This document shows, one piece after another, positions 1 to 64,000 of a DNA stretch of 64,000 nucleotides; positions within the stretch are counted from its first letter, which is position 1; the number at the start of each line of letters is the position of its first letter. The translations under genes and the position numbers were made by a program. This DNA comes from Candidatus Saccharimonadales bacterium (lineage in GTDB: Bacteria > Patescibacteriota > Saccharimonadia > Saccharimonadales > UBA10212). The notes below the pieces were generated by a model. That model worked only from the letters and a program-made list of their open reading frames with translations, was not told the origin of the DNA and ran no database searches. The stretch spans positions 93,874-157,873 of the forward strand of contig JANWHE010000016.1 of assembly GCA_025450575.1 (NCBI GenBank), in the 5' to 3' direction.

Positions 1-88
1 TAAAACTTTAGTATTTATTATTGCCAATCAAAACCTCCAAAAGTCGTAATAACTTCTTATCTATTCTAACGCAAGCCGGCACGAAACT

Positions 89-1333
89 CTATAAGCTAGT
101 TTGGCCGGACATGTAGGGCTGTAGGGCGGCCGGGATTGAAACGTTGCCCTGCGCGTCCTGGCGGTTTTCGATCAACGCGATAGGTATGCGGCTCATGGCG
201 GCCATCGTACCATTAAGAGTGTGGACGAATTCGCTGCCGGCGTCCTTCTTATACCTTATATTCAGCCGCCGGGCCTGGTAGTCCGTCACGTTACTGACGC
301 TCATCAGTTCGCGGTAAGAATTATCGACCGGCGTCCAATATTCCACGTCGTATTTTTTGTAGGCCGGCGCGCCCAGGTCGCCGGCGGCGATGCGGACCAC
401 CCGGTACGGGATCTCCAGCTGCTGGCAGAGACTCTCTTCCAGCGCCAGTAATTTCTGGTGCCATTCTTCGCTTTGTTCCGGTTTACAAAACACGTAGAGT
501 TCGAGCTTATTGAACTGGTGGACTCGGTAAAGGCCGCGGCTGTGCTTGCCGTAGGCGCCGGCTTCCAGGCGGTAAGCCGGGCTGTAGCCGGCGTAAAGCT
601 TAGGCAGGTCGGCCTCGGCTAAGGTTTCGTCGGCGTGGTAGCCGGTCATCGGAATCTCGGCGGTAGCGATCAGATGTAAATCCTCGCCCTCAATCTTATA
701 AATCTGCTTTTCCTCATCGCTTTTGGCGGTGAAGCCGGCGCCGTCGATTATCCGGCCGGTGACCATGTGCGGCACCAGCATCGGCATAAAGCCCTGCTCG
801 CGGGCGAGCTTTAACCCTAGCTGCAGCACGGCGAATTCCAGCTCAACCAGCGAATCTTTGGTGAAATAAAATTTGTTGCCGGCGACTTTGGCGCCGCGCT
901 CAAAATCCAGCAATCCTCGCTCCTCAGCCCAGGTCATATGATCCTTGGCTGGACGCTGATTGGTATCGCCCCAGGTCTTTTCCTGGCGATTATTTTCTTC
1001 GCCGCCCTGCGGCGTATCATCCGGAATGACGTTGGGAATGTCGCGCATCAGCTTATCGAACTCGTCGTTCACCGGGCCGAGCTGGTCTTCCAACTTGGCC
1101 AAGGATTCTTTAAGCTGTTTACCTTTTTCTATTTTTGCCGGTGACGGCTGCTCGCCAGCTATGAAGGCCGAAGCCTCGTTGCGTTCGGCCCGCAGGCCCT
1201 CTATCTCAGCTATCAATTTGCGGCGGTTATCATCCACCTCCAGCAGCTTGGCGACATCCACTTTATATCCTTTGGCGCCGGCGCTTTTTTCAACCAGCTC
1301 TCTGTTGTCTCTGATAAATCGGATATCTAACAT
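89..1333 (-). CDS. serS: seryl-tRNA synthetase
   Basis: 414-aa ORF. It has the N-terminal coiled-coil tRNA-binding arm (MLDIRFIRDN...RRKLIAEIEGLRAERNE) followed by a class II catalytic core typical of SerRS. Confidence 0.93.
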   Translation of the reverse strand: MLDIRFIRDNRELVEKSAGAKGYKVDVAKLLEVDDNRRKLIAEIEGLRAERNEASAFIAGEQPSPAKIEKGKQLKESLAKLEDQLGPVNDEFDKLMRDIPNVIPDDTPQGGEENNRQEKTWGDTNQRPAKDHMTWAEERGLLDFERGAKVAGNKFYFTKDSLVELEFAVLQLGLKLAREQGFMPMLVPHMVTGRIIDGAGFTAKSDEEKQIYKIEGEDLHLIATAEIPMTGYHADETLAEADLPKLYAGYSPAYRLEAGAYGKHSRGLYRVHQFNKLELYVFCKPEQSEEWHQKLLALEESLCQQLEIPYRVVRIAAGDLGAPAYKKYDVEYWTPVDNSYRELMSVSNVTDYQARRLNIRYKKDAGSEFVHTLNGTMAAMSRIPIALIENRQDAQGNVSIPAALQPYMSGQTSL

Positions 1334-1421
1334 ATGTATAGGATATAACGCCCACCGCTTTTTTTGTATTTGTTTATAGACCGTTTATAATTCTGCTTAA
1401 GCTAACCCGAAAAGGAAAAAA

Positions 1422-2048
1422 ATGAAAAGACTGAAAATCGGGCACCCGTCAAACCGGATGCTCGTTCTGATATTGACCCTGATAATCGCCCTGAACGTGG
1501 CGGTGCTTTGGTTCTACGGCGACCGCTTGAATACGCTATGGCAGCAGAACGGCAACGGCAGTCTATATAACAATGGGTCCGGTTACCAGAACCAACCGGT
1601 CTCCACGGACATCAAGTTTTATATCCAGACGGCCATGAAGTCCTTATATAACTCGCAGCCGGCGACCGATGCCGCGCAGCAGCGCCTTTATCTTCCGGAA
1701 GCCAAGATTTATCTGCCCCTGACCGCCTACTCCCGGACTTTGGTTTATAGGTACCAGCCGGCCGGCGACGGGATCCCCGAGACGCTTACCGTGACATCTA
1801 GCGCCAATACTAACGCCCTGCCCTCGACTTTCGATGACGTGCCCTGTTTGCAGCGCCACGCCACAGTTCTGATTAACAGCGAGGATAAGACATTCGCCGA
1901 CGGCAGTTTCGTGTCTGATATCAAACTGGCGGACGGCCGAAACTTGAGTCTATACGACCACGATAGTTCTGCCTGTGGCAGCGCCATATGGAGCCAGGGA
2001 GCACCCGCCAAGGTCGTCAGCCTGCTTAAGCAGGCTCAGTCTTACTAG
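1422..2048 (+). CDS. hypothetical membrane-anchored/secreted protein
   Basis: 208-aa ORF with an AAGGA-like RBS. It has one N-terminal TM helix (MLVLILTLIIALNVAVLWF). I recognise no family. Confidence 0.55.
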   Translation: MKRLKIGHPSNRMLVLILTLIIALNVAVLWFYGDRLNTLWQQNGNGSLYNNGSGYQNQPVSTDIKFYIQTAMKSLYNSQPATDAAQQRLYLPEAKIYLPLTAYSRTLVYRYQPAGDGIPETLTVTSSANTNALPSTFDDVPCLQRHATVLINSEDKTFADGSFVSDIKLADGRNLSLYDHDSSACGSAIWSQGAPAKVVSLLKQAQSY

Positions 2049-2802
2049 TCGCCTTGATAGCGTCAAGCGTCAGCTGGGTGCGGGCCCGGGCGTAGGCGCA
2101 GTATTCACAATCGGGATTTTCTTTAGGCATGTCGCCCTCTAGCGTTTCTTTGATTTTTGCCAATGTCGGCTCCACCCATTTATCGCTGCCCTTATACGGG
2201 AAGATGTTCGTCCGAAACTCCACTTTGTTGAAAAAGCCCTTGCCGCTGGCGATGCCGTTGGCGTAAACGAAATAGCCGGTATCGCTGACTTTATGGCCTT
2301 CGCCGCGCAGTAGCCACTGGTAGACTTCCATCTGGCGGCGGTAGCTATCATGCCACTTAGAGTCCTCTAGGTCGGTGATTTCCTTATTCTTGGCGGTGGC
2401 TTTATAGTCGACCACCACCAGTTCGTCGTCCGGCGTCACCCAGACGTCGTCCACGCCGCCGAAAATCAGCAGGTTGGTCGGTTCGTGCAGGTGCTGCACG
2501 CCCGTGAAAGTGTGCCGCCAGCGCTCCAGGTCCTTGTGGGCGAAAGGCTTGGCGTCGACCTTGAACTCAATCTGCCAGGGGTGGGGCTCGCCTTTCTCGC
2601 GGTAAACGTCGAATTCGGCTTTCAGCAGCGTGTCGATGGCGCTGTTGATTAAAAACGGCGGAGAGCTGGGCTGGTCGATCTTAAGGCGCTGAGCCAGCCA
2701 GAAACAGCGCGGACAGCGGATAAAATTCTCAATTCGGCTGCGGCTGAGCTTATACGCTCCTTTTTGTCCCGGCACGTAAGCCGGGCTTCTTTCATATCCC
2801 AT
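2026..2802 (-). CDS. PD-(D/E)XK nuclease family protein (Cas4/RecB-like, four Cys)
   Basis: 258-aa ORF. It has an N-terminal CPRC pair, a VVVDYK core motif and a C-terminal CEYC pair, a pattern like Cas4/AddB-type Fe-S nucleases. Its 3' end overlaps the convergent ORF 1422-2048 by 23 nt. Confidence 0.65.
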   Translation of the reverse strand: MGYERSPAYVPGQKGAYKLSRSRIENFIRCPRCFWLAQRLKIDQPSSPPFLINSAIDTLLKAEFDVYREKGEPHPWQIEFKVDAKPFAHKDLERWRHTFTGVQHLHEPTNLLIFGGVDDVWVTPDDELVVVDYKATAKNKEITDLEDSKWHDSYRRQMEVYQWLLRGEGHKVSDTGYFVYANGIASGKGFFNKVEFRTNIFPYKGSDKWVEPTLAKIKETLEGDMPKENPDCEYCAYARARTQLTLDAIKATSKTEPA

Positions 2803-2836
2803 TGCTCCTATTGTATCAGTCCGTCGAGCCTAAGAA

Positions 2837-3622
2837 TCAGAACGCGTCGACCCGGGCGACACTGTTGTCGGCCGCCGAATCAAGGTATATCTGTACCGTG
2901 CTGCCGGGCTGTACCGCGGCAATCGTGGATTTGTTATAGCTCTGATCGCAGAACAAGGTCGTGGCCGTGTAGTTTTTGGATGCGATAGGCGCCACGGCAT
3001 TGCCCGTACTATCAAAGACATATTGGTTATCGGGCGAGAAAGTGATTTTGGAAGTGGCTTGGTCGACGCTGGCAACGGTTAAGCTGCCGCTGACTTGGTA
3101 GCCGCTAGTATCGCCCAGACAGACCGAGGAAGCGCCGGTAGCAGCGCTTGACTGCAGGCTGGCATAAGATCCCGGATTAGTGTTCAGATAGGACGAGCTG
3201 ACAGTCTGGCAGTTGTTCCCCTTCTTATGCGACGTTTCGACGCTGCTATCAAAGTAGCTCCCGTTAGGAGAAACCGTCGTCTGCTGGCTGCCGCCGGTTA
3301 TCCCGCCGGTAAGTAGGCTGGCCCAGCCGGCGTCAAAGCCACTGCTGGCGCTATGATAATCAAAACATATCTTATATTTGGACGCTCCCATGGTCTGATA
3401 GCTTACCGTCTTAGGCGCATCTTTGACGCCCAGGGCATCCAAAGACTGTGGGATGCTCCCACCGTGATTAGCCGAATATTCATCCAGCTTGGTGCCAATC
3501 TGCTCCACGGCTTGGTCCGTGGCTTTATCGGCCTTGGCCGCGCCGGCCTGGCCAAGCGCGTAACCTAAAGACGCCAGAGTTATAGCCATCAGTACTATGA
3601 AACCGATGTAATACTTCTTCAT
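2837..3622 (-). CDS. hypothetical secreted/membrane-anchored protein
   Basis: 261-aa ORF with an N-terminal hydrophobic signal/anchor (MKKYYIGFIVLMAITLASLGYALG). The mature part is Ser/Thr/Gly-rich. Confidence 0.55.
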   Translation of the reverse strand: MKKYYIGFIVLMAITLASLGYALGQAGAAKADKATDQAVEQIGTKLDEYSANHGGSIPQSLDALGVKDAPKTVSYQTMGASKYKICFDYHSASSGFDAGWASLLTGGITGGSQQTTVSPNGSYFDSSVETSHKKGNNCQTVSSSYLNTNPGSYASLQSSAATGASSVCLGDTSGYQVSGSLTVASVDQATSKITFSPDNQYVFDSTGNAVAPIASKNYTATTLFCDQSYNKSTIAAVQPGSTVQIYLDSAADNSVARVDAF

Positions 3623-3643
3623 ATTGATGCCGCCGCCATGACC

Positions 3644-4300
3644 CTACTTGATCAGGCGGTGTTCGTCCCTCCAGTAGTAGGCTAGGACGCCGCCGGCAAT
3701 CACCAGGACGACCGCCAGGTTGGCCAGGGCTTTGGGTATGGACGAGCCGTGGCTGCTGCTGGCGTGCTGCAGCAGCACGTAGACGAAATAAATCAGGTTG
3801 ACCAGTACCGCGGTGTAGGCGATTATCTGGGTAATCTGCGACCAGCGCCGCTTAGAGGGGTCGAACCGCAGCCCCGGGTCGGCCAGTTCGGCTTTTTTAA
3901 GCCTTAAGAAAAACCAGCCGAAAATCGGCACGCAGATTACCAGCGCCGAAGTCGGAACTACTACGTAGTTGAAGCCGCGGCTGCCGTTGAGCATATTTAA
4001 AATCACCCAGCCCAGCGTTAAGGCGCCTATCCAAAGGACGATTGTCATCATCCCGTACTCCACGCCCCGGACGCTTAATACCTCCAGCACCGGAATGGGC
4101 TTATCGGTTCCCGGATCGGTAAGAGGCGCAGCCGCCGGAGGTTCTGGAATAATCACTGGCTGAACCGGGCTGGGAACGGCGCTATGCTGGACCGCGGGCG
4201 AGAACACCTGGGCCGCCGCCTGCGGCGGAAGGGGCGTGTAAGCGGCCGCCTGCCCCGCAGCGTTATCGGGAGCAGCAGGATAAATAGTTTCTGTTTGCAT
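3644..4300 (-). CDS. hypothetical integral membrane protein with Pro/Ala-rich N-terminus
   Basis: 218-aa ORF with a ~65-aa Pro/Ala-rich N-terminal segment followed by about four predicted TM helices. Confidence 0.55.
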   Translation of the reverse strand: MQTETIYPAAPDNAAGQAAAYTPLPPQAAAQVFSPAVQHSAVPSPVQPVIIPEPPAAAPLTDPGTDKPIPVLEVLSVRGVEYGMMTIVLWIGALTLGWVILNMLNGSRGFNYVVVPTSALVICVPIFGWFFLRLKKAELADPGLRFDPSKRRWSQITQIIAYTAVLVNLIYFVYVLLQHASSSHGSSIPKALANLAVVLVIAGGVLAYYWRDEHRLIK

Positions 4301-4365
4301 TTTTTGTCCTGATTATTAACTTAAGCGCAGATTAGCATATGCGTTTATAATTTACAACGGACAAT

Positions 4366-4399
4366 AAAAAACGGGCCCCACCGGCCCGTTTTTGTTTTT
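4366..4399 (-). terminator. intrinsic terminator (usable on both strands) downstream of the YggT-like gene
   Basis: Stem ACGGGCC(4371-4377)/GGCCCGT(4383-4389). It is flanked by an A-run on the left and TTTTGTTTTT on the right. Confidence 0.65.
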
Positions 4400-4417
4400 G
4401 GAACTAACTCTAAAGAC

Positions 4418-4738
4418 TTATTTGCGGCCGGACGGGGTCCAGAGCAAAGCTACGTTGTAGAGCAAGTAGCCGGCGGCCATGTAGACGGCCATCGCGAACA
4501 GGGCTACCCAGTCTATATACCAGTTGCCCGGAGTGGCAGTAGCGTGCGGGAACACGACGCGGAACGGTGCCAACAGCACGTCCGTAGTCGCGAATGCCCA
4601 GTGCACGAATCCGCCGCCGGCGCTAGTGAAGAAGAATTTCAGCACTACGCGCAGCGTCAGCAATAGCACCGCCAGATTGACGAACAAGTCAATCATACGA
4701 GCCACCATCGGCTTGGTTAGTTTATAGAAGTCCAACAT
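4418..4738 (-). CDS. YggT family membrane protein
   Basis: 106-aa ORF with two TM helices. The pattern LRVVLKFF...TDVLLAPFRVVFP...IDWVALFA resembles the YggT family. Confidence 0.6.
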   Translation of the reverse strand: MLDFYKLTKPMVARMIDLFVNLAVLLLTLRVVLKFFFTSAGGGFVHWAFATTDVLLAPFRVVFPHATATPGNWYIDWVALFAMAVYMAAGYLLYNVALLWTPSGRK

Positions 4739-4862
4739 TGGGTCCTCCTTAGTTAATGAGCCAATAATATGCCCGTTTCAGCGAATTTTCAATAACATAT
4801 CCACAATTTCAGGTGAATCGCCACCCTCACCCCTATTGATTGTTGTTTTGTTTACTGTCCGT

Positions 4863-5243
4863 TTAAGGTTTACGGCGGCTGTCCAGCTCCTGGATTCTAT
4901 CGTGATCCAGGCCGAAATAGTGGGCGACTTCGTGCCAGACCGTATGGCCGATATTCTGCCTAAGCTGGTCCTGGTCGCGGCTGACGGCCATCAGCGGGTT
5001 CCTAAAGATGGTAATCTTATCGGGCAGCAGCTTGGTGCGCCCGCCGCGCTTGGGCAGCGGCAGGCCTTCATATAGCCCTAGCAAAGTCTGGTACGGCGCC
5101 AGCTTCTGCTGCTGTCTCTGCTCCGGCGTAGGGTCATCTTCCAATATAAAAGCCACGTTCTCCAAACGAGACCGGTATGGTTCGGGCACGTTATCGATGG
5201 CCTCGGCCAGATACTTTTCAAACTCCTCATCGCTCGCCTGCAT
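4863..5243 (-). CDS. zincin-like metallopeptidase family protein (DUF1025-like)
   Basis: 126-aa ORF with an HEVAH (HExxH) motif near the C-terminus and the acidic N-terminal pattern of the small zincin family. Confidence 0.7.
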   Translation of the reverse strand: MQASDEEFEKYLAEAIDNVPEPYRSRLENVAFILEDDPTPEQRQQQKLAPYQTLLGLYEGLPLPKRGGRTKLLPDKITIFRNPLMAVSRDQDQLRQNIGHTVWHEVAHYFGLDHDRIQELDSRRKP

Positions 5244-5598
5244 CCCCTAATTCTACCAACTTTCTCCTCATTATTTTTCAGGGAAAGGTAGTGTTTCGGT
5301 TCATTGTGCCCTTTTTTTTCCGGAAGAGCCGGACCGTTTCCGCTTGCGGAATTGGGCTTTGCCCAAAGGCCCGATGAGAAACCGCGAAGGGGTTTCTCAT
5401 ATAAAAAGAGGCACCCTCACAATCTAGCGCCTCTCTCCCCAAAACCCCTCGATTACGTATTATCTGCTCTTTATATATAGGGCGCTGTAAGAAAACCCTT
5501 GTAGCCGGTCGTGAGATTTCTCACTAAAAGAACGTGATTTTACAAACGGTCAAAAAGTTTTTGTTCGTATATATTGATAAGCGTTATGGGAGTGAGGG

Positions 5599-6081
5599 AT
5601 GATAACAAAATTCATAAGCTTAGCTACGGCCATCGTTACTCTGGATGTATACCTGCAAAGTCAGCTATCTTCCAACGACCCGCTATTCTCGTTCATATCT
5701 AATAACCTGGCGGTAAATATGCTGATGGTGACACTGGCGGCAGTCGCTGTGGCGGTAAGTTTCCGAAAGCACTTTGACAGCTGGTACAGCTACGCCGCGG
5801 CTTCAGCCGGGGCGGCTATGTTGATAATTGTCGGCGGCGCCGGCTTTTTCTTCAGCGGCTTCTTACCTTCGCTGTGGATGGTAGCCTTGCCGCTTAACTA
5901 CCTACTGATGTTAGAGTTCGGCGTCATCCTAGGCGCCTGCGCCTTATCTTATAAGCACGCGCCTCGGCCGGCTTCTGTCCGCCTGCCGCGTCTGGTTACT
6001 GCCTTCAAGCTCGCTTTTCCGGTTCCCAAGATCCCTCACTTCCCCCTCGTCGGCCGGCCTACCGCCCATGACCCCGGGTAA
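5599..6081 (+). CDS. hypothetical integral membrane protein
   Basis: 160-aa ORF with about four hydrophobic helices. It is followed by a clean terminator at 6111-6134. Confidence 0.5.
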   Translation: MITKFISLATAIVTLDVYLQSQLSSNDPLFSFISNNLAVNMLMVTLAAVAVAVSFRKHFDSWYSYAAASAGAAMLIIVGGAGFFFSGFLPSLWMVALPLNYLLMLEFGVILGACALSYKHAPRPASVRLPRLVTAFKLAFPVPKIPHFPLVGRPTAHDPG

Positions 6082-6110
6082 CTTGAGATTTTTTTCACTA
6101 GAAATAAAAA

Positions 6111-6134
6111 AGGGGCCGCAAGGGTCCCTTTTTT
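6111..6134 (+). terminator. intrinsic terminator
   Basis: Stem AGGGGCC(6111-6117)/GGTCCCT(6123-6129) including one G-U pair. A T6 run follows, 30 nt after the stop of ORF 5599-6081. Confidence 0.7.
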
Positions 6135-6486
6135 ATGCTGTAACTAGCCCGAAGGTTCGTTACGGCCCGGAAAGCTCATTGCTGGACTTTCCGCGATCAC
6201 CTCACGATGACTATCCATTAGTTTATAGGACTGTGTTTTATTGTCAAAGGCTTATGTTTATGTTGTTAAAGCTTGTGTTTTATCTACAGATATGGCCTTG
6301 TGTACAACCTGTGGACAGCTTCTGGGCCGGGAACGAGTAAGGACGGTCCGCGAGGAACCGTCCTTAAGTTTTGTGAGGTGTACTTTTGGCCTTTTGCTTA
6401 GCCAATTTAAGCATAAACCCGATAATCCCTAAAAACAACAACTATTTTCAGGGTTTTTTTACCCACCTGTGAATAATTTCATATCC

Positions 6487-7344
6487 TTACGGGTTTTTAG
6501 CCTCGGCGGCCTGCCGCAGCAGGTCGTCCAGAGATACGTAATTACCTAGCTTTTCGGCGAACGGCGCCAGGCTAAGGCGTACCGTACCCTCGTTCTTGCC
6601 GGCCAGGGCGGCGATTTTAGGAACCCCATGGCCTTGTAACCACAGATCCATATACCCTACGGCGGCGGGTGTAACATGGCGCTTCCTGGGCTTCCTTAAG
6701 CTGTCGTCATATTTCTTAGTCGCTACTCTGACCGCGTCAGCGATAGCCGCTATCTCTTCGTTGCTTAGCTTATCCATGTCATCTAAATTCTCCTTGGGAT
6801 ACATCCAGGCCAGGTATTCCTGTGTCTGTTGGCGAGCGATGGGCGACAACTCCCCCCGCTCCGGCTCCATAACAACGGCTTCTCCCGTTTCCGGCTGCTG
6901 CTCTGCCTCATCTTCAGCCGGCGTTGCGTCTTCTTCGGCCGGGATTTCGACTTCCGGGAAGGGCTGGGCGGCCTCTTCGGGCACCGGAATTTCTTCGCCA
7001 AACTCTTGGGGTACCGGCGCTTCAATCAAGCCATCCCCTATCAGTAAATCAGCTAGCTCCGACAGTGGCAGTCCCGTCTGCCGCCTTATGTTTCCAATCG
7101 CCAGCTCAATCTGCTCAGACTGGGTGCTGCGGTACTTAGCGATATCTTTAATATCGTAATTTCTGAAAAGTTCGCTGACTATCAACACTTGCTCCCGGGT
7201 TAGTGAGCCTAAGATTCCCGGGTCAAACAACTCGCCGTCATCCACGGACCGCAGGTCTGATGGTTCTTCTTCGCCGCTAACTGGTTCTTCGTAAGCACAT
7301 TCCATAAGTACAGATAAGGTATCTTTTTTTAACCCCTTTCGCAA
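6487..7344 (-). CDS. hypothetical acidic protein with two HTH-like segments
   Basis: 285-aa ORF with a TTG start as annotated (an internal ATG at M14 is possible). It has a very acidic central region. Two segments look like sigma-70 region 4 / LuxR-type HTH: TREQVLIVSELFRNYDIKDIAKY and GVPKIAALAGKNEGTVRLSL. Confidence 0.45.
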   Translation of the reverse strand: MRKGLKKDTLSVLMECAYEEPVSGEEEPSDLRSVDDGELFDPGILGSLTREQVLIVSELFRNYDIKDIAKYRSTQSEQIELAIGNIRRQTGLPLSELADLLIGDGLIEAPVPQEFGEEIPVPEEAAQPFPEVEIPAEEDATPAEDEAEQQPETGEAVVMEPERGELSPIARQQTQEYLAWMYPKENLDDMDKLSNEEIAAIADAVRVATKKYDDSLRKPRKRHVTPAAVGYMDLWLQGHGVPKIAALAGKNEGTVRLSLAPFAEKLGNYVSLDDLLRQAAEAKNP

Positions 7345-7612
7345 GCATAGGCCTTATGGTCGGCCTAACAAGAAAGGAACCTTTTTAGGGGTTCCTTCCT
7401 TGCGAAGCGGTGCCACCCTAAGTGGTGTCGCTTCTGACCACCTCACAGTGGTCAATTTAATAATATGCCAGCCTATTACGCCTCGCTGTGACCGGCGTCA
7501 CACGCCGCCGGCTCTTTTAGAGGGCTGTTCAAAGTGTGCTAAATATCACTTTACAAACTGGGCGTTAAGCGTATTCTTCGCTTATAACCAAACTAAACAA
7601 AAAGGTTAAAAA

Positions 7613-7858
7613 ATGGAAAGCGATCCCCAGGAAGAATTATTTGACGACTTATATCTGGCCCAGCTTCTCCCGGCGCCCGTGTCCGCCGAACGCGGTCCGG
7701 TCAGGACCGTCTTATTCGAAGCCCGGGATATAGTCATGGGCGGCATCGACCTGCTGCGCAATCACCCTGTAGGCTCCATCGAAGTCGGGGCCAGCTTAGC
7801 CGCCACCGGCGTAGCCTTAGGCGCGGTCATCGTCCCCCGTTTGCGCCACGCCCACTAG
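7613..7858 (+). CDS. small hypothetical protein
   Basis: 81-aa ORF with AAGGT upstream of the ATG and a C-terminal hydrophobic stretch. No family recognised. Confidence 0.4.
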   Translation: MESDPQEELFDDLYLAQLLPAPVSAERGPVRTVLFEARDIVMGGIDLLRNHPVGSIEVGASLAATGVALGAVIVPRLRHAH

Positions 7859-7924
7859 GGGTCTAGGTTCTGCTAATTTATCAGCGGCGGTTTATGTATT
7901 AATAGGGCTGCTTGTGCCATAATT

Positions 7925-9334
7925 ATGCTTATGCAAAATGATAATCAAAACGCCCAACCCGGCCCCGAACCGCCACCTCAGATTAATCCGTCGCCCCAAG
8001 CATCGCCAGCACCCTCCCCTTCTGTAATTCCTCCAGACACAACGTCTCCCGCGCCTAAGCCCGGCTCTCGAAAAAAATTATTACTTTTATTCGTACTTGT
8101 ACTGGTGGTAGCCGGAGCCGCCGCGATTTATTTCCTGGTTTTGCATAAGACCAAATCGCCGGCGCCCGTCGCATCAACGCCCCCTAGCGGCTCGGTTCTG
8201 CAAAGCGCCAAGAAACAATATTTTCTAAACGATTCGGTAGCCGGTTATATCAATTACGACCCCTCGGCTTTCAAAGAGGTGGATACCACCAAACTACCGA
8301 CCATCCCGGCGGCCGACCCTAACGTCAATACTATAATCGTCCAGGCTAATGTCGTCGGTTTCAGCGACAGCGGTCTTTACCTCTACGATCTCAAAGCCAA
8401 TAAGACTTACCGGCTGACGGATGGCGGCGGTTCGCCGCGCATCATGAGCGATCATTACTTGCTTTATGGTTTCGACACTGGCAGCGGTACTACTAAACGC
8501 CTGGGCGGAAAACTGCTCAACCTGCAGACCGGGCAAACACAGACCGTCTTTTCCGACACGCCCGAAAATGTTCCGGGGACCATCTGCTGCAGCGTCTCGC
8601 CGGACGGTTTTAGAGCGGCTTTCGTCCAAAAGAACAAAATAAGCGTCTGGGATATCCGCACCCAGAAATTTACCGACTACGCCGCGACCGTCAATCCCAT
8701 AGACCCTAACTTCAGCCGCACGTCCACCAACGACTACAATACCGAAAACAGTTACGCCACTCCGGCGTGGTTGGATAACGACACAATCATTTACACCGAC
8801 AAACCGGCCGACTCCCCAGTCGCCAACCAGCCGGCCCAGATTGTTGATGACACTCTTTACAAACTGACCCTCAGCGACGACAAAAACACCGAGATAACCA
8901 CCAATACCAGCGGCATCTATAACATTTACACAGCTGCCGGCTCGACTTTCGTCGATGAAGTCCCGGTATCAAGCCCGGGCAACTCTCAGATCTCCCTGGT
9001 ACTTCTGGACGGCACGGCGCCCAGGACTATCGGTTCTAACCCGGGCTTCGCCTTGGTTTCGCCGAGCGCCCTTGGCGTGTACATGTTCAGTACTCAAGAC
9101 AGCGGCGGATATACCATGTTAAAAACTGATGCCAACGATCCTAACCAAGCACCCTCAGCTTTCGACCCGCATATCAGCGGCATCAAAGTCAGCCAGATAT
9201 TACCGCGAGGTTGGATAGACAATGACCGGATGCTACTGGCCGAACTCGACACAGCCGGCACGCAGAATCATGAGTACATAGCCGTCTATAACTCTACTAC
9301 CAATAAAGTCGAGCAATATCTCAAGATAAACTAG
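7925..9334 (+). CDS. hypothetical membrane-anchored protein, possible beta-propeller ectodomain
   Basis: 469-aa ORF with a Pro-rich N-terminus and one TM helix (LLLLFVLVLVVAGAAAIYFLVL). PD40/TolB-like snippets (SPDGFRAAFV...) suggest beta-rich repeats. The family call is tentative. Confidence 0.5.
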   Translation: MLMQNDNQNAQPGPEPPPQINPSPQASPAPSPSVIPPDTTSPAPKPGSRKKLLLLFVLVLVVAGAAAIYFLVLHKTKSPAPVASTPPSGSVLQSAKKQYFLNDSVAGYINYDPSAFKEVDTTKLPTIPAADPNVNTIIVQANVVGFSDSGLYLYDLKANKTYRLTDGGGSPRIMSDHYLLYGFDTGSGTTKRLGGKLLNLQTGQTQTVFSDTPENVPGTICCSVSPDGFRAAFVQKNKISVWDIRTQKFTDYAATVNPIDPNFSRTSTNDYNTENSYATPAWLDNDTIIYTDKPADSPVANQPAQIVDDTLYKLTLSDDKNTEITTNTSGIYNIYTAAGSTFVDEVPVSSPGNSQISLVLLDGTAPRTIGSNPGFALVSPSALGVYMFSTQDSGGYTMLKTDANDPNQAPSAFDPHISGIKVSQILPRGWIDNDRMLLAELDTAGTQNHEYIAVYNSTTNKVEQYLKIN

Positions 9335-9455
9335 CAATGCCTGCGCCCCGCCCACTGGGAAAACCGCGCCTCTCTACTCCTAGGCATGTGATTCGGATCA
9401 CATCGTACTCTATGCTAAAAGCCCACAATCAGATGATTACCATACTAAAACGCAA

Positions 9456-10832
9456 ATGACTAAACACCCCTTAAAGTCCGGCCTGCAATCGTTGATGATC
9501 AGTGACGTGCCGGCTTATGCTAACAAGTTCTTCTACTCTCTTGGCTTCTTATCGATGACCTCATTTATGCTGCTGCTGGTTAGCGGCGTCATAATGGCCG
9601 TATTCGGTCCGGACTGGTGGCTGACCAGCTCGCCGGGTAGGTATCTGCGCAGTGTTCATCTGTGGGCTACTCAAGCATTCGTACTATTCATAATCCTCCA
9701 TCTGCTTATCGTCTTTTTAACTTCGGGGTTTAAAAAACCGCGCCGGCTGACTTGGGTCATCGGGGTTTTTATGTTCTTGTTCGTCCTGATGGAGGCGGAG
9801 TTCGGCTACGTACTGCGCGGTGACTACTCCAGCCAGTGGCGGGCGCTCCAGGGGGCCGACCTATATAACGGCACCGGTCTGGGATATTGGCTGCACAACA
9901 TAAACTACCGGCAGATATTCGGTCTGCACGTGGTAGTTATCCCGGCGGTTATAATCGGGCTGTTGTTCTTCCACTATCTGTTAGTCAGAGTTCTGGGCAT
10001 AGCCAAACCGCACCGCAAAGACGTGCATGTACCGACCGTCAAAGCCAACCATACCGTCCTATTCGTGCGCGGCGGCGCGCTTATAGCGTTAATTTTAGGC
10101 CTGGCGGCGTTCTTACCTTCGCCCTACATAAAACCCGATACCGCCCAAAGCATCGCCCAGTCCGATCCCAAAATCATCGCCCAGACCCTTGTAAAGGAAT
10201 TCGACCACTCATCCGACACCGCCACCTATATGGACAGTATTAATCCGTACAATTTCGATACCAGGAAGGTGTACATAAATGACCCTTACGCCCAGTACGT
10301 GGTGCTGACGCGGTCGCCGGATATGCTAAGCCGCTTCAACGCCCTGCCGCCGGCGGTCCAGCAGGCCCAGACCCAGGCCGCCGCCGACTTCTTCGACAAT
10401 TCCTATCCGGCCCAGCGGCCGGGCTCCGCTAATCCTCTGGAAAGCGTGGTGGTGTCTCTCACGGATATGGCGGCCGCTGGATTGTACGAACCGGCCCTTG
10501 ATTCCGCGCCGTCCGGAGGCGACCAATCCACTTATTCACTGCGCTTTTTGGCGGATACCGGGGTATTGGAAGATAACGCTACTTCACTCGGCATAACCAC
10601 CGACCAATACGGCATGCTGCGCGAAGAAAAAGGAACTATACCGCCCGGCGCGTGGTGGCTGGCGCCAATTGGACTGATGAACCATACCATTCTTGCCAAC
10701 GACGATAATGGCGACCGCGACGGCGCCATCATTTTGGGCTGTTTTCTGCTGCTGCTTATGGCTTTCCCGTTCATACCGGGGCTTAACCGCCTCCCGGAAT
10801 GGCTGAAAGTCTACAAACTTATCTGGCGGTGA
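9456..10832 (+). CDS. cytochrome b6/b N-terminal-domain protein with long C-terminal extension
   Basis: 458-aa ORF. It matches cytochrome b6 as I recall it: LRSVHLWATQ...ILHLL, GFKKPRRLTWVIGV (b6 has GFKKPRELTWVTGV) and FGLHVVVIP...FFHYLL. The His pairs H68/H82 and H158/H173 are spaced 14 and 15 residues apart, the b6-type spacing. Confidence 0.78.
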   Translation: MTKHPLKSGLQSLMISDVPAYANKFFYSLGFLSMTSFMLLLVSGVIMAVFGPDWWLTSSPGRYLRSVHLWATQAFVLFIILHLLIVFLTSGFKKPRRLTWVIGVFMFLFVLMEAEFGYVLRGDYSSQWRALQGADLYNGTGLGYWLHNINYRQIFGLHVVVIPAVIIGLLFFHYLLVRVLGIAKPHRKDVHVPTVKANHTVLFVRGGALIALILGLAAFLPSPYIKPDTAQSIAQSDPKIIAQTLVKEFDHSSDTATYMDSINPYNFDTRKVYINDPYAQYVVLTRSPDMLSRFNALPPAVQQAQTQAAADFFDNSYPAQRPGSANPLESVVVSLTDMAAAGLYEPALDSAPSGGDQSTYSLRFLADTGVLEDNATSLGITTDQYGMLREEKGTIPPGAWWLAPIGLMNHTILANDDNGDRDGAIILGCFLLLLMAFPFIPGLNRLPEWLKVYKLIWR

Positions 10833-10859
10833 TCCCAACTGGGCTTATAATAGGTACGC

Positions 10860-11180
10860 ATGGGCCATGAGGACGACTTACCGCAGATAATCGGCGAGGT
10901 GCCGGGCGACGAGGCTTTGATGTACGAGCCGGCACTTGAATTCTTCCAACGAAGGTCCCAGCCGCACGGCGGCCGCATGGCCGACGGCCACGAACTGGCT
11001 ACTAAGATAGAGGATGACATCGTAGGGTTAGACGACCTCATTATTGAACGTAACGGCGATAACCGCACTTTCACCGCCCGCCACAAAAAAGGCTTAGAAA
11101 TCGTCGCCGTAACCCTTACCGTGGCCGGCGTCCTGGCCGCCACCCACCAAATCCGCACCCGCCGCCGGCATGGCACGTGA
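10860..11180 (+). CDS. small hypothetical protein (uncertain)
   Basis: 106-aa ORF that fills the gap between the cytochrome b-like gene and the cupin gene. It has a C-terminal hydrophobic segment. I prefer it to the overlapping antisense ORF only on composition. Confidence 0.3.
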   Translation: MGHEDDLPQIIGEVPGDEALMYEPALEFFQRRSQPHGGRMADGHELATKIEDDIVGLDDLIIERNGDNRTFTARHKKGLEIVAVTLTVAGVLAATHQIRTRRRHGT

Positions 11181-11240
11181 GCCATGTCACTACCATCCCG
11201 GCCGGTTAGTGCGATGCTAAAGCTGTAACAGGAGACAGCT

Positions 11241-11666
11241 ATGGCATTAGTAAATAACATTACCGGACAAGCAAAGGCCAACGATTATTTCCGGCAAGTA
11301 TTGGCAACCGGCAAGCATACCCAGGTAGTAATTATGAGCATTCCGGCCGGCGACGATATCGGCGAAGAGGTCCACAAGGATAACGACCAGGTCTTATATC
11401 TGATAAGTGGCAGCGGCCAGGTCGTGCTGGATGGTCAAACTTCGGATTTCAATACCGGCGACTTAGTGTTGGTGCCGGCCGGCACCAAACACAACTTCAT
11501 CACAAAAGGCGACCAGCCCATGAAAATAATCACTACTTACTCCCCGCCCCACCACCCTGATGGCACGATCCATAAGTCCAAACAAGACGCCCAAAACGCC
11601 GAGGATAAAGCCAAGAAAATCGCCACCACAGCCGCTATCACCGCTTCCACCTTCCAAGTCCTTTAG
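11241..11666 (+). CDS. cupin domain protein
   Basis: 141-aa ORF with a GGAG RBS. The cupin motifs are present: GEEVHKDNDQVLYLISGSG...GDLVLVPAGTKHNF. Confidence 0.85.
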   Translation: MALVNNITGQAKANDYFRQVLATGKHTQVVIMSIPAGDDIGEEVHKDNDQVLYLISGSGQVVLDGQTSDFNTGDLVLVPAGTKHNFITKGDQPMKIITTYSPPHHPDGTIHKSKQDAQNAEDKAKKIATTAAITASTFQVL

Positions 11667-11679
11667 CTTTTAATAAGCG

Positions 11680-11707
11680 AAGAGGGGCCGTTTTTTCGGC
11701 CCCTCTT
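11680..11707 (+). terminator. stem-loop terminator after the cupin gene
   Basis: Perfect 11-bp stem AAGAGGGGCCG/CGGCCCCTCTT with a TTTTTT loop, 14 nt after the stop. There is no trailing U-tract. Confidence 0.5.
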
Positions 11708-11983
11708 GGTACCCTGCTCCGTCGTCACGAACCAGCGCATTTTTTTTCAGCCATTTTTGTGGATGACTACCAAAATGATAATCCTTACTTACTACAGCTT
11801 CCAGTGATTTCCATCACACCAGAAAATTATTGAATAATCCGCGTCATAAAAAAGGAGCTTGTTTAGGGCTCCTTTCTCCGCAGCTTCCCCACCGAAGCAG
11901 TTCGCTGCTAGCCGCTCTCACGATTGGTTACAAAAATCATAAACCCACCCAGCAATCACGCACAGTGATTTCCCTCACATTTT

Positions 11984-12331
11984 TTAAATTTTTATACCTT
12001 GGACGATTTGTTGCTCACGTATTTTAGCAGCCTCGGCAAGAGCCTTAGCGATCTTTCCTAAATCAGAGTGAATGTATGCGTTAGGGATATGTACAGTTTC
12101 GTACCCTAACTTGTCCGAATAATAGGTGCGAGCCATATCGCTAATAATCTGATGCGGGTTTGTAAGGTGCTGTTTCCCGTCAACTTCAATATTTATTTTG
12201 GCGTCCGGAATAGTTAAGTCTATCTTTTTAAACCCGTCTCTAACTTGAGCCAAGACCCGAAGCCCATGTTCTTCTAATGCTTCTTTCAGCATTTTCTCTT
12301 CAGGGGTGGGCCTTCTTCGCCAGTATTTCAT
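11984..12331 (-). CDS. DUF559 / Vsr-like endonuclease domain protein
   Basis: 115-aa ORF. The pattern IDLTIPDAKINIEVDGKQH...YYSDKLGYETVHI resembles the DUF559 (restriction-endonuclease-like) domain. It lies in a low-G+C stretch. Confidence 0.6.
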   Translation of the reverse strand: MKYWRRRPTPEEKMLKEALEEHGLRVLAQVRDGFKKIDLTIPDAKINIEVDGKQHLTNPHQIISDMARTYYSDKLGYETVHIPNAYIHSDLGKIAKALAEAAKIREQQIVQGIKI

Positions 12332-12389
12332 CTATTTATCATATTAAGTTTGATTTTCATGGGATCAAATTTACTGACGTCTGAACTCC

Positions 12390-12539
12390 CTATGCGAGCG
12401 CTTCTTTGAGTATTATTTCTTCCCGTTCTTTATCATAGTGATAATGGATTATCTCACCATTAATGATTAAACTAATTGCTCTATCTCTTATTCCAAGCGG
12501 AGCAATATTCTCCTCAACTGCATTTAATGTAATTCTCAC
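12390..12539 (-). CDS. possible 49-aa ORF (GTG start) upstream of the DUF559-like gene
   Basis: My own translation is VRITLNAVEENIAPLGIRDRAISLIINGEIIHYHYDKEREEIILKEALA*. It is below the ORF-track cutoff and very A+T-rich, and I see no recognisable RBS. Confidence 0.2.
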   Translation of the reverse strand: MRITLNAVEENIAPLGIRDRAISLIINGEIIHYHYDKEREEIILKEALA

Positions 12540-12583
12540 TTCTAGCTTATTTTACCCCTGTTTCGGGGAATTTTATAGGCCGG

Positions 12584-12931
12584 TTAGAGCTCGGTGTATT
12601 TGGCGTGGGAGCCTTTGGCTTTAGAGACAGGATACTTGGCTTCGTTTTGTTTCATCTTGCTATCAAAAGCTTTGGCTAAATCTATATCCATATCGTGGGC
12701 GATTAAAAGGACCCAGTATAAGACGTCTATCAGCTCGTCGCTGACATCGGTGTGCTTGACTTTGAGATGCTTTTTAACTTCGTCGGACGATTTCCACTGG
12801 AAATGCTCCAGAAATTCGGCGGCTTCTAAAAGCATAGACACCGCCAGGTCCTTGGGATTATGGAACTGTTCCCAATCGCGGGCATCACGGAAGGCCACCA
12901 CCTGTTTTTGCAGATCATCCAAACTAGCCAT
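12584..12931 (-). CDS. MazG-like nucleotide pyrophosphohydrolase
   Basis: 115-aa ORF. The sequence FRDARDWEQFHNPKDLA...LLEAAEFLEHFQW...ELIDVLYWVLLIA is typical of the all-alpha NTP pyrophosphohydrolases (MazG/DCTPP1-like). Confidence 0.85.
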   Translation of the reverse strand: MASLDDLQKQVVAFRDARDWEQFHNPKDLAVSMLLEAAEFLEHFQWKSSDEVKKHLKVKHTDVSDELIDVLYWVLLIAHDMDIDLAKAFDSKMKQNEAKYPVSKAKGSHAKYTEL

Positions 12932-13004
12932 GCACTATCCCTTTCTACCAGAATTATACTTCTGTTTCCGGCAAGAATACAGCCGTCATGCGCGGCAAGC
13001 CGCC

Positions 13005-13694
13005 TTAGCCGGCCGCCGCCAGCAGACCGGTGAGAAACTGGATGTTTTCCGGCTGGCAGCTGAACAGGTAGCGGGCTTCGTCGGTGTAATATCGATGGTT
13101 GCCGACTATTTGGATCTGGTTTGCTAGGAAAGCCAGAAGAACTTCGCCGGTCAGCTGGATTCCCGGATAAGTTTCGGCGAAGAACCGGCGTGCTGACTCC
13201 CAATACTCGGTTTCGGGCAGACCGAATGACGACAGATCGGCATCGGCCATCAGCATGGTAAGATAATCGTCCGGCGAAGCGGATTGCTCTATGCGCTGGT
13301 TAGCAACCGCTTTGACCTTAGTGGCGGCGATGATGTTTTTGACGCGGTCGGTTTCGGCCTGAGGAAAGATGCCTAGCATGTTCATATGCCGGGCGGCCAG
13401 TTCGGCGCTGAGTTCTTCGCTGTCACTTCTTTGGACGTCGTAGACGGCATCGTGATAAGCGGCGGCGATCATCAGCAGATCGTGCTGGGCGCGGTCTATC
13501 CTGCCGGCCGCCATAGCGGCATCGGCCAGCCGGCCGGCCGAGGTTATGACCATCAAAGTGTGTTCCGGCCCATGGTACGGCTTAGGATCGGGGCTGCTGG
13601 GCCCATAATTTCTGGTGGCGGTATCCAAACCTCTGGATATCAAAGCTTTTACGGCAAGCTCGCGCGGGGATTCGGGCCGGTGGGAGGTCTCCAT
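13005..13694 (-). CDS. HD-domain phosphohydrolase-like protein
   Basis: 229-aa ORF with the H...HD signature (YHGPEHTLMV ... AAAYHDAVYD). Confidence 0.6.
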   Translation of the reverse strand: METSHRPESPRELAVKALISRGLDTATRNYGPSSPDPKPYHGPEHTLMVITSAGRLADAAMAAGRIDRAQHDLLMIAAAYHDAVYDVQRSDSEELSAELAARHMNMLGIFPQAETDRVKNIIAATKVKAVANQRIEQSASPDDYLTMLMADADLSSFGLPETEYWESARRFFAETYPGIQLTGEVLLAFLANQIQIVGNHRYYTDEARYLFSCQPENIQFLTGLLAAAG

Positions 13695-13801
13695 TTATAA
13701 TATTTTAACATTTTATCAACACTTTGTCGATTAATAACTCTCGGGATGATCGCCGCCATCCCTTTTTGTAAGGTTTAGAGCATTACGGTTATAATAGAGG
13801 C

Positions 13802-14050
13802 ATGAACCCCGGGCAAAACGACGTGAACCTGCGCTACACCTCGCCAATAGTGGTATCCGACGGCCACGTAGTAGCTATCAGCGACGAAGGCGTGCCCAGC
13901 CTGATGTTTTTCCAGGCCCGCGAACAGCACGAAGGCCATCTGCACGCCGACGTGGTGGCCGCCGTACGCTTAAACAAGATAGACGACCTTAAGGCGCTAG
14001 CCAAAGCCATCAACGACACCATCAAACAACACCAGAGCCGCGAACCTTAG
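13802..14050 (+). CDS. small hypothetical protein (possibly DUF3467-like)
   Basis: 82-aa ORF. The C-terminal pattern VRLNKIDDLKALAKAINDTIKQH is loosely like DUF3467. Confidence 0.4.
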   Translation: MNPGQNDVNLRYTSPIVVSDGHVVAISDEGVPSLMFFQAREQHEGHLHADVVAAVRLNKIDDLKALAKAINDTIKQHQSREP

Positions 14051-14104
14051 GCTATTGCGCTCACGCTTATTTTATGTTGTGAAATTGTTTTAAACTATTG
14101 ACCG

Positions 14105-14448
14105 CCCGTCTTCCCCGGCGATAGTATCAATTTAGGCGCCAGCCATGCCCGCAAGGTATGACTGACAGCTTATGAAATTTGTGAGTCGCAGTAAGTTCCG
14201 ATTCCATAGACAGCCTGCCGTTCTAGACAGCCGGCTTCACTAGGGAGACGAAGGTCTTCTGACGAAACAGTGCGCCGACCGCGGACGTTCCATAAACGAC
14301 CGCGGACAGCGTGCCTTCGCCGGGGCAAAGGAGACAGGTCATACAGCGTCCGGCCGGATGTTACAATTCCGAGAGATATCTAGGAAGTATGGCTGAAAAT
14401 GCAATCGGCGCTTTAAATCCCGCACCTAGGCAGTGCCGGGATTTTTTG
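14105..14448 (+). ncRNA. rnpB: candidate RNase P RNA (reduced type A); ends approximate
   Basis: This is a 470-nt gap with no ORF. GUAAGUUCCGAUUCCAUAGACAG (14191-) resembles the CR-I region GGAAAGUCCGGGCUCCAUAGGGCAG. ACGAAACAGUGCG resembles ACGACCAGUGCA. AUAAACGACCGCGGACAGCGUGCC resembles GUAAACUCCACCCGGAGCAAGGCC. A P4-like long-range pairing joins 14193-14203 to 14403-14413 (10 of 11 positions). The region ends in a hairpin plus T-run at 14415-14447. The E. coli M1 sequence was recalled from memory. Confidence 0.5.
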
Positions 14449-14519
14449 TATATAAGACACCCCGCGACTCTGTTAACTAAGTAACATACCTTTGTGTCCG
14501 TTTAGGCTATATTTATCGG

Positions 14520-15194
14520 GTGGAGGAGACTGAATCCGATTATCTGAAGCAGATTAACCAGCTGTTCGCCAGCGGGCGTTCTAAGACATACCCCAAAAGC
14601 CAGCTGATCCACTACCAGGGTGACCCTTTGACTCAGATATACCTGGTGAAAAGCGGTTTCGTCAAAGCCTATACCATCCTGGAGTCCGGCGATACCCGGA
14701 CCATCCTGCTGCTGGGCGCCGGCGATATCTTTCCACTGGCTTTCGCCTCGACCATGGACTGGAGCGACTACAACATCCACTATTTTTACCAATCGCTGGT
14801 CGATACCGAGCTGGCGGCTCTGCCGGCCAAAGAGCTGATGGAGCATCTGCGCTCCGACCCGGCGGCCATGAACACTTATATGGCCTACTTATCAGCCAGC
14901 AACGAGATAATTATGAACCAGCTGGAAGTGATGAAGAATAAAAAGGCCATCGACAAAGTCTGCCTGCTGCTGCCTTACCTGATATCCAAGTCCGGCAAAC
15001 AGATCAAACCCGATATTTATGAGCTGCAGCTGAAACTATCGCACCAGGAGCTGGCCGACTTATCCGGCGTCACCCGCGAGACTACCACGACGCTTCTCAA
15101 GCAGCTGGAAAACCTCGGCATCATCGACCAAAAGCACGGCAAGTGGCAGGTCAATACCATCGCCCTGAATAAGATGCTGGAGGGTAAGCGCTAA
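14520..15194 (+). CDS. Crp/Fnr family transcriptional regulator
   Basis: 224-aa ORF with a GTG start. It has an N-terminal cNMP-binding-like beta-roll and a C-terminal Crp-type HTH (SHQELADLSGVTRETTTTLLKQLENLGII). Confidence 0.85.
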   Translation: MEETESDYLKQINQLFASGRSKTYPKSQLIHYQGDPLTQIYLVKSGFVKAYTILESGDTRTILLLGAGDIFPLAFASTMDWSDYNIHYFYQSLVDTELAALPAKELMEHLRSDPAAMNTYMAYLSASNEIIMNQLEVMKNKKAIDKVCLLLPYLISKSGKQIKPDIYELQLKLSHQELADLSGVTRETTTTLLKQLENLGIIDQKHGKWQVNTIALNKMLEGKR

Positions 15195-15286
15195 AGGGTT
15201 GTTGTAACAAACTTTACTGTTTCTTGGATATGATGGGGTCATAGTGGGATTCACCGGCTTTTTAGAGAGAAAAATGGAGATTTATA

Positions 15287-15763
15287 ATGGCAGCCGAAGA
15301 TAATCAGGGACTTGATATCATCAGCCCGGTTTTCCGTAACGGGTCGCCTATACCGCCGCAATATACTTGCCGAGGCCAGAACGTCAACCCGCCCTTAAAC
15401 ATCTTTAACGTGCCGGACGGCGCCCAAAGCCTGACGCTTATCATGCACGACCCAGACGCTGTAAGCGGCGACTATCTGCACTGGCTGATGTGGGATATCC
15501 CGCCGGGGACCGATTCGATCCCGGTCAACAGCGTGCCAGTGGGCGCCGTCCAGGGACCAAACGGCGGCGGCTCATCTGGCTATAGCGGCCCCTGCCCGCC
15601 CAAGGGCACCGGCACCCATCATTACGTTTTTGATTTTTACGCCTTGGACACCACGCTGGATCTGCCTAGCGGTTCCGGCATCCAGGATGTTATCAAGGCC
15701 CAGGCCGGCCACGTGCTAGATCATTGCGAGCTGGTCGGATTATTCGCCGCCGAAGAAGATTAA
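15287..15763 (+). CDS. YbhB/YbcL family Raf-kinase-inhibitor-like (PEBP) protein
   Basis: 158-aa ORF with the motifs LIMHDPDA...HWLMWDIP...GPCPP.GTGTHHYVF.FYALD. Confidence 0.88.
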   Translation: MAAEDNQGLDIISPVFRNGSPIPPQYTCRGQNVNPPLNIFNVPDGAQSLTLIMHDPDAVSGDYLHWLMWDIPPGTDSIPVNSVPVGAVQGPNGGGSSGYSGPCPPKGTGTHHYVFDFYALDTTLDLPSGSGIQDVIKAQAGHVLDHCELVGLFAAEED

Positions 15764-16254
15764 TCTACCGGCGCATAGTTGACGTGGCAGGCGCCGTAGC
15801 CGTTCTTTTGGGAGAATTTCTGGTGGTATTCTTCGGCCGGCCACCATTTGCTGGCCGGCTCCAGCGTGGTAACTATCGGTTTTTTGAAATCGCCGGATTC
15901 ATCCAGCTCTTTTATTAAAGTTTGAGCGGCCCGCTTCTGTTCGTCGTCTTTATAAAAAACGGCTGAGCGGTAATTATCACCGACATCCGGGCCCTGGCGG
16001 TTCAGCTGCGTCGGATCGTGCATATGGAAAAATTGTTTCAGAAGAGTTTGGTAGCTGACTTTTGCGGGGTCGTAGACCACTTTCGTGGCTTCGGCGTGGC
16101 CGGTGCCGTGAGCGCTGACCTGTTCGTAAGTGGGGTTATCCAGGTGGCCGCCGATGTAGCCGACTTCCGTCTCCAGTACGCCCGGGACTTGGTCGAAATA
16201 GTCCTGTACTCCCCAGAAACACCCGGCCGCGAATATGGCTTCTTCTCTGCTCAT
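15760..16254 (-). CDS. msrA: peptide-methionine (S)-S-oxide reductase
   Basis: 164-aa ORF with the GCFWGVQDYF active-site motif and a conserved MsrA core. Its 3' end overlaps the convergent PEBP gene by 4 nt. Confidence 0.93.
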   Translation of the reverse strand: MSREEAIFAAGCFWGVQDYFDQVPGVLETEVGYIGGHLDNPTYEQVSAHGTGHAEATKVVYDPAKVSYQTLLKQFFHMHDPTQLNRQGPDVGDNYRSAVFYKDDEQKRAAQTLIKELDESGDFKKPIVTTLEPASKWWPAEEYHQKFSQKNGYGACHVNYAPVD

Positions 16255-16272
16255 ACTCCTATTATATCCCGG

Positions 16273-17073
16273 CTAGCTGGCGAGGTCGCGGCGGCGGAAA
16301 GCCAGCCAGGCGGCCCCCAGGCAGACGGCGGTTAGTCCGGCGAAATAAATCAGATTGGCAAAATTGTACTGTCCGGTCAGCAGCTGCGCCGCATGATAAT
16401 AATTGAACGGGAACGCTTTGGCCGGCCAGCGCAGCCAGCTGACGGAGGGCACCAGCGAAACGATTATGTAGCCACCCAGGCCAAAGGCGGCCGCCGCGGC
16501 TATGCTGGCGGTCCGGCCCACCCGGCCCATAGCCGTCAGCATAAAGGCCACCGCTCCGAAACAAAGAGCTAGGAGCATGCATACGGCCGCTGTCTCGGCG
16601 ACGTATAGCGACGATATATCCAGTTTTACTAACCGGCACATCACCACTACGAAGGCTATCGACACGCCGCCAACGATGACCAGCGCCTCCAGGCCGGCCA
16701 AAGCCTTACCCAGCAGCAGCCGGGCACGGGATATCGGCCGGGCCAGCAGCATTTCTATGGTGTTATCCCTCTCTTCCCTGCCAATCAGCGACATGCCCAG
16801 ATTGATAGCGAAAATAGATAGCAGCAGCGGCAGCAACAGGTAGAATATCTGGCTGCTTAAATAGCCGACCGGCGAAAAGATATTGCTGGTATCGGTGAAT
16901 AGCTGCTTGGCGGTCTGCGGAATTTGATTGAACGATTTATCCAGCTGAGCCGCTTGATCTTTAAGCGTCGGATAAAAAATCAATGTCAAAAAGATAAAGA
17001 AGATAATGCCGGCCGCCCACCAGAAAATCGACCAGCGGCGCTGCCAGAGAGCCCATTTGGCTATCGTCTTCAT
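16273..17073 (-). CDS. ABC-2 type transporter permease
   Basis: 266-aa ORF with six TM helices. It overlaps the upstream ATPase gene by 4 nt (ATGA), suggesting translational coupling. Confidence 0.7.
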   Translation of the reverse strand: MKTIAKWALWQRRWSIFWWAAGIIFFIFLTLIFYPTLKDQAAQLDKSFNQIPQTAKQLFTDTSNIFSPVGYLSSQIFYLLLPLLLSIFAINLGMSLIGREERDNTIEMLLARPISRARLLLGKALAGLEALVIVGGVSIAFVVVMCRLVKLDISSLYVAETAAVCMLLALCFGAVAFMLTAMGRVGRTASIAAAAAFGLGGYIIVSLVPSVSWLRWPAKAFPFNYYHAAQLLTGQYNFANLIYFAGLTAVCLGAAWLAFRRRDLAS

Positions 17074-17978
17074 CGCTTCCCCTTATAAAAGCTTAGGAAT
17101 TCTTCTTCCAAATCGATCTCGCGGCGGTCTATGGCGTGGACGTTGCGCCTAGCCAAGAGACTGAAAAACGGCTTTAAGTCGCCTTTTAACTTAACGGTGG
17201 CGTGGTGGGCCGAGTTAGAAATGACCTTGGCACCTTTTAGCCGCTTAAGCTCGCCGACCGGCACCGGCTCGGCGAAGGAGATATCGTAGGTCTGGACGGC
17301 GCTTTGGGACAGCTGGCCGATAGTCTGCTGAGCGACCAGCTTGCCGTCGCGGATAAAACCAGCCCGGTCGCAGATTTTCTGGACCTCGGTAAGATTATGG
17401 CTGCTAAAGAAAACCGTACCGCCTTTATCTTTGACATCGCGGACCAGTTGGAAGAAAGCTTCCTGCATCAGCGGATCCAGGCCGCTGGTTGGCTCGTCCA
17501 ATATGAGGATTTCGGGCTCGGCGGCGAAAGCCTGGATAATGGCGATTTTCTGGCGGTTGCCTTTGGATAAGGTGTTGATCTTGCGGCTGAGCGGGACGTC
17601 GAAAGTAGCCGCCAATTTAGATACGTTGTTCTTATGCTTTAGCGGCAGAAGATCGGTCACATATTCCAGCAGCTGGCGGCCGGTCATATTGGGATATAAG
17701 GCTATTTCCCCCGGCAGGTAGCCGATATGGCGTTTGATTTCGGTGGATTCGCTGACGATATTCCTGCCCAGGATGCAAGCGTGGCCCTCGGTGGGCTGGA
17801 TGAAATTCATCAGTAGCCTGATGGTGGTGCTTTTACCGGCGCCGTTGGGCCCCAAAAAGCCGTAAATCTCGCCCGGCATGATAGTGATATTAAGATTATG
17901 CAGGGCCGGCTTATCGGTTTTGCGATACTGCTTGCCCAGGCCGAAGGTCTCTATCGCCGGCATGCTGGCTGTATTCAT
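17070..17978 (-). CDS. ABC transporter ATP-binding protein
   Basis: 302-aa ORF with Walker A GPNGAGKST, signature LSKGNRQK and Walker B ILILDEPTSGLD. Confidence 0.92.
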   Translation of the reverse strand: MNTASMPAIETFGLGKQYRKTDKPALHNLNITIMPGEIYGFLGPNGAGKSTTIRLLMNFIQPTEGHACILGRNIVSESTEIKRHIGYLPGEIALYPNMTGRQLLEYVTDLLPLKHKNNVSKLAATFDVPLSRKINTLSKGNRQKIAIIQAFAAEPEILILDEPTSGLDPLMQEAFFQLVRDVKDKGGTVFFSSHNLTEVQKICDRAGFIRDGKLVAQQTIGQLSQSAVQTYDISFAEPVPVGELKRLKGAKVISNSAHHATVKLKGDLKPFFSLLARRNVHAIDRREIDLEEEFLSFYKGKR

Positions 17979-17986
17979 TGACCTAA

Positions 17987-18571
17987 TTATAACCTTGGCT
18001 GAGCTTTAGAGACAAAACGATTATCCTTGATGTAAAACCGCCAGGGCTGGTCGGCGGCTTTGGTAATACCGATACGCTGCCCGACTACGATTTCTTCGCC
18101 TGGCGCCACTTTGCCCGGTTCTAATATAATACTTGACTTGTTAAGTATTTTGCCGGAGAGGGAGGTATCGGTTATGCCCAATGCCTGAGCCAATCGGCCG
18201 GGACCACTAGCCAGTTTATATATGTCACGGATACCTCTGTTAGTTTGCATTATTTCTACACCATCTAGCGGTTCGGCGGCCCGGATCAGCACGGCTTCTC
18301 CCCTGCCCGCCGAACCGGTGACAATGTTCAGCGCGTAGTGCATCCCGTAAGTGAAATAAACGTACAACCGGCCGCCGGCCTGGAACATCGGCGCCGTCCG
18401 CGGCGTCAAGCCGCGGAAACTATGGCTAGCCGGGTCGTCCTGATGGTAGGCTTCGGTCTCGACAATCCGGACTTTGATTATTCCTTCTGGCGTTTGGCGT
18501 ACCAAGCAACAGCCCAGTAACCGCGGCGCCGCTTCCAGTGAGCTACGGCTAAGGACTTCCCGCAGATCCAT
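17987..18571 (-). CDS. mpg: DNA-3-methyladenine glycosylase (Mpg/AAG family)
   Basis: 194-aa ORF. The motifs LLG..LVR...VRIVETEAY...DPASH.FRG.T.R...MF..GG..YVYF.YGMH..LN are typical of the family. Confidence 0.9.
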   Translation of the reverse strand: MDLREVLSRSSLEAAPRLLGCCLVRQTPEGIIKVRIVETEAYHQDDPASHSFRGLTPRTAPMFQAGGRLYVYFTYGMHYALNIVTGSAGRGEAVLIRAAEPLDGVEIMQTNRGIRDIYKLASGPGRLAQALGITDTSLSGKILNKSSIILEPGKVAPGEEIVVGQRIGITKAADQPWRFYIKDNRFVSKAQPRL

Positions 18572-18983
18572 AGTTGTCGTCCACGTCTAAAGCCAGCTGA
18601 TTAGGGTCGCTAAGCTCCATGCCGCGGACGATATGATTGAAGACGGCGTCTACCCCGAAACTGGCGAGCGTGGCGTTAAAATAGGGGTCGCCGGGACGGT
18701 AATCCGGAGTTTTGCCGGGTACTTGGTCTATCAGGTACTCCATCAGGCGGTGCTGGGCGAACGGCGACAGCAGGCTTTTTATGTCAGTAAGGCTGGCCTG
18801 CAAAGCCAGTTCGACGGCAGCTGCCGAATTTACCGGCTGTTTTGATGAGGCCAGGCGCGAAGCCATCTGATGCCCTAGGGCCCGGAAAACATCCGGAGTC
18901 CGGTCTTTTACGCGGCCGCCCTTGGCAAACTCTTCGAAATCCCAGGCTAGCTGCTGGTGCTTATCCGGCTGGGATTCGGGCAT
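18549..18983 (-). CDS. hypothetical protein
   Basis: 144-aa ORF between lysS and mpg, overlapping mpg by 23 nt. No family recognised. Confidence 0.5.
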   Translation of the reverse strand: MPESQPDKHQQLAWDFEEFAKGGRVKDRTPDVFRALGHQMASRLASSKQPVNSAAAVELALQASLTDIKSLLSPFAQHRLMEYLIDQVPGKTPDYRPGDPYFNATLASFGVDAVFNHIVRGMELSDPNQLALDVDDNYGSAGSP

Positions 18984-18986
18984 ATT

Positions 18987-20519
18987 CTAAGCCTCCAGCA
19001 TCAACCGTTTAAGCAGCCAGTCGCGCGGCAGGATTGATAAGAACCAGCCGGCGCGCGGACCGGATTCCTGATTGATCAACACTTTATAAAGCGCGCTGAA
19101 AAGCTGTTTGGGCGCCAGGCCGGCGCTGTCTTTGAACTCGTAGATGGCCTTATGGAACCATTCGCCGTCGGCGTCCGGCGGCGCGGCTTCGACCTTTTCG
19201 GCCAGCGCCAGCAGATATTCCCGCTCCGGCTCGGATATGAGTTTCGGCGGCTTTTGGGCCAGCTCGAACTTGATATCATCCGGCGCCCAGTTCTTAAGCC
19301 ACTGGTCGATGAATTTCAGTTCTTTTTTGATGGTTTCTTCTTGGGCGTCTACGGTCTCCTTGTGTTCGGTGCGCCGGATGATTTCCAAGGTGTTGGCCGG
19401 GTCCTTTAAGGCCGCTTGATAACTGGCTACCAGGTGCGAGAACGGGATATTGCTGATGGTGCTTTGCTCGATATTGCCCATCGATATCTGAATAAGCTGC
19501 TCGTCGTCGGCTGTTTTATCGGGTTTGGCCAGCAGGGCCGCGAAATCGTCGAACAGTTTGATAAGCCCGTCGTTCTCATCGAAAAACAACGTTTTGTCCG
19601 GCGAGTGACGCAGCACGAAGTAGCGTAGGACTTCTGGCGGCAGGATCTGCAGCATGTCGCTGATAGCCAAGGTGTCGCCGGAGCTTTTGCTCATCTTTTT
19701 GGTCTGGCCGGTGCGGTTTATGAAATTATAAGGTACCGGCAGCGGCGGCTTGTCTTTGAAGACGCTTTTCATTAAGGCCACTCCGGTGTCGTAGCTGCCG
19801 CCTTTGGTGGCGTGGTCGCGGCCGAAAGGTTCGACGTCCACCCCCAGCAGCCACCAGCGGGCCGGCCAATCCAGCCGCCAGTACAGTTTGACCTCGCCGC
19901 CGGCGTAGCTGACCTCTTTTTGGCGGCCGTTCTTATCTTCGTAACTTACCACTTTGCGGGCGGTATCGACATCTAGGAATCGGCGGCTTTTAAGATAGGA
20001 GTCTTCTTTGATCTGAATAGGCGACCAGTTTTCGTCCAATGAGCGGCCGGCAACCGAGGTCAAGACGTCCCGGGCTTTATCAATCTTGCTTAAAACAACT
20101 TCGATAGCCGGAACGAAAAAACCGGCGCGGTATTTTTTGTGAGAGCGCATGATCTCCATATCCAGACCCAGCTTTTTGACGCTGCGGGCAAAATCTTTGA
20201 AGTAATAATCGGCCCAGCTGGAACCGGCTTTGCCATCGGGCGCCGGCACGTCGCACAGCGACATGCCCATATATTTTTCGAAGCTGTCATCAACGCCGGC
20301 CGGGATCTTGCGCAGCGGGTCCAGGTCGTCCACGACATGGATATGCCGGGCGTCCCGTCCCCGGCGGCGCAGAGCCAGCAGAATGGCGTCGGCAGTCAGT
20401 ACTTCGCGCAAGGTGCCTACGTGATAAACGCCGGACGGCGAGACTCCCGAAGATACCAGGATCTCCCCTTCCGGATGGGCGGCAATCACCTCATCGACTA
20501 CCTTATCGAGCCACTGCAT
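18987..20519 (-). CDS. lysK: lysyl-tRNA synthetase, class I
   Basis: 510-aa ORF with a HIGH-like motif (SGVSPSGVYHVGTLRE) and KMSKSSG. This is the class I LysRS architecture rather than class II LysS. Confidence 0.9.
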   Translation of the reverse strand: MQWLDKVVDEVIAAHPEGEILVSSGVSPSGVYHVGTLREVLTADAILLALRRRGRDARHIHVVDDLDPLRKIPAGVDDSFEKYMGMSLCDVPAPDGKAGSSWADYYFKDFARSVKKLGLDMEIMRSHKKYRAGFFVPAIEVVLSKIDKARDVLTSVAGRSLDENWSPIQIKEDSYLKSRRFLDVDTARKVVSYEDKNGRQKEVSYAGGEVKLYWRLDWPARWWLLGVDVEPFGRDHATKGGSYDTGVALMKSVFKDKPPLPVPYNFINRTGQTKKMSKSSGDTLAISDMLQILPPEVLRYFVLRHSPDKTLFFDENDGLIKLFDDFAALLAKPDKTADDEQLIQISMGNIEQSTISNIPFSHLVASYQAALKDPANTLEIIRRTEHKETVDAQEETIKKELKFIDQWLKNWAPDDIKFELAQKPPKLISEPEREYLLALAEKVEAAPPDADGEWFHKAIYEFKDSAGLAPKQLFSALYKVLINQESGPRAGWFLSILPRDWLLKRLMLEA

Positions 20520-20554
20520 AAACTAAATTATATAGTGAATCGCCCTTAAGCGGG

Positions 20555-21016
20555 TTAAGAAATCTCTATGACTTTGTACAAGTGGGCGCCGGCCGGAGTC
20601 TTGATCTCTACCTTGTCGCCGACTTTCTTGCCTAAAAGCGCTTTGCCGATCGGCGATTCGTCGCTGATCTTGCCGGCCGCCGGGTCGGCCTCTATGGTCC
20701 CGACCACCTGATAACCGATCGGTTTGCCGCCGTCTTTAAGCTTGACGGTCGAGCCCAGGCGCACCTGGCCGTCGTTTTTGGGTTTTTTGATAATCTGGGA
20801 GTTCTGTATGACATGTTCCAGTTCGGAAATGCGGGTTTCTAAGCGGTCCTGCTCTTCGCGGGCCGTCTGGTATTCGGCGTTTTCGCTTAAATCGCCCAGT
20901 TCGCGGGCATGCTTAATACGGTCCGCGACGTGCGGCCGCTGGGCAACCAAACCGGCAAGTTCGTCCTTAAGCGCTAGGACGCCTTCCTGGGTCAGGCGAT
21001 ATGTCTTTTTTATCAT
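20555..21016 (-). CDS. greA: transcription elongation factor GreA
   Basis: The ORF track starts at a TTG at 21052. I prefer the ATG at 21016 (MIKKTYRLTQEG...), which has an AAAGG RBS. GreA coiled-coil and C-terminal domain motifs are present (AREEQDRLE...LGS.V...). Confidence 0.9.
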   Translation of the reverse strand: MIKKTYRLTQEGVLALKDELAGLVAQRPHVADRIKHARELGDLSENAEYQTAREEQDRLETRISELEHVIQNSQIIKKPKNDGQVRLGSTVKLKDGGKPIGYQVVGTIEADPAAGKISDESPIGKALLGKKVGDKVEIKTPAGAHLYKVIEIS

Positions 21017-21074
21017 GAAAAAACCTTTCTTTATCTCAGTTTGTGCCCTCAAATCTGTGATTCCAATTATTATA

Positions 21075-22337
21075 TCAGGCTTGTAAAGGATTTTTTAACC
21101 GATTTGCCAACTGGTCCTTTTGGACTATCTCGACCTCTGTCGAGGCTCGTTTTTTTAGCTCTAACCCGCCGGCCGCCAAGCTTTTGTCGCTGACAACCAG
21201 CCGGTACGGGATGCCAAACAGGTCGGCGTCGGCGAACTTCTCGCCGGGGCGCTCGTCGCGGTCATCATACAACACTTTGATATGGTTTTCTGTTAGATAA
21301 TCGTAAGCGGCATCGGCGGCTTGCCGGGCGGCCTCTGAATCGCCCAGGCCGGCCAAGTACACCATGTACGGTGCAATGTTTTCGGGCCACACCAGCCCCT
21401 TATCGTCGGCAAAGTGCTCGGTCACGACGCCCATCAGGCGGGTGACGCCGATGCCGTAACTGCCCAGGACCGCTGGCTTTTGGCTGCCATCTTCATCTGT
21501 AAAATATAACCCCAGTTGCTCGGACTTATGGGTACCGAAGCTAAATATGTTGCCGACTTCGGCGGCCTGGACTTTATCTAGCTTGTCGCGGTTGACGCCG
21601 GCCTGGGCGACGACCTCGTCACTCATGACTTCCTCGTTGATAGCGATGCCTTTCTCGCGGTCCAGATATATGGTGTCTTCGCCGTTGCCAGTGACGGTCT
21701 GGAATTCGTGGCTGAACTGAGTGAAAGCGCCGCCGGAGGCGTAAGTTAAGTAAGTATCGCCGCCCAAGCCGATTTCTTTGAATATCCGAAGGTAAGCCTG
21801 GGTCATCGAGTCGTAGAACTTCTGGTGTTCCTCGTCGCTGCGGGTGAAGGAATAGAGGTCCTTCATGATGAATTCGCGGCTGCGCATAACGCCGCTTTTG
21901 GCCCGGACTTCGTTGCGCAACTTGGTCTGGAACTGATAGACATAGGCTGGCAGGTCGCGGTAGGACGCGATGAACTCGCGCATCATGTCGCTGATCGGCT
22001 CCTCGTGGCTCCAGGCCAGGCCGACTTCGCTGCCGTTGGCTAAATGCGACTTGAACCAGATGTCCACCTTGGCGTCGTCCCAGCGGTCGGTGTGCTCCCA
22101 TAATTCTTTGCGCTGCAAAGACGTCATCAGCAGTTCGTTGCCGCCCTGTTTATTCATTTCGTGGCGGACTATCCGCTTGATGTTCTCGATGACCGCTAGA
22201 CCCATCGGCAATAGAGCGTAAACGCCGGCGGAGTCCTTATAGATAAAGCCGGCCCTTATCAGCAGCTGAGCATTTTTGCTTTCTTCGTCGGCCGGCGCCT
22301 CTTTGCGGGTTTTTATAAACAGTTGTGAGCGTCTCAT
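21075..22337 (-). CDS. proS: prolyl-tRNA synthetase (bacterial type, INS editing domain absent)
   Basis: 420-aa ORF. The N-terminus MRRSQLFIKTRKEAPADEESKNAQLLIRAGFI matches bacterial-type ProRS. It is about 150 aa shorter than INS-containing enzymes. Confidence 0.9.
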   Translation of the reverse strand: MRRSQLFIKTRKEAPADEESKNAQLLIRAGFIYKDSAGVYALLPMGLAVIENIKRIVRHEMNKQGGNELLMTSLQRKELWEHTDRWDDAKVDIWFKSHLANGSEVGLAWSHEEPISDMMREFIASYRDLPAYVYQFQTKLRNEVRAKSGVMRSREFIMKDLYSFTRSDEEHQKFYDSMTQAYLRIFKEIGLGGDTYLTYASGGAFTQFSHEFQTVTGNGEDTIYLDREKGIAINEEVMSDEVVAQAGVNRDKLDKVQAAEVGNIFSFGTHKSEQLGLYFTDEDGSQKPAVLGSYGIGVTRLMGVVTEHFADDKGLVWPENIAPYMVYLAGLGDSEAARQAADAAYDYLTENHIKVLYDDRDERPGEKFADADLFGIPYRLVVSDKSLAAGGLELKKRASTEVEIVQKDQLANRLKNPLQA

Positions 22338-22427
22338 AATTGCTGGCTTAATTCTATCAGATTGCTAAATCATTCCGAAAATTGTACAAATTTTTTATTC
22401 GCCACTATCGGTTCAGTGGAGCGAGCA

Positions 22428-23180
22428 TTATTTGAAATGGACGCCGAAGGCAATCAGATTGTTGAGCATATGGACCAGCATACCGGCGTACAGCGCCCCT
22501 GTCCGGTCACGGAGGAAACACAGGACGATGGATAGCATGAAAGTATCGATGGCGGCCGCCCAGACCAGCGGGCCGCCGCTGCCGAATTCCAGATGGGCAG
22601 CGCCGAAAATCAGGCTAGTAACCAGTACCGCCGGCCAGAAGCGCCAGGCTTTGCGCAGGCCGGAGAACAGATAGCCGCGCACTAGCGTCTCTTCGCCCAG
22701 CGGCGGCAGCAGCACCAAAGAGATGAAGGCCAGCAGGTTCTCGGTGCCGTTATTGATATTGTTGAAGCCGAGGTTCTGCTGCTGGTTGTTGATATCCGGC
22801 GAAATAAGATTGATGATGACCCCGGCGACAATCAGTAGCGCGTAGAAAGCCGCGAAACCGATGGCGCCTTTCCATAAATCGTTCATTTTTGGGCGCCGCC
22901 CCAGGCCGATAACGGATAGTTTGAGCCCTTGGCGGCGAACCAGCATGACAGCCAGCCACGCGGCCAGGCCTTCGGCGATCAGTATATAAAAGAATTGTCC
23001 GGTGATGGAATTGTTAAGGTCGGGGCTGGCGCCCGGCCGGACCAATCCGTAAATTATATCGACTACGAAGAATCCGGCGGCCTGGCTGATGATGAATATC
23101 AGGACTGTTCGGAAAATTACGGTCAGCGGCCGGCCTAAGGTCCCCTTAGACTGCTGCGGACCGGCGGCTGCTTCTTCCAT
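22428..23180 (-). CDS. CPBP family intramembrane glutamic endopeptidase
   Basis: 250-aa multi-TM ORF with EETLVRGYLF, FGAAH and HMLNN motifs. Confidence 0.85.
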   Translation of the reverse strand: MEEAAAGPQQSKGTLGRPLTVIFRTVLIFIISQAAGFFVVDIIYGLVRPGASPDLNNSITGQFFYILIAEGLAAWLAVMLVRRQGLKLSVIGLGRRPKMNDLWKGAIGFAAFYALLIVAGVIINLISPDINNQQQNLGFNNINNGTENLLAFISLVLLPPLGEETLVRGYLFSGLRKAWRFWPAVLVTSLIFGAAHLEFGSGGPLVWAAAIDTFMLSIVLCFLRDRTGALYAGMLVHMLNNLIAFGVHFK

Positions 23181-23183
23181 TGC

Positions 23184-24371
23184 TTAGAAGAACCGCTTAA
23201 CGTCAACGATAGTGATCAGGACGACCAGCGCCATTATCAGCGCGAAGCTGGCGCCGACGATACGTTCTTCGGACGCCCGGCTTAAGGGGCGGCGCAAGAC
23301 GCCGCGGCTGATTATCATCATGGATAGCCGGCCGCCGTCCAGCGCCGGTATCGGCAAGACGTTCATGATGGCCAGCGTCAAAGATATCAGCGCGATAAGC
23401 AGCAGCATGAAATTGATGCCCAGGCTGCCGGAATTCCATAGCGCTACGCCGATGGCGACCGGGCCGCCGACCTGGGCGCTGGCATTATTCTGGCCGTTCT
23501 CCCTGGCCTGATGGTTATTAGTGACCAAGCCGGCGATAGCCGAGCCTAATCCGCCCAGGGCGTGGCCCAGCCCCTGGAAAGTCAGCACGGTTATCTGTTT
23601 AGCGAGCCCTAGGGCGACGATCGGCGCGCTCCAGGTACTGCGTTGGATAGTGACGTTAGTCGGGATGACGCCCAGATTGCCTTGGGGGTTATCGGTTTTA
23701 AGGCTGGCGTCGACCTGGGCTTTGCTGAGCAGCCGGGTGCTGCCAGTCAGCGTCTGGCCGCCACGCTTATAAAAGATAGTCACCTTTTGGCCGGCGAAAG
23801 CCGAAGTGGCGTCGTGGAGCTGGGGTACCGTAGTAATAGTTCTGGCCTGGGAGCCGTCGCTGATGCTGTAAATCTGATCCGAGCTGCGCAGGCCGATTTT
23901 CTGAGCCGGCGAACCGGCCAACACGGAACCGGCCAGGACGGCTTGGCGGATGACGCGCGTATCGCTGGCCACCGTGAACTGGTCTTGGCCGACATTGTCC
24001 TTGGTAATAAGTTTGGGCATGCCGATGAGAGCTAGGACTGTTAGCAAGACCAGCCCGGCGATCAGATTCATGGTGACGCCGGCCAGCATGATCTTGGTCT
24101 TGGTGCCCAGACTGGCCGCACCCAGGCTGCCCTTGCGCTCATCGCTGTCGTGCTCGCCTTTTAATTTCACGAAGCCTCCCAAAGGCAGGATATTGAGGCT
24201 GAGAATCATGCCGGATCTGAGTTTACGGCTCCAGGCCCGAGGCGGAAAACCAAGACCGAACTCTTCGACGTCCACGCCGCTATGGCGGGCCATGATGAAA
24301 TGCCCCCACTCATGGACTAGTATCAAGCCGATGAACAGCAGAAGGCCAAGCCCGAAAACTAAGAACTGCAT
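23184..24371 (-). CDS. rseP: RIP metalloprotease RseP (site-2 protease)
   Basis: 395-aa ORF with HEWGHFIMAR (HExxH) in TM1, a PDZ-like middle region and a C-terminal LPIPALDGG motif. Confidence 0.88.
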   Translation of the reverse strand: MQFLVFGLGLLLFIGLILVHEWGHFIMARHSGVDVEEFGLGFPPRAWSRKLRSGMILSLNILPLGGFVKLKGEHDSDERKGSLGAASLGTKTKIMLAGVTMNLIAGLVLLTVLALIGMPKLITKDNVGQDQFTVASDTRVIRQAVLAGSVLAGSPAQKIGLRSSDQIYSISDGSQARTITTVPQLHDATSAFAGQKVTIFYKRGGQTLTGSTRLLSKAQVDASLKTDNPQGNLGVIPTNVTIQRSTWSAPIVALGLAKQITVLTFQGLGHALGGLGSAIAGLVTNNHQARENGQNNASAQVGGPVAIGVALWNSGSLGINFMLLLIALISLTLAIMNVLPIPALDGGRLSMMIISRGVLRRPLSRASEERIVGASFALIMALVVLITIVDVKRFF

Positions 24372-24400
24372 ACGTTTATTCTAACAGTTTGAAGCTGAGA

Positions 24401-24964
24401 CTAAACTGTTAAAATTTCCTGTTCCTTGGTTTTGGCTAAAACTTCGGCGTCGGTTTTCTGTTTGGCTAGTAAATCATCAATCTGTTTTTCCAGGCCGAAG
24501 CGTTCGTCTTTGCCAATATCTTTGTCCTTTTCGGCCTGGTCGGCGGCCCGCATGGCCTCGTGTCGGGCATTGCGGCCGGCAATCATGCAGTCTTCTAATT
24601 TCTGGTGTAGGACCTTGACCATGGCCTGCCGGGTCTCTTCGGTCAGCGGCGGGATCTGGATGCGCACCACCCGGCCGTCATCAGCCGGATTGAGGCCCAG
24701 GGATTCATCCTTGGAGATAGCATCAGATATGGCCTGCAGATTGGACGGATCGAAAGGCGTGACCTGCAACAACTGGGGTTCCGGCGTGACGATGCTGGCC
24801 ACGGCTTTGAGCGGCATACTTTGGCCGTAGGCTTCGACGGTCACGTTATCCAGCATGCCCGGGTGGGCCCGGCCGGTGCGGATCTTGCCGATTTCCTGGC
24901 GGAAATGTTCGGTGGCGGCATCAAGTTTACCTTTGGTCTGCTGGATCAATTGGTCTTTGTTCAT
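24401..24964 (-). CDS. frr: ribosome recycling factor
   Basis: The ORF track starts at a TTG at 24967. The ATG one codon later (24964) is more likely. The sequence is typical Frr (..MLD.V.VEAYG...PL...A.I...). Confidence 0.93.
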   Translation of the reverse strand: MNKDQLIQQTKGKLDAATEHFRQEIGKIRTGRAHPGMLDNVTVEAYGQSMPLKAVASIVTPEPQLLQVTPFDPSNLQAISDAISKDESLGLNPADDGRVVRIQIPPLTEETRQAMVKVLHQKLEDCMIAGRNARHEAMRAADQAEKDKDIGKDERFGLEKQIDDLLAKQKTDAEVLAKTKEQEILTV

Positions 24965-25110
24965 CAACCATAATTATATAACATTTAGCAGTTGTTGAAA
25001 AATAAGCGGTTCGGTTGTATAATCTTATGTCTGGCAAGCGGGCCACAACGCTTGGTATCTACTAAGATAAAGCGGGCCCGGGCCCGCACATCGACTCCCA
25101 GGAGGGGTGA

Positions 25111-25551
25111 ATGGCACTGCATCTTGAAGTCACATCGACGGCACTGCTCGTCATGAGCCTGTTCTTATACGGCCTGGCGGTGCGGATGGGCAACCGCCAT
25201 GACGCGCGTCGAGCGAAGCGGACAGCCCTGCTCTTCGGGGCTCTCAGCTTGGCGCTGGCGTTCCCCGTCGGTGCCTTGGGCTGGCAGGACCTCTGCCTGG
25301 TCACAGGCCTGGTCCTGTGCGCGGCGGCGGTCCGGGTCCGCGAGGACGTGGAACTGATGATCGTGTACGTCGGGCTGGGAGCGGTAGCTTTCGGCCTATG
25401 GGTGCTTCTCTACCCGATGACCTCGGCGGAGTACGGCTTCGGGTTCGGGTTCGCCGTTCTGGACGCGGCCCTCCTGGCCGTGATCCTGCGGATGGACCGA
25501 CCGAAGAAGGACCCCGCCCCCGAAGCCGGAGCGTCAACGCTGGCGTTCTGA
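25111..25551 (+). CDS. hypothetical 4-TM membrane protein in G+C-rich cassette
   Basis: 146-aa ORF with a GGAGG RBS 6 nt upstream. Codon third positions are strongly G/C-rich, unlike the neighbouring genes, and there are four hydrophobic helices. Confidence 0.6.
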   Translation: MALHLEVTSTALLVMSLFLYGLAVRMGNRHDARRAKRTALLFGALSLALAFPVGALGWQDLCLVTGLVLCAAAVRVREDVELMIVYVGLGAVAFGLWVLLYPMTSAEYGFGFGFAVLDAALLAVILRMDRPKKDPAPEAGASTLAF

Positions 25552-25565
25552 AGAAGGGAGAGTCC

Positions 25566-25703
25566 GTGTTTTTCGCGGCCAACCTGACGGAGTCAAAGCT
25601 GCTTGGGCTCTGCGCCCGACTGAAGTCAGCCTGGTGGACAATCAGCGACAACCTCGCTGAAGTCCGCGGTTTCATCGGCTGGCTCGGGGGCGGCGCGGAG
25701 TAA
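25566..25703 (+). CDS. possible 45-aa ORF (GTG start) in G+C-rich cassette
   Basis: My own translation is VFFAANLTESKLLGLCARLKSAWWTISDNLAEVRGFIGWLGGGAE*. A GGGAG lies 5 nt upstream. It has the same G/C-rich third-position bias as the first cassette gene. Confidence 0.3.
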   Translation: MFFAANLTESKLLGLCARLKSAWWTISDNLAEVRGFIGWLGGGAE

Positions 25704-25730
25704 GCGGCCCAACAAGCGCAAGGAGCAAGC

Positions 25731-25865
25731 ATGAGTCTGACCGAAAAGCTCGGCCTAACGCTGGGCGTATACGCCGCCGTCATGGCGGCGGTCGCCTGGA
25801 AGTTCCGGCTACCCGTGGCCTTCAACCGGGCCCGTAGCAACACCGGCGACCCGTACTACGACTAG
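25731..25865 (+). CDS. possible 44-aa single-TM ORF in G+C-rich cassette
   Basis: My own translation is MSLTEKLGLTLGVYAAVMAAVAWKFRLPVAFNRARSNTGDPYYD*. An AAGGAG lies 6 nt upstream of the ATG. Confidence 0.35.
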   Translation: MSLTEKLGLTLGVYAAVMAAVAWKFRLPVAFNRARSNTGDPYYD

Positions 25866-25951
25866 TTCCAGACAGAGGACGCGGGGTGAGCGCGGCAAGT
25901 CAGCGCTCCCCCGCCCCAGCGGCACGAGCCGCTGCTCGAGATTTTTATCTC

Positions 25952-25974
25952 GCGGCAGTTCCTGCCGCTTTTTT
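25952..25974 (+). terminator. intrinsic terminator closing the G+C-rich cassette
   Basis: Stem GCGGCAG(25952-25958)/CTGCCGC(25962-25968) followed by T6. The T-run overlaps the tsf stop codon on the other strand. Confidence 0.6.
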
Positions 25975-26437
25975 AGTTGATTTCGCCCAGAGCCAGGCGA
26001 CTGAAGCGGCGGACCACGATGTTCTCGCCCAGCTGGGCGTTGGCTTCTTTGACGATATCGCCGACGGTTTTAGAGGGATCCTTGACGAACTCCTGCTTGA
26101 GCAGATCCTCGACGCCTTCCGGCTCACTGGCGGCAATATGCAAGCATAAATCTTTGACTAATTCTTTGAATTCATCGGTTTTAGCCACGAAATCGGTCTC
26201 GCAGTTAACTTCCACTAAGACGCCGATGCGGCCGTCGTGGATGTAGCCGCCTATCAGTCCGGCCCGGGCTTCGCGCTCGCCGCGCTTTTCGGCCTTAGTC
26301 AGGCCTTTGGCGCGCATCTCGCTTAAGGCCTTGTCGAAATCGCCGGCGCTGTCCTGCAGGGCTTTTTTGGCGTCGGTAATGCCGACGCCGGTCAGCTGGC
26401 GCAGGCGCTTGATGTCATCGATCGATATATCGGCCAT
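25973..26437 (-). CDS. tsf: elongation factor Ts (short form)
   Basis: 154-aa ORF with the N-terminal UBA-like motif (IKRLRQLTGVGITDAKKAL) and the core VEVNCETDFVAK. It is much shorter than the ~280-aa EF-Ts of E. coli. Confidence 0.9.
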   Translation of the reverse strand: MADISIDDIKRLRQLTGVGITDAKKALQDSAGDFDKALSEMRAKGLTKAEKRGEREARAGLIGGYIHDGRIGVLVEVNCETDFVAKTDEFKELVKDLCLHIAASEPEGVEDLLKQEFVKDPSKTVGDIVKEANAQLGENIVVRRFSRLALGEIN

Positions 26438-26439
26438 GG

Positions 26440-27219
26440 TTATTTTTCCTCCTTGGTTTCGGCTGCGGCCTCGGCTTTCGGTTCTTCGGCCGGTTTGTCG
26501 GCCTTGTCGGCGGCTTTGGGCTTATCGGCTTGTTTTTTGCCGGCCTCAATAGCGGCTTGAACGTAATCCAGGATAAGATTAATGGCTTTGGTGGCATCGT
26601 CGTTGGCCGGAATCGGGTAATCGGCGACGGTCGGGTCGGCGTTGGTATCAATCAGCGCTACGACCGGTACGCCCAGTTTGCGGGCTTCTTTGATGGCGAT
26701 AGAGTCCTGCAAGGCGTCAACTACGAACACGGCGCCGGGCTTGGCGGCCAGTTCCTTGATGCCGCCGTATAAGTGGTTCATCTCGTCGATTTCTTCCTGG
26801 AAGCGCTGGACTTCCAGCTTGGAGTAGCGGTTAGCCAGCTCGCCGCTGATCATCCGGCTTTCCAAATCCTTAAGGTGTTTGATGCGGCCGCCGATAGTGG
26901 CGCCGTTGGTCAGCATGCCGCCCAGCCAGCGCTCGGTGACATAGGGCATGTTGGTAGCCAAAGCTACTTCTTTGACCTTGTCTTTGGCTTGGCGTTTGGT
27001 GCTGACCAGCAGGATCTGCTTGCCCTGGCCGGTGGTTTTGGTAATGAATTCCAAAGCCCGGTCCAGCGCCTCGACGGTCTTGGTCAGATCGATGATGTGA
27101 TTGCCCTCGCGTTTGCTATGAATATAGGGCGCCATTTTGGGGTGCCAGCGGCTGGTCTGGTGGCCAAAGTGGGCGCCGGCCTCTAATAACTGTTTGATAT
27201 CTACCTGAGCGGTAGCCAT
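26440..27219 (-). CDS. rpsB: 30S ribosomal protein S2
   Basis: The ORF track starts at 27267. I prefer the ATG at 27219 (MATAQVDIKQLLEAGAHFGHQTSRWHPKM), which has an AAAGGA RBS. It has a Lys/Ala/Glu-rich C-terminal tail. Confidence 0.93.
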   Translation of the reverse strand: MATAQVDIKQLLEAGAHFGHQTSRWHPKMAPYIHSKREGNHIIDLTKTVEALDRALEFITKTTGQGKQILLVSTKRQAKDKVKEVALATNMPYVTERWLGGMLTNGATIGGRIKHLKDLESRMISGELANRYSKLEVQRFQEEIDEMNHLYGGIKELAAKPGAVFVVDALQDSIAIKEARKLGVPVVALIDTNADPTVADYPIPANDDATKAINLILDYVQAAIEAGKKQADKPKAADKADKPAEEPKAEAAAETKEEK

Positions 27220-27318
27220 GATGAATCCTTTCTCTTCGGAAAGCGCTTGCCCTGACGGACCCTGCACGAGTCTCGCCGGGAGGATTGATATGCTCCCCTG
27301 CTTAATGTTTACCGGGTT

Positions 27319-27347
27319 ATTCTACCTCTGTTAGGCTTTTTTTGCAA
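27319..27347 (-). promoter_or_regulatory. candidate sigma-70-type promoter of rpsB-tsf
   Basis: On the minus strand: TTGCAA, 17-nt spacer, TAGAAT. This lies about 95 nt upstream of the rpsB ATG. Confidence 0.35.
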
Positions 27348-27373
27348 GCCTTGCGGGGTTCTTTGAACCGAAT

Positions 27374-27958
27374 TTAGTCGGCGTGCTGATAGAAGGTCTC
27401 GTTGACCCGCTCGGCATATTGTGGATTAAGCCGCGGGTCTCTGGCGGCGATCAATAGTTCATCATATGTTCTTTGTACGCGGTCCATGTCTTCTAGAAGC
27501 CGTTCGGCTTCGTCATCTGTAAAGTCGCCGGCGCCCAGACGGGTTTCGGCTTCCCGGTCCAAAGGTTGGGCCGCTTCCACTCTGCCATAGCCACCACTTC
27601 CATAATTAGCTCCATAAAAGACGCTGAAGGCTACGGCTTCTTCGGGATATCGGGTGGCGTACGGAGTGTACTGTTGACCCGAGGCTTCGCCGCCTTTGGC
27701 TGCCGGGAACCCATATACCAGAGCATATTCCTCCTTCCATCCCTCTTTTGAGGTCACGATTCTGACCGATGGCGGGGCGTAGGGTAGCGGTACATCCGGA
27801 CCGGCTATAAGCGTCTGCAGGTACCGAGACAAGCTGGGGCCAACATTATATTGCATGGCTAGTTCCGCCCCCAAACCACGTATGTCGTCTATCTTCGCGC
27901 CCTCTTCTTCCGCCCAGTCGTTATCAAGCGCGAATTCTCCTAATCTTACGTGGCGCAT
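27374..27958 (-). CDS. hypothetical protein
   Basis: 194-aa acidic ORF with no signal peptide. No family recognised. Confidence 0.5.
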   Translation of the reverse strand: MRHVRLGEFALDNDWAEEEGAKIDDIRGLGAELAMQYNVGPSLSRYLQTLIAGPDVPLPYAPPSVRIVTSKEGWKEEYALVYGFPAAKGGEASGQQYTPYATRYPEEAVAFSVFYGANYGSGGYGRVEAAQPLDREAETRLGAGDFTDDEAERLLEDMDRVQRTYDELLIAARDPRLNPQYAERVNETFYQHAD

Positions 27959-28052
27959 AGCATCTCCTCTTTGGAGATTAAGATAGCATCAGCTAAATCG
28001 GCGCGCAAGAGGGATTGACCAACAGGGGTAAATCGATTACAATATCCAAGTT

Positions 28053-28454
28053 ATGAAAAAAGGTGTTCACCCTGATAATTATCGGCCTGTGGTTTTTCAG
28101 GACAGTAACGATAATTCGACCATCATCACCCGCTCGACGGTAACTACCGACGAGGTTATTACTATTGACGGCGTGGAATACCCGCTGGTCAAGATCCATA
28201 TCAGCAGCTCTTCGCACCCGTTCTTTACCGGCGAGGAGCGCATCGTCGACGTCGAAGGCCGGGTTGATAAGTTCAAGGCCCGCCAGGAGGTTGCCAAGAA
28301 AGCCCGCGAGGCCCGGGCGGCCGCCAAGCCCAAAGCTGCCAAGAAGATGCGCGTCGACGAGACCCAGAAACTGGGCGTCAGCGCCGCTCCCAAGGCCAAA
28401 GTCGCCGAAGGCAAGAATTTTTCCGAAGGCAAGCCAGTCGCCAGCGTCGAGTAA
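28053..28454 (+). CDS. rpmE: 50S ribosomal protein L31, type B, with Lys/Ala-rich C-terminal extension
   Basis: The N-terminal 80 aa (MKKGVHPDNY...SSSSHPFFTG...RVDKF) are L31 without the CxxC zinc motif, i.e. type B. About 50 extra basic residues follow. Confidence 0.9.
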   Translation: MKKGVHPDNYRPVVFQDSNDNSTIITRSTVTTDEVITIDGVEYPLVKIHISSSSHPFFTGEERIVDVEGRVDKFKARQEVAKKAREARAAAKPKAAKKMRVDETQKLGVSAAPKAKVAEGKNFSEGKPVASVE

Positions 28455-28521
28455 CTGAATAATACCGAGCTTCCCTGACCGCTTAGGCTAAAGGGGAGTT
28501 TTTATATAAACTAGGACTAGC

Positions 28522-29577
28522 ATGAACCAGGAGCAATCTTTACGCGAAGAATATGACGGTCTGAAGCAACGGCTGCAGGACCCGGCTGTCTATTCGTCCA
28601 AAGATTATCCCAAATTGGCTCGCCGGATGGCCGAACTGGAAAAAATCCTGAATTTATTCGATGAACGCCAGAACCTCCAAAACGATATGAAACAAACCCG
28701 GGAGATGCTGGGCGGCGGTGACCCGGACCTGGCCATACTAGCCCATGATGAGATAGACGCTCTGGAGGCTAAAATAGCCAACAACGAAGCTTTGCTGAAC
28801 GAAACGCTGCTGCCTAAGGATCCTAACGACGACCGTGACTGCATCGTGGAGATCCGAGCGGCCGCCGGCGGCGACGAGGCCTCGCTTTTCGCCGGCGATT
28901 TATACCGTATGTACAGCCGCTGGTGCGAGACCCATGGCTATAAGACCGAGCTGATCAGCGAAAGCCCTTCCGAGGCCGGCGGTTTCAAAGAAATCATTTT
29001 TATGGTCCGCGGCGAAAACGCCTACAAGATGCTTAAATTCGAGGCCGGCGTCCACCGCGTCCAGCGCATCCCGGTTACCGAAAGCCAGGGCCGCATCCAC
29101 ACCAGCACCGTCACCGTGGCGGTGCTGCCGGAAGCCGAAGAGACCGACGTTGAAATCCGGCCGGAAGACATTCGCATTGATGTCTTTAGAGCCAGCGGCC
29201 ACGGCGGCCAGTCAGTCAACACTACCGACAGCGCCGTGCGCATCACCCATCTGCCCTCCGGTGTCGTAGTGTCCCAGCAGGACGAAAAAAGTCAGATCAA
29301 AAACCGAGATAAGGCCATGGGCGTCTTGCGCTCGCGGCTGCTGGCCGCCAAGATAGAAGAAGAGCAAAAACAGCTGGGCGACGCCCGCCGGTCGCTTATC
29401 GGCAGCGGCGACCGCAGCGAAAAGATCCGGACTTATAATTTTCCGCAGGACCGTATCACCGACCACCGTATAAATTACAGCCGCTCCAACCTGCCCGGCG
29501 CCCTGGACGGCAACATCGACGATCTTATAGAACAGCTGGCCGCCAAGGAGCTGGAGCTGCTGAAATCCGGCGGCTAA
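28522..29577 (+). CDS. prfA: peptide chain release factor 1
   Basis: 351-aa ORF with the GGQ motif (SGHGGQSVN) and the P-x-T anticodon-like motif (RIPVTES). Confidence 0.95.
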
Positions 29578-29578
29578 G

Positions 29579-30394
29579 ATGCGGTTAAAGAGTTTACTGG
29601 CCCATGGCCAGAAAAAGCTGGAGGCCGCCGGGATATCTTCGGCCCGATTGGACGTTCTGATATTGCTTGAGGATATGCTGCACAGAGATCGCAGCTGGAT
29701 TCTGGCCCACCCTGAACATGAGCTAAACAATCTGCAGGTCCGACGATTACTGCGCAAGGCAGAAAGACGCGCCGGCCACGTGCCCCTGGCTTATATCCGC
29801 GGCCATACCGAATTTTACGGCCGGCATTTCAAAGTCAACCGGCATGTTTTAGAGCCGCGGCCGGAAAGCGAGACGATGATCGAGCTGCTGCTTAAGCTTA
29901 AACTGCCGCCCAAACCGTCCATCGCCGATATCGGCACCGGCAACGGCGCCATCGGCATCACGGCGGCCCTGGAAATCACCGGCAGCCGGGTCGATTTATA
30001 CGAGATAAGCTCCGGCGCGCTGGCCGTCGCCAAACATAATGTCCATCTGCACGAACTGCGCCTGCACGCCCGCAAGATGAACCTGCTTAGCCGGCCGCTT
30101 AGGCCTTATGACGCGCTGCTGTGCAACCTGCCTTACGTACCGGACCATTGGCAGATAAACCAAGCGGCGCTGGCCGAACCCAAAATCGCCATTTTTGGCG
30201 GCCCTGACGGTCTGGACTTGTACCGCAAATTATTCAAACAGCTGCAGCGCTTCACCTGGAAACCGCGCTATGTTCTGACCGAAGCCTTGCCGCCTCAACA
30301 CGAACAACTGGCCGCAATTGCCGCCGCCCATGGCTTTGCCCTGCAGTCCTCGCAGGATTTCATCCAAATTTTCACTCCTGTTAAAAATACTTGA
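29579..30394 (+). CDS. prmC: release factor glutamine N5-methyltransferase
   Basis: 271-aa ORF starting immediately after prfA. It has an SAM motif DIGTGNGAIG and an NLPYV (NPPY-type) catalytic motif. Confidence 0.9.
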   Translation: MRLKSLLAHGQKKLEAAGISSARLDVLILLEDMLHRDRSWILAHPEHELNNLQVRRLLRKAERRAGHVPLAYIRGHTEFYGRHFKVNRHVLEPRPESETMIELLLKLKLPPKPSIADIGTGNGAIGITAALEITGSRVDLYEISSGALAVAKHNVHLHELRLHARKMNLLSRPLRPYDALLCNLPYVPDHWQINQAALAEPKIAIFGGPDGLDLYRKLFKQLQRFTWKPRYVLTEALPPQHEQLAAIAAAHGFALQSSQDFIQIFTPVKNT

Positions 30395-30408
30395 CAAGTC
30401 AAGTATTT
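30385..30408. terminator. palindromic bidirectional terminator shared by convergent prmC and htrA
   Basis: AAATACTTGAC-AA-GTCAAGTATTT. The arms overlap both stop codons (TGA at 30392-30394; minus-strand TAA at 30407-30409). Confidence 0.55.
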
Positions 30409-31681
30409 AACTTGTCGGGGCGTTGCCGATGGTGGCGTGCAGAGTAATCGTCTTGCCGCCGCGGACGACAGTCAAAGCCACTTTGTCGCCTACCTTGAAT
30501 TTGGCCAAGGCGGCCGTCAGGCTGGTCTTATCATCGATGGAAATATTATTAAGCTTGGTAATAACGTCGTGGTCTTTGACTCCGGCTTTGTCGGCCGGGC
30601 TGCCAGCCACGACCGCCGGCTCGGTGTCGCTGCTGAACACGTAGGCGCCGCGGCTTACCTTGAGATTGAACTCGCTGGCGATGTCGTTGGTCAGCGATAT
30701 GTAGCGGACGCCCAGGTAGGGCTGCTGCAGCTGGCCGCTACTAAGGACGCTGGATATCAGGGCTTTAAGGTCATTGACCGGCTGGGCAAAGCCTATATTC
30801 TGGGCATTGGCGGCCACGGCGGTATTGACGCCGATGACTTCGCCGTTGATGTTGACTAGCGGGCCGCCGGAATTGCCTTCGTTGATGGCGGCATCGGTCT
30901 GGAACAGATCCGTCAGGCTCTCGCTAGTCTCAAGACCGCTGCTGTCGCCGGCCGTAACGTCCCGTCCGTAACCGGAAATTATGCCGGTGGTAACGGTGTT
31001 TTGGAACTGGCCTAGAGCGTTGCCGATAGCGATGACCCGATCGCCGACCTGGACTTTTGAAGAGTCGCCCAAAGTGACCGGCGTCAGGGTTTTGCCGTTA
31101 AGGTTGGTGATTTTCAAAAACGCGATATCCTGCGGACTGCTATCGCTGGTGCGGCCGATAACTTGGACGTTATCGTACTTGGTCCCATCGGCCAAAGTCA
31201 CGCTGACCGATGTCGTGCCAGCCGGCACGACGTGCCGGTTAGTGACAATGATGCCGTCGGGACTGATTATGAAGCCTGTACCGGCGGCCGCCGTCTGCTG
31301 AGTCTGAGGGAAGCCGAAGAAATCGGTGGCGGTGTCCTGCCCCGTCACATCGACGGACACGACGCTTTGGCCGACATTCTTGGCGATCGATCCGATAAGC
31401 TGGCTTTCATTAGAGATATATTGCTGCTTGGCGGCGGTACTGGTACCGATAGCGGTTTTGCCATGGTTTTCGGCCCAGGCGCCTAAGAAACCGCCACCGA
31501 AACCGAATAATAAGCAGGCTAGCAGGAGCACAGCGATAGTTTTGGATAATCTGAAGGCCGGGCGCCTGGGCCGCAGATTCTGGGTGCGGGCTTTCAAGGC
31601 ATCGAGGTTGATGACCGGCTGCGGCCGGGTCGAGTAACTACCGCCCCGGGCCGGCTTCTTTGTCTTTGTATCATCGTCCAT
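30407..31681 (-). CDS. htrA: HtrA/DegP family serine protease (trypsin-like + PDZ)
   Basis: 424-aa ORF with an N-terminal TM anchor, the catalytic GNSGGPLVN motif and a C-terminal PDZ domain. Confidence 0.9.
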   Translation of the reverse strand: MDDDTKTKKPARGGSYSTRPQPVINLDALKARTQNLRPRRPAFRLSKTIAVLLLACLLFGFGGGFLGAWAENHGKTAIGTSTAAKQQYISNESQLIGSIAKNVGQSVVSVDVTGQDTATDFFGFPQTQQTAAAGTGFIISPDGIIVTNRHVVPAGTTSVSVTLADGTKYDNVQVIGRTSDSSPQDIAFLKITNLNGKTLTPVTLGDSSKVQVGDRVIAIGNALGQFQNTVTTGIISGYGRDVTAGDSSGLETSESLTDLFQTDAAINEGNSGGPLVNINGEVIGVNTAVAANAQNIGFAQPVNDLKALISSVLSSGQLQQPYLGVRYISLTNDIASEFNLKVSRGAYVFSSDTEPAVVAGSPADKAGVKDHDVITKLNNISIDDKTSLTAALAKFKVGDKVALTVVRGGKTITLHATIGNAPTS

Positions 31682-31722
31682 ATTTAATATTCTAGTCGTT
31701 AAACTGAATTAAACCTGAAAAT

Positions 31723-32478
31723 CTATAAAGTCGCGCCGGTCCAGTTGGAGAAAACTATGATTATGAACAGAATCGCCAGCATGATGCCCAGCATCTGCCG
31801 CCTCAGTAGTCCGGACAGCCTTTCGGTGGCGTCCAAGTAATAAAGAGCGGCCAAGCCGTAGCCAATAGTCGTTAGGATCACGATGATCTGGGCGACCGTG
31901 CCGTAAAACAGCAGCCAGTGGGCCAATACAAAAGCCAAGCTGGCCGAAAAATAAGCCCAGATGTGGGCTAACAGCGCGCTATGCGGCTCCTCGAACGAAG
32001 TCAGGTAATGGCGGGCGGATAAATAGGTTACCAGCCAGGTACCGGCCACTAGGCCGACGATGGAACTGTCGCCGAATTTCAGATAAAGCAAGCTTAATCC
32101 CAACAACTGGCCGATCATCGCCTGCGCCGAGACGCTTAGAACGTCATAGCGCGGCTTCAGCCATAGCAGCCAGCCGCCGTAAAGCACCATCCAAAACAGT
32201 TGCCACCAGCCACCGGTAGTGCTGGCCATGAATAGCACCAGCGACACGGCCACCATGATATCCACGCCGTTACCGATAAGATTAGCCATCCAATAACGCG
32301 GCCGGACGGCGAACATCCGCCATTTGCTTAAGACAATCAGCAGGATAGCAATGCTGACGAAGTCTATGCGCACTAAGATGTAGGCCAGTATCGGCAGCAG
32401 TAAGTTCAAGCCCAGATAAAAGATATGGGAAAAGCCGCGGCTGGGCTTGATTCTAGCGGGTAGAGCTCGCATCTTCAC
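31723..32478 (-). CDS. hypothetical polytopic membrane protein
   Basis: 251-aa ORF (GTG at 32478 or ATG at 32472) with 7-8 hydrophobic helices. It overlaps the 3' end of the LCP gene. Confidence 0.55.
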   Translation of the reverse strand: MKMRALPARIKPSRGFSHIFYLGLNLLLPILAYILVRIDFVSIAILLIVLSKWRMFAVRPRYWMANLIGNGVDIMVAVSLVLFMASTTGGWWQLFWMVLYGGWLLWLKPRYDVLSVSAQAMIGQLLGLSLLYLKFGDSSIVGLVAGTWLVTYLSARHYLTSFEEPHSALLAHIWAYFSASLAFVLAHWLLFYGTVAQIIVILTTIGYGLAALYYLDATERLSGLLRRQMLGIMLAILFIIIVFSNWTGATL

Positions 32479-34090
32479 CTAAGATTATAACAAATTTGGT
32501 CCCCGACGGCGGCGTGACCCCGAACTGCGCGGGCACTTTACCGACAGAGGTGACTCCCAACCGGCCTTCCAGGTAATGAGCCGTGTATTTATCGGCGCCC
32601 TTACTTAAGTCCACCAAAGTGCTGGCCGACGGATCGGTGGCGTTGCCGGCGTTCTGGACAGTAGTGACGTTATAACCATACGATTTCAGCAGCTTGGATT
32701 CGGCCGTCGCCACACCGGCCGTGCCGGTGGCGTTATATATCGCGACCGAAGCGTTCTCGCGGGTTATCAGGCCGTCTTTCAGCGCGCCATGCAGGAATGT
32801 ATGGATGTCGGTGTAATCATACAGCCCGGCCCGCGGCTCAACGATGGATAAGCCGCCCATGTTACCGGTAGTCAGCAGGGCGTTGGGCGGCGTGACCATA
32901 TCCAGCGATTGGATTGAGGCGCTAGGAATAGTGGACATTTGCTTATATAAGCATTTGATATCGGTGACCGAAAAGTCGGTGTAAACGTTGGCACCCAGGC
33001 TGTCCAGCAAGCTGGAGATCCTCAGCGGATTGGCGAAAGTACCGGCGCTGAAGGTCTTATCTTTGATGGCGGCGATCAGCAGGCGCTGCCGCTGGCCGCG
33101 GGCGAAGTCGCTGGATGTCTCGCGCGAGCGGGCATACAGTAATGCTTGGGCGCCATTAAAAGTCTGGACGCCTTTTTTAGCAATTACCGGATTGTTATGG
33201 TTCTCCCAAGCGATAGTCGGGTCGTACACAGTTTCGGGCACGTTAACCGTTACCCCGCCTAAGGCATCAACCATCTCTTTGAAGGCCGAGAAGTCCAACA
33301 GCACGTGATAGTTGATATGTACTCCGTCCAATATGGGCTGCAATGTCTTATCCAGTTCGGCGATGCCGGCCTCTTCTTGGCCGGCCTGCGACTTGGAATT
33401 CGATTCGTCGACGGCATCGGCGTAAGCGGCATTGATCTTTTGAGTGCCATTATTAGGGATATGGACCCATAGGTCGCGCGGGATAGACAACAAGACGGCT
33501 TTGTCGTTAATGGGGTCGATGCTGGCCAGTAGGATGGTATCCGTCAGATTAGGGCCGTCATGTCCCGGGCCGCCGATCCCCAGCAGCAATATATTGATGC
33601 GGCTGTCGCCCTCCTTGTTGACCTGTGAGACATCGACATTATCCGTACAGACGGTCACCGATTTGCCGCCACCAGCCAAGACTTTCTTCTGAGTATGATA
33701 AAGCTTGTATCCGAAGTAGGCGCCGCCGGCCAGAATAAGGATCATAAAAGTCATAGCCGTGCGCTTGATCCGCCGCTTCAGTTTGGCATGGCGCTGCCAG
33801 AACCGCAGTTTACGCTGGCGGCTCTGGATGTCATCTAAAACTATCGGTTCTTCTAATAGGTGGGCGGCTTCTTCGGATTCGGAATAATCCAGCGGCCGCG
33901 ACGGCATGGCCTCGCGGGCCGAATAAAAACCGTCGGTCCGTCCAGTAAAGTTGCCAAGGGTCGGCGTCGGAGCCGGCCGCGACGGCTGGTAAGAGGACGT
34001 CTTGGGAAAGCCTATCTGCCTTCCGCTCTGAACAATTCCATCAATCGAAGCCGGTTGGTTACGGCCCCTACGGCCCTTATGTTTTTCCAT
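32453..34090 (-). CDS. LytR-CpsA-Psr (LCP) family cell-envelope transferase with LytR_C-like tail
   Basis: 545-aa ORF with a cytoplasmic basic N-terminus, one TM helix and the LCP core (INILLLGIGG...NLTDTILLASIDP...LLSIPRDLWV). Confidence 0.88.
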   Translation of the reverse strand: MEKHKGRRGRNQPASIDGIVQSGRQIGFPKTSSYQPSRPAPTPTLGNFTGRTDGFYSAREAMPSRPLDYSESEEAAHLLEEPIVLDDIQSRQRKLRFWQRHAKLKRRIKRTAMTFMILILAGGAYFGYKLYHTQKKVLAGGGKSVTVCTDNVDVSQVNKEGDSRINILLLGIGGPGHDGPNLTDTILLASIDPINDKAVLLSIPRDLWVHIPNNGTQKINAAYADAVDESNSKSQAGQEEAGIAELDKTLQPILDGVHINYHVLLDFSAFKEMVDALGGVTVNVPETVYDPTIAWENHNNPVIAKKGVQTFNGAQALLYARSRETSSDFARGQRQRLLIAAIKDKTFSAGTFANPLRISSLLDSLGANVYTDFSVTDIKCLYKQMSTIPSASIQSLDMVTPPNALLTTGNMGGLSIVEPRAGLYDYTDIHTFLHGALKDGLITRENASVAIYNATGTAGVATAESKLLKSYGYNVTTVQNAGNATDPSASTLVDLSKGADKYTAHYLEGRLGVTSVGKVPAQFGVTPPSGTKFVIILGEDASSTR

Positions 34091-34333
34091 TTCGCACGTA
34101 CCAGTATAACAAGAAGCCGGTTACGCTCAAACTCGCCAGCCGGCCGTACCGTCTGAGCTTACGGCGAATCGCAGCGTTGCCGGCTGTGCTACTACTTCGA
34201 AGTATATTTAGATACATCTCAGTGCATTGCTCGCCGCCTTGCGTTTCATCCGTAAATCGGCTTCTTACTGCCGTGAACTTAAAACCTAATGTTTATGAAT
34301 ATCAAGACCGAATATATATAATAGGAGGCTGAC

Positions 34334-35008
34334 ATGGAGATAATCCCACCTAAAAAACAGGTCGGCCATAAGGCTTACCACCGGTCCCATGAGCCCGCGG
34401 CCGGGCCGGCGGCGTCCACCGAGCCGGCCGGACAGCCGACCGAAAGCCGTTTAAGAAACACTCTGTCAACTGTCGGCCTGTTCGCCTCGGCCCTGCTGAT
34501 AGCCGTCCTTTTGAACACCTTCGTCATCCAAAGCTACCAGGTGGACGGCCAGAGCATGGAAAGCACCCTGCACAACGGCGACCGGCTGATCGTTAATAAA
34601 CTTCCGCGCACCCTTTCCCGTCTGGACGGCCACCAGTACGTACCCGAACGGGGCGATATCATAATCTTCAACGAGCAAGGCCTGCCGGGCTTTATCGGCG
34701 AAAAACAGTTAATCAAAAGGGTGGTCGGCCTGCCAGGCGACCATGTGGTGGTGGCCGGGAGCAAAATCACCATCTATAACTCTCAGCATCCGGACGGCTT
34801 CAATCCTGACACATCCGGCGATTACCGGATCAGCCAGCCGACCGGCATTCCCTTTGACGGCGTGCTTAAAAGCGACGAGTTATTCGTCTGCGGCGATAAC
34901 CGCGGCAACTCCGAAGACTCACGGTCGTTCGGGCCGATCAAAACCAGCCAGGTCGTGGCCAAACTAGTGCTGAGAATCCTGCCACTCAATGAAACCCAGA
35001 GTTTCTAG
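34334..35008 (+). CDS. lepB: signal peptidase I
   Basis: 224-aa ORF with an AGGAGG RBS. Catalytic motifs are GQSMESTL, GDRLIVNK and GDNRGNSEDSR. Confidence 0.9.
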   Translation: MEIIPPKKQVGHKAYHRSHEPAAGPAASTEPAGQPTESRLRNTLSTVGLFASALLIAVLLNTFVIQSYQVDGQSMESTLHNGDRLIVNKLPRTLSRLDGHQYVPERGDIIIFNEQGLPGFIGEKQLIKRVVGLPGDHVVVAGSKITIYNSQHPDGFNPDTSGDYRISQPTGIPFDGVLKSDELFVCGDNRGNSEDSRSFGPIKTSQVVAKLVLRILPLNETQSF

Positions 35009-35072
35009 CCAGTCTGTCCGCCAAAATACAATATAGGCTTAAGCGGACTGTATAACTTTTTTGAACGATTAA

Positions 35073-35939
35073 CTAAGAACTTAGATTTAATTTCTGACTG
35101 ATATCGTTTAAGTGTTCGTCGTTATCGAACCGGATTATCAGCTGGCCGCCCTTGGCGGTATGCTTTATCTGCACCTTAGTACCCAGTTTCCGGCCGATAG
35201 ACTTAGTCAGTTCGGTCTCGCTGGCCGTCCGAGTGCGAGCCGATTTGGCGTCGGCTCCGGCTTTGGCGGCGGTAGCGAACTGTTCGGCTTGGCGGACGGT
35301 CCAGCCGTTGTTTTCGATACTACGTAAAAGTTCTCCTTGTTTTTCGGGCCAAGCCTTCAGCGACAGTATGGCGCGGGCGTGTCCTTCACTTATCCGGCCT
35401 TGACGCAGAGCCTCGCGGGCACTGTCCGGTAACTGTAGTAGGCGGGTCAAGTTACTGATAGTACTGGTGGCTTTGCCGAGTTTTTTAGCGATTTCATCAA
35501 GCCCCAGATTAAACTGCTGTTGTAATTTATAAACACTCAGCGCTTGCTCTAACGGAGACAAGTCTACTCTTTGAATGTTCTCTATCAGAGACAGCTCTAT
35601 TTCTTCCAGTTCGCGCATTGAACGGACGATAGCCGGAATTGTGTTCAGCTGGGCGGCTTGAGCTGCCCGCCAGCGGCGCTCGCCGGCAACGATTCGGTAG
35701 CCATCTTTGTGCCTGATGACGATGATCGGCTGCACGACGCCGTGCTGCTTGATACTGGCAGCCAGTTCGGCGAGCGACGACTCCTCGAACACCCGGCGCG
35801 GCTGGTCGGGGTTAGGCACGATGTCCTGTATAAGTAATTTCTGCACCCGCTCGTTATCTTCTTGCAAGATAGATTGGTCCAGGTCGGTGGAAATCAAAGC
35901 CCCTAGCCCTCGCCCTAACGATTGATTCTGTGCGCTCAT
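35073..35939 (-). CDS. parB: chromosome partitioning protein ParB/Spo0J
   Basis: 288-aa ORF with LGRGLGALI, the ParB box IVPNPDQPRR and an HTH. Confidence 0.92.
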   Translation of the reverse strand: MSAQNQSLGRGLGALISTDLDQSILQEDNERVQKLLIQDIVPNPDQPRRVFEESSLAELAASIKQHGVVQPIIVIRHKDGYRIVAGERRWRAAQAAQLNTIPAIVRSMRELEEIELSLIENIQRVDLSPLEQALSVYKLQQQFNLGLDEIAKKLGKATSTISNLTRLLQLPDSAREALRQGRISEGHARAILSLKAWPEKQGELLRSIENNGWTVRQAEQFATAAKAGADAKSARTRTASETELTKSIGRKLGTKVQIKHTAKGGQLIIRFDNDEHLNDISQKLNLSS

Positions 35940-35958
35940 GACTTAATTATACGATATT

Positions 35959-36717
35959 TCAGAGAGTTCTTTTCTCGACTTCACGAGCCAGGGCTTTGTA
36001 AGCCCGGGCGCCCTTGCTCCATTTATCATGTTCAATGATGGTCCGGCCGAAACTGGGCGCCTCGGCCAAGCGCACATTGCGCGGCACCACCGTCTCAAAC
36101 AGTTTGGCGCCGAAGTAATCCTCTAATTCCTTCTTGACTTGAGCCGATAAGGAGTTGCGACTGTCAAATAACGTAATCAAAACCCCCAGGATCTCTAGTC
36201 CTGGGTTGAGGGCCTGGCGGACCTGCTGGATGACACTCAGCAGCTGGCTCAAGCCTTCCAACGCGTAATATTCGGCCTGGACCGGGATTAACACCGAGTT
36301 AGCCGCCGATAAGGCGTTAACAGTCAGCAGCCCCAGGCTGGGAGGACAGTCTATGAAGATATAGTCATAGTTCAGCTCGGCCAGGGCCTGGCGCAGTTTG
36401 AGCTCCCGGTCGGTTTCGCTGACTAGCTCCACCTCGGCGCCGGCTAAATCGGCGTTGGATGGGATGATGTGCAGTTTGGAATTGACTTTCTGGATGGTCT
36501 GGGATGCTCCGGCCCGCGAAAACAGGACGTCGTACAATGTCGAAGCCTGGGCCTGCTTGTCTATACCAAGGCCGCTGGTGGAGTTACCTTGCGGATCGGC
36601 GTCGACCAGCAGCACGGAGTGCCCGGCCTTGGCCAGATAAGCCGCCAGGTTGATGGAGGTGGTGGTTTTGCCAACGCCGCCCTTCTGGTTCAGTACCGCG
36701 ATTATATTTTTAGCCAT
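35959..36717 (-). CDS. parA: ParA/Soj family partitioning ATPase
   Basis: 252-aa ORF with the deviant Walker A NQKGGVGKTTT. Confidence 0.92.
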   Translation of the reverse strand: MAKNIIAVLNQKGGVGKTTTSINLAAYLAKAGHSVLLVDADPQGNSTSGLGIDKQAQASTLYDVLFSRAGASQTIQKVNSKLHIIPSNADLAGAEVELVSETDRELKLRQALAELNYDYIFIDCPPSLGLLTVNALSAANSVLIPVQAEYYALEGLSQLLSVIQQVRQALNPGLEILGVLITLFDSRNSLSAQVKKELEDYFGAKLFETVVPRNVRLAEAPSFGRTIIEHDKWSKGARAYKALAREVEKRTL

Positions 36718-36819
36718 TTTTATGTCTTCCCTGTCTGTTTAAGATTAGCATAAGCAGGGCTAGTGGGCTAGATGTCAATACTTGTTAAGCTTTATGTTTT
36801 AAGGTAAATTAACACCTAT

Positions 36820-37536
36820 ATGGACGATATCCGCCGCCCTCATCACCAGCGACGCGATTTCGCTATGCGCCATCGCCCTCACCAGCCCCCGCCCAGTCCT
36901 AACTCTCCGGCTCCCGGTCCCGCGCCGGCGCCGGCCATTCCCCATCATACACCGGCCGCGGTCCCTCAGGACGGCCTGGCGCCGGCAGCCGCCTCCGAAA
37001 CCGGTTATGAACATTACGGCCGGCCGGCGCCGCGGCCTAATCTCCAGCCGGCCGCCAAAAAAAAGCTGCTGCCCAAGATCCGGCCCAGATACGCCGCGGC
37101 CGGTTTAGCCGCCGTCTTATTGATAGCCGCCGGCGCTTATCTGCTCACCCGGCCGGCCCAAAAATCCGGGTTTTCGGTAGCCCAGCTGGCCAAAAAGTCG
37201 GCTTTCAGCTTTTATTATCCCCAGCCGCTACCCAACGGCTACGCTTACGTGACGAAAATCAACGCCTTCCAGGGCGGCCAGGCGTACTTTATGCTGGCCA
37301 ACGGGTCCAAACATATTATCTTCCGCGAACAAGCGGCCGGCGGCCAAACGACCGGGGGCCTGAGCGGCTCCCATAATATCCGTTCGGCGGCCGGCACGGC
37401 GGCCATTGGCACCCAAGCCGGCCAGCCGGCCGCCAAAGTGCTGGCCGGGTCCACGCTGATATCTATTAATACCACCGGCTCGGTGCCGTCCGCCGATCTC
37501 ACCTGGGTTATCGATTCTCTGAAAACTGACCGTTAA
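36820..37536 (+). CDS. single-pass membrane protein, paralog A (Arg/Pro-rich N-terminus, conserved ectodomain; DUF4367-like, tentative)
   Basis: 238-aa ORF: MDDIRRP..RRDF, a Pro-rich linker, a TM helix (AAGLAAVLLIAAGAYLL), then YYPQPLPNGYAYV.. It shows clear similarity to ORFs 37576-38247 and 40290-40958. Confidence 0.65.
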   Translation: MDDIRRPHHQRRDFAMRHRPHQPPPSPNSPAPGPAPAPAIPHHTPAAVPQDGLAPAAASETGYEHYGRPAPRPNLQPAAKKKLLPKIRPRYAAAGLAAVLLIAAGAYLLTRPAQKSGFSVAQLAKKSAFSFYYPQPLPNGYAYVTKINAFQGGQAYFMLANGSKHIIFREQAAGGQTTGGLSGSHNIRSAAGTAAIGTQAGQPAAKVLAGSTLISINTTGSVPSADLTWVIDSLKTDR

Positions 37537-37575
37537 TGTTGCTAAGCGTAAGCGATTTAAGGTAAATTATCAGAT

Positions 37576-38247
37576 ATGGATGAGATGAGAGACCGCTACC
37601 GTATGCCGCGGCGGGATTACGCCGCACCGGTCCGCCGGCCAATGGCGCCTGCTCCTTCGTCTGCGCCGCCTAACCCAGCGGCTCCCGCCCCTGTCAGCCA
37701 AGCCCCGCAGCCTCAGCACGAGCCAAGCCCGTACCAAGCGCCGGCCAGACCGCCCCGCCGGGCTAAAAAACGCCGGCTACTGAAGTTATTTATCATCTTA
37801 CTGATCTTGGCGGCGCTGGCTGGTGGCGTCTTTTTGGCTTACCGTAAGTATTACGTCAAAAATCCCTTCCCGGCCGATATCCGCCAAAACGCCGGCCTTG
37901 ACCTGCTGTATCCCACTAAATTGCCGACAGGTTATACGATCGACCCCACCTCTATGCAGCAGACCAACGGCATATTACTGTACGATGCCACCAGCGGCAG
38001 CAACCGGCTGGTCTTCACTCTGCAAAAAACCCCTTCGACGTTCGATTTCGCCACTTTTTACAAACAGCAGCTGCAGGATAACCAGCAGTTCTCCACTCCT
38101 TACGGACAGGCGGCAGTCGGCAAGAACAGTAACCGTTATCTGGGCAGCTTAGTAGACGGTAATACTTGGCTGCTGCTCAGCACCAACACCTCCAGCTTAA
38201 GCGCCAGCGACTTCACCCAGACGCTTAATAGCCTCAAAAATTATTAG
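37576..38247 (+). CDS. single-pass membrane protein, paralog B
   Basis: 223-aa ORF: MDEMRDRYRMPRRDY, a Pro/Ala-rich linker, a TM helix (LFIILLILAALAGGVFLAY), then LLYPTKLPTGYTID.. Confidence 0.65.
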   Translation: MDEMRDRYRMPRRDYAAPVRRPMAPAPSSAPPNPAAPAPVSQAPQPQHEPSPYQAPARPPRRAKKRRLLKLFIILLILAALAGGVFLAYRKYYVKNPFPADIRQNAGLDLLYPTKLPTGYTIDPTSMQQTNGILLYDATSGSNRLVFTLQKTPSTFDFATFYKQQLQDNQQFSTPYGQAAVGKNSNRYLGSLVDGNTWLLLSTNTSSLSASDFTQTLNSLKNY

Positions 38248-38298
38248 TTTACAGATTCTAAAGGTATAATGGAGCTAGCTTTCACGGAATAAACAAAC

Positions 38299-40245
38299 AT
38301 GCGAAAAAACCCACTACCCAAAACTAAGGTAGCCAAAAGAGCTGTCAGTATGCTGGTCTTACTGATTTTCATATCGACCTTGATGTTTGTCTTCTATCGG
38401 CCGAGGGTACATGCCCAGGTCTTCCTGACAAGTGGAAATACCTGGACGGTACCCTCGGACTGGTCGAATGGCAATAATATTATCGAGGTCATAGGAGGCG
38501 GAGGCGGAGGCGGTGGTGGTTCTTCGGCTGGTCCTGGCAATGGCTGGGGTGGTGGTGGTGGTGGTGGTTATTCTAAGATTCTGAACACCAGCTTCACGCC
38601 CGGTACGGTTGTGACTATAGCCATTGGGGTGGCCGGCACGGCCGGAGCAGCCGGGGGTAATGACGGCGGCGCCGGCGGCGACACTTACCTATGCAGCGCG
38701 ACGACCAGCTGCTCGAGCATAACTGATACGAACGTGATCGTTGGCGCCAAAGGCGGCGGGGCCGGTACATCAACGGGTGGCGGCGCGGGCGGAGCAGCCG
38801 CTAGCGGCGTAGGCTTGAGCAGCTTCAGCGGTGGTACTGGTGGAGCCGGCGCCGGCGGAGCTGGTAACGCCGGAGGCGCCGGCGGATCGGCGGGCGGCGC
38901 GGGCGGACCTAGCGCCGATGGCAACGCAGGCGCTAACGGTTCAGGTGGTAGCGGTAACAGCGGCGGGGCTGGAGCTGCTGGTGGCCGGGCTGACGGCAGC
39001 GCCGGAGGCGCGGGCGGAACGGCCGGAACAGCCGGCGGCGGGGCCGGCGGAGCGGCTGGAAATGGGACTGAATATGATTCTACCCATGGTTCAGGTGGGG
39101 GTGGCGGCAGTGGTGGAGGCGGTGACCGTAGCGCTAACGGCGGGGCCGGCGGAGCTTCCGGTAATTACGGTGGAGGCGGTGGAGGCGGTGGAGGCGGCGG
39201 TCGTAGCGCCGTTGGTAGCGCTGGTGCTGTTGGCAAACAAGGCATCATCCGGATAAGCTATACTCAGGTAAGCCAGGCAGATTACCGTTGGCGGTCCGAT
39301 GACGGCAACGAAACCACTGGCTCTTCCCTGGCGGCTCAGGATACACCGGCCTCGATTAACAGTAGTTCCGCCGTACGATTAAGATTCCTGATTACTGACA
39401 ATGGTGAAAGCACCACTAACACCTATCGTTTAGAGTACGCTCCACACTTAGCAGGCTGTTACACCTGGACTACCGTACCGAATGTAGCTACCACCGAGCA
39501 CTTTAATATGTATAGCACTAGCAATTATACGGACCAGGCGGCCTCGACCAACGTATTATCGGGCCCGGCAGTCATCACCGACCCGTCCGGTTTCAGTTTC
39601 ACGGCCGGCAAGCTCGTCAAATCGACCTCCAACTCCGCGACGGTCACAATCGGCGGCGGCCAGTTCACAGAGATAGAGTATGCTTTCCAGGCCAATTCTA
39701 ACGCCACTTATTCATCCTACTGTTTCCGGGTGACCAACGCCGGCACGCCTTTGGATATTTATAATAATTACCCCATCCTGAATGTCCAGTACACACCTTC
39801 GGCACCGATGGTTTATAGCCCGGCCAGCAGTGCCACCGGAGTGTCGCGGCTGCCGATTTTCCAGATGAGGAGTACCGACCTTAATAATGACTATCTGCAG
39901 TACGTAGTCGAAGTTTGCTCGGCGAACAGCTTCCCTTGCGGCGCGGCTTACAACAAGACATACAATGAGACCAACGCCTGCTGGAGCCAGCAGGATCTGC
40001 AGTCTGGCACGGCTTTCACCGGCTCCAGCGATTTGAACGTCTCGGCGATGGCCTATTGCCAGATCCCGGCCGCCGATTTACTCAGCCCCAATACTACGTA
40101 TTATATGCGCGCCAAAGCCATCGACCCCGGCGGCAGCAACACCTACAGCGCCTATTCATCGGTAGTCAGTTTTACCACATCGACCCTAGACGTCCAGATA
40201 AACGGCGGCTCGACAATCAAAGGTGGCACTAAAATCGGCGGTTAA
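38299..40245 (+). CDS. secreted glycine-rich-domain protein with C-terminal beta-sandwich/FN3-like modules
   Basis: 648-aa ORF with an N-terminal signal/anchor. TSGNTWTVPSDW..IEVIGGGGGGGGG is followed by about 270 aa of Gly/Ala-rich sequence ending in GIIRISY. A non-repetitive C-terminal half follows (YRWRSDDGNET..RLRF..YRLEY, ..TTYYMRAKAIDPGG). Confidence 0.7.
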   Translation: MRKNPLPKTKVAKRAVSMLVLLIFISTLMFVFYRPRVHAQVFLTSGNTWTVPSDWSNGNNIIEVIGGGGGGGGGSSAGPGNGWGGGGGGGYSKILNTSFTPGTVVTIAIGVAGTAGAAGGNDGGAGGDTYLCSATTSCSSITDTNVIVGAKGGGAGTSTGGGAGGAAASGVGLSSFSGGTGGAGAGGAGNAGGAGGSAGGAGGPSADGNAGANGSGGSGNSGGAGAAGGRADGSAGGAGGTAGTAGGGAGGAAGNGTEYDSTHGSGGGGGSGGGGDRSANGGAGGASGNYGGGGGGGGGGGRSAVGSAGAVGKQGIIRISYTQVSQADYRWRSDDGNETTGSSLAAQDTPASINSSSAVRLRFLITDNGESTTNTYRLEYAPHLAGCYTWTTVPNVATTEHFNMYSTSNYTDQAASTNVLSGPAVITDPSGFSFTAGKLVKSTSNSATVTIGGGQFTEIEYAFQANSNATYSSYCFRVTNAGTPLDIYNNYPILNVQYTPSAPMVYSPASSATGVSRLPIFQMRSTDLNNDYLQYVVEVCSANSFPCGAAYNKTYNETNACWSQQDLQSGTAFTGSSDLNVSAMAYCQIPAADLLSPNTTYYMRAKAIDPGGSNTYSAYSSVVSFTTSTLDVQINGGSTIKGGTKIGG

Positions 40246-40289
40246 AGCCGCTTGTGGTTTAAACCACCAATACGTTATCTTATCTATAG

Positions 40290-40958
40290 ATGGATGAAGA
40301 GTTACGTAGCCGACACCGGCGCGATTTTCGGAACGAGGTGATTGGGCGGCGCCCAGCTCGGGCCCAAAAGCCCTTAAGGGCAGAGCCGGCCGAAGTTATC
40401 AATTTTAGGCCCGTTGAAATGCATAAACCGTCTACCAGGCCCCGCCACGGCCGCCGCAAAGGGATTTTAATTGGCTTGATGGTTCTTTTATTGGCCAGCG
40501 CCGGCATTGTCCTATACTTGTGGTGTCCCTGGCATAAGAACCTCCAGGCTACCCAAAAAATCCCAGTCGTACCCGCAGCTATTTCAAATGGTGTCAGCTA
40601 TAAGGTTTACTACCCTGACCCGGCTAAATTGCCGGCTGGCTACACGTTGGTCCGCAGTTCATTCACTATGCCGGTTAAGAACGGCGTGGCTTACTGGGTG
40701 AGCTATGATAATGGCAAACATATAGTCTTTTCGGTGCAAAGCAAGCCCTCCGATACCGAACTCCAGACTTTCAATAGCAACTACATCCCCCTGCGCAACG
40801 ATTACCAGACAGGGGTGGGCCAGGCCGAGATTGGCGCCTACCATAACCAAACCCTGGTCAGCCTGCCGGCTACCAACGGCCCTTGGATAGTCATATCCGC
40901 CCCCCAGGACATCAGCCAGGACAAGCTAAAACAAGTCCTCAGCTCGATTACTAAATAG
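40290..40958 (+). CDS. single-pass membrane protein, paralog C
   Basis: 222-aa ORF: MDEELRSRHRRDF..GRRP, a TM helix (ILIGLMVLLLASAGIVLYLW), then VYYPDPAKLPAGYTLV..HIVFSVQ.. Confidence 0.65.
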   Translation: MDEELRSRHRRDFRNEVIGRRPARAQKPLRAEPAEVINFRPVEMHKPSTRPRHGRRKGILIGLMVLLLASAGIVLYLWCPWHKNLQATQKIPVVPAAISNGVSYKVYYPDPAKLPAGYTLVRSSFTMPVKNGVAYWVSYDNGKHIVFSVQSKPSDTELQTFNSNYIPLRNDYQTGVGQAEIGAYHNQTLVSLPATNGPWIVISAPQDISQDKLKQVLSSITK

Positions 40959-40959
40959 T

Positions 40960-43900
40960 CTAATTGCCGGTCACTACGTATTGGTCGGTGGTTATTGTAT
41001 TGGACGCGCTATTGGCGCTCCAGACCGGGAAGAGATAAAGGTTAGCCGCCGAAGACGTAGTGAGGCCGGTAGTGCTGGCCGTGGATACCATGTTGAATAC
41101 ACCGAACTGACCGGTGGCGGTAGTGGTGGTGACAGTCTGCAGGTAGAACAGCCCCTGGCCGTCCATGCTGGTAGTCGAGAAGCAGACTATCTTGTAATCG
41201 ATTATCCATTGGGCGTTGCTTATCGTTGAGCCGGCAGTGGCCGTCGGCGATGCCGCGCCGATAAGCGTATCGCTGGTACGGGTGGTGTTGGTGCCATAGC
41301 GGACTTCCATCTGCAGGGTCGGGGCGCTGGTCGTACCATAGTGGCCGCGGGCATAGATATGTATCACCCGTCCGGCCTGGCAGTAGTTGGCCGGAATCGA
41401 TGCCGCGCCCAGATTGCCGCAAGCCGTCGTACAGGTGTTGATGGCCGATCCAATGGAAGTATTAGAGTAAAGCAAGCCGTTACAGGTAGTCCAGGCGCCG
41501 GCCACGCCGCACATGAAGTTATGGTCGGTTGAACTGTAGAACATGGCGCCGTTTATCTCGGTGGCAGCGTTGGAAATCGTACCCTGGTTGAAGGTTGAAT
41601 CGCTGTCGGTGTCGAGCACTAGCAGCGTACCGGTAGTGTCGGATGTGCCGATGTTCACAGTGCCGGTGCTGGTGTTAACGTTCAAGAGGCTGGTGCCAAG
41701 ACCGCCGGCGTTGGTGCCGCGAACCGCGAATATTATACCCGCCAGGCTGGTATCGGCGTCCTGGATGTCGAACGCACCGGTATCAGTGCCGCCGGCATTC
41801 AGTTTAATTTCCGGAGTAGTGCTACCTGTCGAGGAGTTATATGTAGTCTGCAATGTAGGCGTGCTGATGGAACCCATCGACGACCAGGTGCCGTTCAGGC
41901 AGCCGCGGAAAGTATTAGAGGTAGTGTTATAGTAGAAGGCCCCGTTGATACAAGTCGGATCGGCGCTGGCCGAACCGAATTTTACTACCGCTGAACCATT
42001 GACCTGCACCTGGCCAGAGCCGCCGGAGTTAAGTATCAAGTAATCCGATGAACCGCTGCCGCTCTGCAGAGTCAGCGTACCGGCGGTAGTCTGCCAGCTA
42101 GAGGCAGCGTGGCCGGTAATATTAACTGCTGCCCCGCTACCAGAATTGACCGTTATGGCACCGCTGCCGGTACCGACCGCTACCGTACCGCTGCTGGCCG
42201 TGTAGTTAGCTGTGCTGGTAGCTGTATCGTAATAAATCAAGGCGTAATTGGTTGAGCCGCCGTTTTCCATAACCCGCAGGGCCCGGCCGCTGGTATCAAC
42301 CGACAAGACGGTGGCGTTACCGGAGTTCTGGACGACGAAACCAGCGGTCGAATCAGTGTTGGTATGGAAAGTGGTCTGCCCGGAGCTATTGACCGTTATG
42401 GAGTTAGCCGCGTTGGCGTTAACCTGCAGCTCAAACCCCTTGCCGGAAGCCGCCTTGACCGAGGCCGCGCCGTTAGCGCCGTCATAGCCAAACTGCGCGC
42501 GGCTATTATTGGCCCCGTAGTAAAAGGAGTTGCTGGAGCTATCGGTGGTAGCCAGCAAATCAACGGCTGAATTGGTACCAGCGCCGGCGTAAATTTTTAC
42601 CCCTTGGGTGGCGGTCAGAGCCTGTGAGGTCGAGCCCAGCGTAATGTAATCGCTGGTAGTGTCGATATTAAACAGGCTGTTGTTGCTGCTGTTCTGTACT
42701 TGGAGAGCCGCCGTTGAATTGGTGGTCACGCTTTGAATCAAGACGCCGTTGTTGGTCGACGAATTCGTTTTTAGGTTTATGCCGGCATCAGATTTCAAGT
42801 TGACCACGCTGCTGCCGCTGTTAGAACCGATATTGACCGTCTGCGTAGTGGTGCTGGCGCCATTGCCGATATTAAAGGTGTGGGTGACGTCGGTGTTGCC
42901 CAGATTGATACCGCCGGTGTTACCGCCCTCGATATTGACGGCGTTGGTCGTGTTACCATTGCTGCCGATAGTTATAGTGTTGGTCGCCGAAGCGTTGGCG
43001 TTAGTAGCGATATTGATAGTCGAGTTACTGGCGTTGCTGGCCGTCAGGCCGATGTTGACCGTCTGGGCGTGGCCGCCGACGTTGCCGATCTTGACGGTAC
43101 CGGCGGCGCCGGTATCGCTATCGATGGTCACGCTGTTGCCGCCGGAAGTAGTGTCGACCGCTATAAAGTTATTGTTGCTGGCGTCTTGGACCACGAAAGC
43201 CGTGGTGCTGCCGCTGCCGGTGGTGTGAACCTTGGTGGCGCCGGTATTGCCAACGCCGAAGACTACTGTTCCCAGGCCTCCCCCGCCGCCGTTACTGGCG
43301 TTGATATCCAGGATATCGGCACCTACCGTACTATCGGCGTCTTGGATATTAAGAGTACTGCGCGTGCTATCAAGTTTGATTTCCGGTGTCGTGCCGCCAA
43401 TTGAGTTAGTGTAGCCGAGCTGAAGCGTACTGGCGTCAATACCGGCGATTGTCCAGGCTGAACCTATGTATATGAGCGTCGCCGAACTGCCCGGTGCCAG
43501 ATTATAGCTGCCCGCCCCCGTATTCAGCGTGAAAGCATTGGTGCCGCCGTTACCTACATAAAGCAGCCGGCCAGTGGTCGCCGTCGTCGGCGCCGGGACC
43601 GTGAAAGTCAGGCCTGTAGCCGTAGCCGTGGCGCTGATGGTGGTATTGTTATCGACCAAAGACTGGGTGATGGTGCTGTTAGCGCCACTGGTGTAGGTGT
43701 TAGATGCGAAAACCGTGCCGCCGGCCACAGTTACGGTCGGCGTGGAGGTATTGACGCTGAAGACAGCGGCGCTACCAGTGGTCTGAACCTGGAAGGCCGA
43801 CGTGGAGTTGGCGGCGTTCTTGACGGTCACGTTACCGGCGGCGCCGACGCCGGTATTCAGTCCGGCGACCAGAGTGATATTGCCACCGGCGTTGTCACCG

Positions 43901-46900
43901 GATCCGCCGGCGGCGCCGCCATTGATGCTCACGTTGCCACCGGCGGATCCGGTGCTGCTGCCGTTGCCGGCGCCCCCATAGAGGTTCAAGTTGCCGCCGG
44001 CCGTCCCGGTCGCCGATGAACCCGTACCCTTGACGTTGAAGTTATTCGGTGCGGCATTCGTTCCGCTGCCATCGGCGTTGCCTAAGTACAAGTTATTGCT
44101 CTGATCAAAAGTAGCTCGCCCCGTGTTGTTAGTTATAATCTGCAAGCTGTTGGCGTCTTTGGTTCCCAAGCTGGCTAAGCTGCCGGTCAGGCTGCCTAAG
44201 GTGTTGCCGCCGTTCACGAAAGCCACGCCGGTTCCGGTAGTGATACAAGCCGCCAGTTTGTTGGAGCTATTCCGGCACAGGTAAGAGGTGTTATCAGCTG
44301 TGCCTAGGGCTCCGGCGGCCACAATGATGCCGCCGCCCGGCTGCAAGGTTAGGCTGCCGCCGATGGTCGAACCGATAGTAATCGTGCTGGCGCTGCTGGC
44401 CGTAGTATTGGTCGAACCGATGTTTATCGTCTGGGTTACGGCCACGCCGGTAGAGTTACCTATCTGGACAGTCGAACCGGTCTGAGTATTGCCAAGATAT
44501 AGAGTGCCACCGTTGGTGTCGGCCTGTATGTAAGTATGGCTGCCAGCGGCGTCCTGCACCTGGAAGCCGTTAGTGTTGGTTACTTGGAAAGAGTTAGTGC
44601 TAGAGAAAGTGTTAGCCGCGTTATTCAGGACGATGTGGGAGCTATCGCTAAGGTTAGTGCTAGCGATTTGCGAGCCGCCGACTTCGTAGAATTTAGTGGC
44701 CGGAATATTGACATTACCATCCTTATCAACGCTGAATTTCTCAGCGCCCCCATTTTGCAAGCTCAACAGCTTAGCTCCGGCTGTAGAATAGGTATTGGCA
44801 GTATTGAGCGTAAAGCCGACAGCGCTGGCGCCGTCGGCCAGATTGCTGAATAGCTTGTTGGTGGTGGCGTCAACGCCCAGCACCGTGACGCTAGAGGAGT
44901 TCTGAACCTGGAAAGCCGTGCTTGAGGTGTTGGTTATCAGCAACGGCGCCGGCTCGTTGGCTTTCTTCAGATAAAAATCATCGAAGTAGAACGTGCCGGT
45001 GGTTGCCGTAGCTTTGACGCTAGCCGCCAGCCGCAGGAAGTAAGAACCGGCCGGGACAGTGGCGGTTATCGTCTTCTTGACATAGCTGGTGCCTGGCAGT
45101 CCGGTGTCGGCGTTGCTGAAGGTCGTGCTGGCTTTGTCTTTGTCGTCAAATTCTATGTAGATTCCGGCATCACCGGTAGCGCCAGCGCTGTTCTTGACCC
45201 AGGCTTCGGCGTAGATAGTATCGCCCGGATGTACTGCGAAGTACGGTGTCGTTACGGCGTGAGTCGTGGAGTTGCCGGTTACCTGCAGTTCGTAATTGCC
45301 GCTGTGGGCATTGGCCGAGCTGTTGGTTATCACCTGCGTGGCGCTAGGCGTATACCAGCCGGTGGCATCGGTTGTCCCGCTGGATTCAAAACTAGGATTT
45401 TGGATTTCATTGCCCAGGTTATCTACCCCGTTATTAATCACGTAACCGTCGCTGGTGTTGGCATTAAGCAAAGCCGAAGCCGTTGAGGTCTGGATTCGAA
45501 AAGCGGTGTTTGAATCACTGAAGTTTTCAAAAGCGGCGGCGCCGGTAGTGGACAGACTTTGAACCACGTGATTATTAGTTATGATATTCAGACCATTCGA
45601 ATCAATGGTGCCCAAGACTCCAGTACCTCCAAAGCCGCTATTTCCGCCGTTGACAAAGGCGGTGCCCGTCCCAGAAATAAACCCGCAGCTGGAACTGGCC
45701 TGAATACACAGCGTTCCATTTTCGGCCGGTAAATGGATAGTGTAGCCGGTACTGCTTGGGTTAGTGGCATCAAGCGTTATGGACCCAGTCTGGGCGGCGA
45801 AATTAAACTTTAATTTGCCGGTAATGCCACTGGCGCCGGAGTTGCCCAGAATCACCGTATCACCCGCGGTATCGACAGTTAAGACAGACTTGCTTGAGGC
45901 CGAATCGTTTATTACTAGACCGGCGGCATTATTGTTGGCTAAGGTGGTCAATCCGCCATTAGCGATCGTCAGTACCGGCGTGGCATTATTCTTAAAGACG
46001 GCGATATTCCCAGTCGAGGTTGAATTAGACACATTCAGGGCGTCGCCGCTGGTCGAGCCGGTCAATGAAGTCAGCGCCGATGTTACCGTCAAGGTTTTAC
46101 TGGCCGCCACCGTCGTGTTGCCGCCCAGGCTGATGCCGCCGGAACCGGAGTTCAGACTCAGCGCCCCGCCATTAACGCTATTGCCGATCGTGACGTTGGT
46201 CAACCCGGTACCAGCCGGCGTGCCGGCGCCGATATTAATGGTCTGGGTCTTGCCGGTAGCGGTATTGGCGTTGCCGATGTTAATGGTATTGGTATCCGTT
46301 GATTGGCCGAAGGTCAGGCCGCCGGTTTCGGATGTCGAACCAATTGTGATAGTACTGGCAGCCGTATCCGGGTTGATATTAAGGCCGCCGCCATCGCTTA
46401 TAGTAAGAACGGGGGTAGAATTATCATTGAATACGGCGATATTGCCGGTCGAGGTGGAGTTGCTGACGTTTAGAGCGTCGCCGCTGGTCGCGCCGGTCAG
46501 CGATGTTAAGGCCGATGTGACAGACAGAGTCTTGCCGGCCGCCACGGTCGTATTATTGCCCAGAGTTATCCCGCCTCCGCCATCTATGGCCGTCACCGCC
46601 GAACCACCGGTCTGGCCGATAGTTATGCCGCTGGCGCTAGTCGTACCGATTGATATGGTGCCGGTAGTCCCGGTGCCGGATTTCGTGCCCGAGTCGATGG
46701 TGATATTGCCGCTGCTGCTGTTGGTGCCGCCGGCGGCATCGCCGGACTTGATAGTCACGCTGCCGGAACTTAAGCTGCTGCCGGTCTCGTTGCCGCTGCG
46801 CAAGGTTATGGCCGCGGTATTGGCGGCCGCCGAATCAGTGGTCTGGACCAGCGGCGTCTGCAGCGCCGTGCCAATAATCCCCGTTCCGCTGATGTTAAAG

Positions 46901-47580
46901 CCGGCCGTCTGGACGGCCGCTGTCTGGTTCTGAATAAAATCCGTACCCGTGGTTGTTTCGAACCCGCAGGCACTAGACGTCTGCAGACAAATCGTACCAG
47001 ATGCGTCCGGCAGCAGAATATTTGGATCGTTGGCCACCGTGTTAAAGCCCAGCGTTCCGCGGTGGGCGCCGCTGGTCAGTGCCAGCTGGCCAGCCGTGAA
47101 GGCGTAGGGTAAAGCCGTCAGCGCGATGCTGTGGCCGCTGTTCTGCATCTCCCCGTCCCAACTCGGTGTACCCGTACCGCCGATTCTCATAGTCAGCCAC
47201 AGCTGTTGATCCCAGTTAATACTACCGAAGGCCGTAACACTGCCCAGATTGACACTGAAATAACCGTTTATCACAGGAATGACATTAGCGCCGGTTCGGG
47301 TTTCCATCCACAGACAAGCGCCGCTACAACTACCCTGAGACCCAGTGGTACTGTCGGCATTATAAATCTTAAACTCAATGTTGTAGTTGCCGTCCGGCAC
47401 GATGCCCCCGGCGCTGTTCAGTAGCCGGGCCTGGAAATTAAGGGTCGAAGAGGTGGTTGCCGCTTGCGCCACCGGAGCGGCTACCGACATGAAAACGCCC
47501 ACAAACAAAGCGAACCCCAATAGGGGGGCCATTAGCCATATATTGACCGCGCGCGTACGCGCAAGTAGGCGTCGATGCAT
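40960..47580 (-). CDS. giant secreted surface protein (2206 aa) with Thr/Ser/Gly/Asn-rich repeats and a CBM4/9-like carbohydrate-binding module
   Basis: Single uninterrupted ORF with a signal peptide (..FMSVAAPVAQA/ATT). The motif [AG]F.VQ(N/D/T)....(V/I)D recurs at least 7 times. A jelly-roll-like module spans aa 717-873 (NPSFESS..GW..HSGNYELQV..FYFDDFYLKK). The C-terminal region is Cys-containing. Confidence 0.85.
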   Translation of the reverse strand: MHRRLLARTRAVNIWLMAPLLGFALFVGVFMSVAAPVAQAATTSSTLNFQARLLNSAGGIVPDGNYNIEFKIYNADSTTGSQGSCSGACLWMETRTGANVIPVINGYFSVNLGSVTAFGSINWDQQLWLTMRIGGTGTPSWDGEMQNSGHSIALTALPYAFTAGQLALTSGAHRGTLGFNTVANDPNILLPDASGTICLQTSSACGFETTTGTDFIQNQTAAVQTAGFNISGTGIIGTALQTPLVQTTDSAAANTAAITLRSGNETGSSLSSGSVTIKSGDAAGGTNSSSGNITIDSGTKSGTGTTGTISIGTTSASGITIGQTGGSAVTAIDGGGGITLGNNTTVAAGKTLSVTSALTSLTGATSGDALNVSNSTSTGNIAVFNDNSTPVLTISDGGGLNINPDTAASTITIGSTSETGGLTFGQSTDTNTINIGNANTATGKTQTINIGAGTPAGTGLTNVTIGNSVNGGALSLNSGSGGISLGGNTTVAASKTLTVTSALTSLTGSTSGDALNVSNSTSTGNIAVFKNNATPVLTIANGGLTTLANNNAAGLVINDSASSKSVLTVDTAGDTVILGNSGASGITGKLKFNFAAQTGSITLDATNPSSTGYTIHLPAENGTLCIQASSSCGFISGTGTAFVNGGNSGFGGTGVLGTIDSNGLNIITNNHVVQSLSTTGAAAFENFSDSNTAFRIQTSTASALLNANTSDGYVINNGVDNLGNEIQNPSFESSGTTDATGWYTPSATQVITNSSANAHSGNYELQVTGNSTTHAVTTPYFAVHPGDTIYAEAWVKNSAGATGDAGIYIEFDDKDKASTTFSNADTGLPGTSYVKKTITATVPAGSYFLRLAASVKATATTGTFYFDDFYLKKANEPAPLLITNTSSTAFQVQNSSSVTVLGVDATTNKLFSNLADGASAVGFTLNTANTYSTAGAKLLSLQNGGAEKFSVDKDGNVNIPATKFYEVGGSQIASTNLSDSSHIVLNNAANTFSSTNSFQVTNTNGFQVQDAAGSHTYIQADTNGGTLYLGNTQTGSTVQIGNSTGVAVTQTINIGSTNTTASSASTITIGSTIGGSLTLQPGGGIIVAAGALGTADNTSYLCRNSSNKLAACITTGTGVAFVNGGNTLGSLTGSLASLGTKDANSLQIITNNTGRATFDQSNNLYLGNADGSGTNAAPNNFNVKGTGSSATGTAGGNLNLYGGAGNGSSTGSAGGNVSINGGAAGGSGDNAGGNITLVAGLNTGVGAAGNVTVKNAANSTSAFQVQTTGSAAVFSVNTSTPTVTVAGGTVFASNTYTSGANSTITQSLVDNNTTISATATATGLTFTVPAPTTATTGRLLYVGNGGTNAFTLNTGAGSYNLAPGSSATLIYIGSAWTIAGIDASTLQLGYTNSIGGTTPEIKLDSTRSTLNIQDADSTVGADILDINASNGGGGGLGTVVFGVGNTGATKVHTTGSGSTTAFVVQDASNNNFIAVDTTSGGNSVTIDSDTGAAGTVKIGNVGGHAQTVNIGLTASNASNSTINIATNANASATNTITIGSNGNTTNAVNIEGGNTGGINLGNTDVTHTFNIGNGASTTTQTVNIGSNSGSSVVNLKSDAGINLKTNSSTNNGVLIQSVTTNSTAALQVQNSSNNSLFNIDTTSDYITLGSTSQALTATQGVKIYAGAGTNSAVDLLATTDSSSNSFYYGANNSRAQFGYDGANGAASVKAASGKGFELQVNANAANSITVNSSGQTTFHTNTDSTAGFVVQNSGNATVLSVDTSGRALRVMENGGSTNYALIYYDTATSTANYTASSGTVAVGTGSGAITVNSGSGAAVNITGHAASSWQTTAGTLTLQSGSGSSDYLILNSGGSGQVQVNGSAVVKFGSASADPTCINGAFYYNTTSNTFRGCLNGTWSSMGSISTPTLQTTYNSSTGSTTPEIKLNAGGTDTGAFDIQDADTSLAGIIFAVRGTNAGGLGTSLLNVNTSTGTVNIGTSDTTGTLLVLDTDSDSTFNQGTISNAATEINGAMFYSSTDHNFMCGVAGAWTTCNGLLYSNTSIGSAINTCTTACGNLGAASIPANYCQAGRVIHIYARGHYGTTSAPTLQMEVRYGTNTTRTSDTLIGAASPTATAGSTISNAQWIIDYKIVCFSTTSMDGQGLFYLQTVTTTTATGQFGVFNMVSTASTTGLTTSSAANLYLFPVWSANSASNTITTDQYVVTGN
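45952..46134 (-). repeat. internal protein repeat, copy 2 (aa 483-543 of the giant protein)
   Basis: ISLGGNTTVAASKTLTVTSALTSLTGSTSGDALNVSNSTSTGNIAVFKNNATPVLTIANGG. It is near-identical to copy 1, which lies 145 aa upstream. Confidence 0.75.
46387..46569 (-). repeat. internal protein repeat, copy 1 (aa 338-398 of the giant protein)
   Basis: ITLGNNTTVAAGKTLSVTSALTSLTGATSGDALNVSNSTSTGNIAVFNDNSTPVLTISDGG. Confidence 0.75.
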
Positions 47581-47667
47581 TTTTGTAAGGTGTTTTTGTG
47601 TTTATTTTGGCTTTTGGTTTTTGTAAAGCCTAGTAACAGGTTACGCTTATCTGTTAGGCGCGTCAAC

Positions 47668-47690
47668 GAAAAAACGGCCTTTCGGGCCGT
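47668..47690 (-). terminator. intrinsic terminator of rplU
   Basis: Stem ACGGCC(47674-47679)/GGCCGT(47685-47690). On the minus strand a T5 run follows, about 25 nt after the rplU stop. Confidence 0.65.
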
Positions 47691-47715
47691 CACTTATCCA
47701 CACCTTGACTACAGT

Positions 47716-48087
47716 TTAAGAAATCCTGGTGATTTTGATTTTGGCGTGGCGCTGCCGGTGGCCGCGGACCTTGCGGACGCGTTTCTTGGCCTTATAGCGG
47801 ATAGCCACCACTTTGTCGTCTTTGATGGATTGTTCAAGGATATCGGCAGTCACTTTCACCCCTGATACGGTAGGGGTACCAACGGCTATGGTGTCGCCGT
47901 CAATGACCAGCAAGGCCTCGAAAGCGGTAGTCTCTTGGGCCGGGTCTAAAAGCTCGATCAAAAGCTCATCGCCGACAGATACCAGGAATTGGTGTCCGCC
48001 GGTTGAGATAACGGCTTTCTTGGCGCTTTTAGTCGCTGCCTTAGGAGCGGCCTGGGCCCTTGGTTTCTGAGCTGTTGCTTCTGCCAT
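47716..48087 (-). CDS. rplU: 50S ribosomal protein L21 with ~25-aa Ala/Lys-rich N-terminal extension
   Basis: 123-aa ORF. The core AVISTGGHQFLVSVGD...KVVAIRYKAKKRVRKVRGHRQ is typical L21. No rpmA gene follows it. Confidence 0.9.
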   Translation of the reverse strand: MAEATAQKPRAQAAPKAATKSAKKAVISTGGHQFLVSVGDELLIELLDPAQETTAFEALLVIDGDTIAVGTPTVSGVKVTADILEQSIKDDKVVAIRYKAKKRVRKVRGHRQRHAKIKITRIS

Positions 48088-48364
48088 AACCTAAGGAGTT
48101 TAACAGATACGAAAATATCTGTCAAAACAGAGGGGTCAAACGAGCCCATCATTGAAGAACCATGTGCAGTTAACCTGAAGCCGGTGCTGTAAAACAGTCT
48201 GTCCTTGGGTACGAGGGTATGGACCGACTGTTTGGAGGTCTATTACCGACGTAAAGACTGGTTTCACTAGCTATAGGCATCAAACGGGCGGAGCGGGTTT
48301 GAAAAGGGTTGGGCGAGTGATAACTAGCCGTGTAGGACTAGCCTTTTATGGCTAGTTATATCTG

Positions 48365-51244
48365 TTAACTCTTAGAGAGTTTGATTTCGGCAGCCTGACC
48401 GTCCAGCTCCACCTGCTCGCCGTGCCGCGGTTCGCCCTTTAAATCACCGGTGGCTAGCGTCTCCCGGTAAACCTCATCTTTGTGGGCCTTAAATGCCTCG
48501 TTTACTTCTTTGGAGTCAGATTTAACAACCAGTTCTATACGGTCGTCGACATTTAGGCCGGCGTTCTTGCGGGCCTGCTGGATGTGGCGAATCAGCTCAC
48601 GAGCTAACCCTTCCCTTTTAAGCTCATCTGTTATTTCTAGATTCATCTCCGTTTTAGCGGGCTGTCCTTCAGCCAGCTTTTCAAAGTTGACTTCTTTAAC
48701 GTTCAGCTCCTCTTTGATAATTTCCAGCAGTTCCGGTTTCAGATCCAGGCCGGCCGCAATTTTAACTGATGACAGCGGCTGGCGGACCTTGATGCTAGCG
48801 GCCGCCCGCTGGGCCAAGCCCAAGGTGATAGCCTCTCTAACAACGGCCATCTCACCAACGATGAGGCCGTTGGCCTGCCCGGCGGGCGGCCAATCGCACA
48901 AGTGCACGCTCTCGCGGCCGGTGAGCTTGATATACAGCTCTTCGGCCAAAAACGGCGTGAACGGCGCTAAGACCAAGCTTAGACGTACCAAGACGTAGTG
49001 CAGCGTCTTATAAGCCATGTCCTTGTCTTTATCGTTGTCGCTCTTCCAAAAACGCTTGCGGGAGCGGCGGATATACCAGTTGCTGGCGTCATCTATGAAC
49101 GGCAGCACGCCTTTTAAGGCATTGGGCAGGTCGTAGCGGTCCATGTGCTCGCCGACCTCGGCAGTCAGCTGGTGTACCCGGCTGACGATCCACTGGTCCA
49201 GCGGGTGTTCCAGCTCAGGATACGGATCATCCAAACTGCCGTCCCATTCCCAGCCATCGACGCTGGCGTACAGCGTGAAGAAGTCGTACATATTCCAGAC
49301 CATCGCCAGCTTGCGGTTGACATCGTTGACGTCCTTGTCCTGCAGGGCGAAATCCTCGCCGTTCAACAGGGGCGAACTTAGGAATAAGAAGCGCAGGGCG
49401 TCGGCGCTGTAGCGGTCCATCAGCTCGTTGGGATCGGTAAAGTTATTGTAGCTTTTGCTCATCTTGCGGCCGTCATTGCCGGCGATGGTGCCGGTAACGA
49501 CGACGTTCTTAAAGGAGTTAGTGCCAAACAATCCGACGCTCAAAGTATGCAGGTAGTAAAACCAGGCCCGTACCTGGCCGACGTATTCGGCGATAAAGTC
49601 GCCTGGGAAGTTCTGCTCGAACTTCTGCTGGTTTTCAAAGGGGTAATGGAACTGGGCGAACGGCATGGAGCCAGCCTCGAACCAGCTGTCCATCACCTTG
49701 TCGACGCGCTTGTATTCCACGCCGTCGATTACGAAAGTAACCTCATCTATCCAAGGCCGGTGGTAATCGTCTAATTCTTGGCCGGACAACTCCTTAAGTT
49801 CCGCGTAGCTGCCGACAACTTTGACTAGTTCATTGCCGACCTCATCAATTCCCTTCCAGACCGGCAAAGCTGTCGCCCAGAAACGGTCGCGGCTTAGGTT
49901 CCAGTCCGGCGCTTGCTGGATGTTCTTGGCGAACCGCCCCCGTTTGAAGTGGGTCGGAAACCAGTTGATGTCGCCGTTTTTCTCCAGCATCAGCTCGCGC
50001 TGGTCGCCGACGTTCATGAACCAGCTGGGGTGGGCCCGGTACATCAGCCGGGTGCCGCAGCGGTGGCAGTGCGGATAAGAGTGGGTGATGTAGGTGATTT
50101 TCCAGACTTCGCCACGCTCGTGCAGGGCTTTGGCGATGTCCTTGTTGACGTCCCAGACCAGCTGGCCTTGCCACTCGTCTTCGGTGTAAAAGCCGTTATC
50201 GTCAATGACGCTGACGGCCGGGAAATCTTTTTCCTTAGCCAGTTCATAGTCCTCTTCGCCGTAAGCCGGCGCCAGATGGACGATGCCGGTACCTTCCTCG
50301 GTAGTGACGTACGGCGCGGCCCACACCTTGTGGGCGTTATGGCCACGGTCCTTAAATAGCGGCTCATATTCCTTGCCGACCAGCTCACTACCCTTGAAGG
50401 TCTTTTCAACCGTATAATCCAAGATTTGATGCTTCTCGTCGGTCAAGACCTTATCCAGCAGGTCACGAGCCAGGATAAAACGCTGACCGTCGACGATGAC
50501 CTGGGCGTATTCTATATCGGTATTAACCGCGGCGGCGGTGTTGGCCGGCAGGGTCCACGGAGTGGTCGTCCAGGCTAGTAAGAACGCGTCTTCGTCTTTG
50601 AGCTTCAGCTTAACGTAGACCGACGGGTCGGTGACGTCCTGGTAGCTGTTGTCCATGGCCACTTCGGCCTTGGCGATAGGCGTGGCGTCGCGGGTGCAGT
50701 ACAGCAGGACTTTCTCGCCCTCGTAAATCTTGCCATCATCATATAACTTCTTAAAAGCCCACCAGACGCTCTCCATGTAGGGTTTGTCCATGGTCTTATA
50801 GGCGCCTTTGAAGTCGACCCAGCGGCCGATACGGGCGATGGTCGCTTCCCATTCGTCGCCGGTCTGGACCATATTCTCCCGGCAAGTGGTGATATATTCT
50901 TCCAAGGATATTTTGGTACCGATGTCTCGGCGGTCTTTGATGCCCAGCTTGCGCTCGGTGAATACTTCGGCCGGCAGGCCGTGGCAGTCCCAGCCCCAGA
51001 CCCGCTCCACCCGCTTGCCTTTCATGGCCTGGTAGCGCGGCACGGCGTCCTTAACCACACTGCTTAGCAGTGTACCGTGGTGCGGCACCCCCGTTATGAA
51101 CGGCGGCCCGTCGTAAAACACGTAGCTGTCGGCGGCCGGTCGCTGGTCGACGGATTTTTCGAATATCTTCTTATCTTGCCAGTAGGCGACCAGATCGTTT
51201 TCATATTCAATCGGTTTACGGCGTTTGCCAGGCTGGAACTTCAT
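48365..51244 (-). CDS. ileS: isoleucyl-tRNA synthetase (type 2, eukaryote-like)
   Basis: 959-aa ORF with a HIGH region (PPFITGVPHHGTLL), KMSKS (GRKMSKSYNN) and a CP1 editing domain. The N- and C-termini follow the IleRS2 pattern. Confidence 0.95.
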   Translation of the reverse strand: MKFQPGKRRKPIEYENDLVAYWQDKKIFEKSVDQRPAADSYVFYDGPPFITGVPHHGTLLSSVVKDAVPRYQAMKGKRVERVWGWDCHGLPAEVFTERKLGIKDRRDIGTKISLEEYITTCRENMVQTGDEWEATIARIGRWVDFKGAYKTMDKPYMESVWWAFKKLYDDGKIYEGEKVLLYCTRDATPIAKAEVAMDNSYQDVTDPSVYVKLKLKDEDAFLLAWTTTPWTLPANTAAAVNTDIEYAQVIVDGQRFILARDLLDKVLTDEKHQILDYTVEKTFKGSELVGKEYEPLFKDRGHNAHKVWAAPYVTTEEGTGIVHLAPAYGEEDYELAKEKDFPAVSVIDDNGFYTEDEWQGQLVWDVNKDIAKALHERGEVWKITYITHSYPHCHRCGTRLMYRAHPSWFMNVGDQRELMLEKNGDINWFPTHFKRGRFAKNIQQAPDWNLSRDRFWATALPVWKGIDEVGNELVKVVGSYAELKELSGQELDDYHRPWIDEVTFVIDGVEYKRVDKVMDSWFEAGSMPFAQFHYPFENQQKFEQNFPGDFIAEYVGQVRAWFYYLHTLSVGLFGTNSFKNVVVTGTIAGNDGRKMSKSYNNFTDPNELMDRYSADALRFLFLSSPLLNGEDFALQDKDVNDVNRKLAMVWNMYDFFTLYASVDGWEWDGSLDDPYPELEHPLDQWIVSRVHQLTAEVGEHMDRYDLPNALKGVLPFIDDASNWYIRRSRKRFWKSDNDKDKDMAYKTLHYVLVRLSLVLAPFTPFLAEELYIKLTGRESVHLCDWPPAGQANGLIVGEMAVVREAITLGLAQRAAASIKVRQPLSSVKIAAGLDLKPELLEIIKEELNVKEVNFEKLAEGQPAKTEMNLEITDELKREGLARELIRHIQQARKNAGLNVDDRIELVVKSDSKEVNEAFKAHKDEVYRETLATGDLKGEPRHGEQVELDGQAAEIKLSKS

Positions 51245-51316
51245 AAGACCGCCCCGACCACATCAAATAAATCCACGTTTTCGCTCTCACTCATCTAAGA
51301 AGTAATTATATCTCAC

Positions 51317-51586
51317 TCAGCGGCCGGATGAATAGGAAAAGACTTCCTCGGCGGCCGGCCAGGGCTGGTCTTGCCACATCTGCTGGAAACTGCCGTCGGT
51401 ATTGATGACCAGGATTGCCGGGTAGCGCACTATGTCGTAGGTGCGGGCCAGGTCGGCGCCTTCCAGGGTCTCCAGGCTGATAAGTTCGATTTTGAAACCG
51501 TAGTGCCGGGCTTCGTAATCATGCTTGAAAGTCTCGGCTAAACCGGCTTGTTCACTTTGAGGATGATAAAGAATAATCGTCCGCAT
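51317..51586 (-). CDS. small thioredoxin-fold-like protein lacking CxxC (tentative)
   Basis: 89-aa ORF. The beta-alpha-beta pattern (TIILYHP....RYPAILVINTDG) resembles the Trx/NrdH fold, but no redox cysteines are present. Confidence 0.35.
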   Translation of the reverse strand: MRTIILYHPQSEQAGLAETFKHDYEARHYGFKIELISLETLEGADLARTYDIVRYPAILVINTDGSFQQMWQDQPWPAAEEVFSYSSGR

Positions 51587-51664
51587 AAAGCTATTCTAAC
51601 AGTATGCGGGACTCGGGATATAGCTCCCTGGTTCGATAGCCGGTCGCAATACGCCGTTTGGAAA

Positions 51665-52135
51665 TTATTTCTTGTTGTCGCCGGCGGACTTACCGTACCA
51701 CCCCCAGGCATTGGAACGGGCCTCTTCCTTGGACATACCGGAGTGCTTACCGGCATCATAAATGCTCAAGACAGCCAAAAGGCCCAGTGAATCACCGATG
51801 CTCATGCCTTCTTTGATGCGACCGAACATTTCGCGACGCCGGTCTTTACTGACTACTGCTTTGGACACGGAGGCCATGAGTTTCCAAGGATTTACCGGTG
51901 GGAGATCCGCGTCATCTGGCAATTCTTCTTCGGGCGTGCCGATGGCGCAATGGCCTAGGCATCGGAGTATGCCCCTCACGAACGACACTTCCCCCTCCTC
52001 GCCCGTAGAAAAGACCTCATTGAGGCCGCGGACCATGTCTACGGCGTTAGGCAAGGTGCCATCGGGCCTGGCCACGGGGCCGGTATATCTTTCTTCGGTT
52101 TCTGTCTGAGGTGCTTGCGCTTCTAAAGTTGCCAT
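51665..52135 (-). CDS. hypothetical protein
   Basis: 156-aa ORF immediately downstream of nrdJ. It contains a CLGHC motif. No family recognised. Confidence 0.5.
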   Translation of the reverse strand: MATLEAQAPQTETEERYTGPVARPDGTLPNAVDMVRGLNEVFSTGEEGEVSFVRGILRCLGHCAIGTPEEELPDDADLPPVNPWKLMASVSKAVVSKDRRREMFGRIKEGMSIGDSLGLLAVLSIYDAGKHSGMSKEEARSNAWGWYGKSAGDNKK

Positions 52136-52180
52136 TTTTTGTTTTTTTGATTAACTCTTTTACATTAGCATAAACACCTT

Positions 52181-52207
52181 AAAAAGTCAACCAATTCCCT
52201 CTGGTTG
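52181..52207 (-). terminator. intrinsic terminator of nrdJ
   Basis: On the minus strand: stem TCAACCA/TGGTTGA (52186-52207) followed by CTTTTT. This is about 50 nt after the nrdJ stop. Confidence 0.55.
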
Positions 52208-52259
52208 AGTGAGTATCCGGCACCAAAGAACGTGCTCTTAAGGCCGGGTACGAGTGGTT

Positions 52260-55133
52260 TTAGCTGCAGCCGGTAGTCGAACCGCAAGCAGTGCAGACGT
52301 AGCACGTCCCCGCCCTCTGCGTCTGGTTGCCGCAGTTATAGCACAGCGGTGCGTTATCGTCCTGGCGGGCTTCGGTCTTCTTGACTTCGACCGGTTCATC
52401 TACTGAAAAGCTGGTGCTGGCGGTGATTATTTCGGCCGGCATCGTAATCGTGGTTTCGGTGGTCGGTTCGCTGGCGATGCTCTGTTCGGCGACGGCGATC
52501 TCTTCGGCGACCTCCACCGCGTCTAGCAGGCTGGCTTGGCCGGCGGGGATATCGTCTAAAGTGGCAAGACCGACTTCCAGCTGGTCGTCAAAGCTTAGGT
52601 AGGTCTTACCCAGGCGTTTGAAAATATAGTCGATGATGGAGCTGGCGGTCCGGATATCCGGATCGTCGGTGACGCCGGCCGGCGCGAAGCTGGTGTGCGT
52701 AAAGGAACGGACCAGTTTTTTGAGCGGTACGCCGTACTGTAGCGCGAAGCTGACCGACGTAGCGAAAGCATCCATCACGCCGCGCAAGGTCGAGCCTTGC
52801 TTGGAGATACTGATGAACAGCTCGCCGGGGCGGCCGTCGTCGTACTGGCCGACGGTAAAGTAGCCGCGGGTTCCGGAAAGCGTAAAGCGGAAGGTCTTGG
52901 AATTACGGACCCGGGGCAATTGTTCGCGGGCACCCAGCTGTCGGCCGGCCGGGCCGGCCTGAGGTACCATGTGTTCGGCGGCGATGGCCATAACTTGCTC
53001 GGGCGTTTCGGCCACGGTGGCGTTCACCGAAGGCGAGTCCTCTTCCTTGGTCTCTTTTTTGGCCATACTTAGCGGCTGGGCCACCTTGCAGTTGTCGCGG
53101 TAGATAGCCACGGCTTTTAAGCCCAGTTTCCAGGCTTCGGTGTGTAGCTGTTCGACCTCTTCGACGGTGACTTCTTCGGGCATGTTGACGGTTTTACTTA
53201 TCGCGCCGGACAAGAACGGCTGGACGGCGCTCATCATTTTGACGTGGCCCATGTAGTGGATGGCGTTATCGCCCATGCTGCAGGAGAACACCGGCAGGTG
53301 CTCGTCTTTGAGGTGCGGCGCGCCGATGATGGTTTTTTCTAAATCGATGTAGTTGACGATATCTTCTATCTGGGCGCGGTTGTAGCCCAGAGCCTTAAGA
53401 GCCCGCGGCACGGTCTGGTTGACGATGAACATCGTCCCGCCGCCGACTAACTTCTTGACCTTCGTCAGGCCCAGATCCGGCTCGATGCCGGTGGTATCAC
53501 AGTCCATCATCAGGCCGATGGTGCCGGTCGGGGCCAGTAAGGTAGCTTGGGAGTTGCGGACGCCGTAGCGTTCGCCCAGCTCCACGGCTTCGTCCCACGA
53601 CGCCGCGGCGGCGCTCAATAATTCTTCCGAGACCATCGACGGGTCGATTTTTTTGACTTCGTCGCGGTGCATGCGTAGCACTTTGTTCATACCGTCGCGG
53701 TCCTTATGGTAGCCGGCGAACGGCCCCACGACCTTGGCGATACGGGCGCTGGTAGCGTAAGCGTGGCCGGTCATCAGCGCCGTGATGGCGGCCGCCTGGG
53801 CGCGTCCTTCGTCGCTGTCGTAAGGCAGGCCTTGGGCCATCAATAGCGCGCCGAGATTAGCGTAGCCCAGACCTAGTTCGCGGTAGGCACGAGCGGTCTT
53901 GGTGATGTTCTTAGTCGGATATTCGCTGTAGCCGACCAGTATTTCCTGGGCGGTGAACATGATTTCCACGGTATGGCGGAAAGCCTCGACGTCGAAACTG
54001 AAATCATCGTTCAGGTACTCAAGCAGGTTGATGGACGATAAGTTGCAGGCCGAGTTATTGAGATGCATATACTCGCTGCAGGGGTTGCTACCTTCAATGC
54101 GGCCGGCGTTGGGCGTGGTGTGCCAGCGGTTGATGGTGGTGTCGAACTGCATGCCGGGGTCGGCACACTCCCAGGCAGCTTCGGCGATCTGGCGGAAGAT
54201 ACCGCGAGCTTTGACCGTCTCGACGGTCTGGCCGGTGGTGACGGCTTTTAGGTCCCAATCGTCGTCATTCTGGACGGCCTTCATGAAATCGTCGGTGACG
54301 CGCACCGAGTTGTTAGCGTTCTGATACTGGACGCTGTGGCTGTCCTTGCCATCTAAGCTCATATCGAAACCGGCAGTCTCCAGCACCCGGGCTTTGCGCT
54401 CCTCGAGCGCCTTGCACCAGATGAAATCCTCTACGTCGGGGTGATCGACATTCATGATCACCATCTTGGCGGCTCGCCTTGTCTTACCGCCGGACTTGAT
54501 AGCGCCAGCAGAGGCGTCGGCGCCGCGCATGAAGCTCAAAGGCCCGCTGGCGGTGCCGGCGGACTTGCCTAGGGCTTCTTTACTGGAACGCAGGCTGGAA
54601 ACGTTGATACCGCTGCCCGACCCGCCCTTGAAGATCATGCCTTCTTCGGCGTACCAATTGAGGATGGCCGGCATGGTGTCTTCGACGGCCAGGATAAAAC
54701 AGGCGCTGGCCTGCTGGCTACGTTCCTTGACGCCGATATTGAACCAGACTGGCGAATTAAAGGCCGCCCGCTGGGTGGCCAAGATGAACTTCAGCTCTTC
54801 GCGGAAATCCTCGGCTTCGGCCTGGGATACGAAATAACCCTCCTGCAGGCCGGTGCGGGTAATGGTGTCGGCCACCCGGTTGATAAGTTTCTTAAGTGAA
54901 TCTTCGCGCTCTGGAGTGCCGGGCGTACCGGAAAAATACTTCTGGGCGACGATGTTGATAGCGTTCAAGCTCCAGCTATCCGGAAACTCCACGCCTTTTT
55001 GTTCAAAGACGGCTTTGGCAGTCATCGGGTTGATGATGGCGCTGTCGCGCTTCACCCAATTAAGAGCTTCATAAGCCTTGGTTTTGGGCTTAGTGAACAC
55101 CCTTTTGACATTTTGTTTGGTAGCTTGCGCCAT
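52260..55133 (-). CDS. nrdJ: adenosylcobalamin-dependent (class II) ribonucleotide reductase
   Basis: 957-aa ORF. The N-terminus (..RDSAIINPMT.KAVFEQKGVEFPDSWS..A.NIVAQKYF) is typical of NrdJ, the active-site NPCSEY is present, and there is a Cys-rich C-terminal tail CYNCG...CYVCTACG. Confidence 0.9.
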   Translation of the reverse strand: MAQATKQNVKRVFTKPKTKAYEALNWVKRDSAIINPMTAKAVFEQKGVEFPDSWSLNAINIVAQKYFSGTPGTPEREDSLKKLINRVADTITRTGLQEGYFVSQAEAEDFREELKFILATQRAAFNSPVWFNIGVKERSQQASACFILAVEDTMPAILNWYAEEGMIFKGGSGSGINVSSLRSSKEALGKSAGTASGPLSFMRGADASAGAIKSGGKTRRAAKMVIMNVDHPDVEDFIWCKALEERKARVLETAGFDMSLDGKDSHSVQYQNANNSVRVTDDFMKAVQNDDDWDLKAVTTGQTVETVKARGIFRQIAEAAWECADPGMQFDTTINRWHTTPNAGRIEGSNPCSEYMHLNNSACNLSSINLLEYLNDDFSFDVEAFRHTVEIMFTAQEILVGYSEYPTKNITKTARAYRELGLGYANLGALLMAQGLPYDSDEGRAQAAAITALMTGHAYATSARIAKVVGPFAGYHKDRDGMNKVLRMHRDEVKKIDPSMVSEELLSAAAASWDEAVELGERYGVRNSQATLLAPTGTIGLMMDCDTTGIEPDLGLTKVKKLVGGGTMFIVNQTVPRALKALGYNRAQIEDIVNYIDLEKTIIGAPHLKDEHLPVFSCSMGDNAIHYMGHVKMMSAVQPFLSGAISKTVNMPEEVTVEEVEQLHTEAWKLGLKAVAIYRDNCKVAQPLSMAKKETKEEDSPSVNATVAETPEQVMAIAAEHMVPQAGPAGRQLGAREQLPRVRNSKTFRFTLSGTRGYFTVGQYDDGRPGELFISISKQGSTLRGVMDAFATSVSFALQYGVPLKKLVRSFTHTSFAPAGVTDDPDIRTASSIIDYIFKRLGKTYLSFDDQLEVGLATLDDIPAGQASLLDAVEVAEEIAVAEQSIASEPTTETTITMPAEIITASTSFSVDEPVEVKKTEARQDDNAPLCYNCGNQTQRAGTCYVCTACGSTTGCS

Positions 55134-55259
55134 GATTCGTTACCCCTCTCTTACTTTCTTTTTTATTGTTTTTGGATTTTTTATTTACTGAGCTCGCTGA
55201 TGGTTTGCCGTCTCTCACGGCCGGCAAAACACCACCCTTTGCTCCCATTGGTACTTATT

Positions 55260-55288
55260 ATCATAGTGCGAATAAGTGTCCATGGCAA
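55260..55288 (-). promoter_or_regulatory. candidate nrdJ promoter overlapped by an inverted repeat
   Basis: On the minus strand: TTGCCA, 17-nt spacer, TATGAT. The inverted repeat ACTTATT-N11-AATAAGT (55253-55277) spans the -10 element. Confidence 0.35.
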
Positions 55289-55424
55289 CAAATAAGCTGC
55301 TTTTTTCGAAACTTCCGCCGCTCTACGAAGGAAAGGAGAGCAGGAACGGTTCGCTGACGAGCGAATGCGAATTTATTTCGCAAGTTCCGATGAGGGGACA
55401 ACCTTGGTTTGCCTCTCGTTGAAT

Positions 55425-55916
55425 TTATTTGGCGGGTTGTTTCTTGGGTGCCGGGCGGGCTTCTTTGCTTTCGCGGATACGCGACAGTTCGCGCTCGAAA
55501 CTGCTGATATCGCGGAACTTGCGGTAAACGCTGGCGAAGCGCACGTAGGCGACTTCGTTTAGTTTAGGCAGGCCGGCCATCACCAGTTCGCCGATGTCGG
55601 TGCTGGATACTTCCGGTTCGCCGCGGCCGTAGAGGTCGCGTTCTATCTGGGCCACGAAGCTTTCCAGCTGCAGGTTGGTGACGGATGTCTTTTCGGTGGC
55701 GTGCTGCAGGCCCTGCAAGAGCTTCTCGCGGGAAAACAGCTGGCGGTTGCCATTACGCTTTATGACTACCAAGCTGGGCCGTTCCAGGCGCTCGTAGGTC
55801 GTGAAGCGGTAGCCGCAGTTCAGGCATTCGCGGCGGCGGCGAATAGCGTCGTTGTCGGCGACGTCTCTTGATTCCACTACCTTATTATCTAAACTTCCGC
55901 ATCTCTGGCACTTCAT
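55425..55916 (-). CDS. nrdR: transcriptional repressor NrdR
   Basis: 163-aa ORF with an N-terminal zinc ribbon (MKCQRCGS...CLNCGYRFTTYE) and an ATP-cone. Confidence 0.95.
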   Translation of the reverse strand: MKCQRCGSLDNKVVESRDVADNDAIRRRRECLNCGYRFTTYERLERPSLVVIKRNGNRQLFSREKLLQGLQHATEKTSVTNLQLESFVAQIERDLYGRGEPEVSSTDIGELVMAGLPKLNEVAYVRFASVYRKFRDISSFERELSRIRESKEARPAPKKQPAK

Positions 55917-55956
55917 CGATTTTACCCCTTAAAACAACTTTTTGTTTAATGTACGG

Positions 55957-55972
55957 CCACTATATGTGGTGT
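55957..55972. promoter_or_regulatory. candidate NrdR box upstream of nrdR
   Basis: CCACTATATGTGGTGT compared with the palindromic NrdR-box consensus acaCwAtATaTwGtgt. It lies 41 nt upstream of the nrdR ATG. A weaker second match (CCACTCATAGCG) lies about 35 nt away. Confidence 0.4.
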
Positions 55973-56061
55973 TCGTAGACTTTATATTACCCCCACTCAT
56001 AGCGCCTATGCAAGCGGAAATCTGGTGTAGTTTTAACAAGGCTTTTACCCTTTTCGGCGGT

Positions 56062-57447
56062 TTATTTCTTAGTGGATTTGGAAGATTTGCCGGCTTTTTT
56101 GTCGTCGGGTTTTTGGTCATCGTCGGCGTCGGCGGGCGTGTCGTCAGCCGGACTGTCATCATCCGTAGAATCATCATGGGCGAACGGATAATCCGGTTCG
56201 TCGCTGCCGGCTGGCGTGTCGTCGGCTGGCTTGCGGCCGCGCAGGCGCCGCAAGAACGACGGCCGCTCAAGCTCGTCCTCGGTCGTCTCTTCGCTGGCGA
56301 TATTCTCTTCGTCCGGCAATGCCCAGATATTAGGCGTCTCGTCACTATGGAAATCCTCGGCCGGATGGGTCTCGTCTGTGATATTCATATCTAGATCTTT
56401 AAGCGTTTCGGCGTCTATCTTATTTTCGGTAGCCGGTTCTTCTTGGGCCCGGCGGATCAGATCGGCGGTCTTATTGTCGCGGGTGGCGAAGTAGCTGTCG
56501 TCGAAGCCGGTAGCCACCACGGTGACGATGATTTCGCCTTCCAGGTCCGGATTGATGGTAGCGCCGAAGATGATGTTGGCTTCGGGGTCGGCGGCGGTGG
56601 TAATTGTCTCGGCGACGGTGTTGATTTCGTGCATGCTCATGTCTAAGCCGCCAATGACGTTGAACAGAATGCCGCGGGCTCCGTCGATGGAAACCTCCAG
56701 CAGCGGGCTGGAGATAGCTTGCTGGGCGGCGTCCATAGCCCGGTTGTCCCCACTGGCCCGGCCGATACCCATCAGGGCGGAGCCGGCGTTGGCCATGACG
56801 GTTTTGACATCGGCGAAGTCCAGGTTAACTAAGCCGTGGACGGTAATCAGATCCGAAATGCCTTGCACCCCTTGGCGCAGAACGTCATCGGCCACTTTGA
56901 AGGCTTCTAACAGCGGCGTGCGGCGGTCGATGGTCTGCAGCAGGCGGTCATTAGGGACGGTAATGAGCGTATCGACGTTGCCGCGCAGCCGCTCGATGGA
57001 AGCGTCGGCGTTACGGCGCCGTTTTTCGCCTTCGAAAGCGAACGGTTTGGTGACGAAGCCGATGACTAAGGCGCCGGCTTCTTTGGCGGCTTTGGCGACC
57101 AGCGGGCCGGCGCCGCTGCCGGTACCGCCGCCTCCGCCGAAGGTTACGAATATCATATCCGAACCGGTGACGGCCTGCTTGATGTCTTCGGCGGATTCCT
57201 CGGCGGCTTTGGTGCCTACGCCCGGATCGGCGCCGGCGCCCAGGCCGCGGGTGGCCTCGTTGCCGATATGGACCTTTTGATTGGCTTTGGAATGATGGAG
57301 CGCCTGGGCGTCAGTATTGATCGCCACGAAATCTACCCCCGTTATGCCGGCATCCACCATCCGGTTGACGGCGGCGCCGCCGGCGCCGCCGACCCCCACT
57401 ACTTTTATACGGGCAAAGGTTTCAACGGCGGGGTCGACTTTAGGCAT
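56062..57447 (-). CDS. ftsZ: cell division protein FtsZ with extended C-terminal tail
   Basis: 461-aa ORF with [13 protein letters not shown] and the [10 protein letters not shown] tubulin signature. A long acidic linker and tail follow the globular core. Confidence 0.95.
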
Positions 57448-57582
57448 TCTTATTCCACTCCATTAACTAGTGTCTTAATTATATTGGCTTTATAAATTGA
57501 ATGCAATTAATACTCAGAGTAAAGTTGTGGATTCTCAGCTGGACGGACCGGCGGCAAAAATTATTGTCGGCTCCGGAAAGGT

Positions 57583-58824
57583 TTAGCCGCGCTTCTTAAA
57601 GCGACCAATAATTGTGTTCAATGATGAATTAACAGATGATAACATACCGTGATTCTGCTCTACGTAGCTGACTTCGGCCGCCGGCCCAAGGTACATATCC
57701 AGCAGCATCAGCCCAACGGCCGGCGCGAATTCGTTCTCGTCCATACCGTCCACGACGCGTTTAATGTGCTTCCAATTGCCTACCCGAGCCGGCAATTCCA
57801 TGGCTTCTTTGGCGAAATCCGCCAAGCCGGGCAGCTTGCTGGTGCCGCCGGTCAGGACTACGCCACCCGGCAGCTTGCGCGATTTTCTGATTTTCTTCAG
57901 CTCATGATCAGCGAACTCCAAGATCTCTTCTACCCGGGCCTCGATGATCAGCCGCATCATCTCGCGGTCGAACCGCAGTTCCTCGCCCTTGACTACGAAA
58001 CTGGTCTCGCCGCTCACGCTTTTGGCTAAGGTGGCGTGTTTGACCTTGATCAGCTCGGCGATGTGCAGCTCGGTCTTTAAGCCGATAGCCAGGTCGTTGG
58101 TGATATGGGTGCCGCCCATCGGAATGACGGCGATGTGTTCCACTTCCCCGTCTTCGATAACTAACAGATTAGTGGTGGCCGCGCCGATGTCCAGCACGCA
58201 GACGCCGCTGTCCTTCATCTGGCGGTCCAAAACCGCCTCGCCGGCCGCCAGCGAAGTCACGGTCCGGTGGCTGGCCTGCAGCTCGGCCCGGTGTAGTACT
58301 TGCTCCAAACTCTTTAGGGCCGGGGTACTGGCCACTAATATATGGGTGTCGACTTCCAGACGCACGCCGTGCATGCCGACCGGGTCCTTGATGTTCTCCT
58401 GCCCATCTAATCTGTAATTCTTGGCGAAAACCTGGATGATTTCCTTGTTGGCCGGCAGCTGGACGACGGTAGCGGCTTCTTCGACGCGCATCCGGTCTTC
58501 GACCCCGATGATCCGGTCGGCCGAACTAATGGCTACCACGCCTTTAGAATTGACGCCTTCGACATGCGAGCCGTTGACGTTGACGGTGGCGTGGCGGACT
58601 TCCCGGCCGCTCATCCGTTCGGCTTCCTGCACGGCGTTCACCACGGCTTGGGCGACTTCTTCGATGTGGGCGACATTACCCTTGCGCATGCCGCTGTTAG
58701 AGGCGCTGGAAAAGCCGATGACCGTCGGTATCTGGGCGTCGCCGGCCAATTCTCCGACCACGCAGCGCACGGCGGTGGTACCTATATCCAGGCCTACGAA
58801 ATATTGGAGTTGCTGTTCAGACAT
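57583..58824 (-). CDS. ftsA: cell division protein FtsA
   Basis: 413-aa ORF with actin-fold motifs (VGLDIGTTAVRCVVGE, DIGAATTNL, VLTGGTSKLPG). Confidence 0.9.
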   Translation of the reverse strand: MSEQQLQYFVGLDIGTTAVRCVVGELAGDAQIPTVIGFSSASNSGMRKGNVAHIEEVAQAVVNAVQEAERMSGREVRHATVNVNGSHVEGVNSKGVVAISSADRIIGVEDRMRVEEAATVVQLPANKEIIQVFAKNYRLDGQENIKDPVGMHGVRLEVDTHILVASTPALKSLEQVLHRAELQASHRTVTSLAAGEAVLDRQMKDSGVCVLDIGAATTNLLVIEDGEVEHIAVIPMGGTHITNDLAIGLKTELHIAELIKVKHATLAKSVSGETSFVVKGEELRFDREMMRLIIEARVEEILEFADHELKKIRKSRKLPGGVVLTGGTSKLPGLADFAKEAMELPARVGNWKHIKRVVDGMDENEFAPAVGLMLLDMYLGPAAEVSYVEQNHGMLSSVNSSLNTIIGRFKKRG

Positions 58825-58923
58825 TTTGTGTTTTTATTATAGTCTACTGCCCATAACTATACTGCTAGAGGCAATAAGAAACAAGTGAGCAGTGAGTAGT
58901 TGATAGCGGGTAGTAAGGCCAAA

Positions 58924-58948
58924 TAAAAAAACCGCCTGAAGGGCGGTT
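58924..58948 (-). terminator. intrinsic terminator upstream of ftsA
   Basis: Stem AACCGCC/GGCGGTT. On the minus strand a T7 run follows, 23 nt after the stop of ORF 58971-59219. Confidence 0.65.
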
Positions 58949-58970
58949 AGAGTTTAGAGCTGCTAGGGGA

Positions 58971-59219
58971 TTAGCGAGGCGAGCGTTCCATCTCTTCTCT
59001 GGCTTGAGCTTCGAGAACATCTTGGTTTTCCAGCTGCCAAGTGTGCGCATCCTGTAGGTGTTTGGCACCCCGGCTTTTGCGGGTTTCAGCCAGTCCGATA
59101 TCACCTCTGGCTAAGGCAGAGTCGACGCTATCTGAGACAACCTTATGAAGTACATATTCGCCTACGGCGCGTTGATCGGCATGTGAGGCTTTGGTGTCGG
59201 GAGAGGCTTCTAAAAGCAT
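58971..59219 (-). CDS. small hypothetical protein
   Basis: 82-aa ORF with an ATG start, followed directly by a clean terminator. I prefer it to the overlapping 58865-59104 ORF. Confidence 0.45.
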   Translation of the reverse strand: MLLEASPDTKASHADQRAVGEYVLHKVVSDSVDSALARGDIGLAETRKSRGAKHLQDAHTWQLENQDVLEAQAREEMERSPR

Positions 59220-59300
59220 TTTTGGGTTTTCCTTTCGGACTTTTTGTTTTTGAAGAACTTAAGTAATACCTTATCACACTTACGCTTATTTTGCAAGTAT

Positions 59301-59558
59301 TTATCTGGCGCGTAGGTTGATGTTACCTCCCAGTGCGACATCTTGCCGGTCCAGCTCGAACATCATACTCATAAATCTATGTCTTTGCTCGGAGTTTTGA
59401 AACCTAAGACTGACATGGCTCATGAAGTCGTTAGGCGATCGGCTGGGTCTTTCTTGAAGCTCTATACCGGTGGAATCCCGAACCAATTTTCTAACTATCG
59501 CCTGCCGGCCTTTGGTGGCCAGGAAACTCTGACGGCGGTCTTCGGGTGATTTTTCCAC
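59301..59558 (-). CDS. small hypothetical protein (uncertain)
   Basis: 85-aa ORF with a GTG start 10 nt after the map stop. I see no clear RBS and recognise no family. Confidence 0.3.
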   Translation of the reverse strand: MEKSPEDRRQSFLATKGRQAIVRKLVRDSTGIELQERPSRSPNDFMSHVSLRFQNSEQRHRFMSMMFELDRQDVALGGNINLRAR

Positions 59559-59568
59559 ACTTTATATT

Positions 59569-60321
59569 CTATACCAGGGTCAGGATCTCGGCGCCGTCTT
59601 CTGTAACTAAGACCGTGTGTTCGAAATGGGCGCCTAAGCTGCCGTCTTTCATGATGATGGTGTTCTTGTCCTTAGCGACAGCGATATGCCAGTCGCCGAG
59701 AGCGGCCATCGGTTCGATGGCGATGGTCATGCCGGCATGCAAGGTCGGGCCGGTGCCGGCCACGCCGTAGTTAGGGATGTTGGGCGCCTCGTGTATCTGG
59801 TAGCCGACGCCATGGCCGACCAGTTCGCGGATGACGCTGAGCCTATATTCTTTTTCTAGGACGTCCTGGACGGCTTGGCTGATGTCGCCGACCCGCGTGC
59901 CTTCGCCTTTGACGGCGGCTATGCCGGCGTCCAGTGCGGCTTTGGTGCCGTCCAGCAGGCGCTGGACGCCGGCCGAGCCATGGCCGCCGGCGATCACCGA
60001 CACCGCTGAATCGTTGATCATGCCTTTATAACCGAGAGTCAGATCCAGTTTGACCAGGTCGCCCTGGCGGATCGGCTGGTTGCCGGGAATACCGTGGACG
60101 ATGGCGTTGTTGATTGAAATGCAGATGACGTCCGGGAAACCGTCGTAGCCCAAGACCACCGGCTGCATGTTACGTTTTTTAATCTGTTCGGCGGCATCGG
60201 CCGCCAGGTCTTTGGGCGTGATGCCGGCTTCGACTTTGCCGGCCAGATCTTTTAAGATGGCGGCTAACAGTTTGCCGCCTTCGCGCATGTTCTTCAGGTC
60301 GGCCGGTGTTTTGGCGCGCAT
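59569..60321 (-). CDS. map: type I methionine aminopeptidase
   Basis: 250-aa ORF with the conserved metal-ligand context (VHGIP, DLVKLD, GHGVG, EPM, FEHTV). Confidence 0.95.
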   Translation of the reverse strand: MRAKTPADLKNMREGGKLLAAILKDLAGKVEAGITPKDLAADAAEQIKKRNMQPVVLGYDGFPDVICISINNAIVHGIPGNQPIRQGDLVKLDLTLGYKGMINDSAVSVIAGGHGSAGVQRLLDGTKAALDAGIAAVKGEGTRVGDISQAVQDVLEKEYRLSVIRELVGHGVGYQIHEAPNIPNYGVAGTGPTLHAGMTIAIEPMAALGDWHIAVAKDKNTIIMKDGSLGAHFEHTVLVTEDGAEILTLV

Positions 60322-60322
60322 A

Positions 60323-60859
60323 CTAAACTCCCAGCGCCTTTTCGATGTCGGTTTCGACCTGGTGCGGCGGCTGGTCGGCGTCGATTTCGTGAACTTTATA
60401 CCCTTCTTTTGTCAAATAATCGATAATCGGCACGATGGCTTCGTCGTACTCACGGAAGCGCTCGGCGATGGCTTGGTCGTGGTCGTCGGGGCGCTGGCGG
60501 GCCAGCAAGCGGTCTTTGGCTTTCGGCTGGTCGATATTAAGATGGATTATCCCTGTTATTTTGAGCTCGCCGGCTTGGTCCTTATCGGCCAGCCACTTGG
60601 CCTGGCGCATGGTGCGCGGCGTGCCGTCTAAGACGAATTGGTGCGAGTCGGCGCCGATGCGGCGAAATTCCTCGTCTAGCACGGCCAGGGCGTGGTTGTC
60701 GTTGACTATTTCGCCGCGAAGCATCTGTTTCTGGGTGTCCGCGTCCATACTTTGGCGCAGCAGGCTGCCGGTGGAAACCCATGGACAATGTAGATGGGCG
60801 GCTAACAGCTGGCCCATGGTGCTTTTACCGGAGCCGGCCAGGCCCATGAATATGATCAT
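60323..60859 (-). CDS. adk: adenylate kinase (short LID, no zinc motif)
   Basis: 178-aa ORF with P-loop GLAGSGKST, STGSLLR and LDGTPRT..QA. It occupies the usual position upstream of map. Confidence 0.8.
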   Translation of the reverse strand: MIIFMGLAGSGKSTMGQLLAAHLHCPWVSTGSLLRQSMDADTQKQMLRGEIVNDNHALAVLDEEFRRIGADSHQFVLDGTPRTMRQAKWLADKDQAGELKITGIIHLNIDQPKAKDRLLARQRPDDHDQAIAERFREYDEAIVPIIDYLTKEGYKVHEIDADQPPHQVETDIEKALGV

Positions 60860-60862
60860 CGG

Positions 60863-61306
60863 CTAAAGTTTTTCCTTTACCAACCGGGCTATCAGGGCTC
60901 CATCGGCCGCTCCGCCGGCGCGGCCGCGCACGGCGCCGATAATCTGCCCCATGTTCTGCATCGACGCCCCGTCTACTTTGGCGATCTCTTCGTCGACAAT
61001 CTTAGCCAGTTCGTCCTCGCTCATCTGCTCCGGCAAGTAGGCATCGATGGTAGCTTTTTCGTCCAGTTCTTTGGCGGCCCGGTCAGCGGCCCCGCCCTGC
61101 TTGTATAAATCGGCGGCTTCCTGGCGTTTTTTGGATTCACGGACTAGGATCTTTTGGATCTGTTCGTCGGACAGGCCGCTGTCGCGGGCGCCGGCGCTGA
61201 TGGCTTCGTTCAATAAGGCGCTTTTGATGCCCCGCAGGGTTTCAGCTTTAGCTTTATCACCAGCTAACATGGCCTCTTTGAGGTCTTTATCTATCTGTTG
61301 CTGCAT
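60863..61306 (-). CDS. GatB/YqeY domain-containing protein
   Basis: 147-aa ORF. The sequence I.KDLKEAMLAGDK...TLRGIKSAL.NE...E.IAK is typical of the YqeY family. Confidence 0.85.
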   Translation of the reverse strand: MQQQIDKDLKEAMLAGDKAKAETLRGIKSALLNEAISAGARDSGLSDEQIQKILVRESKKRQEAADLYKQGGAADRAAKELDEKATIDAYLPEQMSEDELAKIVDEEIAKVDGASMQNMGQIIGAVRGRAGGAADGALIARLVKEKL

Positions 61307-61310
61307 CCGG

Positions 61311-61523
61311 CTATCTCCCTAGCTTGAGCTTCTTAATCTTATCGGCTTTGCGTTCGCGGCGGACGATGGCCTTCAAACGGCGGTCGCGGCGGCTCTCGGA
61401 CCGCTCGAAATACTGGCCCGATTTGGCCGTCGCCAAAACGCCGGATTGCTGGACCTTGCGGTTGAACCGGCGCAGCAGGTTTTCCACCGATTCCTTGGAA
61501 TCTTTGCGTGTAACTTGAATCAT
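61311..61523 (-). CDS. rpsU: 30S ribosomal protein S21
   Basis: 70-aa basic ORF. ..ESVENLLRRFNRKVQQSGVL....YFE..SE.RR matches the S21 pattern. Confidence 0.88.
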   Translation of the reverse strand: MIQVTRKDSKESVENLLRRFNRKVQQSGVLATAKSGQYFERSESRRDRRLKAIVRRERKADKIKKLKLGR

Positions 61524-61583
61524 CCCAGTTATTGTACACTATTAACCTCTTAGAATCTAGGGGGCGCGATCACCTCGGCTTGG

Positions 61584-61901
61584 TTATTGCTGCGGGGGGC
61601 GAGGCGGCTGGTTGGCCTGGGCGCGTTTGTTGGCAGCTACCCGTTGTGATTTGAGCACGATGCTTTGGAGCTCTTTGAAGATGGGGAACTGCTTGTTGGT
61701 GTAGTAAATCTTGGTGTTGCTTTGGCGTTCGCTGATCAGAAAACCGATTTTTTCCAGACGCTTGAGCTCGCGTTGGATGTTGCCGGCGTCTTCTTTGATA
61801 AGCTTGGCTAAACCTCTTACGTGGGTCTTGAAATCCGGATATTTAGCATAGACCACGATGATTTTGCGGCGGACCCTGGACGTAATGAATGTATCAAGCA
61901 T
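61584..61901 (-). CDS. winged-helix (ArsR/PadR-like) transcriptional regulator
   Basis: The ORF track starts at a TTG at 61943. I prefer the ATG at 61901 (MLDTFITSRVRRKI..), which has an AAAGGGG RBS. The HTH is RGLAKLIKEDAGNIQRELKRLEKIGFL. Confidence 0.65.
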   Translation of the reverse strand: MLDTFITSRVRRKIIVVYAKYPDFKTHVRGLAKLIKEDAGNIQRELKRLEKIGFLISERQSNTKIYYTNKQFPIFKELQSIVLKSQRVAANKRAQANQPPRPPQQ

Positions 61902-62012
61902 AAGCCCCTTTGTTGTTTCCCTTACTACGGATAGTATATACAAAAGTCCACAACATTTGCAATAAAGTGTCCGTTTGGGAAAAGCCGTCTTTATTTACAG
62001 GGTACAATATAG

Positions 62013-63968
62013 ATGATGAGGTATTACGAGGTGCTGTTGGCTGATACGAAGTATAAGAGCGGCGCGCCGCTGACTTATTCTTCGGAGGACGCGCTGGAGG
62101 TCTTGAACGTGGTCAGCGTGCCGCTGAGAGCCCGCACCGCCACCGGCTTCGTCTTGGGCGAAACCGGCAAGCCGGGGTTCGCCGTCAAGCCGGTCAAAAG
62201 CTTGGTCAGCGCCCATCCCCTCCCCTATCACTGCTTGCAGCTGGCCCAGTGGATGGAGGTTTATTACGCTATCAATCTAAGCGAATCTTTGCGGCAGTTC
62301 GCGCCCAGCAAGCCGGCCATCAGAAATATTAAAACCGATTCCCTGTCCAATGCCGGGCCCGCGCCCCAAGAGATCCAGCTGCAGATGCACGCACCGCTGA
62401 CTGCCGATCAGAAACGGGCCATAACTGAGATAAAACAAAGCCCTAGCACCACCGTCCTGCTGCATGGCGAGACCGGCACCGGCAAGACCCGAGTTTACCT
62501 GGAGCTGGCGAAAGAGACTTTGGCGGCCGGTAAATCGGTGATTTTGCTGACGCCGGAAATCTCACTGACTACCCAGCTGGCGGCGGCGGCCCAAGCCTAT
62601 TTACAGATCAAACCGATAGTCATGCACTCGCAGCTGAGCGCGGCCAAGCGCAAACAGCTGTGGCTGAGAAGCCTGGAAGCCGAGCAGCCGCAGCTGATTA
62701 TCGGGCCGCGCTCGGCCCTGTTCTCGGCGGTGCCCAGCATCGGCCTGATAGTCGTGGACGAAGCCCACGAACCGGCTTACAAGCAGGAGCAGACGCCCCG
62801 CTACAGCGCGTTGCGGGTTGCCAGCCAGTTGGGCGCGCTGACCGGCGCAAAAGTCATCTATGGCACGGCGACGCCTAACGCCGCCGACTATTATGTAGCC
62901 GATGAGCGGTCGGCGGTAGTCCGGATGACCGAGATGGCGATGGGCAGCACCGAAGGCGACGTCAGCATCGAAGTCATCGATCTGAAAGACCGGCGCAATT
63001 TCGGCTCGAACCACTATTTATCAAGAAAGATGATCGAGGCTATCAGCACTACGCTGGCGGCCAAAAAACAGGTGATCGTTTATCTTAACCGGCGCGGGTC
63101 GGCCCGGGTAATCCTGTGCGATAACTGCGGCTGGCGCGACCTATGCCCCAACTGCGACGTTTCGCTGGTCTACCATGCCGACCAGCACCTAGCCAAATGC
63201 CATATCTGCGGCTATGCCCACCAGCCGCCGGTCCAGTGTCCGAACTGCGGCAACACCGACGTCATATATAAGACGATCGGCACTAAGGCTTTAGCCGACC
63301 AGGTCGAAAAGCTGTTCCCCGACCGGGCCGTAGCCCGCTTTGACAGTGATAATAAGACCGATGAAAGCTTAAACGAGGTTTATCAGGACCTGTTGGGCGG
63401 TAAGATCGATATCTTAGTCGGCACCCAGTTGCTGGCCAAAGGCCTGGACCTGCCCAAGCTAGGGCTGGTGGCGGTAGTATCGGCCGAATCGTCGCTGACG
63501 CTGCCCGATTTTACCGCCGAAGAGCGGACTTTCCAGCTACTGTACCAGATTATCGGCCGGGTCGGCCGGGGCCACTCCAAAGGCCAGGTAGTAGTCCAGA
63601 CTTACGAACCGGACAGCGTGGTTATCCGGGCGGCTGTCGGCCGCGACTATCGGCTATTTTACGAACATACGCTCAAAGAGCGCCAAGCCTTCCGATTCCC
63701 GCCATTCAGTTATCTTATGAAGCTGACGGTCCGGCGAGCGACCGTCAACGGCGTCCAGAACGCTTCGCAAAAACTCAAGGACGAGCTGGCCGCCCAAGGC
63801 CGACCGGTCGAAGTCATCGGCCCGACACCGGCTTTTTACGCCCGCCGCGGCAAATATTTCTATTACCAGCTGGTGTGCAAAAGCAAAGACCGCGACCACC
63901 TGTTGGCACTGGCTCAAATCGTGCCCGCCGACTGGCAAATCGACCTGGATCCAGCCGACCTGCTTTGA
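62013..63968 (+). CDS. priA: primosomal protein N' (replication restart helicase PriA)
   Basis: 651-aa ORF with Walker A HGETGTGKT, DEAHE and the Cys-rich zinc insertion (CDNCG..CPNCD..CHICG..CPNCG). Confidence 0.92.
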   Translation: MMRYYEVLLADTKYKSGAPLTYSSEDALEVLNVVSVPLRARTATGFVLGETGKPGFAVKPVKSLVSAHPLPYHCLQLAQWMEVYYAINLSESLRQFAPSKPAIRNIKTDSLSNAGPAPQEIQLQMHAPLTADQKRAITEIKQSPSTTVLLHGETGTGKTRVYLELAKETLAAGKSVILLTPEISLTTQLAAAAQAYLQIKPIVMHSQLSAAKRKQLWLRSLEAEQPQLIIGPRSALFSAVPSIGLIVVDEAHEPAYKQEQTPRYSALRVASQLGALTGAKVIYGTATPNAADYYVADERSAVVRMTEMAMGSTEGDVSIEVIDLKDRRNFGSNHYLSRKMIEAISTTLAAKKQVIVYLNRRGSARVILCDNCGWRDLCPNCDVSLVYHADQHLAKCHICGYAHQPPVQCPNCGNTDVIYKTIGTKALADQVEKLFPDRAVARFDSDNKTDESLNEVYQDLLGGKIDILVGTQLLAKGLDLPKLGLVAVVSAESSLTLPDFTAEERTFQLLYQIIGRVGRGHSKGQVVVQTYEPDSVVIRAAVGRDYRLFYEHTLKERQAFRFPPFSYLMKLTVRRATVNGVQNASQKLKDELAAQGRPVEVIGPTPAFYARRGKYFYYQLVCKSKDRDHLLALAQIVPADWQIDLDPADLL

Positions 63969-64000
63969 AGCCCTAGGCGAAATAACAGAGGTAGGTTATA

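What the first reader, a model, noticed from the sequence alone, without database searches (positions are those of the whole stretch)
9456..10832. Orphan cytochrome b6-like protein with intact bis-heme ligands and a novel 270-aa C-terminal extension
Residues ~20-185 match cytochrome b6/b closely as I recall those sequences: LRSVHLW..ILH, GFKKPRRLTWVIGV and FGLHVVV..FFHYLLV. Both His pairs are present with b6-type spacing (H68/H82 = 14; H158/H173 = 15). I see no Rieske protein, cytochrome c/f, subunit IV or any other respiratory gene in the 64 kb, and the neighbours are unrelated. The C-terminal ~270 aa has one TM helix, a long soluble segment and a final TM helix. It ends in ..RLPEWLKVY, where the PEW tripeptide is reminiscent of the PEWY Qo-site motif and may be coincidental. 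It resembles nothing I recognise. If the genome is indeed a reduced fermentative lineage, a stand-alone di-heme membrane cytochrome is unexpected. It could act in transmembrane electron transfer to an extracellular acceptor or to a host-derived quinone.
Basis: partly seen in the sequence, partly recalled or inferred. Interest (0 to 1): 0.66.

Follow-up and report, generated by a model that had tools for sequence, protein, structure and literature searches.

The report
Rieske-less cytochrome b with fused cap
This gene from a tiny Saccharibacteria (TM7) bacterium encodes a real two-heme membrane cytochrome b; its "novel tail" is a remodelled second subunit found beside cytochrome b in hundreds of other bacteria, always without the usual iron-sulfur partner, and its function is unknown.

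Summary
ORF 9456-10832(+) encodes a 458-aa protein with a genuine cytochrome b/b6 N-terminal domain. All four heme-ligand histidines are invariant in its family, and the 64-kb window has no Rieske, cytochrome c, oxidase, quinone or heme genes.

The interpretation needs correcting.
- The protein is not an orphan. At least 120 full-length relatives (62-97% identical) exist in Ca. Saccharimonadales, with further ones in Paceibacterota, Micrarchaeota-like archaea and the cultured actinobacterium Raineyella fluvialis.
- The C-terminal extension is a conserved module. It occurs in at least 563 GTDB species, mostly Actinomycetota and Bacillota. It is fused to, or encoded directly after, a cytochrome b domain in 82 of 82 cases examined, and never has a conserved Rieske or cytochrome c neighbour.
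- Its first helix is the canonical helix E (profile-profile probability 99%).
- Its last ~50 residues weakly match the PEWY/ef-helix/helix F part of subunit IV. The invariant W401 falls on the PEWY tryptophan.
- The ~170 residues between are a confidently predicted all-helical domain with no PDB, Pfam or NCBIfam match.

Most likely function: a Rieske-independent, quinone-linked transmembrane electron-transfer unit. This mechanism is inferred, not shown. I rate it a new variant of a known kind, of moderate interest.

The parts
9456..10832 (+). Whole gene: 458-aa fused cytochrome b plus subunit-IV-like module (six TM helices).
   Evidence: ORF listing. The family is conserved over the full length. 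AF2 model has pLDDT 83 and pTM 0.79.
9519..10010 (+). Cytochrome b/b6-type four-helix di-heme core (residues 22-185; helices A-D).
   Evidence: Pfam PF13631 and PF00033 score above their gathering cutoffs. PDB b6 hits. hhalign against long cytochrome b gives 99.2% probability. Foldseek against b6 7r0w_A gives rmsd 3.2 over 209 columns.
9657..9659 (+). H68 codon: predicted axial ligand of the p-side heme (bL), helix B.
   Evidence: Invariant in A1. Aligns with the ligand His of six reference cytochromes b.
9699..9701 (+). H82 codon: predicted ligand of the n-side heme (bH), helix B.
9927..9929 (+). H158 codon: predicted ligand of the p-side heme (bL), helix D.
9972..9974 (+). H173 codon: predicted ligand of the n-side heme (bH), helix D.
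9537..9548 (+). S28-L29-G30-F31, at the position of the b6/QcrB CxGG motif. The Cys that binds heme c_n is absent.
   Evidence: The alignment with Brevibacillus and Bacillus QcrB shows C-F-G-G at these columns. SLGF is invariant in the family.
9813..9911 (+). Remodelled cd loop on the p-side (residues 120-152). 'RGD(Y/F)SSQW' replaces the canonical Qo 'PW(D/G)Q', and the loop is about 12 residues shorter.
   Evidence: Reference alignment. Ten of 33 positions are at least 90% conserved across the superfamily.
10050..10118 (+). Helix E (residues 199-221), homologous to helix E of long cytochrome b / subunit IV. It begins with the family-invariant H199.
   Evidence: The hhalign alignment runs through residue 223 at 99.2% probability. 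AF2 predicts a helix at 199-219.
10119..10631 (+). An all-alpha soluble domain of about 170 residues inserted in the ef loop, predicted to lie on the outer (p) face. No known fold or family.
   Evidence: AF2 gives pLDDT mostly above 90 for residues 230-350. Foldseek of the module alone against PDB has a best E of 0.9. No Pfam or NCBIfam hit. Homologous to the stand-alone module.
10632..10709 (+). PEWY-like segment plus ef helix (residues 393-418). P397, G398, W401 and L402 are at least 90% conserved across the superfamily.
   Evidence: The only hhalign hit of module A3 against subunit IV/cyt b C-half A4 aligns residues 393-441 with QcrC 78-126. It maps A399-W400-W401-L402 onto P-D-W-Y, with E 0.0023 and probability 12.5%. 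Conservation.
10710..10778 (+). Helix F (residues 419-441), ending in PFIP, which corresponds to PFLD in QcrC. D420, P438 and P441 are invariant across the superfamily.
10779..10829 (+). Cytoplasmic C-terminal tail '..LPxxLxVYKLIWR' (P447 and W457 conserved).

Best explanation
The gene encodes a six-helix, two-heme cytochrome b of the Rieske/cytochrome b (bc-complex) superfamily. It is the fused form of a widespread but undescribed two-gene cassette: a short cytochrome b followed by a module of about 325 aa.

The module corresponds to subunit IV, i.e. the C-terminal half of long cytochrome b. It consists of helix E, then the ef loop enlarged by a helical domain of about 170 residues with a new fold, then a degenerate PEWY motif (A/P-W-W-L), an ef helix and helix F.

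Proposed mechanism (inferred):
1. H68 and H158 hold a heme near the outer face. H82 and H173 hold a heme near the inner face.
2. Electrons cross the membrane through these two hemes.
3. They pass between a remodelled quinol/quinone pocket on the outer face and a site on the inner face. The outer pocket would be built from the altered cd loop and the PEWY-like segment. The helical cap would cover it where the Rieske head normally docks.
4. With no Rieske protein there is no bifurcated Q cycle. The unit would be a Rieske-independent, probably menaquinol-linked, transmembrane electron-transfer device.
5. In Saccharibacteria it would have to be loaded with scavenged heme and would use scavenged quinone, as the literature proposes for their cytochrome bo3 oxidase.

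Shown: homology of the core and helix E, conservation of the ligands, the obligate pairing of cytochrome b with the module, and the absence of conserved Rieske or cytochrome c neighbours.

Inferred: heme binding, a quinone pocket, the position of the cap, the direction of electron flow, and the physiological partners.
For: - Domain and ligands.
- Family size and full-length conservation.
- The module exists outside this family, both fused and stand-alone.
- Three-gene cassette in Alicyclobacillus, Ca. Hydrogenisulfobacillus and Thermaerobacter, with overlapping stop and start codons.
- At least 563 GTDB species carry the module. In 80 fetched loci, 82 of 82 module genes directly follow a cytochrome b domain (73 split, 9 fused). 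No Rieske or cytochrome c cluster appears among the neighbours.
- Helix E homology: hhalign probability 99.2%, E 3e-19, window residues 22-223.
- The sole hhalign hit of the module against the reference alignment of subunit IV and the C-terminal half of long cytochrome b falls exactly on the PDWY-to-helix-F region.
- The AF2 model is confident (pLDDT 83, pTM 0.79) and has a helix at 400-411 immediately after P397-G398, as in the PEWY/ef helix.
- Foldseek ranks long cytochrome b chains first (TMq 0.41-0.45), above the b6 core alone (0.35).
- Literature: soil Saccharibacteria carry NDH-2 and cytochrome bo3 but lack quinone and heme synthesis, so scavenging has been proposed (PMC6031116, PMC8407418). 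Micr-/Parvarchaeota have a 'bc1' cytochrome b while most genomes lack the Rieske subunit (PMC5864196).
Against: - The PEWY/helix F equivalence is statistically weak: probability 12.5%, with a reference alignment of only five sequences.
- PF00032 (cytochrome b C-terminal domain) does not hit.
- Both canonical Qo signatures are altered. PW(D/G)Q becomes RGDxSSQW. The PEWY Glu and Tyr are replaced by W and L. A quinol-oxidising pocket is therefore not assured.
- I could not inspect model coordinates, so the position of the cap over the Qo crater is assumed.
- Near-invariant residues are not enriched on either membrane face.
- No quinone-related gene lies in the window.
- Whole-genome co-occurrence with oxidases or NDH-2 could not be tested.
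- No experimental data exist for any member.
Confidence: 0.5

Rival explanations
1. Outward electron conduit, analogous to MsrQ/YedZ, cytochrome b561 or ferric reductases. Electrons from an inner-face donor (quinol or a cytoplasmic reductase) cross the two hemes. They reach an extracytoplasmic acceptor or partner protein that docks on the helical domain, for example for repair, disulfide or metal chemistry in the cell envelope, or for reducing host-derived compounds.
For: - There is no Rieske or cytochrome c partner.
- A large conserved outer-face domain has no conserved His, Cys or Met ligands, which suits a docking or binding role.
- One variant (P0121) continues through an extra TM helix into an extracellular PQQ/BamB-like beta-propeller.
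- In one Saccharibacteria genome, a VKOR gene lies 96 nt upstream and an FMN_bind/ApbE/NqrB-F-like cluster lies a few kb downstream.
- The carriers labelled so far are almost all Actinomycetota, Bacillota, Patescibacteria/CPR and DPANN-type archaea, with a single Gemmatimonadota MAG as the exception.
Against: - No conserved partner gene appears in more than 90 contexts.
- Retention of helix E, the PEWY-like motif and helix F, together with a highly conserved cd loop, points to a lipid-facing quinone-type pocket rather than a protein dock.
- The VKOR and beta-propeller links are single cases.
- The window's upstream membrane-anchored protein is unrelated to the P0121 beta-propeller.
Confidence: 0.25
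2. Ordinary split subunit of a canonical bc/b6f-type complex, whose Rieske protein and c-type cytochrome are encoded elsewhere in the genome.
For: Only 64 kb of the genome is visible. Rieske genes are not always next to cytochrome b genes (PMC5600118). A few Micr-/Parvarchaeota genomes do have a Rieske gene (PMC5864196).
Against: - The cassette is never next to a Rieske or cytochrome c gene: 80 GTDB loci, 3 Firmicutes genomes and 7 CPR/archaeal contexts.
- The Qo motifs that form the Rieske docking and quinol site are changed.
- A 170-residue domain is inserted in the ef loop.
- The CPR papers that survey respiratory genes report cyo/cyd oxidases and NDH-2 and describe the rest of the electron-transport chain as largely absent; none reports a bc complex or a Rieske gene (PMC8407418, PMC9166423, PMC12592800).
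Confidence: 0.1
3. Decaying or heme-less relic with no redox role, in an organism that cannot make heme.
For: Saccharibacteria lack heme biosynthesis (PMC6031116). No partner genes lie in the window.
Against: - The reading frame is intact.
- The four His ligands, the two heme-propionate Arg residues and about 150 other positions are invariant across 43 members at 63-82% identity.
- At least 120 full-length clusters exist.
- The same architecture is kept across phyla and domains.
Confidence: 0.03

Closest known systems
Cytochrome b6 + subunit IV (PetB/PetD) of b6f, and QcrB + QcrC of Bacillota menaquinol:cytochrome c reductase
   Same: - A four-helix di-heme core with the same His ligands and spacing.
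- The 'GFKKPR(E/R)LTW' loop is nearly identical.
- The second part begins with helix E and ends with a PxW-type motif, an ef helix and helix F ending in PF(L/I)x.
- The family occurs both split and fused, as b6/subunit IV does relative to long cytochrome b.
   Different: - No CxGG Cys, so no heme c_n.
- PW(D/G)Q is replaced by RGDxSSQW, and PEWY by (A/P)WWL.
- A helical domain of about 170 residues is inserted in the ef loop.
- Helix G is absent.
- No Rieske protein, cytochrome f or cytochrome c partner.
- NCBIfam b6 scores 65 bits against a cutoff of 325.
Long cytochrome b of bc1/bcc complexes (e.g. actinobacterial QcrB, PDB 9gy6, 7q21)
   Same: These are the best Foldseek matches (E 3.5e-8, TMq 0.38-0.45). 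Profile homology runs through helix E.
   Different: The window protein has six helices rather than eight. PF00032 does not hit. The ef loop is expanded. There are no QcrA/QcrC neighbours.
Rieske-less or 'obscure function' cytochrome b clades in Dibrova et al. 2013/2017 (subfamily G, which lists Ca. Saccharibacteria and Patescibacteria; subfamilies K and H)
   Same: Saccharibacteria cytochrome b sequences were placed in subfamily G of the bc-complex tree. Several clades there lack clear partners (PMC5600118).
   Different: The main text of that paper (searched; its supplement was not available) does not describe the module, its obligate pairing with cytochrome b, the ef-loop insert or the small subunits. 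I could not see their supplementary tree to confirm that these are the same sequences.
'Cytochrome bc1 without iron-sulfur subunit' reported in Micrarchaeota/Parvarchaeota (Chen et al. 2018, PMC5864196)
   Same: This is the same situation of a cytochrome b without a Rieske protein in ultrasmall symbionts. The compact fused form here includes a Micrarchaeota-labelled protein and an archaeal contig.
   Different: I did not verify that their genes are members of this family.
Di-heme transmembrane electron carriers MsrQ/YedZ, cytochrome b561 and formate-dehydrogenase/hydrogenase cytochrome b (functional analogues)
   Same: Two stacked b hemes in a helical bundle carry electrons across the membrane without a Q cycle. 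The protein gives weak sub-threshold hits to DUF4405 and Ni_hydr_CYTB.
   Different: The fold family differs. The hits are below the gathering cutoffs, and the core is clearly of the bc type.

Membership tests
Cytochrome b/b6 N-terminal domain (Pfam PF00033 / PF13631) | Profile score above the curated gathering threshold. | tested here: met
   PF13631 scores 69.5 bits (cutoff 27). PF00033 scores 47.2 bits (cutoff 27.2).
Cytochrome b/b6 N-terminal domain (Pfam PF00033 / PF13631) | Two His on helix B and two on helix D, positioned to ligate two b hemes. | tested here: met
   H68, H82, H158 and H173 are invariant in the family. They fall in the same columns as the ligand His of six reference proteins, with spacing 14/15.
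Cytochrome b/b6 N-terminal domain (Pfam PF00033 / PF13631) | Actual binding of two b-type hemes. | not testable with these tools
   This needs expression and spectroscopy.
Cytochrome b6 of b6f-type complexes (NCBIfam PRK03735) | Score above the curated cutoff. | tested here: not met
   65.1 bits against a cutoff of 325.
Cytochrome b6 of b6f-type complexes (NCBIfam PRK03735) | CxGG motif in helix A (the Cys that binds heme c_n). | tested here: not met
   The motif is SLGF, invariant in the family. QcrB references have CFGG in those columns.
Cytochrome b6 of b6f-type complexes (NCBIfam PRK03735) | Rieske FeS protein and a c/f-type cytochrome as partners. | tested here: not met
   None is present in the 64-kb window. 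None is conserved in more than 90 related contexts. The rest of the genome is not visible.
Long cytochrome b of bc1 complexes (PF00032 C-terminal domain) | C-terminal domain profile match; helices E to H. | tested here: not met
   PF00032 gives no hit at E up to 0.1. Only two TM helices follow the core. Helix E itself is homologous.
Long cytochrome b of bc1 complexes (PF00032 C-terminal domain) | PEWY (PxWY) Qo-site motif before helix F. | tested here: inconclusive
   hhalign places A399-W400-W401-L402 on P-D-W-Y, with the invariant W401 on the Trp. Support is only E 0.0023 and probability 12.5%. The Glu/Asp and Tyr positions are not kept.
ExtP-type b cytochrome (NCBIfam NF040969) | Score above the curated cutoff. 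| tested here: not met
   76.2 bits against a cutoff of 290.
Unnamed 'cytochrome b-associated module' family (defined here) | N-terminal TM helix, helical soluble domain, PGxxWL motif, final TM helix ending PF(I/L)P, and an (L/I)(I/V)WR tail. | tested here: met
   Window residues 190-458 align over their full length with 43 stand-alone modules. P223, P264, Y265, G342, G386, W401, D420, P438, P441 and W457 are invariant.
Unnamed 'cytochrome b-associated module' family (defined here) | Always fused to, or encoded immediately downstream of, a cytochrome b N-terminal domain. | tested here: met
   This holds for 82 of 82 module genes in 80 GTDB loci and for 3 of 3 Firmicutes genomes. In the window the two are fused.

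The most novel reading that the evidence does not exclude
The cassette defines a third, self-contained architectural class of the Rieske/cytochrome b superfamily. It would be a Rieske-less complex made of a small one-helix subunit (in Actinomycetota), a di-heme cytochrome b, and a remodelled subunit IV whose ef loop has become a new-fold cap. The class would be common in Actinomycetota and Bacillota. Its compact fused form would have spread horizontally among genome-reduced episymbionts of both domains (Saccharibacteria, Paceibacterota, Micrarchaeota) and to at least one actinobacterium. In those quinone- and heme-auxotrophic cells it would allow them to plug into quinones or other redox carriers taken from the host membrane.
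Probability: 0.25. Interest if true: 0.8.

Novelty: new variant of a known kind. Interest (0 to 1): 0.55.

Why it matters
Cytochrome b of the bc superfamily is normally understood only together with its Rieske partner and the Q cycle. This family has kept the di-heme core and a recognisable remnant of subunit IV, has no conserved Rieske or cytochrome c gene next to it in any context examined, and has gained a large new domain.

It occurs in hundreds of soil and acid-environment Actinomycetota and Bacillota. It also occurs in CPR bacteria and DPANN-type archaea that are thought to lack electron-transport chains. No curated family model or published description was found for the module.

Working out its function would help in three ways:
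- It could explain the recurring 'cytochrome b without Rieske' puzzle in the genomes of ultrasmall symbionts.
- It would inform models of how these organisms use heme and quinone taken from hosts.
- It would add a data point on how bc complexes were assembled from modules.

Cultured carriers make it experimentally tractable. They include Raineyella fluvialis, which has the compact fused form at 61% identity, and Alicyclobacillus, Kitasatospora, Leifsonia and Rathayibacter.

Tried and rejected
1. A conserved small ORF downstream of the Saccharibacteria gene. The Firmicutes cassette has a 2-TM ORF of 69-77 aa after the module. The ORFs after the Saccharibacteria genes are unrelated to it and to each other, so I rejected it as a partner in this lineage.
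2. The actinobacterial 1-TM upstream subunit in Saccharibacteria. An HMM built from 59 members finds only generic TM similarity in the window (the 160-aa ORF at 5599-6081) and in L003. I found no equivalent.
3. A link between the window's upstream membrane-anchored protein (7925-9334) and the beta-propeller fused to the P0121 variant. BLASTP shows no similarity.
4. Locating the functional site from conservation. Near-invariant residues are about equally dense on both membrane faces, so this was uninformative.
5. Fold of the module alone. Foldseek against PDB gives nothing significant (best E 0.9, Bcl-2-like helical bundles at TM about 0.15).
6. Promoter and terminator scan around the gene. Nothing above chance.
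7. tRNA and Rfam scans of the window. Nothing found.
8. Looking for a cytochrome b annotation in the Ca. T. rhizospherense gene table (PMC6031116 supplement). Only cyo/qox entries appear in the stored, truncated text, so this was inconclusive.
9. Gene context of the Raineyella protein. It is not on record in the contig index.
10. The supplement of Dibrova et al. 2017 is not held.
11. The Streptomyces pFRL4 370-aa cytochrome b beside P-type ATPases. It is a different, shorter architecture with its own PLWMFWW motif, and I did not pursue it.
12. 'b6-type' His spacing as a discriminator. I rejected it because all six references share the 14/15 spacing.
Full report
**1. The observation**

The ORF is real: 9456..10832 (+), ATG start, TGA stop, 458 aa. 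Pfam finds the cytochrome b N-terminal domain well above the curated thresholds. PF13631 scores 69.5 bits against 27, and PF00033 scores 47.2 against 27.2. A sequence search of PDB returns cytochrome b6 chains first (7r0w_I, E 2e-15, residues 17-185), followed by actinobacterial QcrB and bc1 cytochromes b.

The histidines are at 68, 82, 158 and 173. In an alignment with six genuine bc-complex cytochromes b taken from annotated plasmid records, all four fall in the ligand columns. The references are Brevibacillus and Bacillus QcrB, Alteromonas cytochrome b, and Rhodococcus and Streptomyces QcrB. The two heme-propionate arginines (R65, R96) and the helix A glycine G30 also align.

All the references have it, so it is not diagnostic of b6.

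I scanned all 66 ORFs of at least 80 aa in the window. They are housekeeping genes: aminoacyl-tRNA synthetases, ribosomal proteins, RRF, EF-Ts, RF1, FtsZ/FtsA, ParAB, class II RNR/NrdR, PriA, a Crp-family regulator, MsrA and an ABC transporter. None is a respiratory, quinone or heme gene. No tRNA or Rfam element was found.

**2. The protein is not an orphan**

A search of 5.8 billion proteins gave 556 hits. The best 120 are all 411-497 aa and 62-97% identical over the whole length. Those with names are called 'cytochrome b N-terminal domain-containing protein [Candidatus Saccharimonadales bacterium]'.

The window is syntenic with a 169-kb Saccharimonadales contig, L003. The shared order is SerRS, PDDEXK, YggT, zincin, then cytochrome b, then Crp, PBP, MsrA, MPG, LysRS and GreA.

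In 43 aligned members the four His and about 150 other positions are invariant, including much of the C-terminal part. The b6 CxGG site is SLGF, so there is no heme c_n cysteine.

**3. What the extension is**

An exhaustive phmmer search with residues 186-458 against 1.84 billion representatives found 95 proteins. Among them are two kinds of relative beyond the close family:
- other cytochrome b fusions of 474-639 aa;
- many stand-alone proteins of about 320-340 aa with the same layout.

That layout is an N-terminal TM helix, a soluble domain with a YGPPY motif, a YPGxxWLxxY motif, a final TM helix and an RLIWRDWY tail.

These stand-alone proteins have no Pfam or NCBIfam model. Some records call them 'cytochrome B6'.

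In Alicyclobacillus mengziensis, Ca. Hydrogenisulfobacillus filiaventi and a Thermaerobacter MAG, the module gene overlaps the stop codon of a 204-213-aa short cytochrome b. A 2-TM ORF of 69-77 aa follows it.

They are mostly Acidimicrobiales, Solirubrobacterales, Gaiellales and other Actinomycetota, including Kitasatospora, Leifsonia, Rathayibacter and Actinacidiphila isolates. There are also Bacillota and one Gemmatimonadota MAG.

In the 80 loci fetched, 82 of 82 module genes follow directly after a cytochrome b domain: 73 as the adjacent ORF and 9 fused. Clustering of all neighbouring ORFs gave one further conserved partner. It is a 1-TM ORF of about 60 aa, 'GHY(I/V)HWGFIQ(I/L)SVAN-TM-LPFP', upstream of cytochrome b in 76 of 80 loci. 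No Rieske or cytochrome c cluster appeared.

The Saccharibacteria gene is therefore the fused form of a widespread cytochrome b + module cassette.

**4. Relation to subunit IV**

Profile-profile comparison of the superfamily alignment with long cytochromes b gives 99.2% probability (E 3e-19). The alignment covers window residues 22-223, so it includes helix E.

I also compared the module profile with a small reference alignment of subunit IV (QcrC N-terminal parts) and the C-terminal halves of long cytochromes b. The only hit aligns window residues 393-441 with 'SFIPVPDWYFLFLYQLLK…APFLD' of QcrC. It places A399-W400-W401-L402 on P-D-W-Y, and PFIP on PFLD.

The statistics are weak (E 0.0023, probability 12.5%, five reference sequences). 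Three observations fit the alignment:
- The position is exactly the expected one.
- W401, P397, G398, L402, D420, P438 and P441 are at least 90% conserved, several of them invariant, across the superfamily.
- The AF2 model has a short helix at 400-411 followed by TM helix 419-439, as in the PEWY/ef-helix/helix F arrangement.

The full-length AF2 model is confident (pLDDT 83.2, pTM 0.79). Foldseek ranks long cytochromes b of bcc/bc1 complexes first (E 3.5e-8, TMq 0.38-0.45). These score above the b6 core alone (TMq 0.35, rmsd 3.2 Å over 209 columns), which is consistent with helices E and F also superposing. I could not inspect coordinates, so this remains indirect.

The ~170 residues between helix E and the PEWY-like segment form an all-helical domain with pLDDT mostly above 90. 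Folded on its own, the module finds nothing in PDB (best E 0.9).

By topology the insert lies on the outer face. The N-terminus is on the n-side and helix D ends on the n-side, so helix E crosses to the p-side.

**5. Family-specific differences in the core**

- The Qo-site 'PW(D/G)Q' at the end of helix C is 'RGD(Y/F)SSQW'.
- The cd loop is about 12 residues shorter and highly conserved. Ten of its 33 positions are at least 90% conserved across the superfamily.
- The PEWY Glu/Asp and Tyr positions are W (or P/A) and L/M.
- No His, Cys or Met is conserved in the insert across the superfamily, so no additional redox cofactor is indicated.

**6. Contexts in CPR bacteria and archaea**

The neighbours of the fused gene differ among seven Saccharibacteria, Paceibacterota and archaeal contexts. 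Individual cases of interest:
- L098: a VKOR gene 96 nt upstream, and FMN_bind, ApbE and an NqrB/F-like protein a few kb downstream.
- L097: the F-ATPase operon 2.3 kb away.
- L096 and the window: a cupin gene downstream.
- L095, an archaeal contig carrying Cdc48 genes: two pyridine-nucleotide-disulfide oxidoreductases and a 2-oxoacid dehydrogenase complex flanking the gene.

The compact fused form (about 460-500 aa) carries labels of several groups. These are Ca. Saccharibacteria, Ca. Paceibacterota, 'Patescibacteria group', Ca. Micrarchaeota and the cultured actinobacterium Raineyella fluvialis. The Raineyella protein is 61% identical to the window protein over its full length. In a rough neighbour-joining tree without support values it nests among Saccharibacteria-labelled sequences.

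**7. Literature**

- Dibrova et al. 2017 list Ca. Saccharibacteria and Patescibacteria among the taxa added to 'subfamily G' of the cytochrome b tree. In the main text they do not describe this architecture (PMC5600118). The supplement was not available.
- CPR papers discuss cyo/cyd oxidases, NDH-2 and the lack of quinone and heme synthesis. They propose scavenging and do not discuss this protein (PMC6031116, PMC8407418, PMC9166423, PMC12592800, PMC11665869).
- Chen et al. 2018 noted that Micr-/Parvarchaeota have a 'cytochrome bc1' while most genomes lack the iron-sulfur subunit (PMC5864196). This family probably accounts for that observation, but I did not verify the genes.

**8. How it most likely works**

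Shown:
- the bc-type di-heme scaffold with all ligands conserved;
- a canonical helix E;
- obligate pairing with the module;
- the absence of conserved Rieske or cytochrome c neighbours.

Inferred:
- Two b hemes span the membrane.
- A remodelled lipid-facing pocket lies near the outer heme. It would be built from the cd loop and the PEWY-like/ef segment.
- The new helical domain caps that pocket where the Rieske head would dock.
- Without a high-potential acceptor there can be no bifurcated Q cycle. The unit probably shuttles electrons between (mena)quinol/quinone and a site on the other face.
- The direction of flow and the physiological partner are open.

The main rival is an outward conduit to an extracytoplasmic acceptor docking on the cap, in the manner of MsrQ or cytochrome b561. 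The beta-propeller fusion and the VKOR neighbour hint at it, but no conserved partner supports it. An ordinary bc complex with distant partner genes, or a relic gene, are both unlikely.

My confidence that it belongs to the bc-type cytochrome b superfamily as the fused form of a cytochrome b + module cassette is about 0.9. My confidence in the specific quinone-linked, Rieske-independent mechanism is about 0.35-0.4.

**9. Verdict**

The 'orphan with a unique extension' is one member of a large, unnamed, Rieske-less cytochrome b + remodelled subunit IV family.

It is a new variant of a known kind. Interest is moderate (0.55). The family is widespread, uncharacterised and present in CPR/DPANN symbionts, and cultured carriers exist. 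The evidence is computational, and the key PEWY equivalence is weak.

Noticed in passing
P0382 (Raineyella fluvialis Rai3103_11060) compared with window 9456-10832: A cultured actinobacterium (Propionibacteriales, 3.65-Mb contig) carries the compact fused form. It is 61% identical over its full length to the Saccharibacteria protein. In a rough NJ tree it nests among Saccharibacteria-labelled sequences. This suggests horizontal transfer between Saccharibacteria and an actinobacterium, the phylum that hosts cultured Saccharibacteria.
   Followed up: partly
L014-L093, directly upstream of the cytochrome b genes (e.g. L048 4946-5149): A conserved 1-TM ORF of about 60 aa, 'GHY(I/V)HWGFIQ(I/L)SVAN-TM-LPFP', precedes cytochrome b in 76 of 80 actinobacterial-type loci. 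It is N-terminally fused in P0174 and P0210. It is probably a third subunit and has no Pfam or NCBIfam model. Mini-ORFs with 'PN(Y/H)…TM' occupy the same place in the three Firmicutes loci.
   Followed up: partly
L005 9035-9244, L006 8969-9187, L007 8984-9217: In the Firmicutes cassettes a 2-TM ORF of 69-77 aa follows the module gene, overlapping it or within 45 nt. It might supply the missing helices G and H, but this is speculative.
   Followed up: no
L098 5291-12468: In one Saccharibacteria genome a VKOR gene lies 96 nt upstream of the cytochrome b gene on the same strand. FMN_bind, ApbE and a 491-aa NqrB/RnfD-like + NAD_binding_1 protein follow a few kb downstream. Together they form a cluster of quinone/flavin membrane-redox genes.
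   Followed up: partly
P0121 (982 aa): This variant of the fused cytochrome b + module continues through an extra TM helix into a PQQ/BamB-like beta-propeller of about 500 aa, predicted to be extracellular.
   Followed up: partly
L095 (archaeal contig, GCA_021799535.1) 6841-16863: The compact fused gene also occurs on a contig with Cdc48/VCP genes, so the organism is an archaeon. That fits the Micrarchaeota label of the related protein P0376. There it sits between two Pyr_redox_2 oxidoreductases and next to a 2-oxoacid dehydrogenase complex.
   Followed up: partly
L031, L035, L063 and other Solirubrobacterales/Acidimicrobiales loci: In 9-20 of the 80 loci the cassette lies near genes with a hypoxia or redox-stress flavour. 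These are OmpR-type response regulators, tandem-GAF HisKA_3 kinases (DosS-like architecture), tandem Usp, Pyridox_ox_2 and an SQR/NDH-2-like Pyr_redox_2 gene. The sample is taxonomically biased.
   Followed up: partly
window 6068-9334: Relative to the syntenic contig L003, the window has about 3.3 kb extra between the conserved 160-aa 4-TM gene (5599-6081) and the cytochrome b gene. The extra DNA carries an acidic 285-aa protein on the minus strand, an 81-aa ORF and a 469-aa protein with a Pro-rich N-terminus and a TM anchor. None has a Pfam family.
   Followed up: partly
window 11241-13694: The stretch between the cytochrome b gene and the Crp regulator differs from L003. It holds a cupin, a DUF559/REase-like gene with low GC3 (0.41; 11984-12331), a MazG-like gene and an HD-domain gene. 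It may be a small variable island.
   Followed up: no
window 40960-47580 (-): A 2206-aa ORF with no Pfam match. It is flanked by further ORFs without matches (36820-40958).
   Followed up: no
window 14520-15194 (+): A Crp/FNR-family regulator lies about 3.7 kb downstream of the cytochrome b gene and is kept in the syntenic contig L003. Starr et al. 2018 suggested that FNR-type regulators sense O2 in soil Saccharibacteria.
   Followed up: no
L008 5360-7268 (Streptomyces sp. F2 plasmid pFRL4): A different 370-aa cytochrome b with its own 'PLWMFWW' motif and a short C-terminal part. It lies between two hypothetical genes, among heavy-metal P-type ATPases and a YncE-like beta-propeller gene. It is another Rieske-less cytochrome b architecture.
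   Followed up: no

What the first reader, a model, noticed from the sequence alone, without database searches (positions are those of the whole stretch)
25060..25975. G+C-rich three-gene membrane-peptide cassette in the slot where pyrH normally sits (tsf-[pyrH]-frr)
In many bacteria rpsB-tsf-pyrH-frr are contiguous. Here tsf (ends 25973) and frr (starts 24964) are separated by about 1 kb with no UMP kinase. The gap carries, on the opposite strand, a 146-aa 4-TM protein followed by two RBS-preceded mini-ORFs of 45 and 44 aa. Composition jumps. The sample lines I counted give 37/60 G+C (25141-25200) and 41/60 (25261-25320), against 25/60 in frr (24421-24480) and 31/60 in tsf (26101-26160). Third codon positions in the cassette are almost all G/C. 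The cassette is bounded on the left by a GC palindrome, GCGGGCCCGGGCCCGC (about 25071-25086). On the right it ends in three to four back-to-back hairpins (25888-25974), the last being a T-tailed terminator. This looks like a horizontally acquired insert from a high-G+C donor. If the organism is an episymbiont of Actinobacteria, that host would be an obvious donor, but this is speculative. The gene content (small hydrophobic proteins) fits a holin-like, toxin/immunity or membrane-peptide module.
Basis: partly seen in the sequence, partly recalled or inferred. Interest (0 to 1): 0.7.

Follow-up and report, generated by a model that had tools for sequence, protein, structure and literature searches.

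The report
Old GC-rich membrane-protein operon, Saccharimonadales
The G+C-rich stretch between the frr and tsf genes of this soil Saccharimonadales (TM7) genome is a real small operon for a five-helix membrane protein and two mini-proteins. It has been inherited in this same slot through a whole subclade, so it is not a recent import from a high-G+C donor, and the odd part is that it stays G+C-rich in every lineage.

Summary
Observation confirmed. tsf (25973-26437, -) and frr (24401-24964, -) are 1 kb apart. The gap carries three RBS-preceded + strand ORFs of 146, 45 and 44 aa. GC is 0.647 against 0.552 for the window, and GC3 is 0.78-0.87 against 0.675±0.06.

Interpretation only partly supported.
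- pyrH was not displaced. No Saccharimonadales locus examined has pyrH in this slot, and many have tsf and frr 6-30 nt apart.
- The cassette is not a recent import. It sits in the same slot, collinear with its flanks, in independent assemblies, so chimerism is excluded.
- A profile search of 1.84 billion proteins found eight relatives of ORF1. All lie between frr and tsf, and all seven lineages that could be placed (plus the window) fall in one Saccharimonadales subclade.
- No actinobacterial, phage or plasmid relative exists, and no known protein or RNA family matches.

ORF1 has five hydrophobic helices, not four, and is the conserved core. ORF2 and ORF3 are clade-specific, and ORF2 is deleted in one lineage.

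The promoter, a two-hairpin 5' leader (which includes the "boundary" palindrome) and a double-hairpin 3' terminator block recur across lineages, some with other cargo.

The real oddity is that ORF1 keeps GC3 at 0.81-0.90 in hosts whose neighbouring genes have GC3 of 0.52-0.73. Function is unknown. Moderate interest.

The parts
24973..25001 (-). frr promoter-like site (TTTTCA-17-TATAAT). The -10 box ends 8 nt before the frr ATG at 24964, so the frr mRNA would be near-leaderless.
   Evidence: A TATAAT box is also present a few nt upstream of the frr ATG in the empty junctions of L001 and L004.
24995..25023 (+). Cassette promoter: TTGAAA, 17-nt spacer, TATAAT (11 of 12 consensus matches).
   Evidence: Both hexamers are invariant in window, L085 and L081. 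The same TTGAAAAATA...TATAAT arrangement is seen in L088-L091 and L003, and variants of it in L092-L094, L002 and L017.
25030..25110 (+). 5' leader. Hairpin 1 has stems 25035-25040 and 25049-25054 (GCAAGC-G...CGCTTG). Hairpin 2 is the GC palindrome at 25072-25087. The RBS AGGAGGGG is at 25100-25107.
   Evidence: Positions 25030-25068 are invariant across three lineages whose flanking genes have dS of 0.16-0.7. Hairpin 2 is the consensus structure in 10 lineages. Folding of the window leader alone is not significant (z = -1.58).
25111..25551 (+). ORF1: a 146-aa integral membrane protein with five hydrophobic helices. It is the conserved core of the cassette and belongs to an unnamed family.
   Evidence: (invariant G54 G66 D79 W97 M103). 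dN/dS is 0.26-0.48. It is the only reading frame open in all nine lineages.
25566..25703 (+). ORF2: a 45-aa amphipathic mini-protein with a GTG start. It is not transmembrane and is dispensable in nature.
   Evidence: 81% aa identity and dN/dS 0.23 against L081, with substitutions concentrated at codon position 3. Window 25561-25719 is precisely absent in L085, where the gap falls between the ORF2 and ORF3 RBS regions. Maximum hydropathy is 0.94.
25731..25865 (+). ORF3: a 44-aa single-pass membrane mini-protein with a polar, basic C-terminal tail.
   Evidence: It is conserved as an ORF in L081 and L085. dN/dS of 0.5-0.65 is not significantly below 1 by my rough estimate. No similarity to mini-ORFs of other lineages.
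25881..25914 (+). 3' hairpin a (GCGGGGUGAGCGC...GCGCUCCCCCGC).
   Evidence: Compensatory changes at pairs 13/39, 15/37 and 16/36 across 8 lineages.
25918..25975 (+). Long composite terminator hairpin. The outer stem AGCGGCA/UGCCGCU has an invariant CGGC/GCCG core. It encloses an inner hairpin and is followed by a U-tract that overlaps the tsf stop codon (25973-25975).
   Evidence: z = -5.45 for 25866-25978. It is single-copy in the window.

Best explanation
This is an old, lineage-specific accessory operon. It sits in a fixed 'expression slot' between frr and tsf in one subclade of soil Saccharimonadales.

The slot has a conserved chassis:
- a sigma-70-type promoter, divergent from frr;
- a two-hairpin 5' leader;
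- a double-hairpin 3' block whose terminator abuts the stop codon of the convergent tsf gene.

In this window the cargo is a fast-evolving five-helix integral membrane protein (ORF1, the conserved core) plus two young add-ons, the amphipathic ORF2 and the single-pass ORF3. The cassette entered the slot once, near the base of the subclade. It then diverged together with the host genome and was lost or replaced in some lineages.

Its G+C richness is not the residue of a recent transfer. It is a property that is actively kept up. The most likely cause is selection for a very stable, highly structured mRNA. Locally biased gene conversion in a recombination-prone slot is the alternative.

Shown: the anatomy, coding status, distribution, co-divergence and persistent GC3.

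Inferred: that the products act in the cell envelope or membrane; that the leader hairpins control mRNA stability or translation; and that the terminator block insulates the cassette from the heavily transcribed rpsB-tsf operon. Read-through from that operon would be antisense to the cassette and would run on into frr.
For: Identity of the organism: frr relatives are Saccharimonadales MAGs.

Same slot and synteny in independent assemblies: L081-L084 and L085-L087.

Co-divergence with the flanks:
- One continuous blastn alignment spans window 22000-27334 against L081.
- ORF dS is 0.10-0.49, against 0.16-0.71 for flanking genes.
- dN/dS is 0.23-0.65, against 0.03-0.12 for flanking genes.

Family distribution:
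- The profile HMM search gives 9 hits. Eight are proteins of 137-150 aa and all eight are encoded between frr and tsf. The ninth is a weak match (E = 6.5e-4) to a 2102-aa protein and was not pursued.
- The alignment has invariant G, D, W and M positions.
- The seven ORF1-carrying lineages that could be placed on the frr+rseP NJ tree, together with the window, form one subclade.
- The ORF1 tree agrees with it at nodes that have 100% bootstrap support.

The chassis is conserved beyond the cargo: L003, L002 and L017 carry the same or a variant promoter with other membrane genes, and L002 and L017 also end in 3' hairpins; the L003 contig stops short of its 3' end.

Persistent GC3: ORF1 has 0.81-0.90 in 8 of 9 lineages, against 0.52-0.73 for flanking genes.

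Extra RNA structure:
- The coding block gives z = -3.10 against a control of -0.82.
- Synonymous-codon shuffles give a mean z of -1.83 for ORF1 (8 of 9 negative) against -0.28 for frr.
- The 3' block gives z = -5.45 and shows compensatory pairs.
Against: - The family is absent from all 80 GTDB-representative loci. That includes L001 and L004, which lie inside the subclade, so at least 2-4 losses or replacements are needed.
- L088 and L089 are 89% identical in frr but only 31% identical in ORF1. This could mean allele exchange rather than strict vertical descent.
- The ORF1 tree is poorly resolved inside the main clade (bootstrap 20-55%).
- In ORF1 and ORF3, substitutions are almost evenly spread over the three codon positions.
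- ORF3's dN/dS is not clearly below 1.
- The mRNA-structure signal is modest, rests on 20-40 shuffles, and one lineage (L091) goes the other way.
- L094 has near-normal GC3 (0.60).
- There are no expression or protein data. The AlphaFold model has low confidence (pLDDT 67.7) and matches no solved or viral structure.
- Function is therefore unknown.
Confidence: 0.6

Rival explanations
1. Ancient horizontal acquisition from a high-G+C donor (for example an actinobacterial host) at the base of the subclade. After that, either the cassette has been exchanged repeatedly among Saccharimonadales by homologous recombination in the conserved frr/tsf/chassis flanks, or biased gene conversion in this recombination-prone slot has kept it G+C-rich.
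For: - The block is absent from most Saccharimonadales, which have empty junctions.
- All three codon positions are GC-shifted (0.71/0.46/0.82).
- Other, non-homologous cargo in the same slot is also GC3-rich: L017 0.77-0.84, L005 0.81, L012 0.71.
- The L088/L089 discordance between ORF1 and frr.
- Diverse cargo across relatives marks the slot as a hotspot.
Against: - No donor homologue in 1.84 billion representative proteins or 5.8 billion clusters.
- No integrase, repeats or att-like duplication.
- The supported nodes of the ORF1 tree match the host tree.
- Some slot cargo is not GC-rich, for example in L002 and L014.
Confidence: 0.2
2. Recent horizontally acquired island from a high-G+C donor that replaced pyrH.
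For: A local GC jump (0.647 against 0.552) and raised GC3. Opposite-strand orientation. Hairpins at both ends.
Against: - pyrH is absent from the slot throughout the order.
- The cassette is shared and co-diverged across lineages with frr identity of 71-99%.
- The end hairpins are functional UTR elements conserved across lineages, not insertion scars.
- No donor is detectable.
Confidence: 0.05
3. A toxic small-membrane-peptide module (type I toxin-antitoxin-like or holin-like). In this reading the highly structured, stable mRNA keeps ORF3 (or ORF1) translationally silent, and antisense transcription from rpsB-tsf read-through acts as the antidote.
For: - ORF3 is a 44-aa single-pass peptide with a charged tail.
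- The mRNA is unusually structured, with conserved 5' and 3' hairpin modules.
- The convergent arrangement has zero spacing to tsf.
Against: - The conserved element is the 146-aa ORF1, not a short peptide.
- The mini-ORFs turn over or are absent: L088, L091 and L094 have none.
- There is no promoter-like site for an antisense sRNA inside the cassette.
- There is no phage context and no PHROG, PADLOC or Pfam holin or toxin match.
Confidence: 0.1
4. The ORFs are spurious. G+C-rich DNA has few stop codons, and the block is really a structured non-coding RNA or a transcriptional insulator between rpsB-tsf and frr.
For: - Long stop-free runs occur in other frames too.
- Substitutions in ORF1 and ORF3 are nearly even across codon positions.
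- RNA structure is strong.
Against: - Only the ORF1 frame is open in all nine lineages.
- There is protein-level conservation where the DNA no longer aligns (HMMER E = 1e-25 to 1e-28).
- A GGAGG-type RBS (AAGGAG in four lineages) lies 5-9 nt upstream of each start (for L092 counting from a GTG start read upstream of the annotated ATG).
- Five hydrophobic helices follow the positive-inside rule in their loop charges (my reading of the sequence; segments).
- The GC1 > GC2 < GC3 pattern holds.
- ORF1 dN/dS is 0.48, about 2.7 SE below 1 by my estimate.
- No Rfam match.
Confidence: 0.03

Closest known systems
Integration/variable hotspots flanked by core genes in bacterial chromosomes (general concept, recalled from the literature and not retrieved here)
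   Same: The same pair of conserved core genes (tsf and frr) brackets a segment whose content differs between related genomes. Contents seen: empty junctions, the ORF1 cassette, other mini membrane ORFs, CDP-alcohol phosphatidyltransferase, PLD-like proteins, an fn3 protein and MOSC.
   Different: A conserved promoter, leader and terminator 'chassis' persists while the cargo changes. There are no mobility genes. The ORF1 cargo looks vertically inherited rather than repeatedly acquired.
Type I toxin-antitoxin loci such as hok/sok (recalled, not tested experimentally)
   Same: Small hydrophobic peptide gene(s) on an mRNA with conserved, stable 5' and 3' structures. Potential antisense overlap with a neighbouring transcript.
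   Different: The conserved core is a 146-aa five-helix protein. No dedicated antisense sRNA promoter was found. The small ORFs are not conserved across lineages. No family match.
Excludon-type convergent/antisense operon arrangements (Listeria; recalled)
   Same: Read-through from rpsB-tsf would be antisense to the whole cassette and would continue into frr. The ancestral state was tsf and frr directly adjacent on the same strand.
   Different: This is inferred from geometry alone. There are no transcript data, and the cassette has its own strong terminator facing tsf.
Canonical rpsB-tsf-pyrH-frr gene order of most bacteria
   Same: rpsB-tsf...frr-rseP synteny is retained. In other phyla (for example L046, Pyrinomonadaceae) pyrH fills the gap.
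   Different: No Saccharimonadales locus examined has pyrH there. In this order the default state is tsf directly followed by frr.

Membership tests
Recently acquired genomic island from a high-G+C donor | Composition atypical for the host | tested here: met
   GC 0.647 against 0.552. GC3 0.78-0.87 against 0.675±0.06.
Recently acquired genomic island from a high-G+C donor | Restricted to one or a few very close relatives, and not co-diverged with its flanks | tested here: not met
   Present in 9 lineages whose frr identity to the window is 71-99%. dS is similar to that of the flanks. All placeable lineages fall in a single subclade.
Recently acquired genomic island from a high-G+C donor | Identifiable homologues in a donor group (Actinobacteria, their phages or plasmids) | tested here: not met
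   None found.
Recently acquired genomic island from a high-G+C donor | Mobility signatures: integrase or transposase, flanking direct repeats, a tRNA or att site | tested here: not met
   The slot holds only three small ORFs. The end structures are conserved UTR hairpins. Cassette elements are single-copy in the window.
Replacement of pyrH in rpsB-tsf-pyrH-frr | Relatives carry pyrH between tsf and frr | tested here: not met
   PyrH tblastn gives no significant hit in the roughly 50 Saccharimonadales loci held (one chance match at E = 6.6). Nine loci have gaps of 6-30 nt.
Phage holin / lysis cassette | Match to a holin family, or an adjacent endolysin or other phage genes | tested here: not met
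   PHROGs gives only matches to families of unknown function at E>=0.013. There are no phage genes nearby, no phage tblastn hit, and no viral fold match.
Type I toxin-antitoxin | Hydrophobic toxin peptide shorter than 60 aa | tested here: inconclusive
   ORF3 fits (44 aa, one transmembrane segment). But it is confined to three lineages, and other lineages carry ORF1 alone.
Type I toxin-antitoxin | Cis-encoded antisense sRNA with its own promoter | tested here: not met
   No promoter-like site on the - strand inside 25030-25970. Read-through from tsf remains possible but was not testable.
Type I toxin-antitoxin | Toxicity of the peptide and neutralisation by the RNA | not testable with these tools
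   Needs expression experiments.
Core-gene-flanked variable slot (hotspot) | The same flanking core genes with empty, differently filled and similarly filled states among relatives | tested here: met
   Gaps range from 6 nt to 3.9 kb, with unrelated cargo.
Known protein or RNA family (Pfam, NCBIfam, PDB, Rfam) | Significant profile, sequence or fold match | tested here: not met

The most novel reading that the evidence does not exclude
A vertically inherited bacterial gene cassette has its synonymous-site G+C content actively held at about 0.85, whatever the host genome's own composition (GC3 0.52-0.73). The reason would be that its mRNA must be exceptionally stable or structured, or must itself act as an RNA. 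The conserved 5' and 3' hairpin modules would then work together with antisense read-through from the rpsB-tsf operon, coupling ribosome-gene transcription to expression of an envelope protein in an episymbiotic, reduced-genome bacterium.
Probability: 0.15. Interest if true: 0.6.

Novelty: new member of a known kind. Interest (0 to 1): 0.4.

Why it matters
On its face this is one more uncharacterised accessory membrane-protein operon in a candidate-phyla-radiation genome. Three points have some wider value.

1. It is a clean counter-example to using local G+C or GC3 excess as evidence of recent horizontal transfer. The excess is older than the divergence of lineages whose ORF1 proteins are only 27-45% identical.

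2. It defines a new five-helix membrane protein family, found so far only in a Saccharimonadales subclade. The family has a conserved promoter, leader and terminator chassis that also hosts other envelope and lipid genes in sister lineages. That makes it a candidate locus for surface or host-interaction functions in soil Saccharibacteria.

3. The persistence of high GC3 in a low-GC host gives a small, tractable case for separating selection on mRNA structure from biased gene conversion.

Tried and rejected
- Rfam, at gathering threshold on the whole window and at E<=10 on 24900-26050: only chance-level hits.
- Pfam, NCBIfam, PHROGs and PADLOC on ORF1-3, and Pfam on all ten ORF1-family members: nothing consistent.
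- PDB sequence profile search, and Foldseek against PDB and BFVD with a low-confidence model: no match with E<=0.001.
- tblastn against phages, blastn against plasmids, and protein-pattern scans of viral contigs and GTDB genomes: no match.
Only one of them (L155, the same contig as L083) was real.
- My impression that ORF3 shares a C-terminal motif with the L090 and L003 mini-ORFs was not supported by shuffle-tested alignments.
- The idea that ORF1 derives from the CDP-alcohol phosphatidyltransferase or the small membrane ORF in the sister lineage L017 was rejected by hhalign (probability 0.1).
- The GC palindrome as a - strand terminator for tsf read-through: the U-rich tail is not conserved across lineages, so this was not adopted.
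- The antisense 180-aa ORF (25301-25843, -) is not conserved as an open frame.
- Near-identical contigs (L081-84, L085-87) carry 0-1 SNP, too few to polarise AT/GC changes.
- Literature searches found nothing on this locus.
Full report
**What is there**

The window (64 kb, 55.2% G+C) comes from a soil-type Saccharimonadales (TM7). The nearest frr relatives in GTDB genomes are all Saccharimonadales MAGs.

- frr is at 24401-24964, a short 154-aa tsf at 25973-26437, and rpsB at 26440-27267. All are on the - strand.
- The 1005-nt gap carries three + strand ORFs, each preceded by an RBS: ORF1 at 25111-25551 (146 aa), ORF2 at 25566-25703 (GTG start, 45 aa) and ORF3 at 25731-25865 (44 aa).
- The block has 64.7% G+C. 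That is 2.9 sd above the mean of equal-sized windows and is the second-highest peak in the window.
- GC3 is 0.82, 0.78 and 0.87, against 0.675±0.061 for the window's long ORFs.
- A near-consensus promoter (TTGAAA-17-TATAAT, 24995-25023) faces the cassette. A second promoter-like site on the other strand faces frr.
- The 3' end folds into hairpin a (25881-25914) and a long composite terminator hairpin (25918-25969) with a U-tract that overlaps the tsf stop codon. MFE is -58.7 kcal/mol, z = -5.45.
- ORF1 has five hydrophobic segments and five predicted helices. ORF3 has one transmembrane segment. ORF2 is amphipathic, not hydrophobic.

**pyrH**

A PyrH taken from a Pyrinomonadaceae locus (L046), where it does fill the tsf-frr gap, finds nothing significant by tblastn. 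This holds for the window and for all of the roughly 50 Saccharimonadales loci (±6 kb).

In many Saccharimonadales, tsf and frr are 6-30 nt apart (L001, L008, L016, L018, L022, L024, L026, L030, L036). In others the gap holds 0.1-3.9 kb of unrelated cargo. The cassette therefore did not displace pyrH. The default state in this order is tsf directly followed by frr. I did not establish whether pyrH exists elsewhere in the genome.

**Not a chimera and not recent**

ORF1 has only two relatives in the 5.8-billion-cluster word-indexed search: P0001 at 95% identity and P0002 at 64%. Both are encoded in the same slot, on seven syntenic contigs from seven different samples (L081-L084 and L085-L087). 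That excludes an assembly artefact.

- The window aligns to L081 as one continuous block from 22000 to 27334, at 85% nt identity. It aligns to L085 at 94%, apart from one indel.
- Synonymous divergence of the cassette ORFs is similar to, or somewhat below, that of the flanks. Window against L081: 0.37-0.50 for the ORFs, 0.53-0.71 for flanks. Window against L085: 0.10 for the ORFs, 0.16-0.29 for flanks.
- dN/dS is 0.26-0.48 for ORF1, 0.23 for ORF2 and 0.5-0.65 for ORF3. The flanking genes give 0.03-0.12.
- The indel in L085 removes exactly window 25561-25719, which is ORF2. The gap falls between the ORF2 and ORF3 RBS regions. L081 retains ORF2, so this is a loss in L085.

**A real, older family**

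A profile of the three ORF1 sequences was searched against 1.84 billion representative proteins. It recovered P0005-P0011, which are 137-150 aa long, with E-values from 4e-28 to 4e-5. A ninth hit was a weak match to a 2102-aa protein and was not pursued.

- Every one of these small proteins is encoded between frr and tsf where both flanks are visible, divergent from frr and convergent with tsf, in syntenic Saccharimonadales contigs (L088-L096).
- The ten-sequence alignment has invariant G54, G66, D79, W97 and M103, and nearly invariant N28, D60 and Y101.
- An HMM of this alignment finds no member in any of the 80 GTDB-representative loci, and no second copy in the window.
- On an frr+rseP NJ tree, the seven ORF1 carriers that could be placed, together with the window, fall in one subclade. 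That subclade also contains L001 and L004, which have empty junctions of 25 and 56 nt. It also contains L002 and L003, which hold other mini membrane ORFs.
- The ORF1 tree has the same supported structure. L092, L093 and L094 lie outside a clade with 100% bootstrap support that holds the window group, L088, L089, L090 and L091.
- The simplest history is one gain near the base of the subclade, vertical descent, and several losses or replacements.
- One discordance remains. L088 and L089 are 89% identical in frr but only 31% identical in ORF1. This leaves room for some allele exchange.

**A conserved chassis**

*5' side.* The promoter hexamers are conserved, and in the three closest lineages the leader 25030-25068 is invariant. 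Across the deeper lineages two leader hairpins recur: hairpin 1 (GCAAGCG...CGCTTG) and hairpin 2 (GTGCGGGCC...GGCCCGCAC). They are followed by a pyrimidine-rich linker and an RBS of the GGAGG type (AAGGAG in four lineages).

*3' side.* Hairpin a shows compensatory changes: pair 13/39 is GC in four lineages, CG in two, UA in one and AU in one. The long terminator keeps an invariant CGGC/GCCG core in its outer stem (GCGGCA/UGCCGC), with compensatory change in an inner pair.

*Beyond the ORF1 cargo.* L003 has the same promoter, with a different 72-aa and 45-aa ORF pair. L002 has a variant promoter, four mini membrane ORFs and a similar hairpin a. The sister lineage L017 has a variant of the promoter and a CDP-alcohol phosphatidyltransferase flanked by small membrane ORFs. 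Elsewhere in the order the slot holds PLD-like proteins, an fn3 protein, a sugar-transferase fragment or a MOSC protein.

These elements are single-copy in the window, so they are not dispersed repeats.

**The real anomaly**

ORF1 homologues keep GC3 at 0.81-0.90 whatever the host composition:

| Locus | ORF1 GC3 | Flanking-gene GC3 |
|---|---|---|
| window | 0.82 | 0.71 |
| L088 | 0.86 | 0.53 |
| L089 | 0.89 | 0.52 |
| L091 | 0.85 | 0.55 |
| L092 | 0.88 | 0.60 |
| L093 | 0.90 | 0.68 |
| L094 (the exception) | 0.60 | 0.53 |

These proteins are only 27-45% identical, so synonymous sites should be saturated. A transferred gene would long since have drifted to the host's composition. That last step is an inference from standard amelioration reasoning.

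Something therefore maintains the G+C richness. Two candidates remain.

(a) *Selection for a highly structured mRNA.*
- The 755-nt coding block folds with z = -3.10 against dinucleotide shuffles. A control segment of rseP gives -0.82.
- Synonymous-codon shuffles give a mean z of -1.83 for ORF1 over nine lineages. Eight are negative and four are at or below -2.6. frr gives -0.28.
- The cassette's dS is lower than that of its flanks.

(b) *A slot-specific fixation bias such as biased gene conversion.*
- Unrelated cargo in the same slot is often GC3-rich as well: L017 0.77-0.84, L005 0.81, L012 0.71.
- Not all of it is, however (L002, L014).
- Another GC3-rich membrane ORF lies in a different variable slot of L092.

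The present data do not decide between the two.

**Coding status**

In favour of ORF1 being translated:
- The ORF1 frame is the only one open in all nine lineages.
- There is protein-level conservation where the DNA no longer aligns.
- Each start is preceded by a GGAGG- or AAGGAG-type RBS.
- The five helices have loop charges that fit the positive-inside rule.
- The GC1 > GC2 < GC3 pattern holds.
- dN/dS is below 1.

Cautions:
- Substitutions between the window and L081 are spread almost evenly over codon positions in ORF1 (39/28/40) and ORF3 (10/7/9). ORF2 (5/4/13) and frr (10/4/44) show the usual excess at position 3.
- ORF3's dN/dS is not clearly below 1.
- ORF2 and ORF3 have no detectable relatives outside the window/L081/L085 group. 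The mini-ORFs after ORF1 in other lineages are unrelated or absent. They look like young, replaceable add-ons.

**Function**

No Pfam, NCBIfam, PHROG, PADLOC, PDB-sequence, Foldseek (PDB, BFVD) or Rfam match was found.

My working model, inferred and not shown, has four parts:
- ORF1 is an envelope or membrane protein, expressed from its own strong promoter.
- The leader hairpins set mRNA stability or translation.
- The double-hairpin terminator insulates the cassette from the convergent, heavily transcribed rpsB-tsf operon.
- Any read-through from tsf would be antisense to the cassette and would lead on into frr, giving an excludon-like coupling.

The membrane and lipid theme of other cargo in this slot, together with the fast evolution of ORF1, fits an envelope or host-contact role. 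This is weak evidence.

**Verdict**

The headline interpretation, a recent high-G+C import sitting in pyrH's place, is not supported.

The feature is an ancient, subclade-specific accessory operon in a conserved expression slot. It carries an unusual and persistent compositional signature. Interest is moderate at 0.4: the protein family and its RNA elements are new but of unknown function, and the persistence of high GC3 is the one result a specialist would find surprising.

Noticed in passing
window 27335-28014 (ORF 27374-27958, - strand): A 194-aa ORF with no family match lies between rpsB and rpmE. It sits inside a segment that is absent from the close relative L081, so this is a second indel next to the ribosomal operon. 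Its GC3 is 0.55, below the window average.
   Followed up: partly
window 25973-26437 (tsf): EF-Ts here is a short 154-aa form; the Pfam EF_TS match covers only profile positions 1-76 of 204. L091-L094 carry 199-200-aa forms, and the tblastn spans suggest a similarly long form in L001. Both forms occur across Saccharimonadales.
   Followed up: no
window 24964-25001 (- strand): The frr promoter-like -10 box (TATAAT, 24978-24973) ends 8 nt before the frr ATG, which implies a leaderless or near-leaderless frr mRNA. A TATAAT box is also present a few nt upstream of the frr ATG in the empty junctions of L001 and L004.
   Followed up: partly
window 38299-40245 (+), GC peak 38441-39356: This is the highest-G+C stretch of the window (0.663). 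It lies inside a 648-aa ORF with an unusual GC2 of 0.62, next to a 2206-aa ORF (40960-47580, -). It may be a low-complexity or surface protein.
   Followed up: no
L017 4640-6000; L006 3672-5946; L013 1704-2789: In other Saccharimonadales the same tsf-frr slot carries phospholipid-type enzymes. L017 has a CDP-alcohol phosphatidyltransferase (GC3 0.84 against a host value of 0.61), behind a variant of the cassette promoter. L006 has a PLD-like protein followed by a second similar ORF, and L013 has a look-alike ORF that was not scanned against Pfam.
   Followed up: partly
L002 4600-5394: A sister lineage fills the slot with four RBS-preceded mini membrane ORFs of 57, 33, 41 and 39 aa. One has a type IV pilin-like N-terminal segment (SLIELLTVLIIAGVL).
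   Followed up: no
L092 8327-8818: Another GC3-rich membrane ORF (GC3 0.87 against a host value of about 0.60) sits in the rpsB-rpmE variable slot of a low-GC relative. Persistent high GC3 may therefore not be unique to the tsf-frr slot.
   Followed up: no
window 1-64000: No Rfam family reaches its gathering score anywhere in the 64-kb window.
   Followed up: partly

Follow-up and report, generated by a model that had tools for sequence, protein, structure and literature searches.

Candidatus Saccharimonadales bacterium (assembly GCA_025450575.1) is a soil Saccharibacterium; Saccharibacteria are ultrasmall bacteria that live attached to other bacteria. The window, by which we mean the whole stretch of DNA that was analysed, comprises 64,000 nt of contig JANWHE010000016.1 (positions 93,874-157,873, forward strand). 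Three ORFs, here called A, B and C, lie in it exactly where a sequence-only reading had placed them, A and B on one side and C on the other side of the ORF for a Gly-rich protein (Table 1). A single nucleotide separates the end of C from the stop codon of a convergent giant ORF. The three products share one plan: an Arg/Pro-rich cytoplasmic tail starting MDD/E…RRD[FY], one TM helix and an ectodomain of ~130 aa. The N-in orientation fits the K/R clusters ahead of each hydrophobic helix.

Table 1. Genes, protein segments and promoter-like elements, in window positions
Feature	Position	Strand	Remarks
A -35-like TTGTTA	36782-36787	+	17 nt upstream of TAAATT
A 13-mer TTAAGGTAAATTA	36799-36811	+	ends 8 nt before ATG; conserved upstream of orthologues
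A -10-like TAAATT	36805-36810	+	inside the 13-mer; 9 nt before ATG
Paralog A, 238 aa	36820-37536	+	cytoplasmic MDDIRRPHHQRRDF motif (aa 1-14), then Pro/Ala-rich linker
A TM, ~aa 91-110	37090-37149	+	
A ectodomain, ~aa 121-238		+	
B -35-like TTGCTA	37539-37544	+	3 nt past A stop codon; 18 nt upstream of TAAATT
B 13-mer TTAAGGTAAATTA	37557-37569	+	ends 6 nt before ATG
B -10-like TAAATT	37563-37568	+	7 nt before ATG
Paralog B, 223 aa	37576-38247	+	MDEMRDRYRMPRRDY motif, then Pro-rich linker
B TM, ~aa 68-89	37777-37842	+	
B ectodomain, ~aa 100-223		+	
Gly-rich gene -10 box TATAAT	38265-38270	+	~28 nt before ATG; AAAGGTTATAAT there in L010
Glycine-rich protein, 648 aa	38299-40245	+	secreted or anchored; N-terminal hydrophobic segment
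C promoter-like site	40252-40281	+	TTGTGG (40252-40257), 18 nt, TATCTT (40276-40281), 8 nt, ATG
Paralog C, 222 aa	40290-40958	+	MDEELRSRHRRDF motif
C TM, aa 56-83	40455-40538	+	
C ectodomain, aa 95-222	40572-40955	+	predicted RseB/LolA-like
Giant surface protein, 2206 aa	40960-47580	-	signal-like N-terminal segment, conserved N-terminal domain, stalk, tip
Giant C-terminal tip, aa 2035-2206	40963-41478	-	predicted all-beta, lectin-like sandwich (AF2 + Foldseek)

A, B and C are true paralogs. Pairwise BLASTP gave E-values of 5e-7 (A/B), 2e-9 (A/C) and 1e-17 (B/C), and the alignments span the C-terminal ectodomain, beyond the Pro-rich low-complexity stretch, so that the paralogy and single architecture proposed earlier hold. 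The ectodomain motifs that had been listed (YP..LP.GY, VF..Q and G.A.(I/V)G) are matched by the residues invariant in the three-way alignment, i.e., Y133-P134, L137-P138, G140-Y141, F168, Q171, G192, A194, G197 and S233 in A numbering. The N-terminal motif was described correctly in its M-D-[DE] start and RRD[FY], but not in every detail. B (MDEMR…RRDY) has RRDY at 12-15 and RRP at 20-22; in C (MDEELR) the Arg comes one residue later, with RRDF at 10-13 and RRP at 20-22; and A (MDDIR…RRDF) has RRDF at 11-14, followed by RHRP rather than the R[RH]P described. We prefer the 222-aa start of C (ATG at 40290), based on its N-terminal likeness to B, the homologue P0018 and the promoter-like site; the 179-aa automatic gene call (P0004) is a truncated form. 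Orthologues of A (P0005-P0017) are 50-87% identical to it, and those of B are P0003 and P0007.

The 13-mer shared by A and B, confirmed at both positions reported before, has just these two copies in the window when 2 mismatches are allowed. By our own base-composition estimate, ~35 exact 13-mer pairs are expected by chance per 64 kb, so the identity by itself carries little weight. What is not due to chance is the matching position before two paralogs and the fact that the element is also kept before orthologs from other species, at least 8 in all. Instead of a Shine-Dalgarno sequence, the sequence-only reading had suggested a -10 element that yields (near-)leaderless mRNAs, and on computational grounds the surroundings of the element agree with this. 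A -35-like box lies 17-18 nt upstream, with TTGTTA or TTGCTA at the equivalent position in the A orthologues of L007, L010 and L039-L045 and with the TTGCTA of B conserved in L010 and L043; upstream of A, no Shine-Dalgarno sequence was found at usable spacing. The 13-mer would then supply the -10 region in a conserved promoter of the form TTGyyA, 17-18 nt, TAAATT, 7-9 nt, ATG, which fits leaderless mRNAs. The C-type gene of L017 has the same layout as C (TTGTGG, 18 nt, TATGTT, 7 nt, ATG), and A, B and C each appear to have their own sigma-70-type promoter. As the -10 box is only 7-9 nt from the ATG, their mRNAs are probably leaderless. The Gly-rich gene, judged by the larger distance of its -10 box, would be leadered. 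The -10-to-ATG geometry of A and B is found in 12 of the 49 window genes (0.84 expected), and leaderless mRNAs appear to be common in this genome.

The three paralogs are members of a large family of bitopic membrane proteins (N-in, C-out) that lacks annotation and whose named representatives are so far all saccharibacterial. A word-indexed search gave 67 family matches, the named ones all being Candidatus Saccharibacteria hypothetical proteins, and 1,762 clusters at 50% identity were matched at E<=1e-3, including 1,269 at E<=1e-10, which puts the family at 1,700 clusters or more. About one-third of the members have the cytoplasmic motif, with the consensus MDD[IM]R..R[YF]R..RRD[YF]; most C-type members lack it and have a tail of just 10-25 residues. 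No Pfam, NCBIfam or PHROG model matches A, B or C. The DUF4367-like features suspected earlier turned out to be weakly supported: co-linear sub-threshold HMM matches were seen to DUF4245 in 12 of 56 family members and to DUF4367 in 4 of 56, but no member reached a Pfam gathering score. AF2 modelled C with a mean pLDDT of 83.5: the ectodomain exceeds 94, residues 56-83 form a helix and residues 1-55 are disordered. Foldseek against the PDB placed RseB (2v43; E 4e-3, prob 1.0) and TM1622 (1vr8) at the top, with BT_1490 also matched. Weak E-values of 4e-3 and the sub-threshold HMM matches thus suggest, weakly, that the closest structural kin are LolA/RseB/DUF4367-type open beta-sheet domains.

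The giant protein matches nothing in Pfam, NCBIfam or PHROG. Its N-terminal domain retains 36-70% identity in L001, L006, L009, L015, L034, L039 and L040, whatever the tip, and its stalk is long, beta-rich and rich in Gly/Thr/Ser/Asn. The tip was modelled by AF2 mostly at pLDDT 82-92, with one 10-residue block at 63, and its Foldseek matches (the CBM2 of phage J-1 Dit, 5ly8, E 5e-4; legume lectins; a TNF-like lectin) indicate a predicted lectin-like fold. The Gly-rich protein is Gly-rich at aa ~65-315 and beta-rich in its C-terminal half, and its orthologue in L010 has a weak match to PF21722 (Gly_rich_2).

It had been proposed that co-localisation be checked in related genomes, where homologues scattered and never linked to surface genes would speak against a dedicated module. 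Genome and metagenome scans yielded 35 C-anchored loci, 32 of them informative, and in all 32 the C-type gene lies near a convergent giant gene (1,600-3,300 aa where complete) with a tip like that of the window. The two are tail to tail, with stop codons at most 73 nt apart, in 28 of these loci; one ORF intervenes in three, itself a family member in L028 and L029; and in one locus C is 7.6 kb from the tip. The pair is retained under differing flanking genes in at least nine loci (L002, L004, L005, L008, L009, L015, L017, L034 and L036), indicating more than frozen synteny. L013-L019 and L021 keep the order Gly-rich gene, then C, and in L039 and L044 it is a B-type gene that abuts the tip-coding end of a giant with the same tip type. 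In every locus with sufficient flanks, family members adjoin genes for giant and Gly-rich surface proteins, as expected for the dedicated surface module that had been suggested. The surface-protein island, which lies between parA and rplU in this genome, is variable, with the family genes as a fixed part of it. Mirror-tree comparison of the C ectodomain with the tip gave r = 0.62, a value that shared ancestry alone could yield.

As the family is encoded almost always beside the lectin-like tip, A, B and C are probably part of the surface or attachment machinery of the giant fibre. The reading that we favour, at somewhat under an even chance as a whole, is that they are membrane-tethered, protein-binding partners of the fibre tip. 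The membrane would anchor the ectodomain on its outer side. There, C (B in certain lineages) would bind the giant by its C-terminal tip, either at the exit of the Sec channel as a folding or assembly helper or later, to dock or mask it. A and B might serve the remaining secreted proteins of the island, and the cytoplasmic motif may contact some intracellular partner. That they physically bind the tip, and that they have any part in attachment to the host, is inferred. A precedent for such protein binding is provided by LolA-like proteins of single-membrane bacteria, which work through protein partners; one of them, GerS, is the activator of the amidase CwlD, and another, SsdC, has a DUF4367 domain (bioRxiv 10.1101/2025.01.13.632879). 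Also in favour are the loss of C from L010, where the tip is replaced, the family-like bitopic genes that follow giants with other C-termini in L040 and L041, and the absence of the island from Southlakia epibionticum (details below). Several points count against the tip-partner reading. C and the giant are convergent and hence not co-transcribed; the specificity is loose, given the B-type genes at the tip in L039 and L044 and an L010 giant without adjacent C; co-loss of tip and C was seen in one lineage; and a conserved cytoplasmic motif is superfluous for a purely extracytoplasmic helper. A genuine DUF4367 protein of S. epibionticum, SEML1_0325, which may or may not be orthologous to this family, is non-essential in Tn-seq.

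The cytoplasmic motif would have a place if the ectodomain sensed a signal from the envelope or from host contact, perhaps the state of the fibre, and the motif held or released a cytoplasmic regulator. The topology fits, and a motif scan of 603 ORFs (fetched loci and window) picked up only the family and LCP enzymes, the latter through the related pattern S[IV]DG[IFM]V, plus three chance matches. RseB, the top structural match, senses stress as a partner of an anti-sigma factor, and DUF4367 domains are found on Firmicute anti-sigma factors (Pfam architectures). However, the cytoplasmic part is predicted to be disordered (pLDDT 52-57), zf-HC2, RskA and other anti-sigma domains gave no match at E<=1, and most C-type members have only the short, motif-less tail. 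The absence of an adjacent sigma factor, already remarked in the sequence-only reading, extends to every neighbourhood covered, including the annotated neighbours in L010 and L039-L045. The anti-sigma role to which the topology had been likened is therefore not borne out, and we regard signalling as unlikely.

A LolA/LprG-type carrier, binding acyl chains for uptake of host lipids or movement of envelope lipids beside the adhesin, would also suit the fold matches. Saccharibacteria are host dependent and lack fatty-acid biosynthesis (PMC10633639), and the genes lie among surface proteins near the envelope-biogenesis genes for LCP, signal peptidase and HtrA. We nevertheless consider this improbable, as the conserved positions are chiefly Tyr, Pro, Gly and Gln and not those of a hydrophobic lining, the LolA-like proteins known from single-membrane bacteria are protein-binding, and a general lipid carrier leaves the tight link to one tip domain unaccounted for.

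A further possibility is a specificity cassette, in which the small gene would be swapped jointly with the final ~170 codons of the giant gene and the small protein would protect the producer from its own tip or mature that tip. Parallels would be phage receptor-binding proteins that come with a chaperone and polymorphic toxins whose C-terminus is paired with an immunity protein. L010 is a close relative (proteins 79-96% identical); its giant stalk is 62-77% identical as far as a conserved F.C..G.W..C junction; beyond it the tip is replaced, the last ~150 aa being unrelated to that of the window, and C is absent. The giants of L040 and L041 have other C-termini, followed by divergent family-like bitopic genes, and the N-terminal domain is conserved irrespective of the tip. 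We doubt this explanation all the same: a single clean swap was observed, the partner is convergent, unlike the same-strand downstream partner of known cassettes, the tip resembles a lectin and not a toxin, one tip type is adjoined by B-type as well as C-type genes, and PHROG and BFVD show no kinship to phage chaperones.

Generic, DUF4245-like envelope or cell-division housekeeping, with the position beside surface genes being inherited order of no functional meaning, is very unlikely. In its favour are the weak DUF4245 similarity and the position of A, always divergent from parA (L010, L039-L045) in a conserved backbone of RF1, PrmC, HtrA, LCP, SPase, ParB and ParA; against it, the C-giant pair persists among unrelated flanks, the equivalent backbone site of the cultivated S. 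epibionticum is without the entire island and has L21 directly beside ParA (PMC10633639, Table S1), and the number of family genes per island varies from 1 to 3.

The window encodes three paralogous Arg/Pro-rich bitopic membrane proteins, A, B and C, whose open reading frames lie exactly where the sequence-only reading had placed them. The paralogy proposed there was borne out by pairwise BLASTP (A/B 5e-7, A/C 2e-9, B/C 1e-17), and the similarity spans the C-terminal domain, not the Pro-rich segment. A three-way alignment returned the listed ectodomain motifs as invariant positions (Y-P, L-P-x-G-Y, F..Q, G.A..G and a terminal S). The N-terminal signature, described as M-D-[DE]-x-R followed by RRD[FY] and R[RH]P, came out nearly so: A reads MDDIR…RRDF and B MDEMR…RRDY…RRP, but in C (MDEELR…RRDF…RRP) the first Arg comes one residue later, and the last element is RRP in B and C but RHRP in A.

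Features of the window and of homologous loci (L-numbers, loci from other genomes or metagenomes)
Feature	Coordinates	Strand	Remarks
Island	36718-47715		A-B-Gly-C-giant
A	36820-37536	+	238 aa
B	37576-38247	+	223 aa
Gly-rich protein	38299-40245	+	648 aa, flanked by B and C
C	40290-40958	+	222 aa
Giant	40960-47580	-	2206 aa, convergent to C
Giant, tip	40963-41478	-	aa 2035-2206
LCP enzyme	32453-34090	-	cytoplasmic N-terminal motif
A, 13-mer	36799-36811		TTAAGGTAAATTA; ends 8 nt before ATG
B, 13-mer	37557-37569		identical; ends 6 nt before ATG
A, -35 box	36782-36787		TTGTTA; 17 nt to -10 box
A, -10 box	36805-36810		TAAATT; 9 nt to ATG
B, -35 box	37539-37544		TTGCTA; 18 nt to -10 box
B, -10 box	37563-37568		TAAATT; 7 nt to ATG
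C, -35 box	40252-40257		TTGTGG; 18 nt to -10 box
C, -10 box	40276-40281		TATCTT; 8 nt to ATG
Near-consensus box	35940-35955		ParB
Near-consensus box	31682-31700		HtrA
Near-consensus boxes	17979-17995, 20520-20535, 13695-13710
C, start region affected by public call	40290-40421		conserved N-terminal motif
L008 C-type member	9938-10519		MSRQSIDGIVKP
L010 giant, last ~150 aa	12719-13169	-	right after the junction
L040 giant	12858-18086	-	Gly-rich C-terminus
L041 97-aa protein	8791-9084	-	just downstream of giant
L015 ~160-aa ORF	5421-5912		directly before Gly-rich gene
L017 ~160-aa ORF	5420-5917		directly before Gly-rich gene
L018 ~160-aa ORF	586-1077		directly before Gly-rich gene
L021 ~160-aa ORF	4463-4942		directly before Gly-rich gene
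L027 ~160-aa ORF	6406-6897		1-2 genes before C; no Gly-rich gene
L034 ~160-aa ORF	7339-7836		1-2 genes before C; no Gly-rich gene

The family to which these proteins belong is large and has been annotated by nobody. An exhaustive HMMER search covering 1.84 billion representatives gave 1,762 clusters at 50% identity (E<=1e-3), 1,269 of them with E<=1e-10, and a profile search of a word-indexed database gave 67 relatives, the only named ones being 'hypothetical protein [Candidatus Saccharibacteria bacterium]'. The Pfam/InterPro route to an annotation, to which the sequence-only reading had pointed, led nowhere: A, B and C match none of the models in Pfam, NCBIfam or PHROG, and scans of these three together with the Gly-rich protein and the giant surface protein returned noise (DotU, DUF6264, fn3, E ~0.1). 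Our search of the published literature found no description of the family or of its pairing with giant fibre tips. The relatives sort into three groups. A-type proteins (MDDIRRPxxQRRDFAMRHR…) have 222-277 aa, B-type proteins carry MD[DE]MRxRYRxPRRDY…, and C-type proteins have 150-250 aa and mostly short tails, some with the same N-terminal motif (e.g. the family proteins P0018, P0033 and P0062). The pattern D[DE][ILM]R..R[YF]R..RRD[YF] stands at the extreme N-terminus of about one third of 206 members.

C-type genes are tightly paired with one lectin-like tip, the C-terminal domain of the giant. Locus scans anchored on C-type sequences yielded 35 loci, 9 from one-genome-per-species contigs and 26 from JGI metagenomes; 3 are uninformative (2 contigs end at C and 1 is rearranged at the contig end). 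In all 32 informative loci the opposite strand encodes a homologue of the giant's last ~170 aa (aa 2035-2206), and in 28 loci the stop codons of the C-type gene and the tip gene are 3-73 nt apart. One ORF intervenes in L006, L028 and L029, itself a family member in the latter two, and in L008 the tip-bearing gene lies 7.6 kb from C. Complete tip-bearing genes in these loci encode 1,600-3,300 aa. The suggestion of a dedicated cell-surface module thus holds in relatives, where the family invariably lies near giant and Gly-rich surface genes. The C and tip pair is also found with unrelated flanking genes (L002, L004, L005, L008, L009, L015, L017, L034 and L036), which indicates a travelling unit, more than frozen synteny.

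The orientation of the pair is constant as well. In the window both stop codons fall within 40956-40962, that of C ending at 40958, 1 nt before that of the giant; this leaves no room for a terminator, so each of the two transcripts must either run into the other or stop within the opposing gene. The partner is not encoded directly downstream of the tip on the same strand, either in the window or in the 28 tight loci, all of which have the genes tail to tail. A mirror-tree comparison of the C ectodomain with the tip gave r = 0.62, a value reached by 0 of 2000 permutations, but we do not use it as evidence of interaction, because shared ancestry yields the same result.

The modelled tip is an all-beta sandwich (pLDDT 82-92 over most of it, with one 10-residue block at 63), and its best Foldseek matches are the CBM2 of the Lactobacillus phage J-1 Dit (5ly8, E 5e-4), legume lectins and a TNF-like lectin. 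The N-terminal ~200 aa of the giant share 36-70% identity across species even where the tip differs, a pattern like that of fibres whose proximal end is constant and whose distal, receptor-binding end varies. The Gly-rich protein of the window has no domain match in Pfam, NCBIfam or PHROG; its orthologue in L010 gives a weak match to PF21722 (Gly_rich_2).

The window is a piece of a Saccharimonadales chromosome. On its + strand, from left to right, it has RF1, PrmC, HtrA, a membrane protein, LCP, signal peptidase, ParB and ParA, then A, B, the Gly-rich gene, C and the giant, then L21 and IleRS. The annotated neighbours in L010 and L039-L045 are S2, L31, RF1, PrmC, HtrA, LCP, SPase, ParB, ParA, L21 and IleRS. 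The island sits between parA and rplU (L21), and we compared this site with SEML1_0182-0183 of the cultivated Southlakia epibionticum, which shares the backbone but has L21 and ParA as immediate neighbours and no island (PMC10633639 Table S1). This adjacency implies that the site acts as a hotspot of insertion or variation. ARAGORN found no tRNA gene in the window, hence none marking the island borders.

A second set of loci was anchored on A-type proteins, which avoids a bias toward C. In L039 and L044, ParA is followed by A, B and a convergent giant with the window's tip type; the B-type gene abuts the tip, and neither C nor the Gly-rich gene is present. B-type and C-type genes therefore both adjoin the same tip type. 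L040 and L045 have A, B and then a convergent DUF2207 gene. The close relative L010 (proteins 79-96% identical) keeps A, B, the Gly-rich gene and the giant and lacks C. Before a conserved F.C..G.W..C junction, the last ~250 aligned residues of its giant are 62% identical to the window's; right after the junction, the final ~150 aa are unrelated to the window tip. The stop codon of this giant overlaps that of the Gly-rich gene. This is the one clean case of a tip exchanged together with a small gene. Other tips accompany other small bitopic genes in L040, whose giant has a Gly-rich C-terminal region and, immediately downstream, a divergent family member, and in L041, where a giant that differs again in its C-terminus precedes a 97-aa motif and TM protein and then another bitopic protein. 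The island is an accessory, variable surface-protein locus of which family members are a constant ingredient. The Gly-rich part of the L040 giant, its C-terminal ~300 aa, is long and like the window's separate Gly-rich protein, which suggests domain fusion or fission between the two genes.

AlphaFold2 modelled C from a 56-sequence alignment with a mean pLDDT of 83.5, with residues 1-55 disordered (pLDDT 52-57), a TM helix at 56-83 and a compact alpha/beta ectodomain at 95-222 (pLDDT >94). Foldseek against the PDB placed RseB first (2v43, E 4e-3, prob 1.0; also 2v42 and 3m4w), with further matches to TM1622 (1vr8), BT_1490 (3hlz) and M. tuberculosis Apa; the top structures reach prob 0.9-1.0 but E 4e-3 to 5e-2 and a TM-score of ~0.3 over the whole query. 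The model weakly points to the LolA/RseB/DUF4367 fold class for the C ectodomain. A sequence profile of the C-type family had zero matches among all PDB sequences even at E<=10, and among the predicted viral structures of BFVD, Foldseek matched the C model only weakly, to 'lipoprotein' entries (E>=6e-3).

The DUF4367-like features tentatively seen earlier hold up weakly at the level of fold class, but not at Pfam's own thresholds for DUF4367 or DUF4245; 56 members scanned one by one gave only sub-threshold, co-linear matches to these two. DUF4367 (PF14285) matched 4 of the 56 (best E 0.0047), and the two that we examined score 13.6 and 14.8 bits against a gathering score of 22.1; residues 62-168 of P0045 align to profile positions 7-110 of 110, and A, B and C have no match at E<=1. 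DUF4245 (PF14030), which we take to be an actinobacterial family of unknown function, matched 12 of the 56 at 12-18 bits (best E 0.0028, best member 18.1, gathering score 30.1), and in some C-type members the alignment is co-linear over profile positions ~10-150 of 165. A-type members match neither model.

Among known families, DUF4367, DUF4245 and the RseB/LolA/GerS group come closest, and the fold relation is plausible but weak. With DUF4367, which includes SEML1_0325 of S. epibionticum and B. subtilis SsdC, our family shares an extracytoplasmic alpha/beta domain of ~110-130 aa that follows an N-terminal membrane anchor, the weak full-length co-linear alignment of some members and RseB-type structural neighbours (DPAM assigns residues 201-350 of SEML1_0325 to the RseB C-terminal domain). 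Unlike DUF4367, it stays below the gathering score, with no match in the A-type, and it carries a cytoplasmic N-terminal motif of its own and is constantly associated with giant fibre genes, a link not described for DUF4367. SEML1_0325 itself has PEGA and sortase genes as neighbours instead of a giant gene, and Tn-seq classes it as non-essential; as no orthology is established and the gene context differs, we do not treat it as an experimentally studied orthologue. DUF4245 resembles the family in size and in having a TM helix and then an ectodomain, but part of its low score comes from the TM helix that the alignments take in, and since it has no known function the comparison says nothing on mechanism. 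Our literature search found nothing relevant on LolA or leaderless transcription in Saccharibacteria, or on DUF4245. The best structural matches are RseB/MucB, LolA/LolB and GerS/SsdC, whose domain also lies outside the cytoplasmic membrane; the distance is large (10-15% sequence identity, Foldseek E 4e-3, TM-score ~0.3), and whereas these proteins are lipid-anchored or soluble, A, B and C are anchored by an N-terminal TM helix with a cytoplasmic tail. They also have no outer membrane or lipoprotein-sorting pathway to serve.

We tentatively favour, at not quite even chances, the reading that the A/B/C ectodomain is a membrane-held protein-binding module with the fibre tip as its partner. Held at the membrane surface, the ectodomain would bind a protein, as GerS and RseB do with their specific partners, and this protein would be the tip of the giant. 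Tip binding is plausible because the tip's C-terminus leaves the Sec channel last and because LolA-like proteins of single-membrane bacteria bind specific protein partners: GerS acts on CwlD by binding, and SsdC carries a DUF4367 domain (bioRxiv 10.1101/2025.01.13.632879). The giant resembles phage receptor-binding fibres, which are long and have a conserved N-terminal part and an exchangeable C-terminal tip, and the tip itself resembles a phage carbohydrate-binding module. In L010 the small 3' gene is missing along with the window's tip type, which recalls phage fibre/chaperone and polymorphic toxin/immunity cassettes. Unlike in those cassettes, the partner is membrane-anchored, convergent and LolA-like, and the element is chromosomal and cellular; the PHROG scan and Foldseek against BFVD revealed no sequence or structural relation to tail-fibre assembly or immunity proteins. 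A more far-reaching claim, which we consider unlikely, is that giant host-attachment fibres carry exchangeable lectin-like tips and that family members, tethered to the membrane, are the cognate partners of these tips, acting as assembly helper, dock or self-mask. Tip and partner would then form a swappable specificity cassette that sets the attachable hosts. If true, the cassette would be a cellular counterpart, in Saccharibacteria, of phage receptor-binding-protein/chaperone modules.

Other explanations fit the data less well. A lipid carrier would agree with the fold and with the lipid dependence of the organism but leaves the coupling to the tip unexplained, and we think it improbable. A swappable tip-plus-partner specificity cassette, taken by itself, draws on the clean swap in L010; that swap is the single one and the gene orientation is atypical, so that we give it little credence. 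The sequence-only reading had likened the topology to anti-sigma or sensor proteins while noting that no sigma factor is adjacent. The second remark is correct, as no Sigma70 domain occurs among the annotated neighbours of L010 and L039-L045. The likeness to anti-sigma proteins gains no support, as A, B, C and the 56 members have no anti-sigma Pfam domain, whether of zf-HC2, RsgI or RskA type, at E<=1, and the cytoplasmic tail of C is predicted to be disordered; we reject the anti-sigma reading for want of both domain and sigma gene, and a sensor or anti-sigma-like protein is quite unlikely. Meaningless synteny is contradicted by the mobility of the C and tip pair and is very improbable.

Saccharibacteria and other Patescibacteria live attached to host bacteria, and the molecules for host recognition and grip beyond type IV pili are largely unknown (PMC10633639; PMC11623550). 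Defined here are a large unannotated family of new LolA-like bitopic proteins with its likely fold class and a new, very consistent and transferable genomic partnership with a lectin-like giant tip, within an island whose presence at a fixed chromosomal site varies. With its putative function, it is a concrete, testable candidate for a Saccharibacteria host-interaction module, and the small partner gene is a handle for finding and classifying fibre tips in metagenomes.

The 13-mer shared by A and B had been suggested to be a -10-like element of leaderless mRNAs. Its identity is not significant in itself, because ~35 exact 13-mer pairs are expected in 64 kb by our own estimate and a mismatch search was not enriched (9 found vs 11.6 expected); what counts is its position and conservation. 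The window has no further copies with <=2 mismatches. Aligned upstream regions of family genes starting MD[DE] have a common promoter (TTGyyA, 17-18 nt, TAAATT or TACATT, 7-9 nt, ATG), and at least 8 species keep this layout before their A and B orthologues, with drift in the flanking bases. A Shine-Dalgarno role was rejected, since 15-17 nt separate the AAGG from the ATG and a -35 box, itself conserved, stands at promoter spacing; the spacer upstream of A in L010, 2 nt shorter than the window's, argues against it as well. A hairpin with a downstream ACCT was also rejected, as the pairing is lost in B and L039 in sequences read directly. In L039 and L044, B follows directly after A and has no promoter element, so the element marks transcription units, not the protein family.

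A, B and C each have a separate promoter of leaderless type, whose -10 box, 7-9 nt before the start, lies within the 5-9 nt looked for in leaderless genes, with a -35 box and no Shine-Dalgarno site. In leaderless genes of Actinobacteria, Deinococcus and others, a TANNNT box stands only a few nt ahead of the start codon. A and B resemble those of Actinobacteria and Deinococcus (-35 box, 17-18 nt, TAAATT, 7-9 nt, ATG, no Shine-Dalgarno site) and differ in that the leaderless start is predicted from sequence alone and that B can occur without a promoter (L039, L044). A TATAAT-like hexamer (>=5/6 positions) starting at -15 to -10 precedes 12 of the window's 49 long ORFs, vs 0.84 expected, with a peak at -13/-12, and these 12 have no Shine-Dalgarno site. 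Together with the -35/-10 layout and its conservation in orthologues, this gives the leaderless suggestion good computational support, and it suggests that leaderless transcription may be general in this genome and common in the lineage. This bears on gene calling, as the start of C was mis-called. The public call (P0004, 179 aa) begins only at Met44, so that the conserved N-terminal motif is lost; this call is too short, given the promoter before 40290 and the similarity to B and P0018. Leaderless starts in this lineage may be mis-called systematically.

The cytoplasmic motif is not accounted for by the leading model of a tip partner. The LCP enzyme of the window has a conserved cytoplasmic N-terminal motif, S[IV]DG[IFM]V, also present in the LCP genes of L001, L003, L006, L007, L010 and L039-L043. 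It heads some C-type members, such as one in L008 and P0066, and P0152 has an intermediate form, IDDIIRRP. A scan of 603 ORFs found the motif only in the A/B/C family and LCP, plus three chance matches. Judging by these sequences, the LCP-type motif and MDDIRRP may be of the same short motif class. The 97-aa protein of L041 consists only of the MDDIKTLRRTDY motif and one TM helix, so the cytoplasmic motif can exist without the ectodomain.

Several loci have, slightly upstream of their C-type gene, a different single-pass ORF of ~160 aa, whose N-terminus resembles M..SKTVRNSGIS…. Where a Gly-rich gene is present, this ORF holds the position of B in the window, and the A/B/C family profile does not detect it. 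Finally, two contigs are probably mis-binned: DATKKU010000031.1 (L003), which bears the label Candidatus Binatia, and DATIIZ010000046.1 (L007), which bears the label Candidatus Babeliales. In both, the complete Saccharimonadales order of genes is present, from HtrA, LCP and SPase through ParB and ParA to the family genes and the giant, with 51-83% protein identity to the window.
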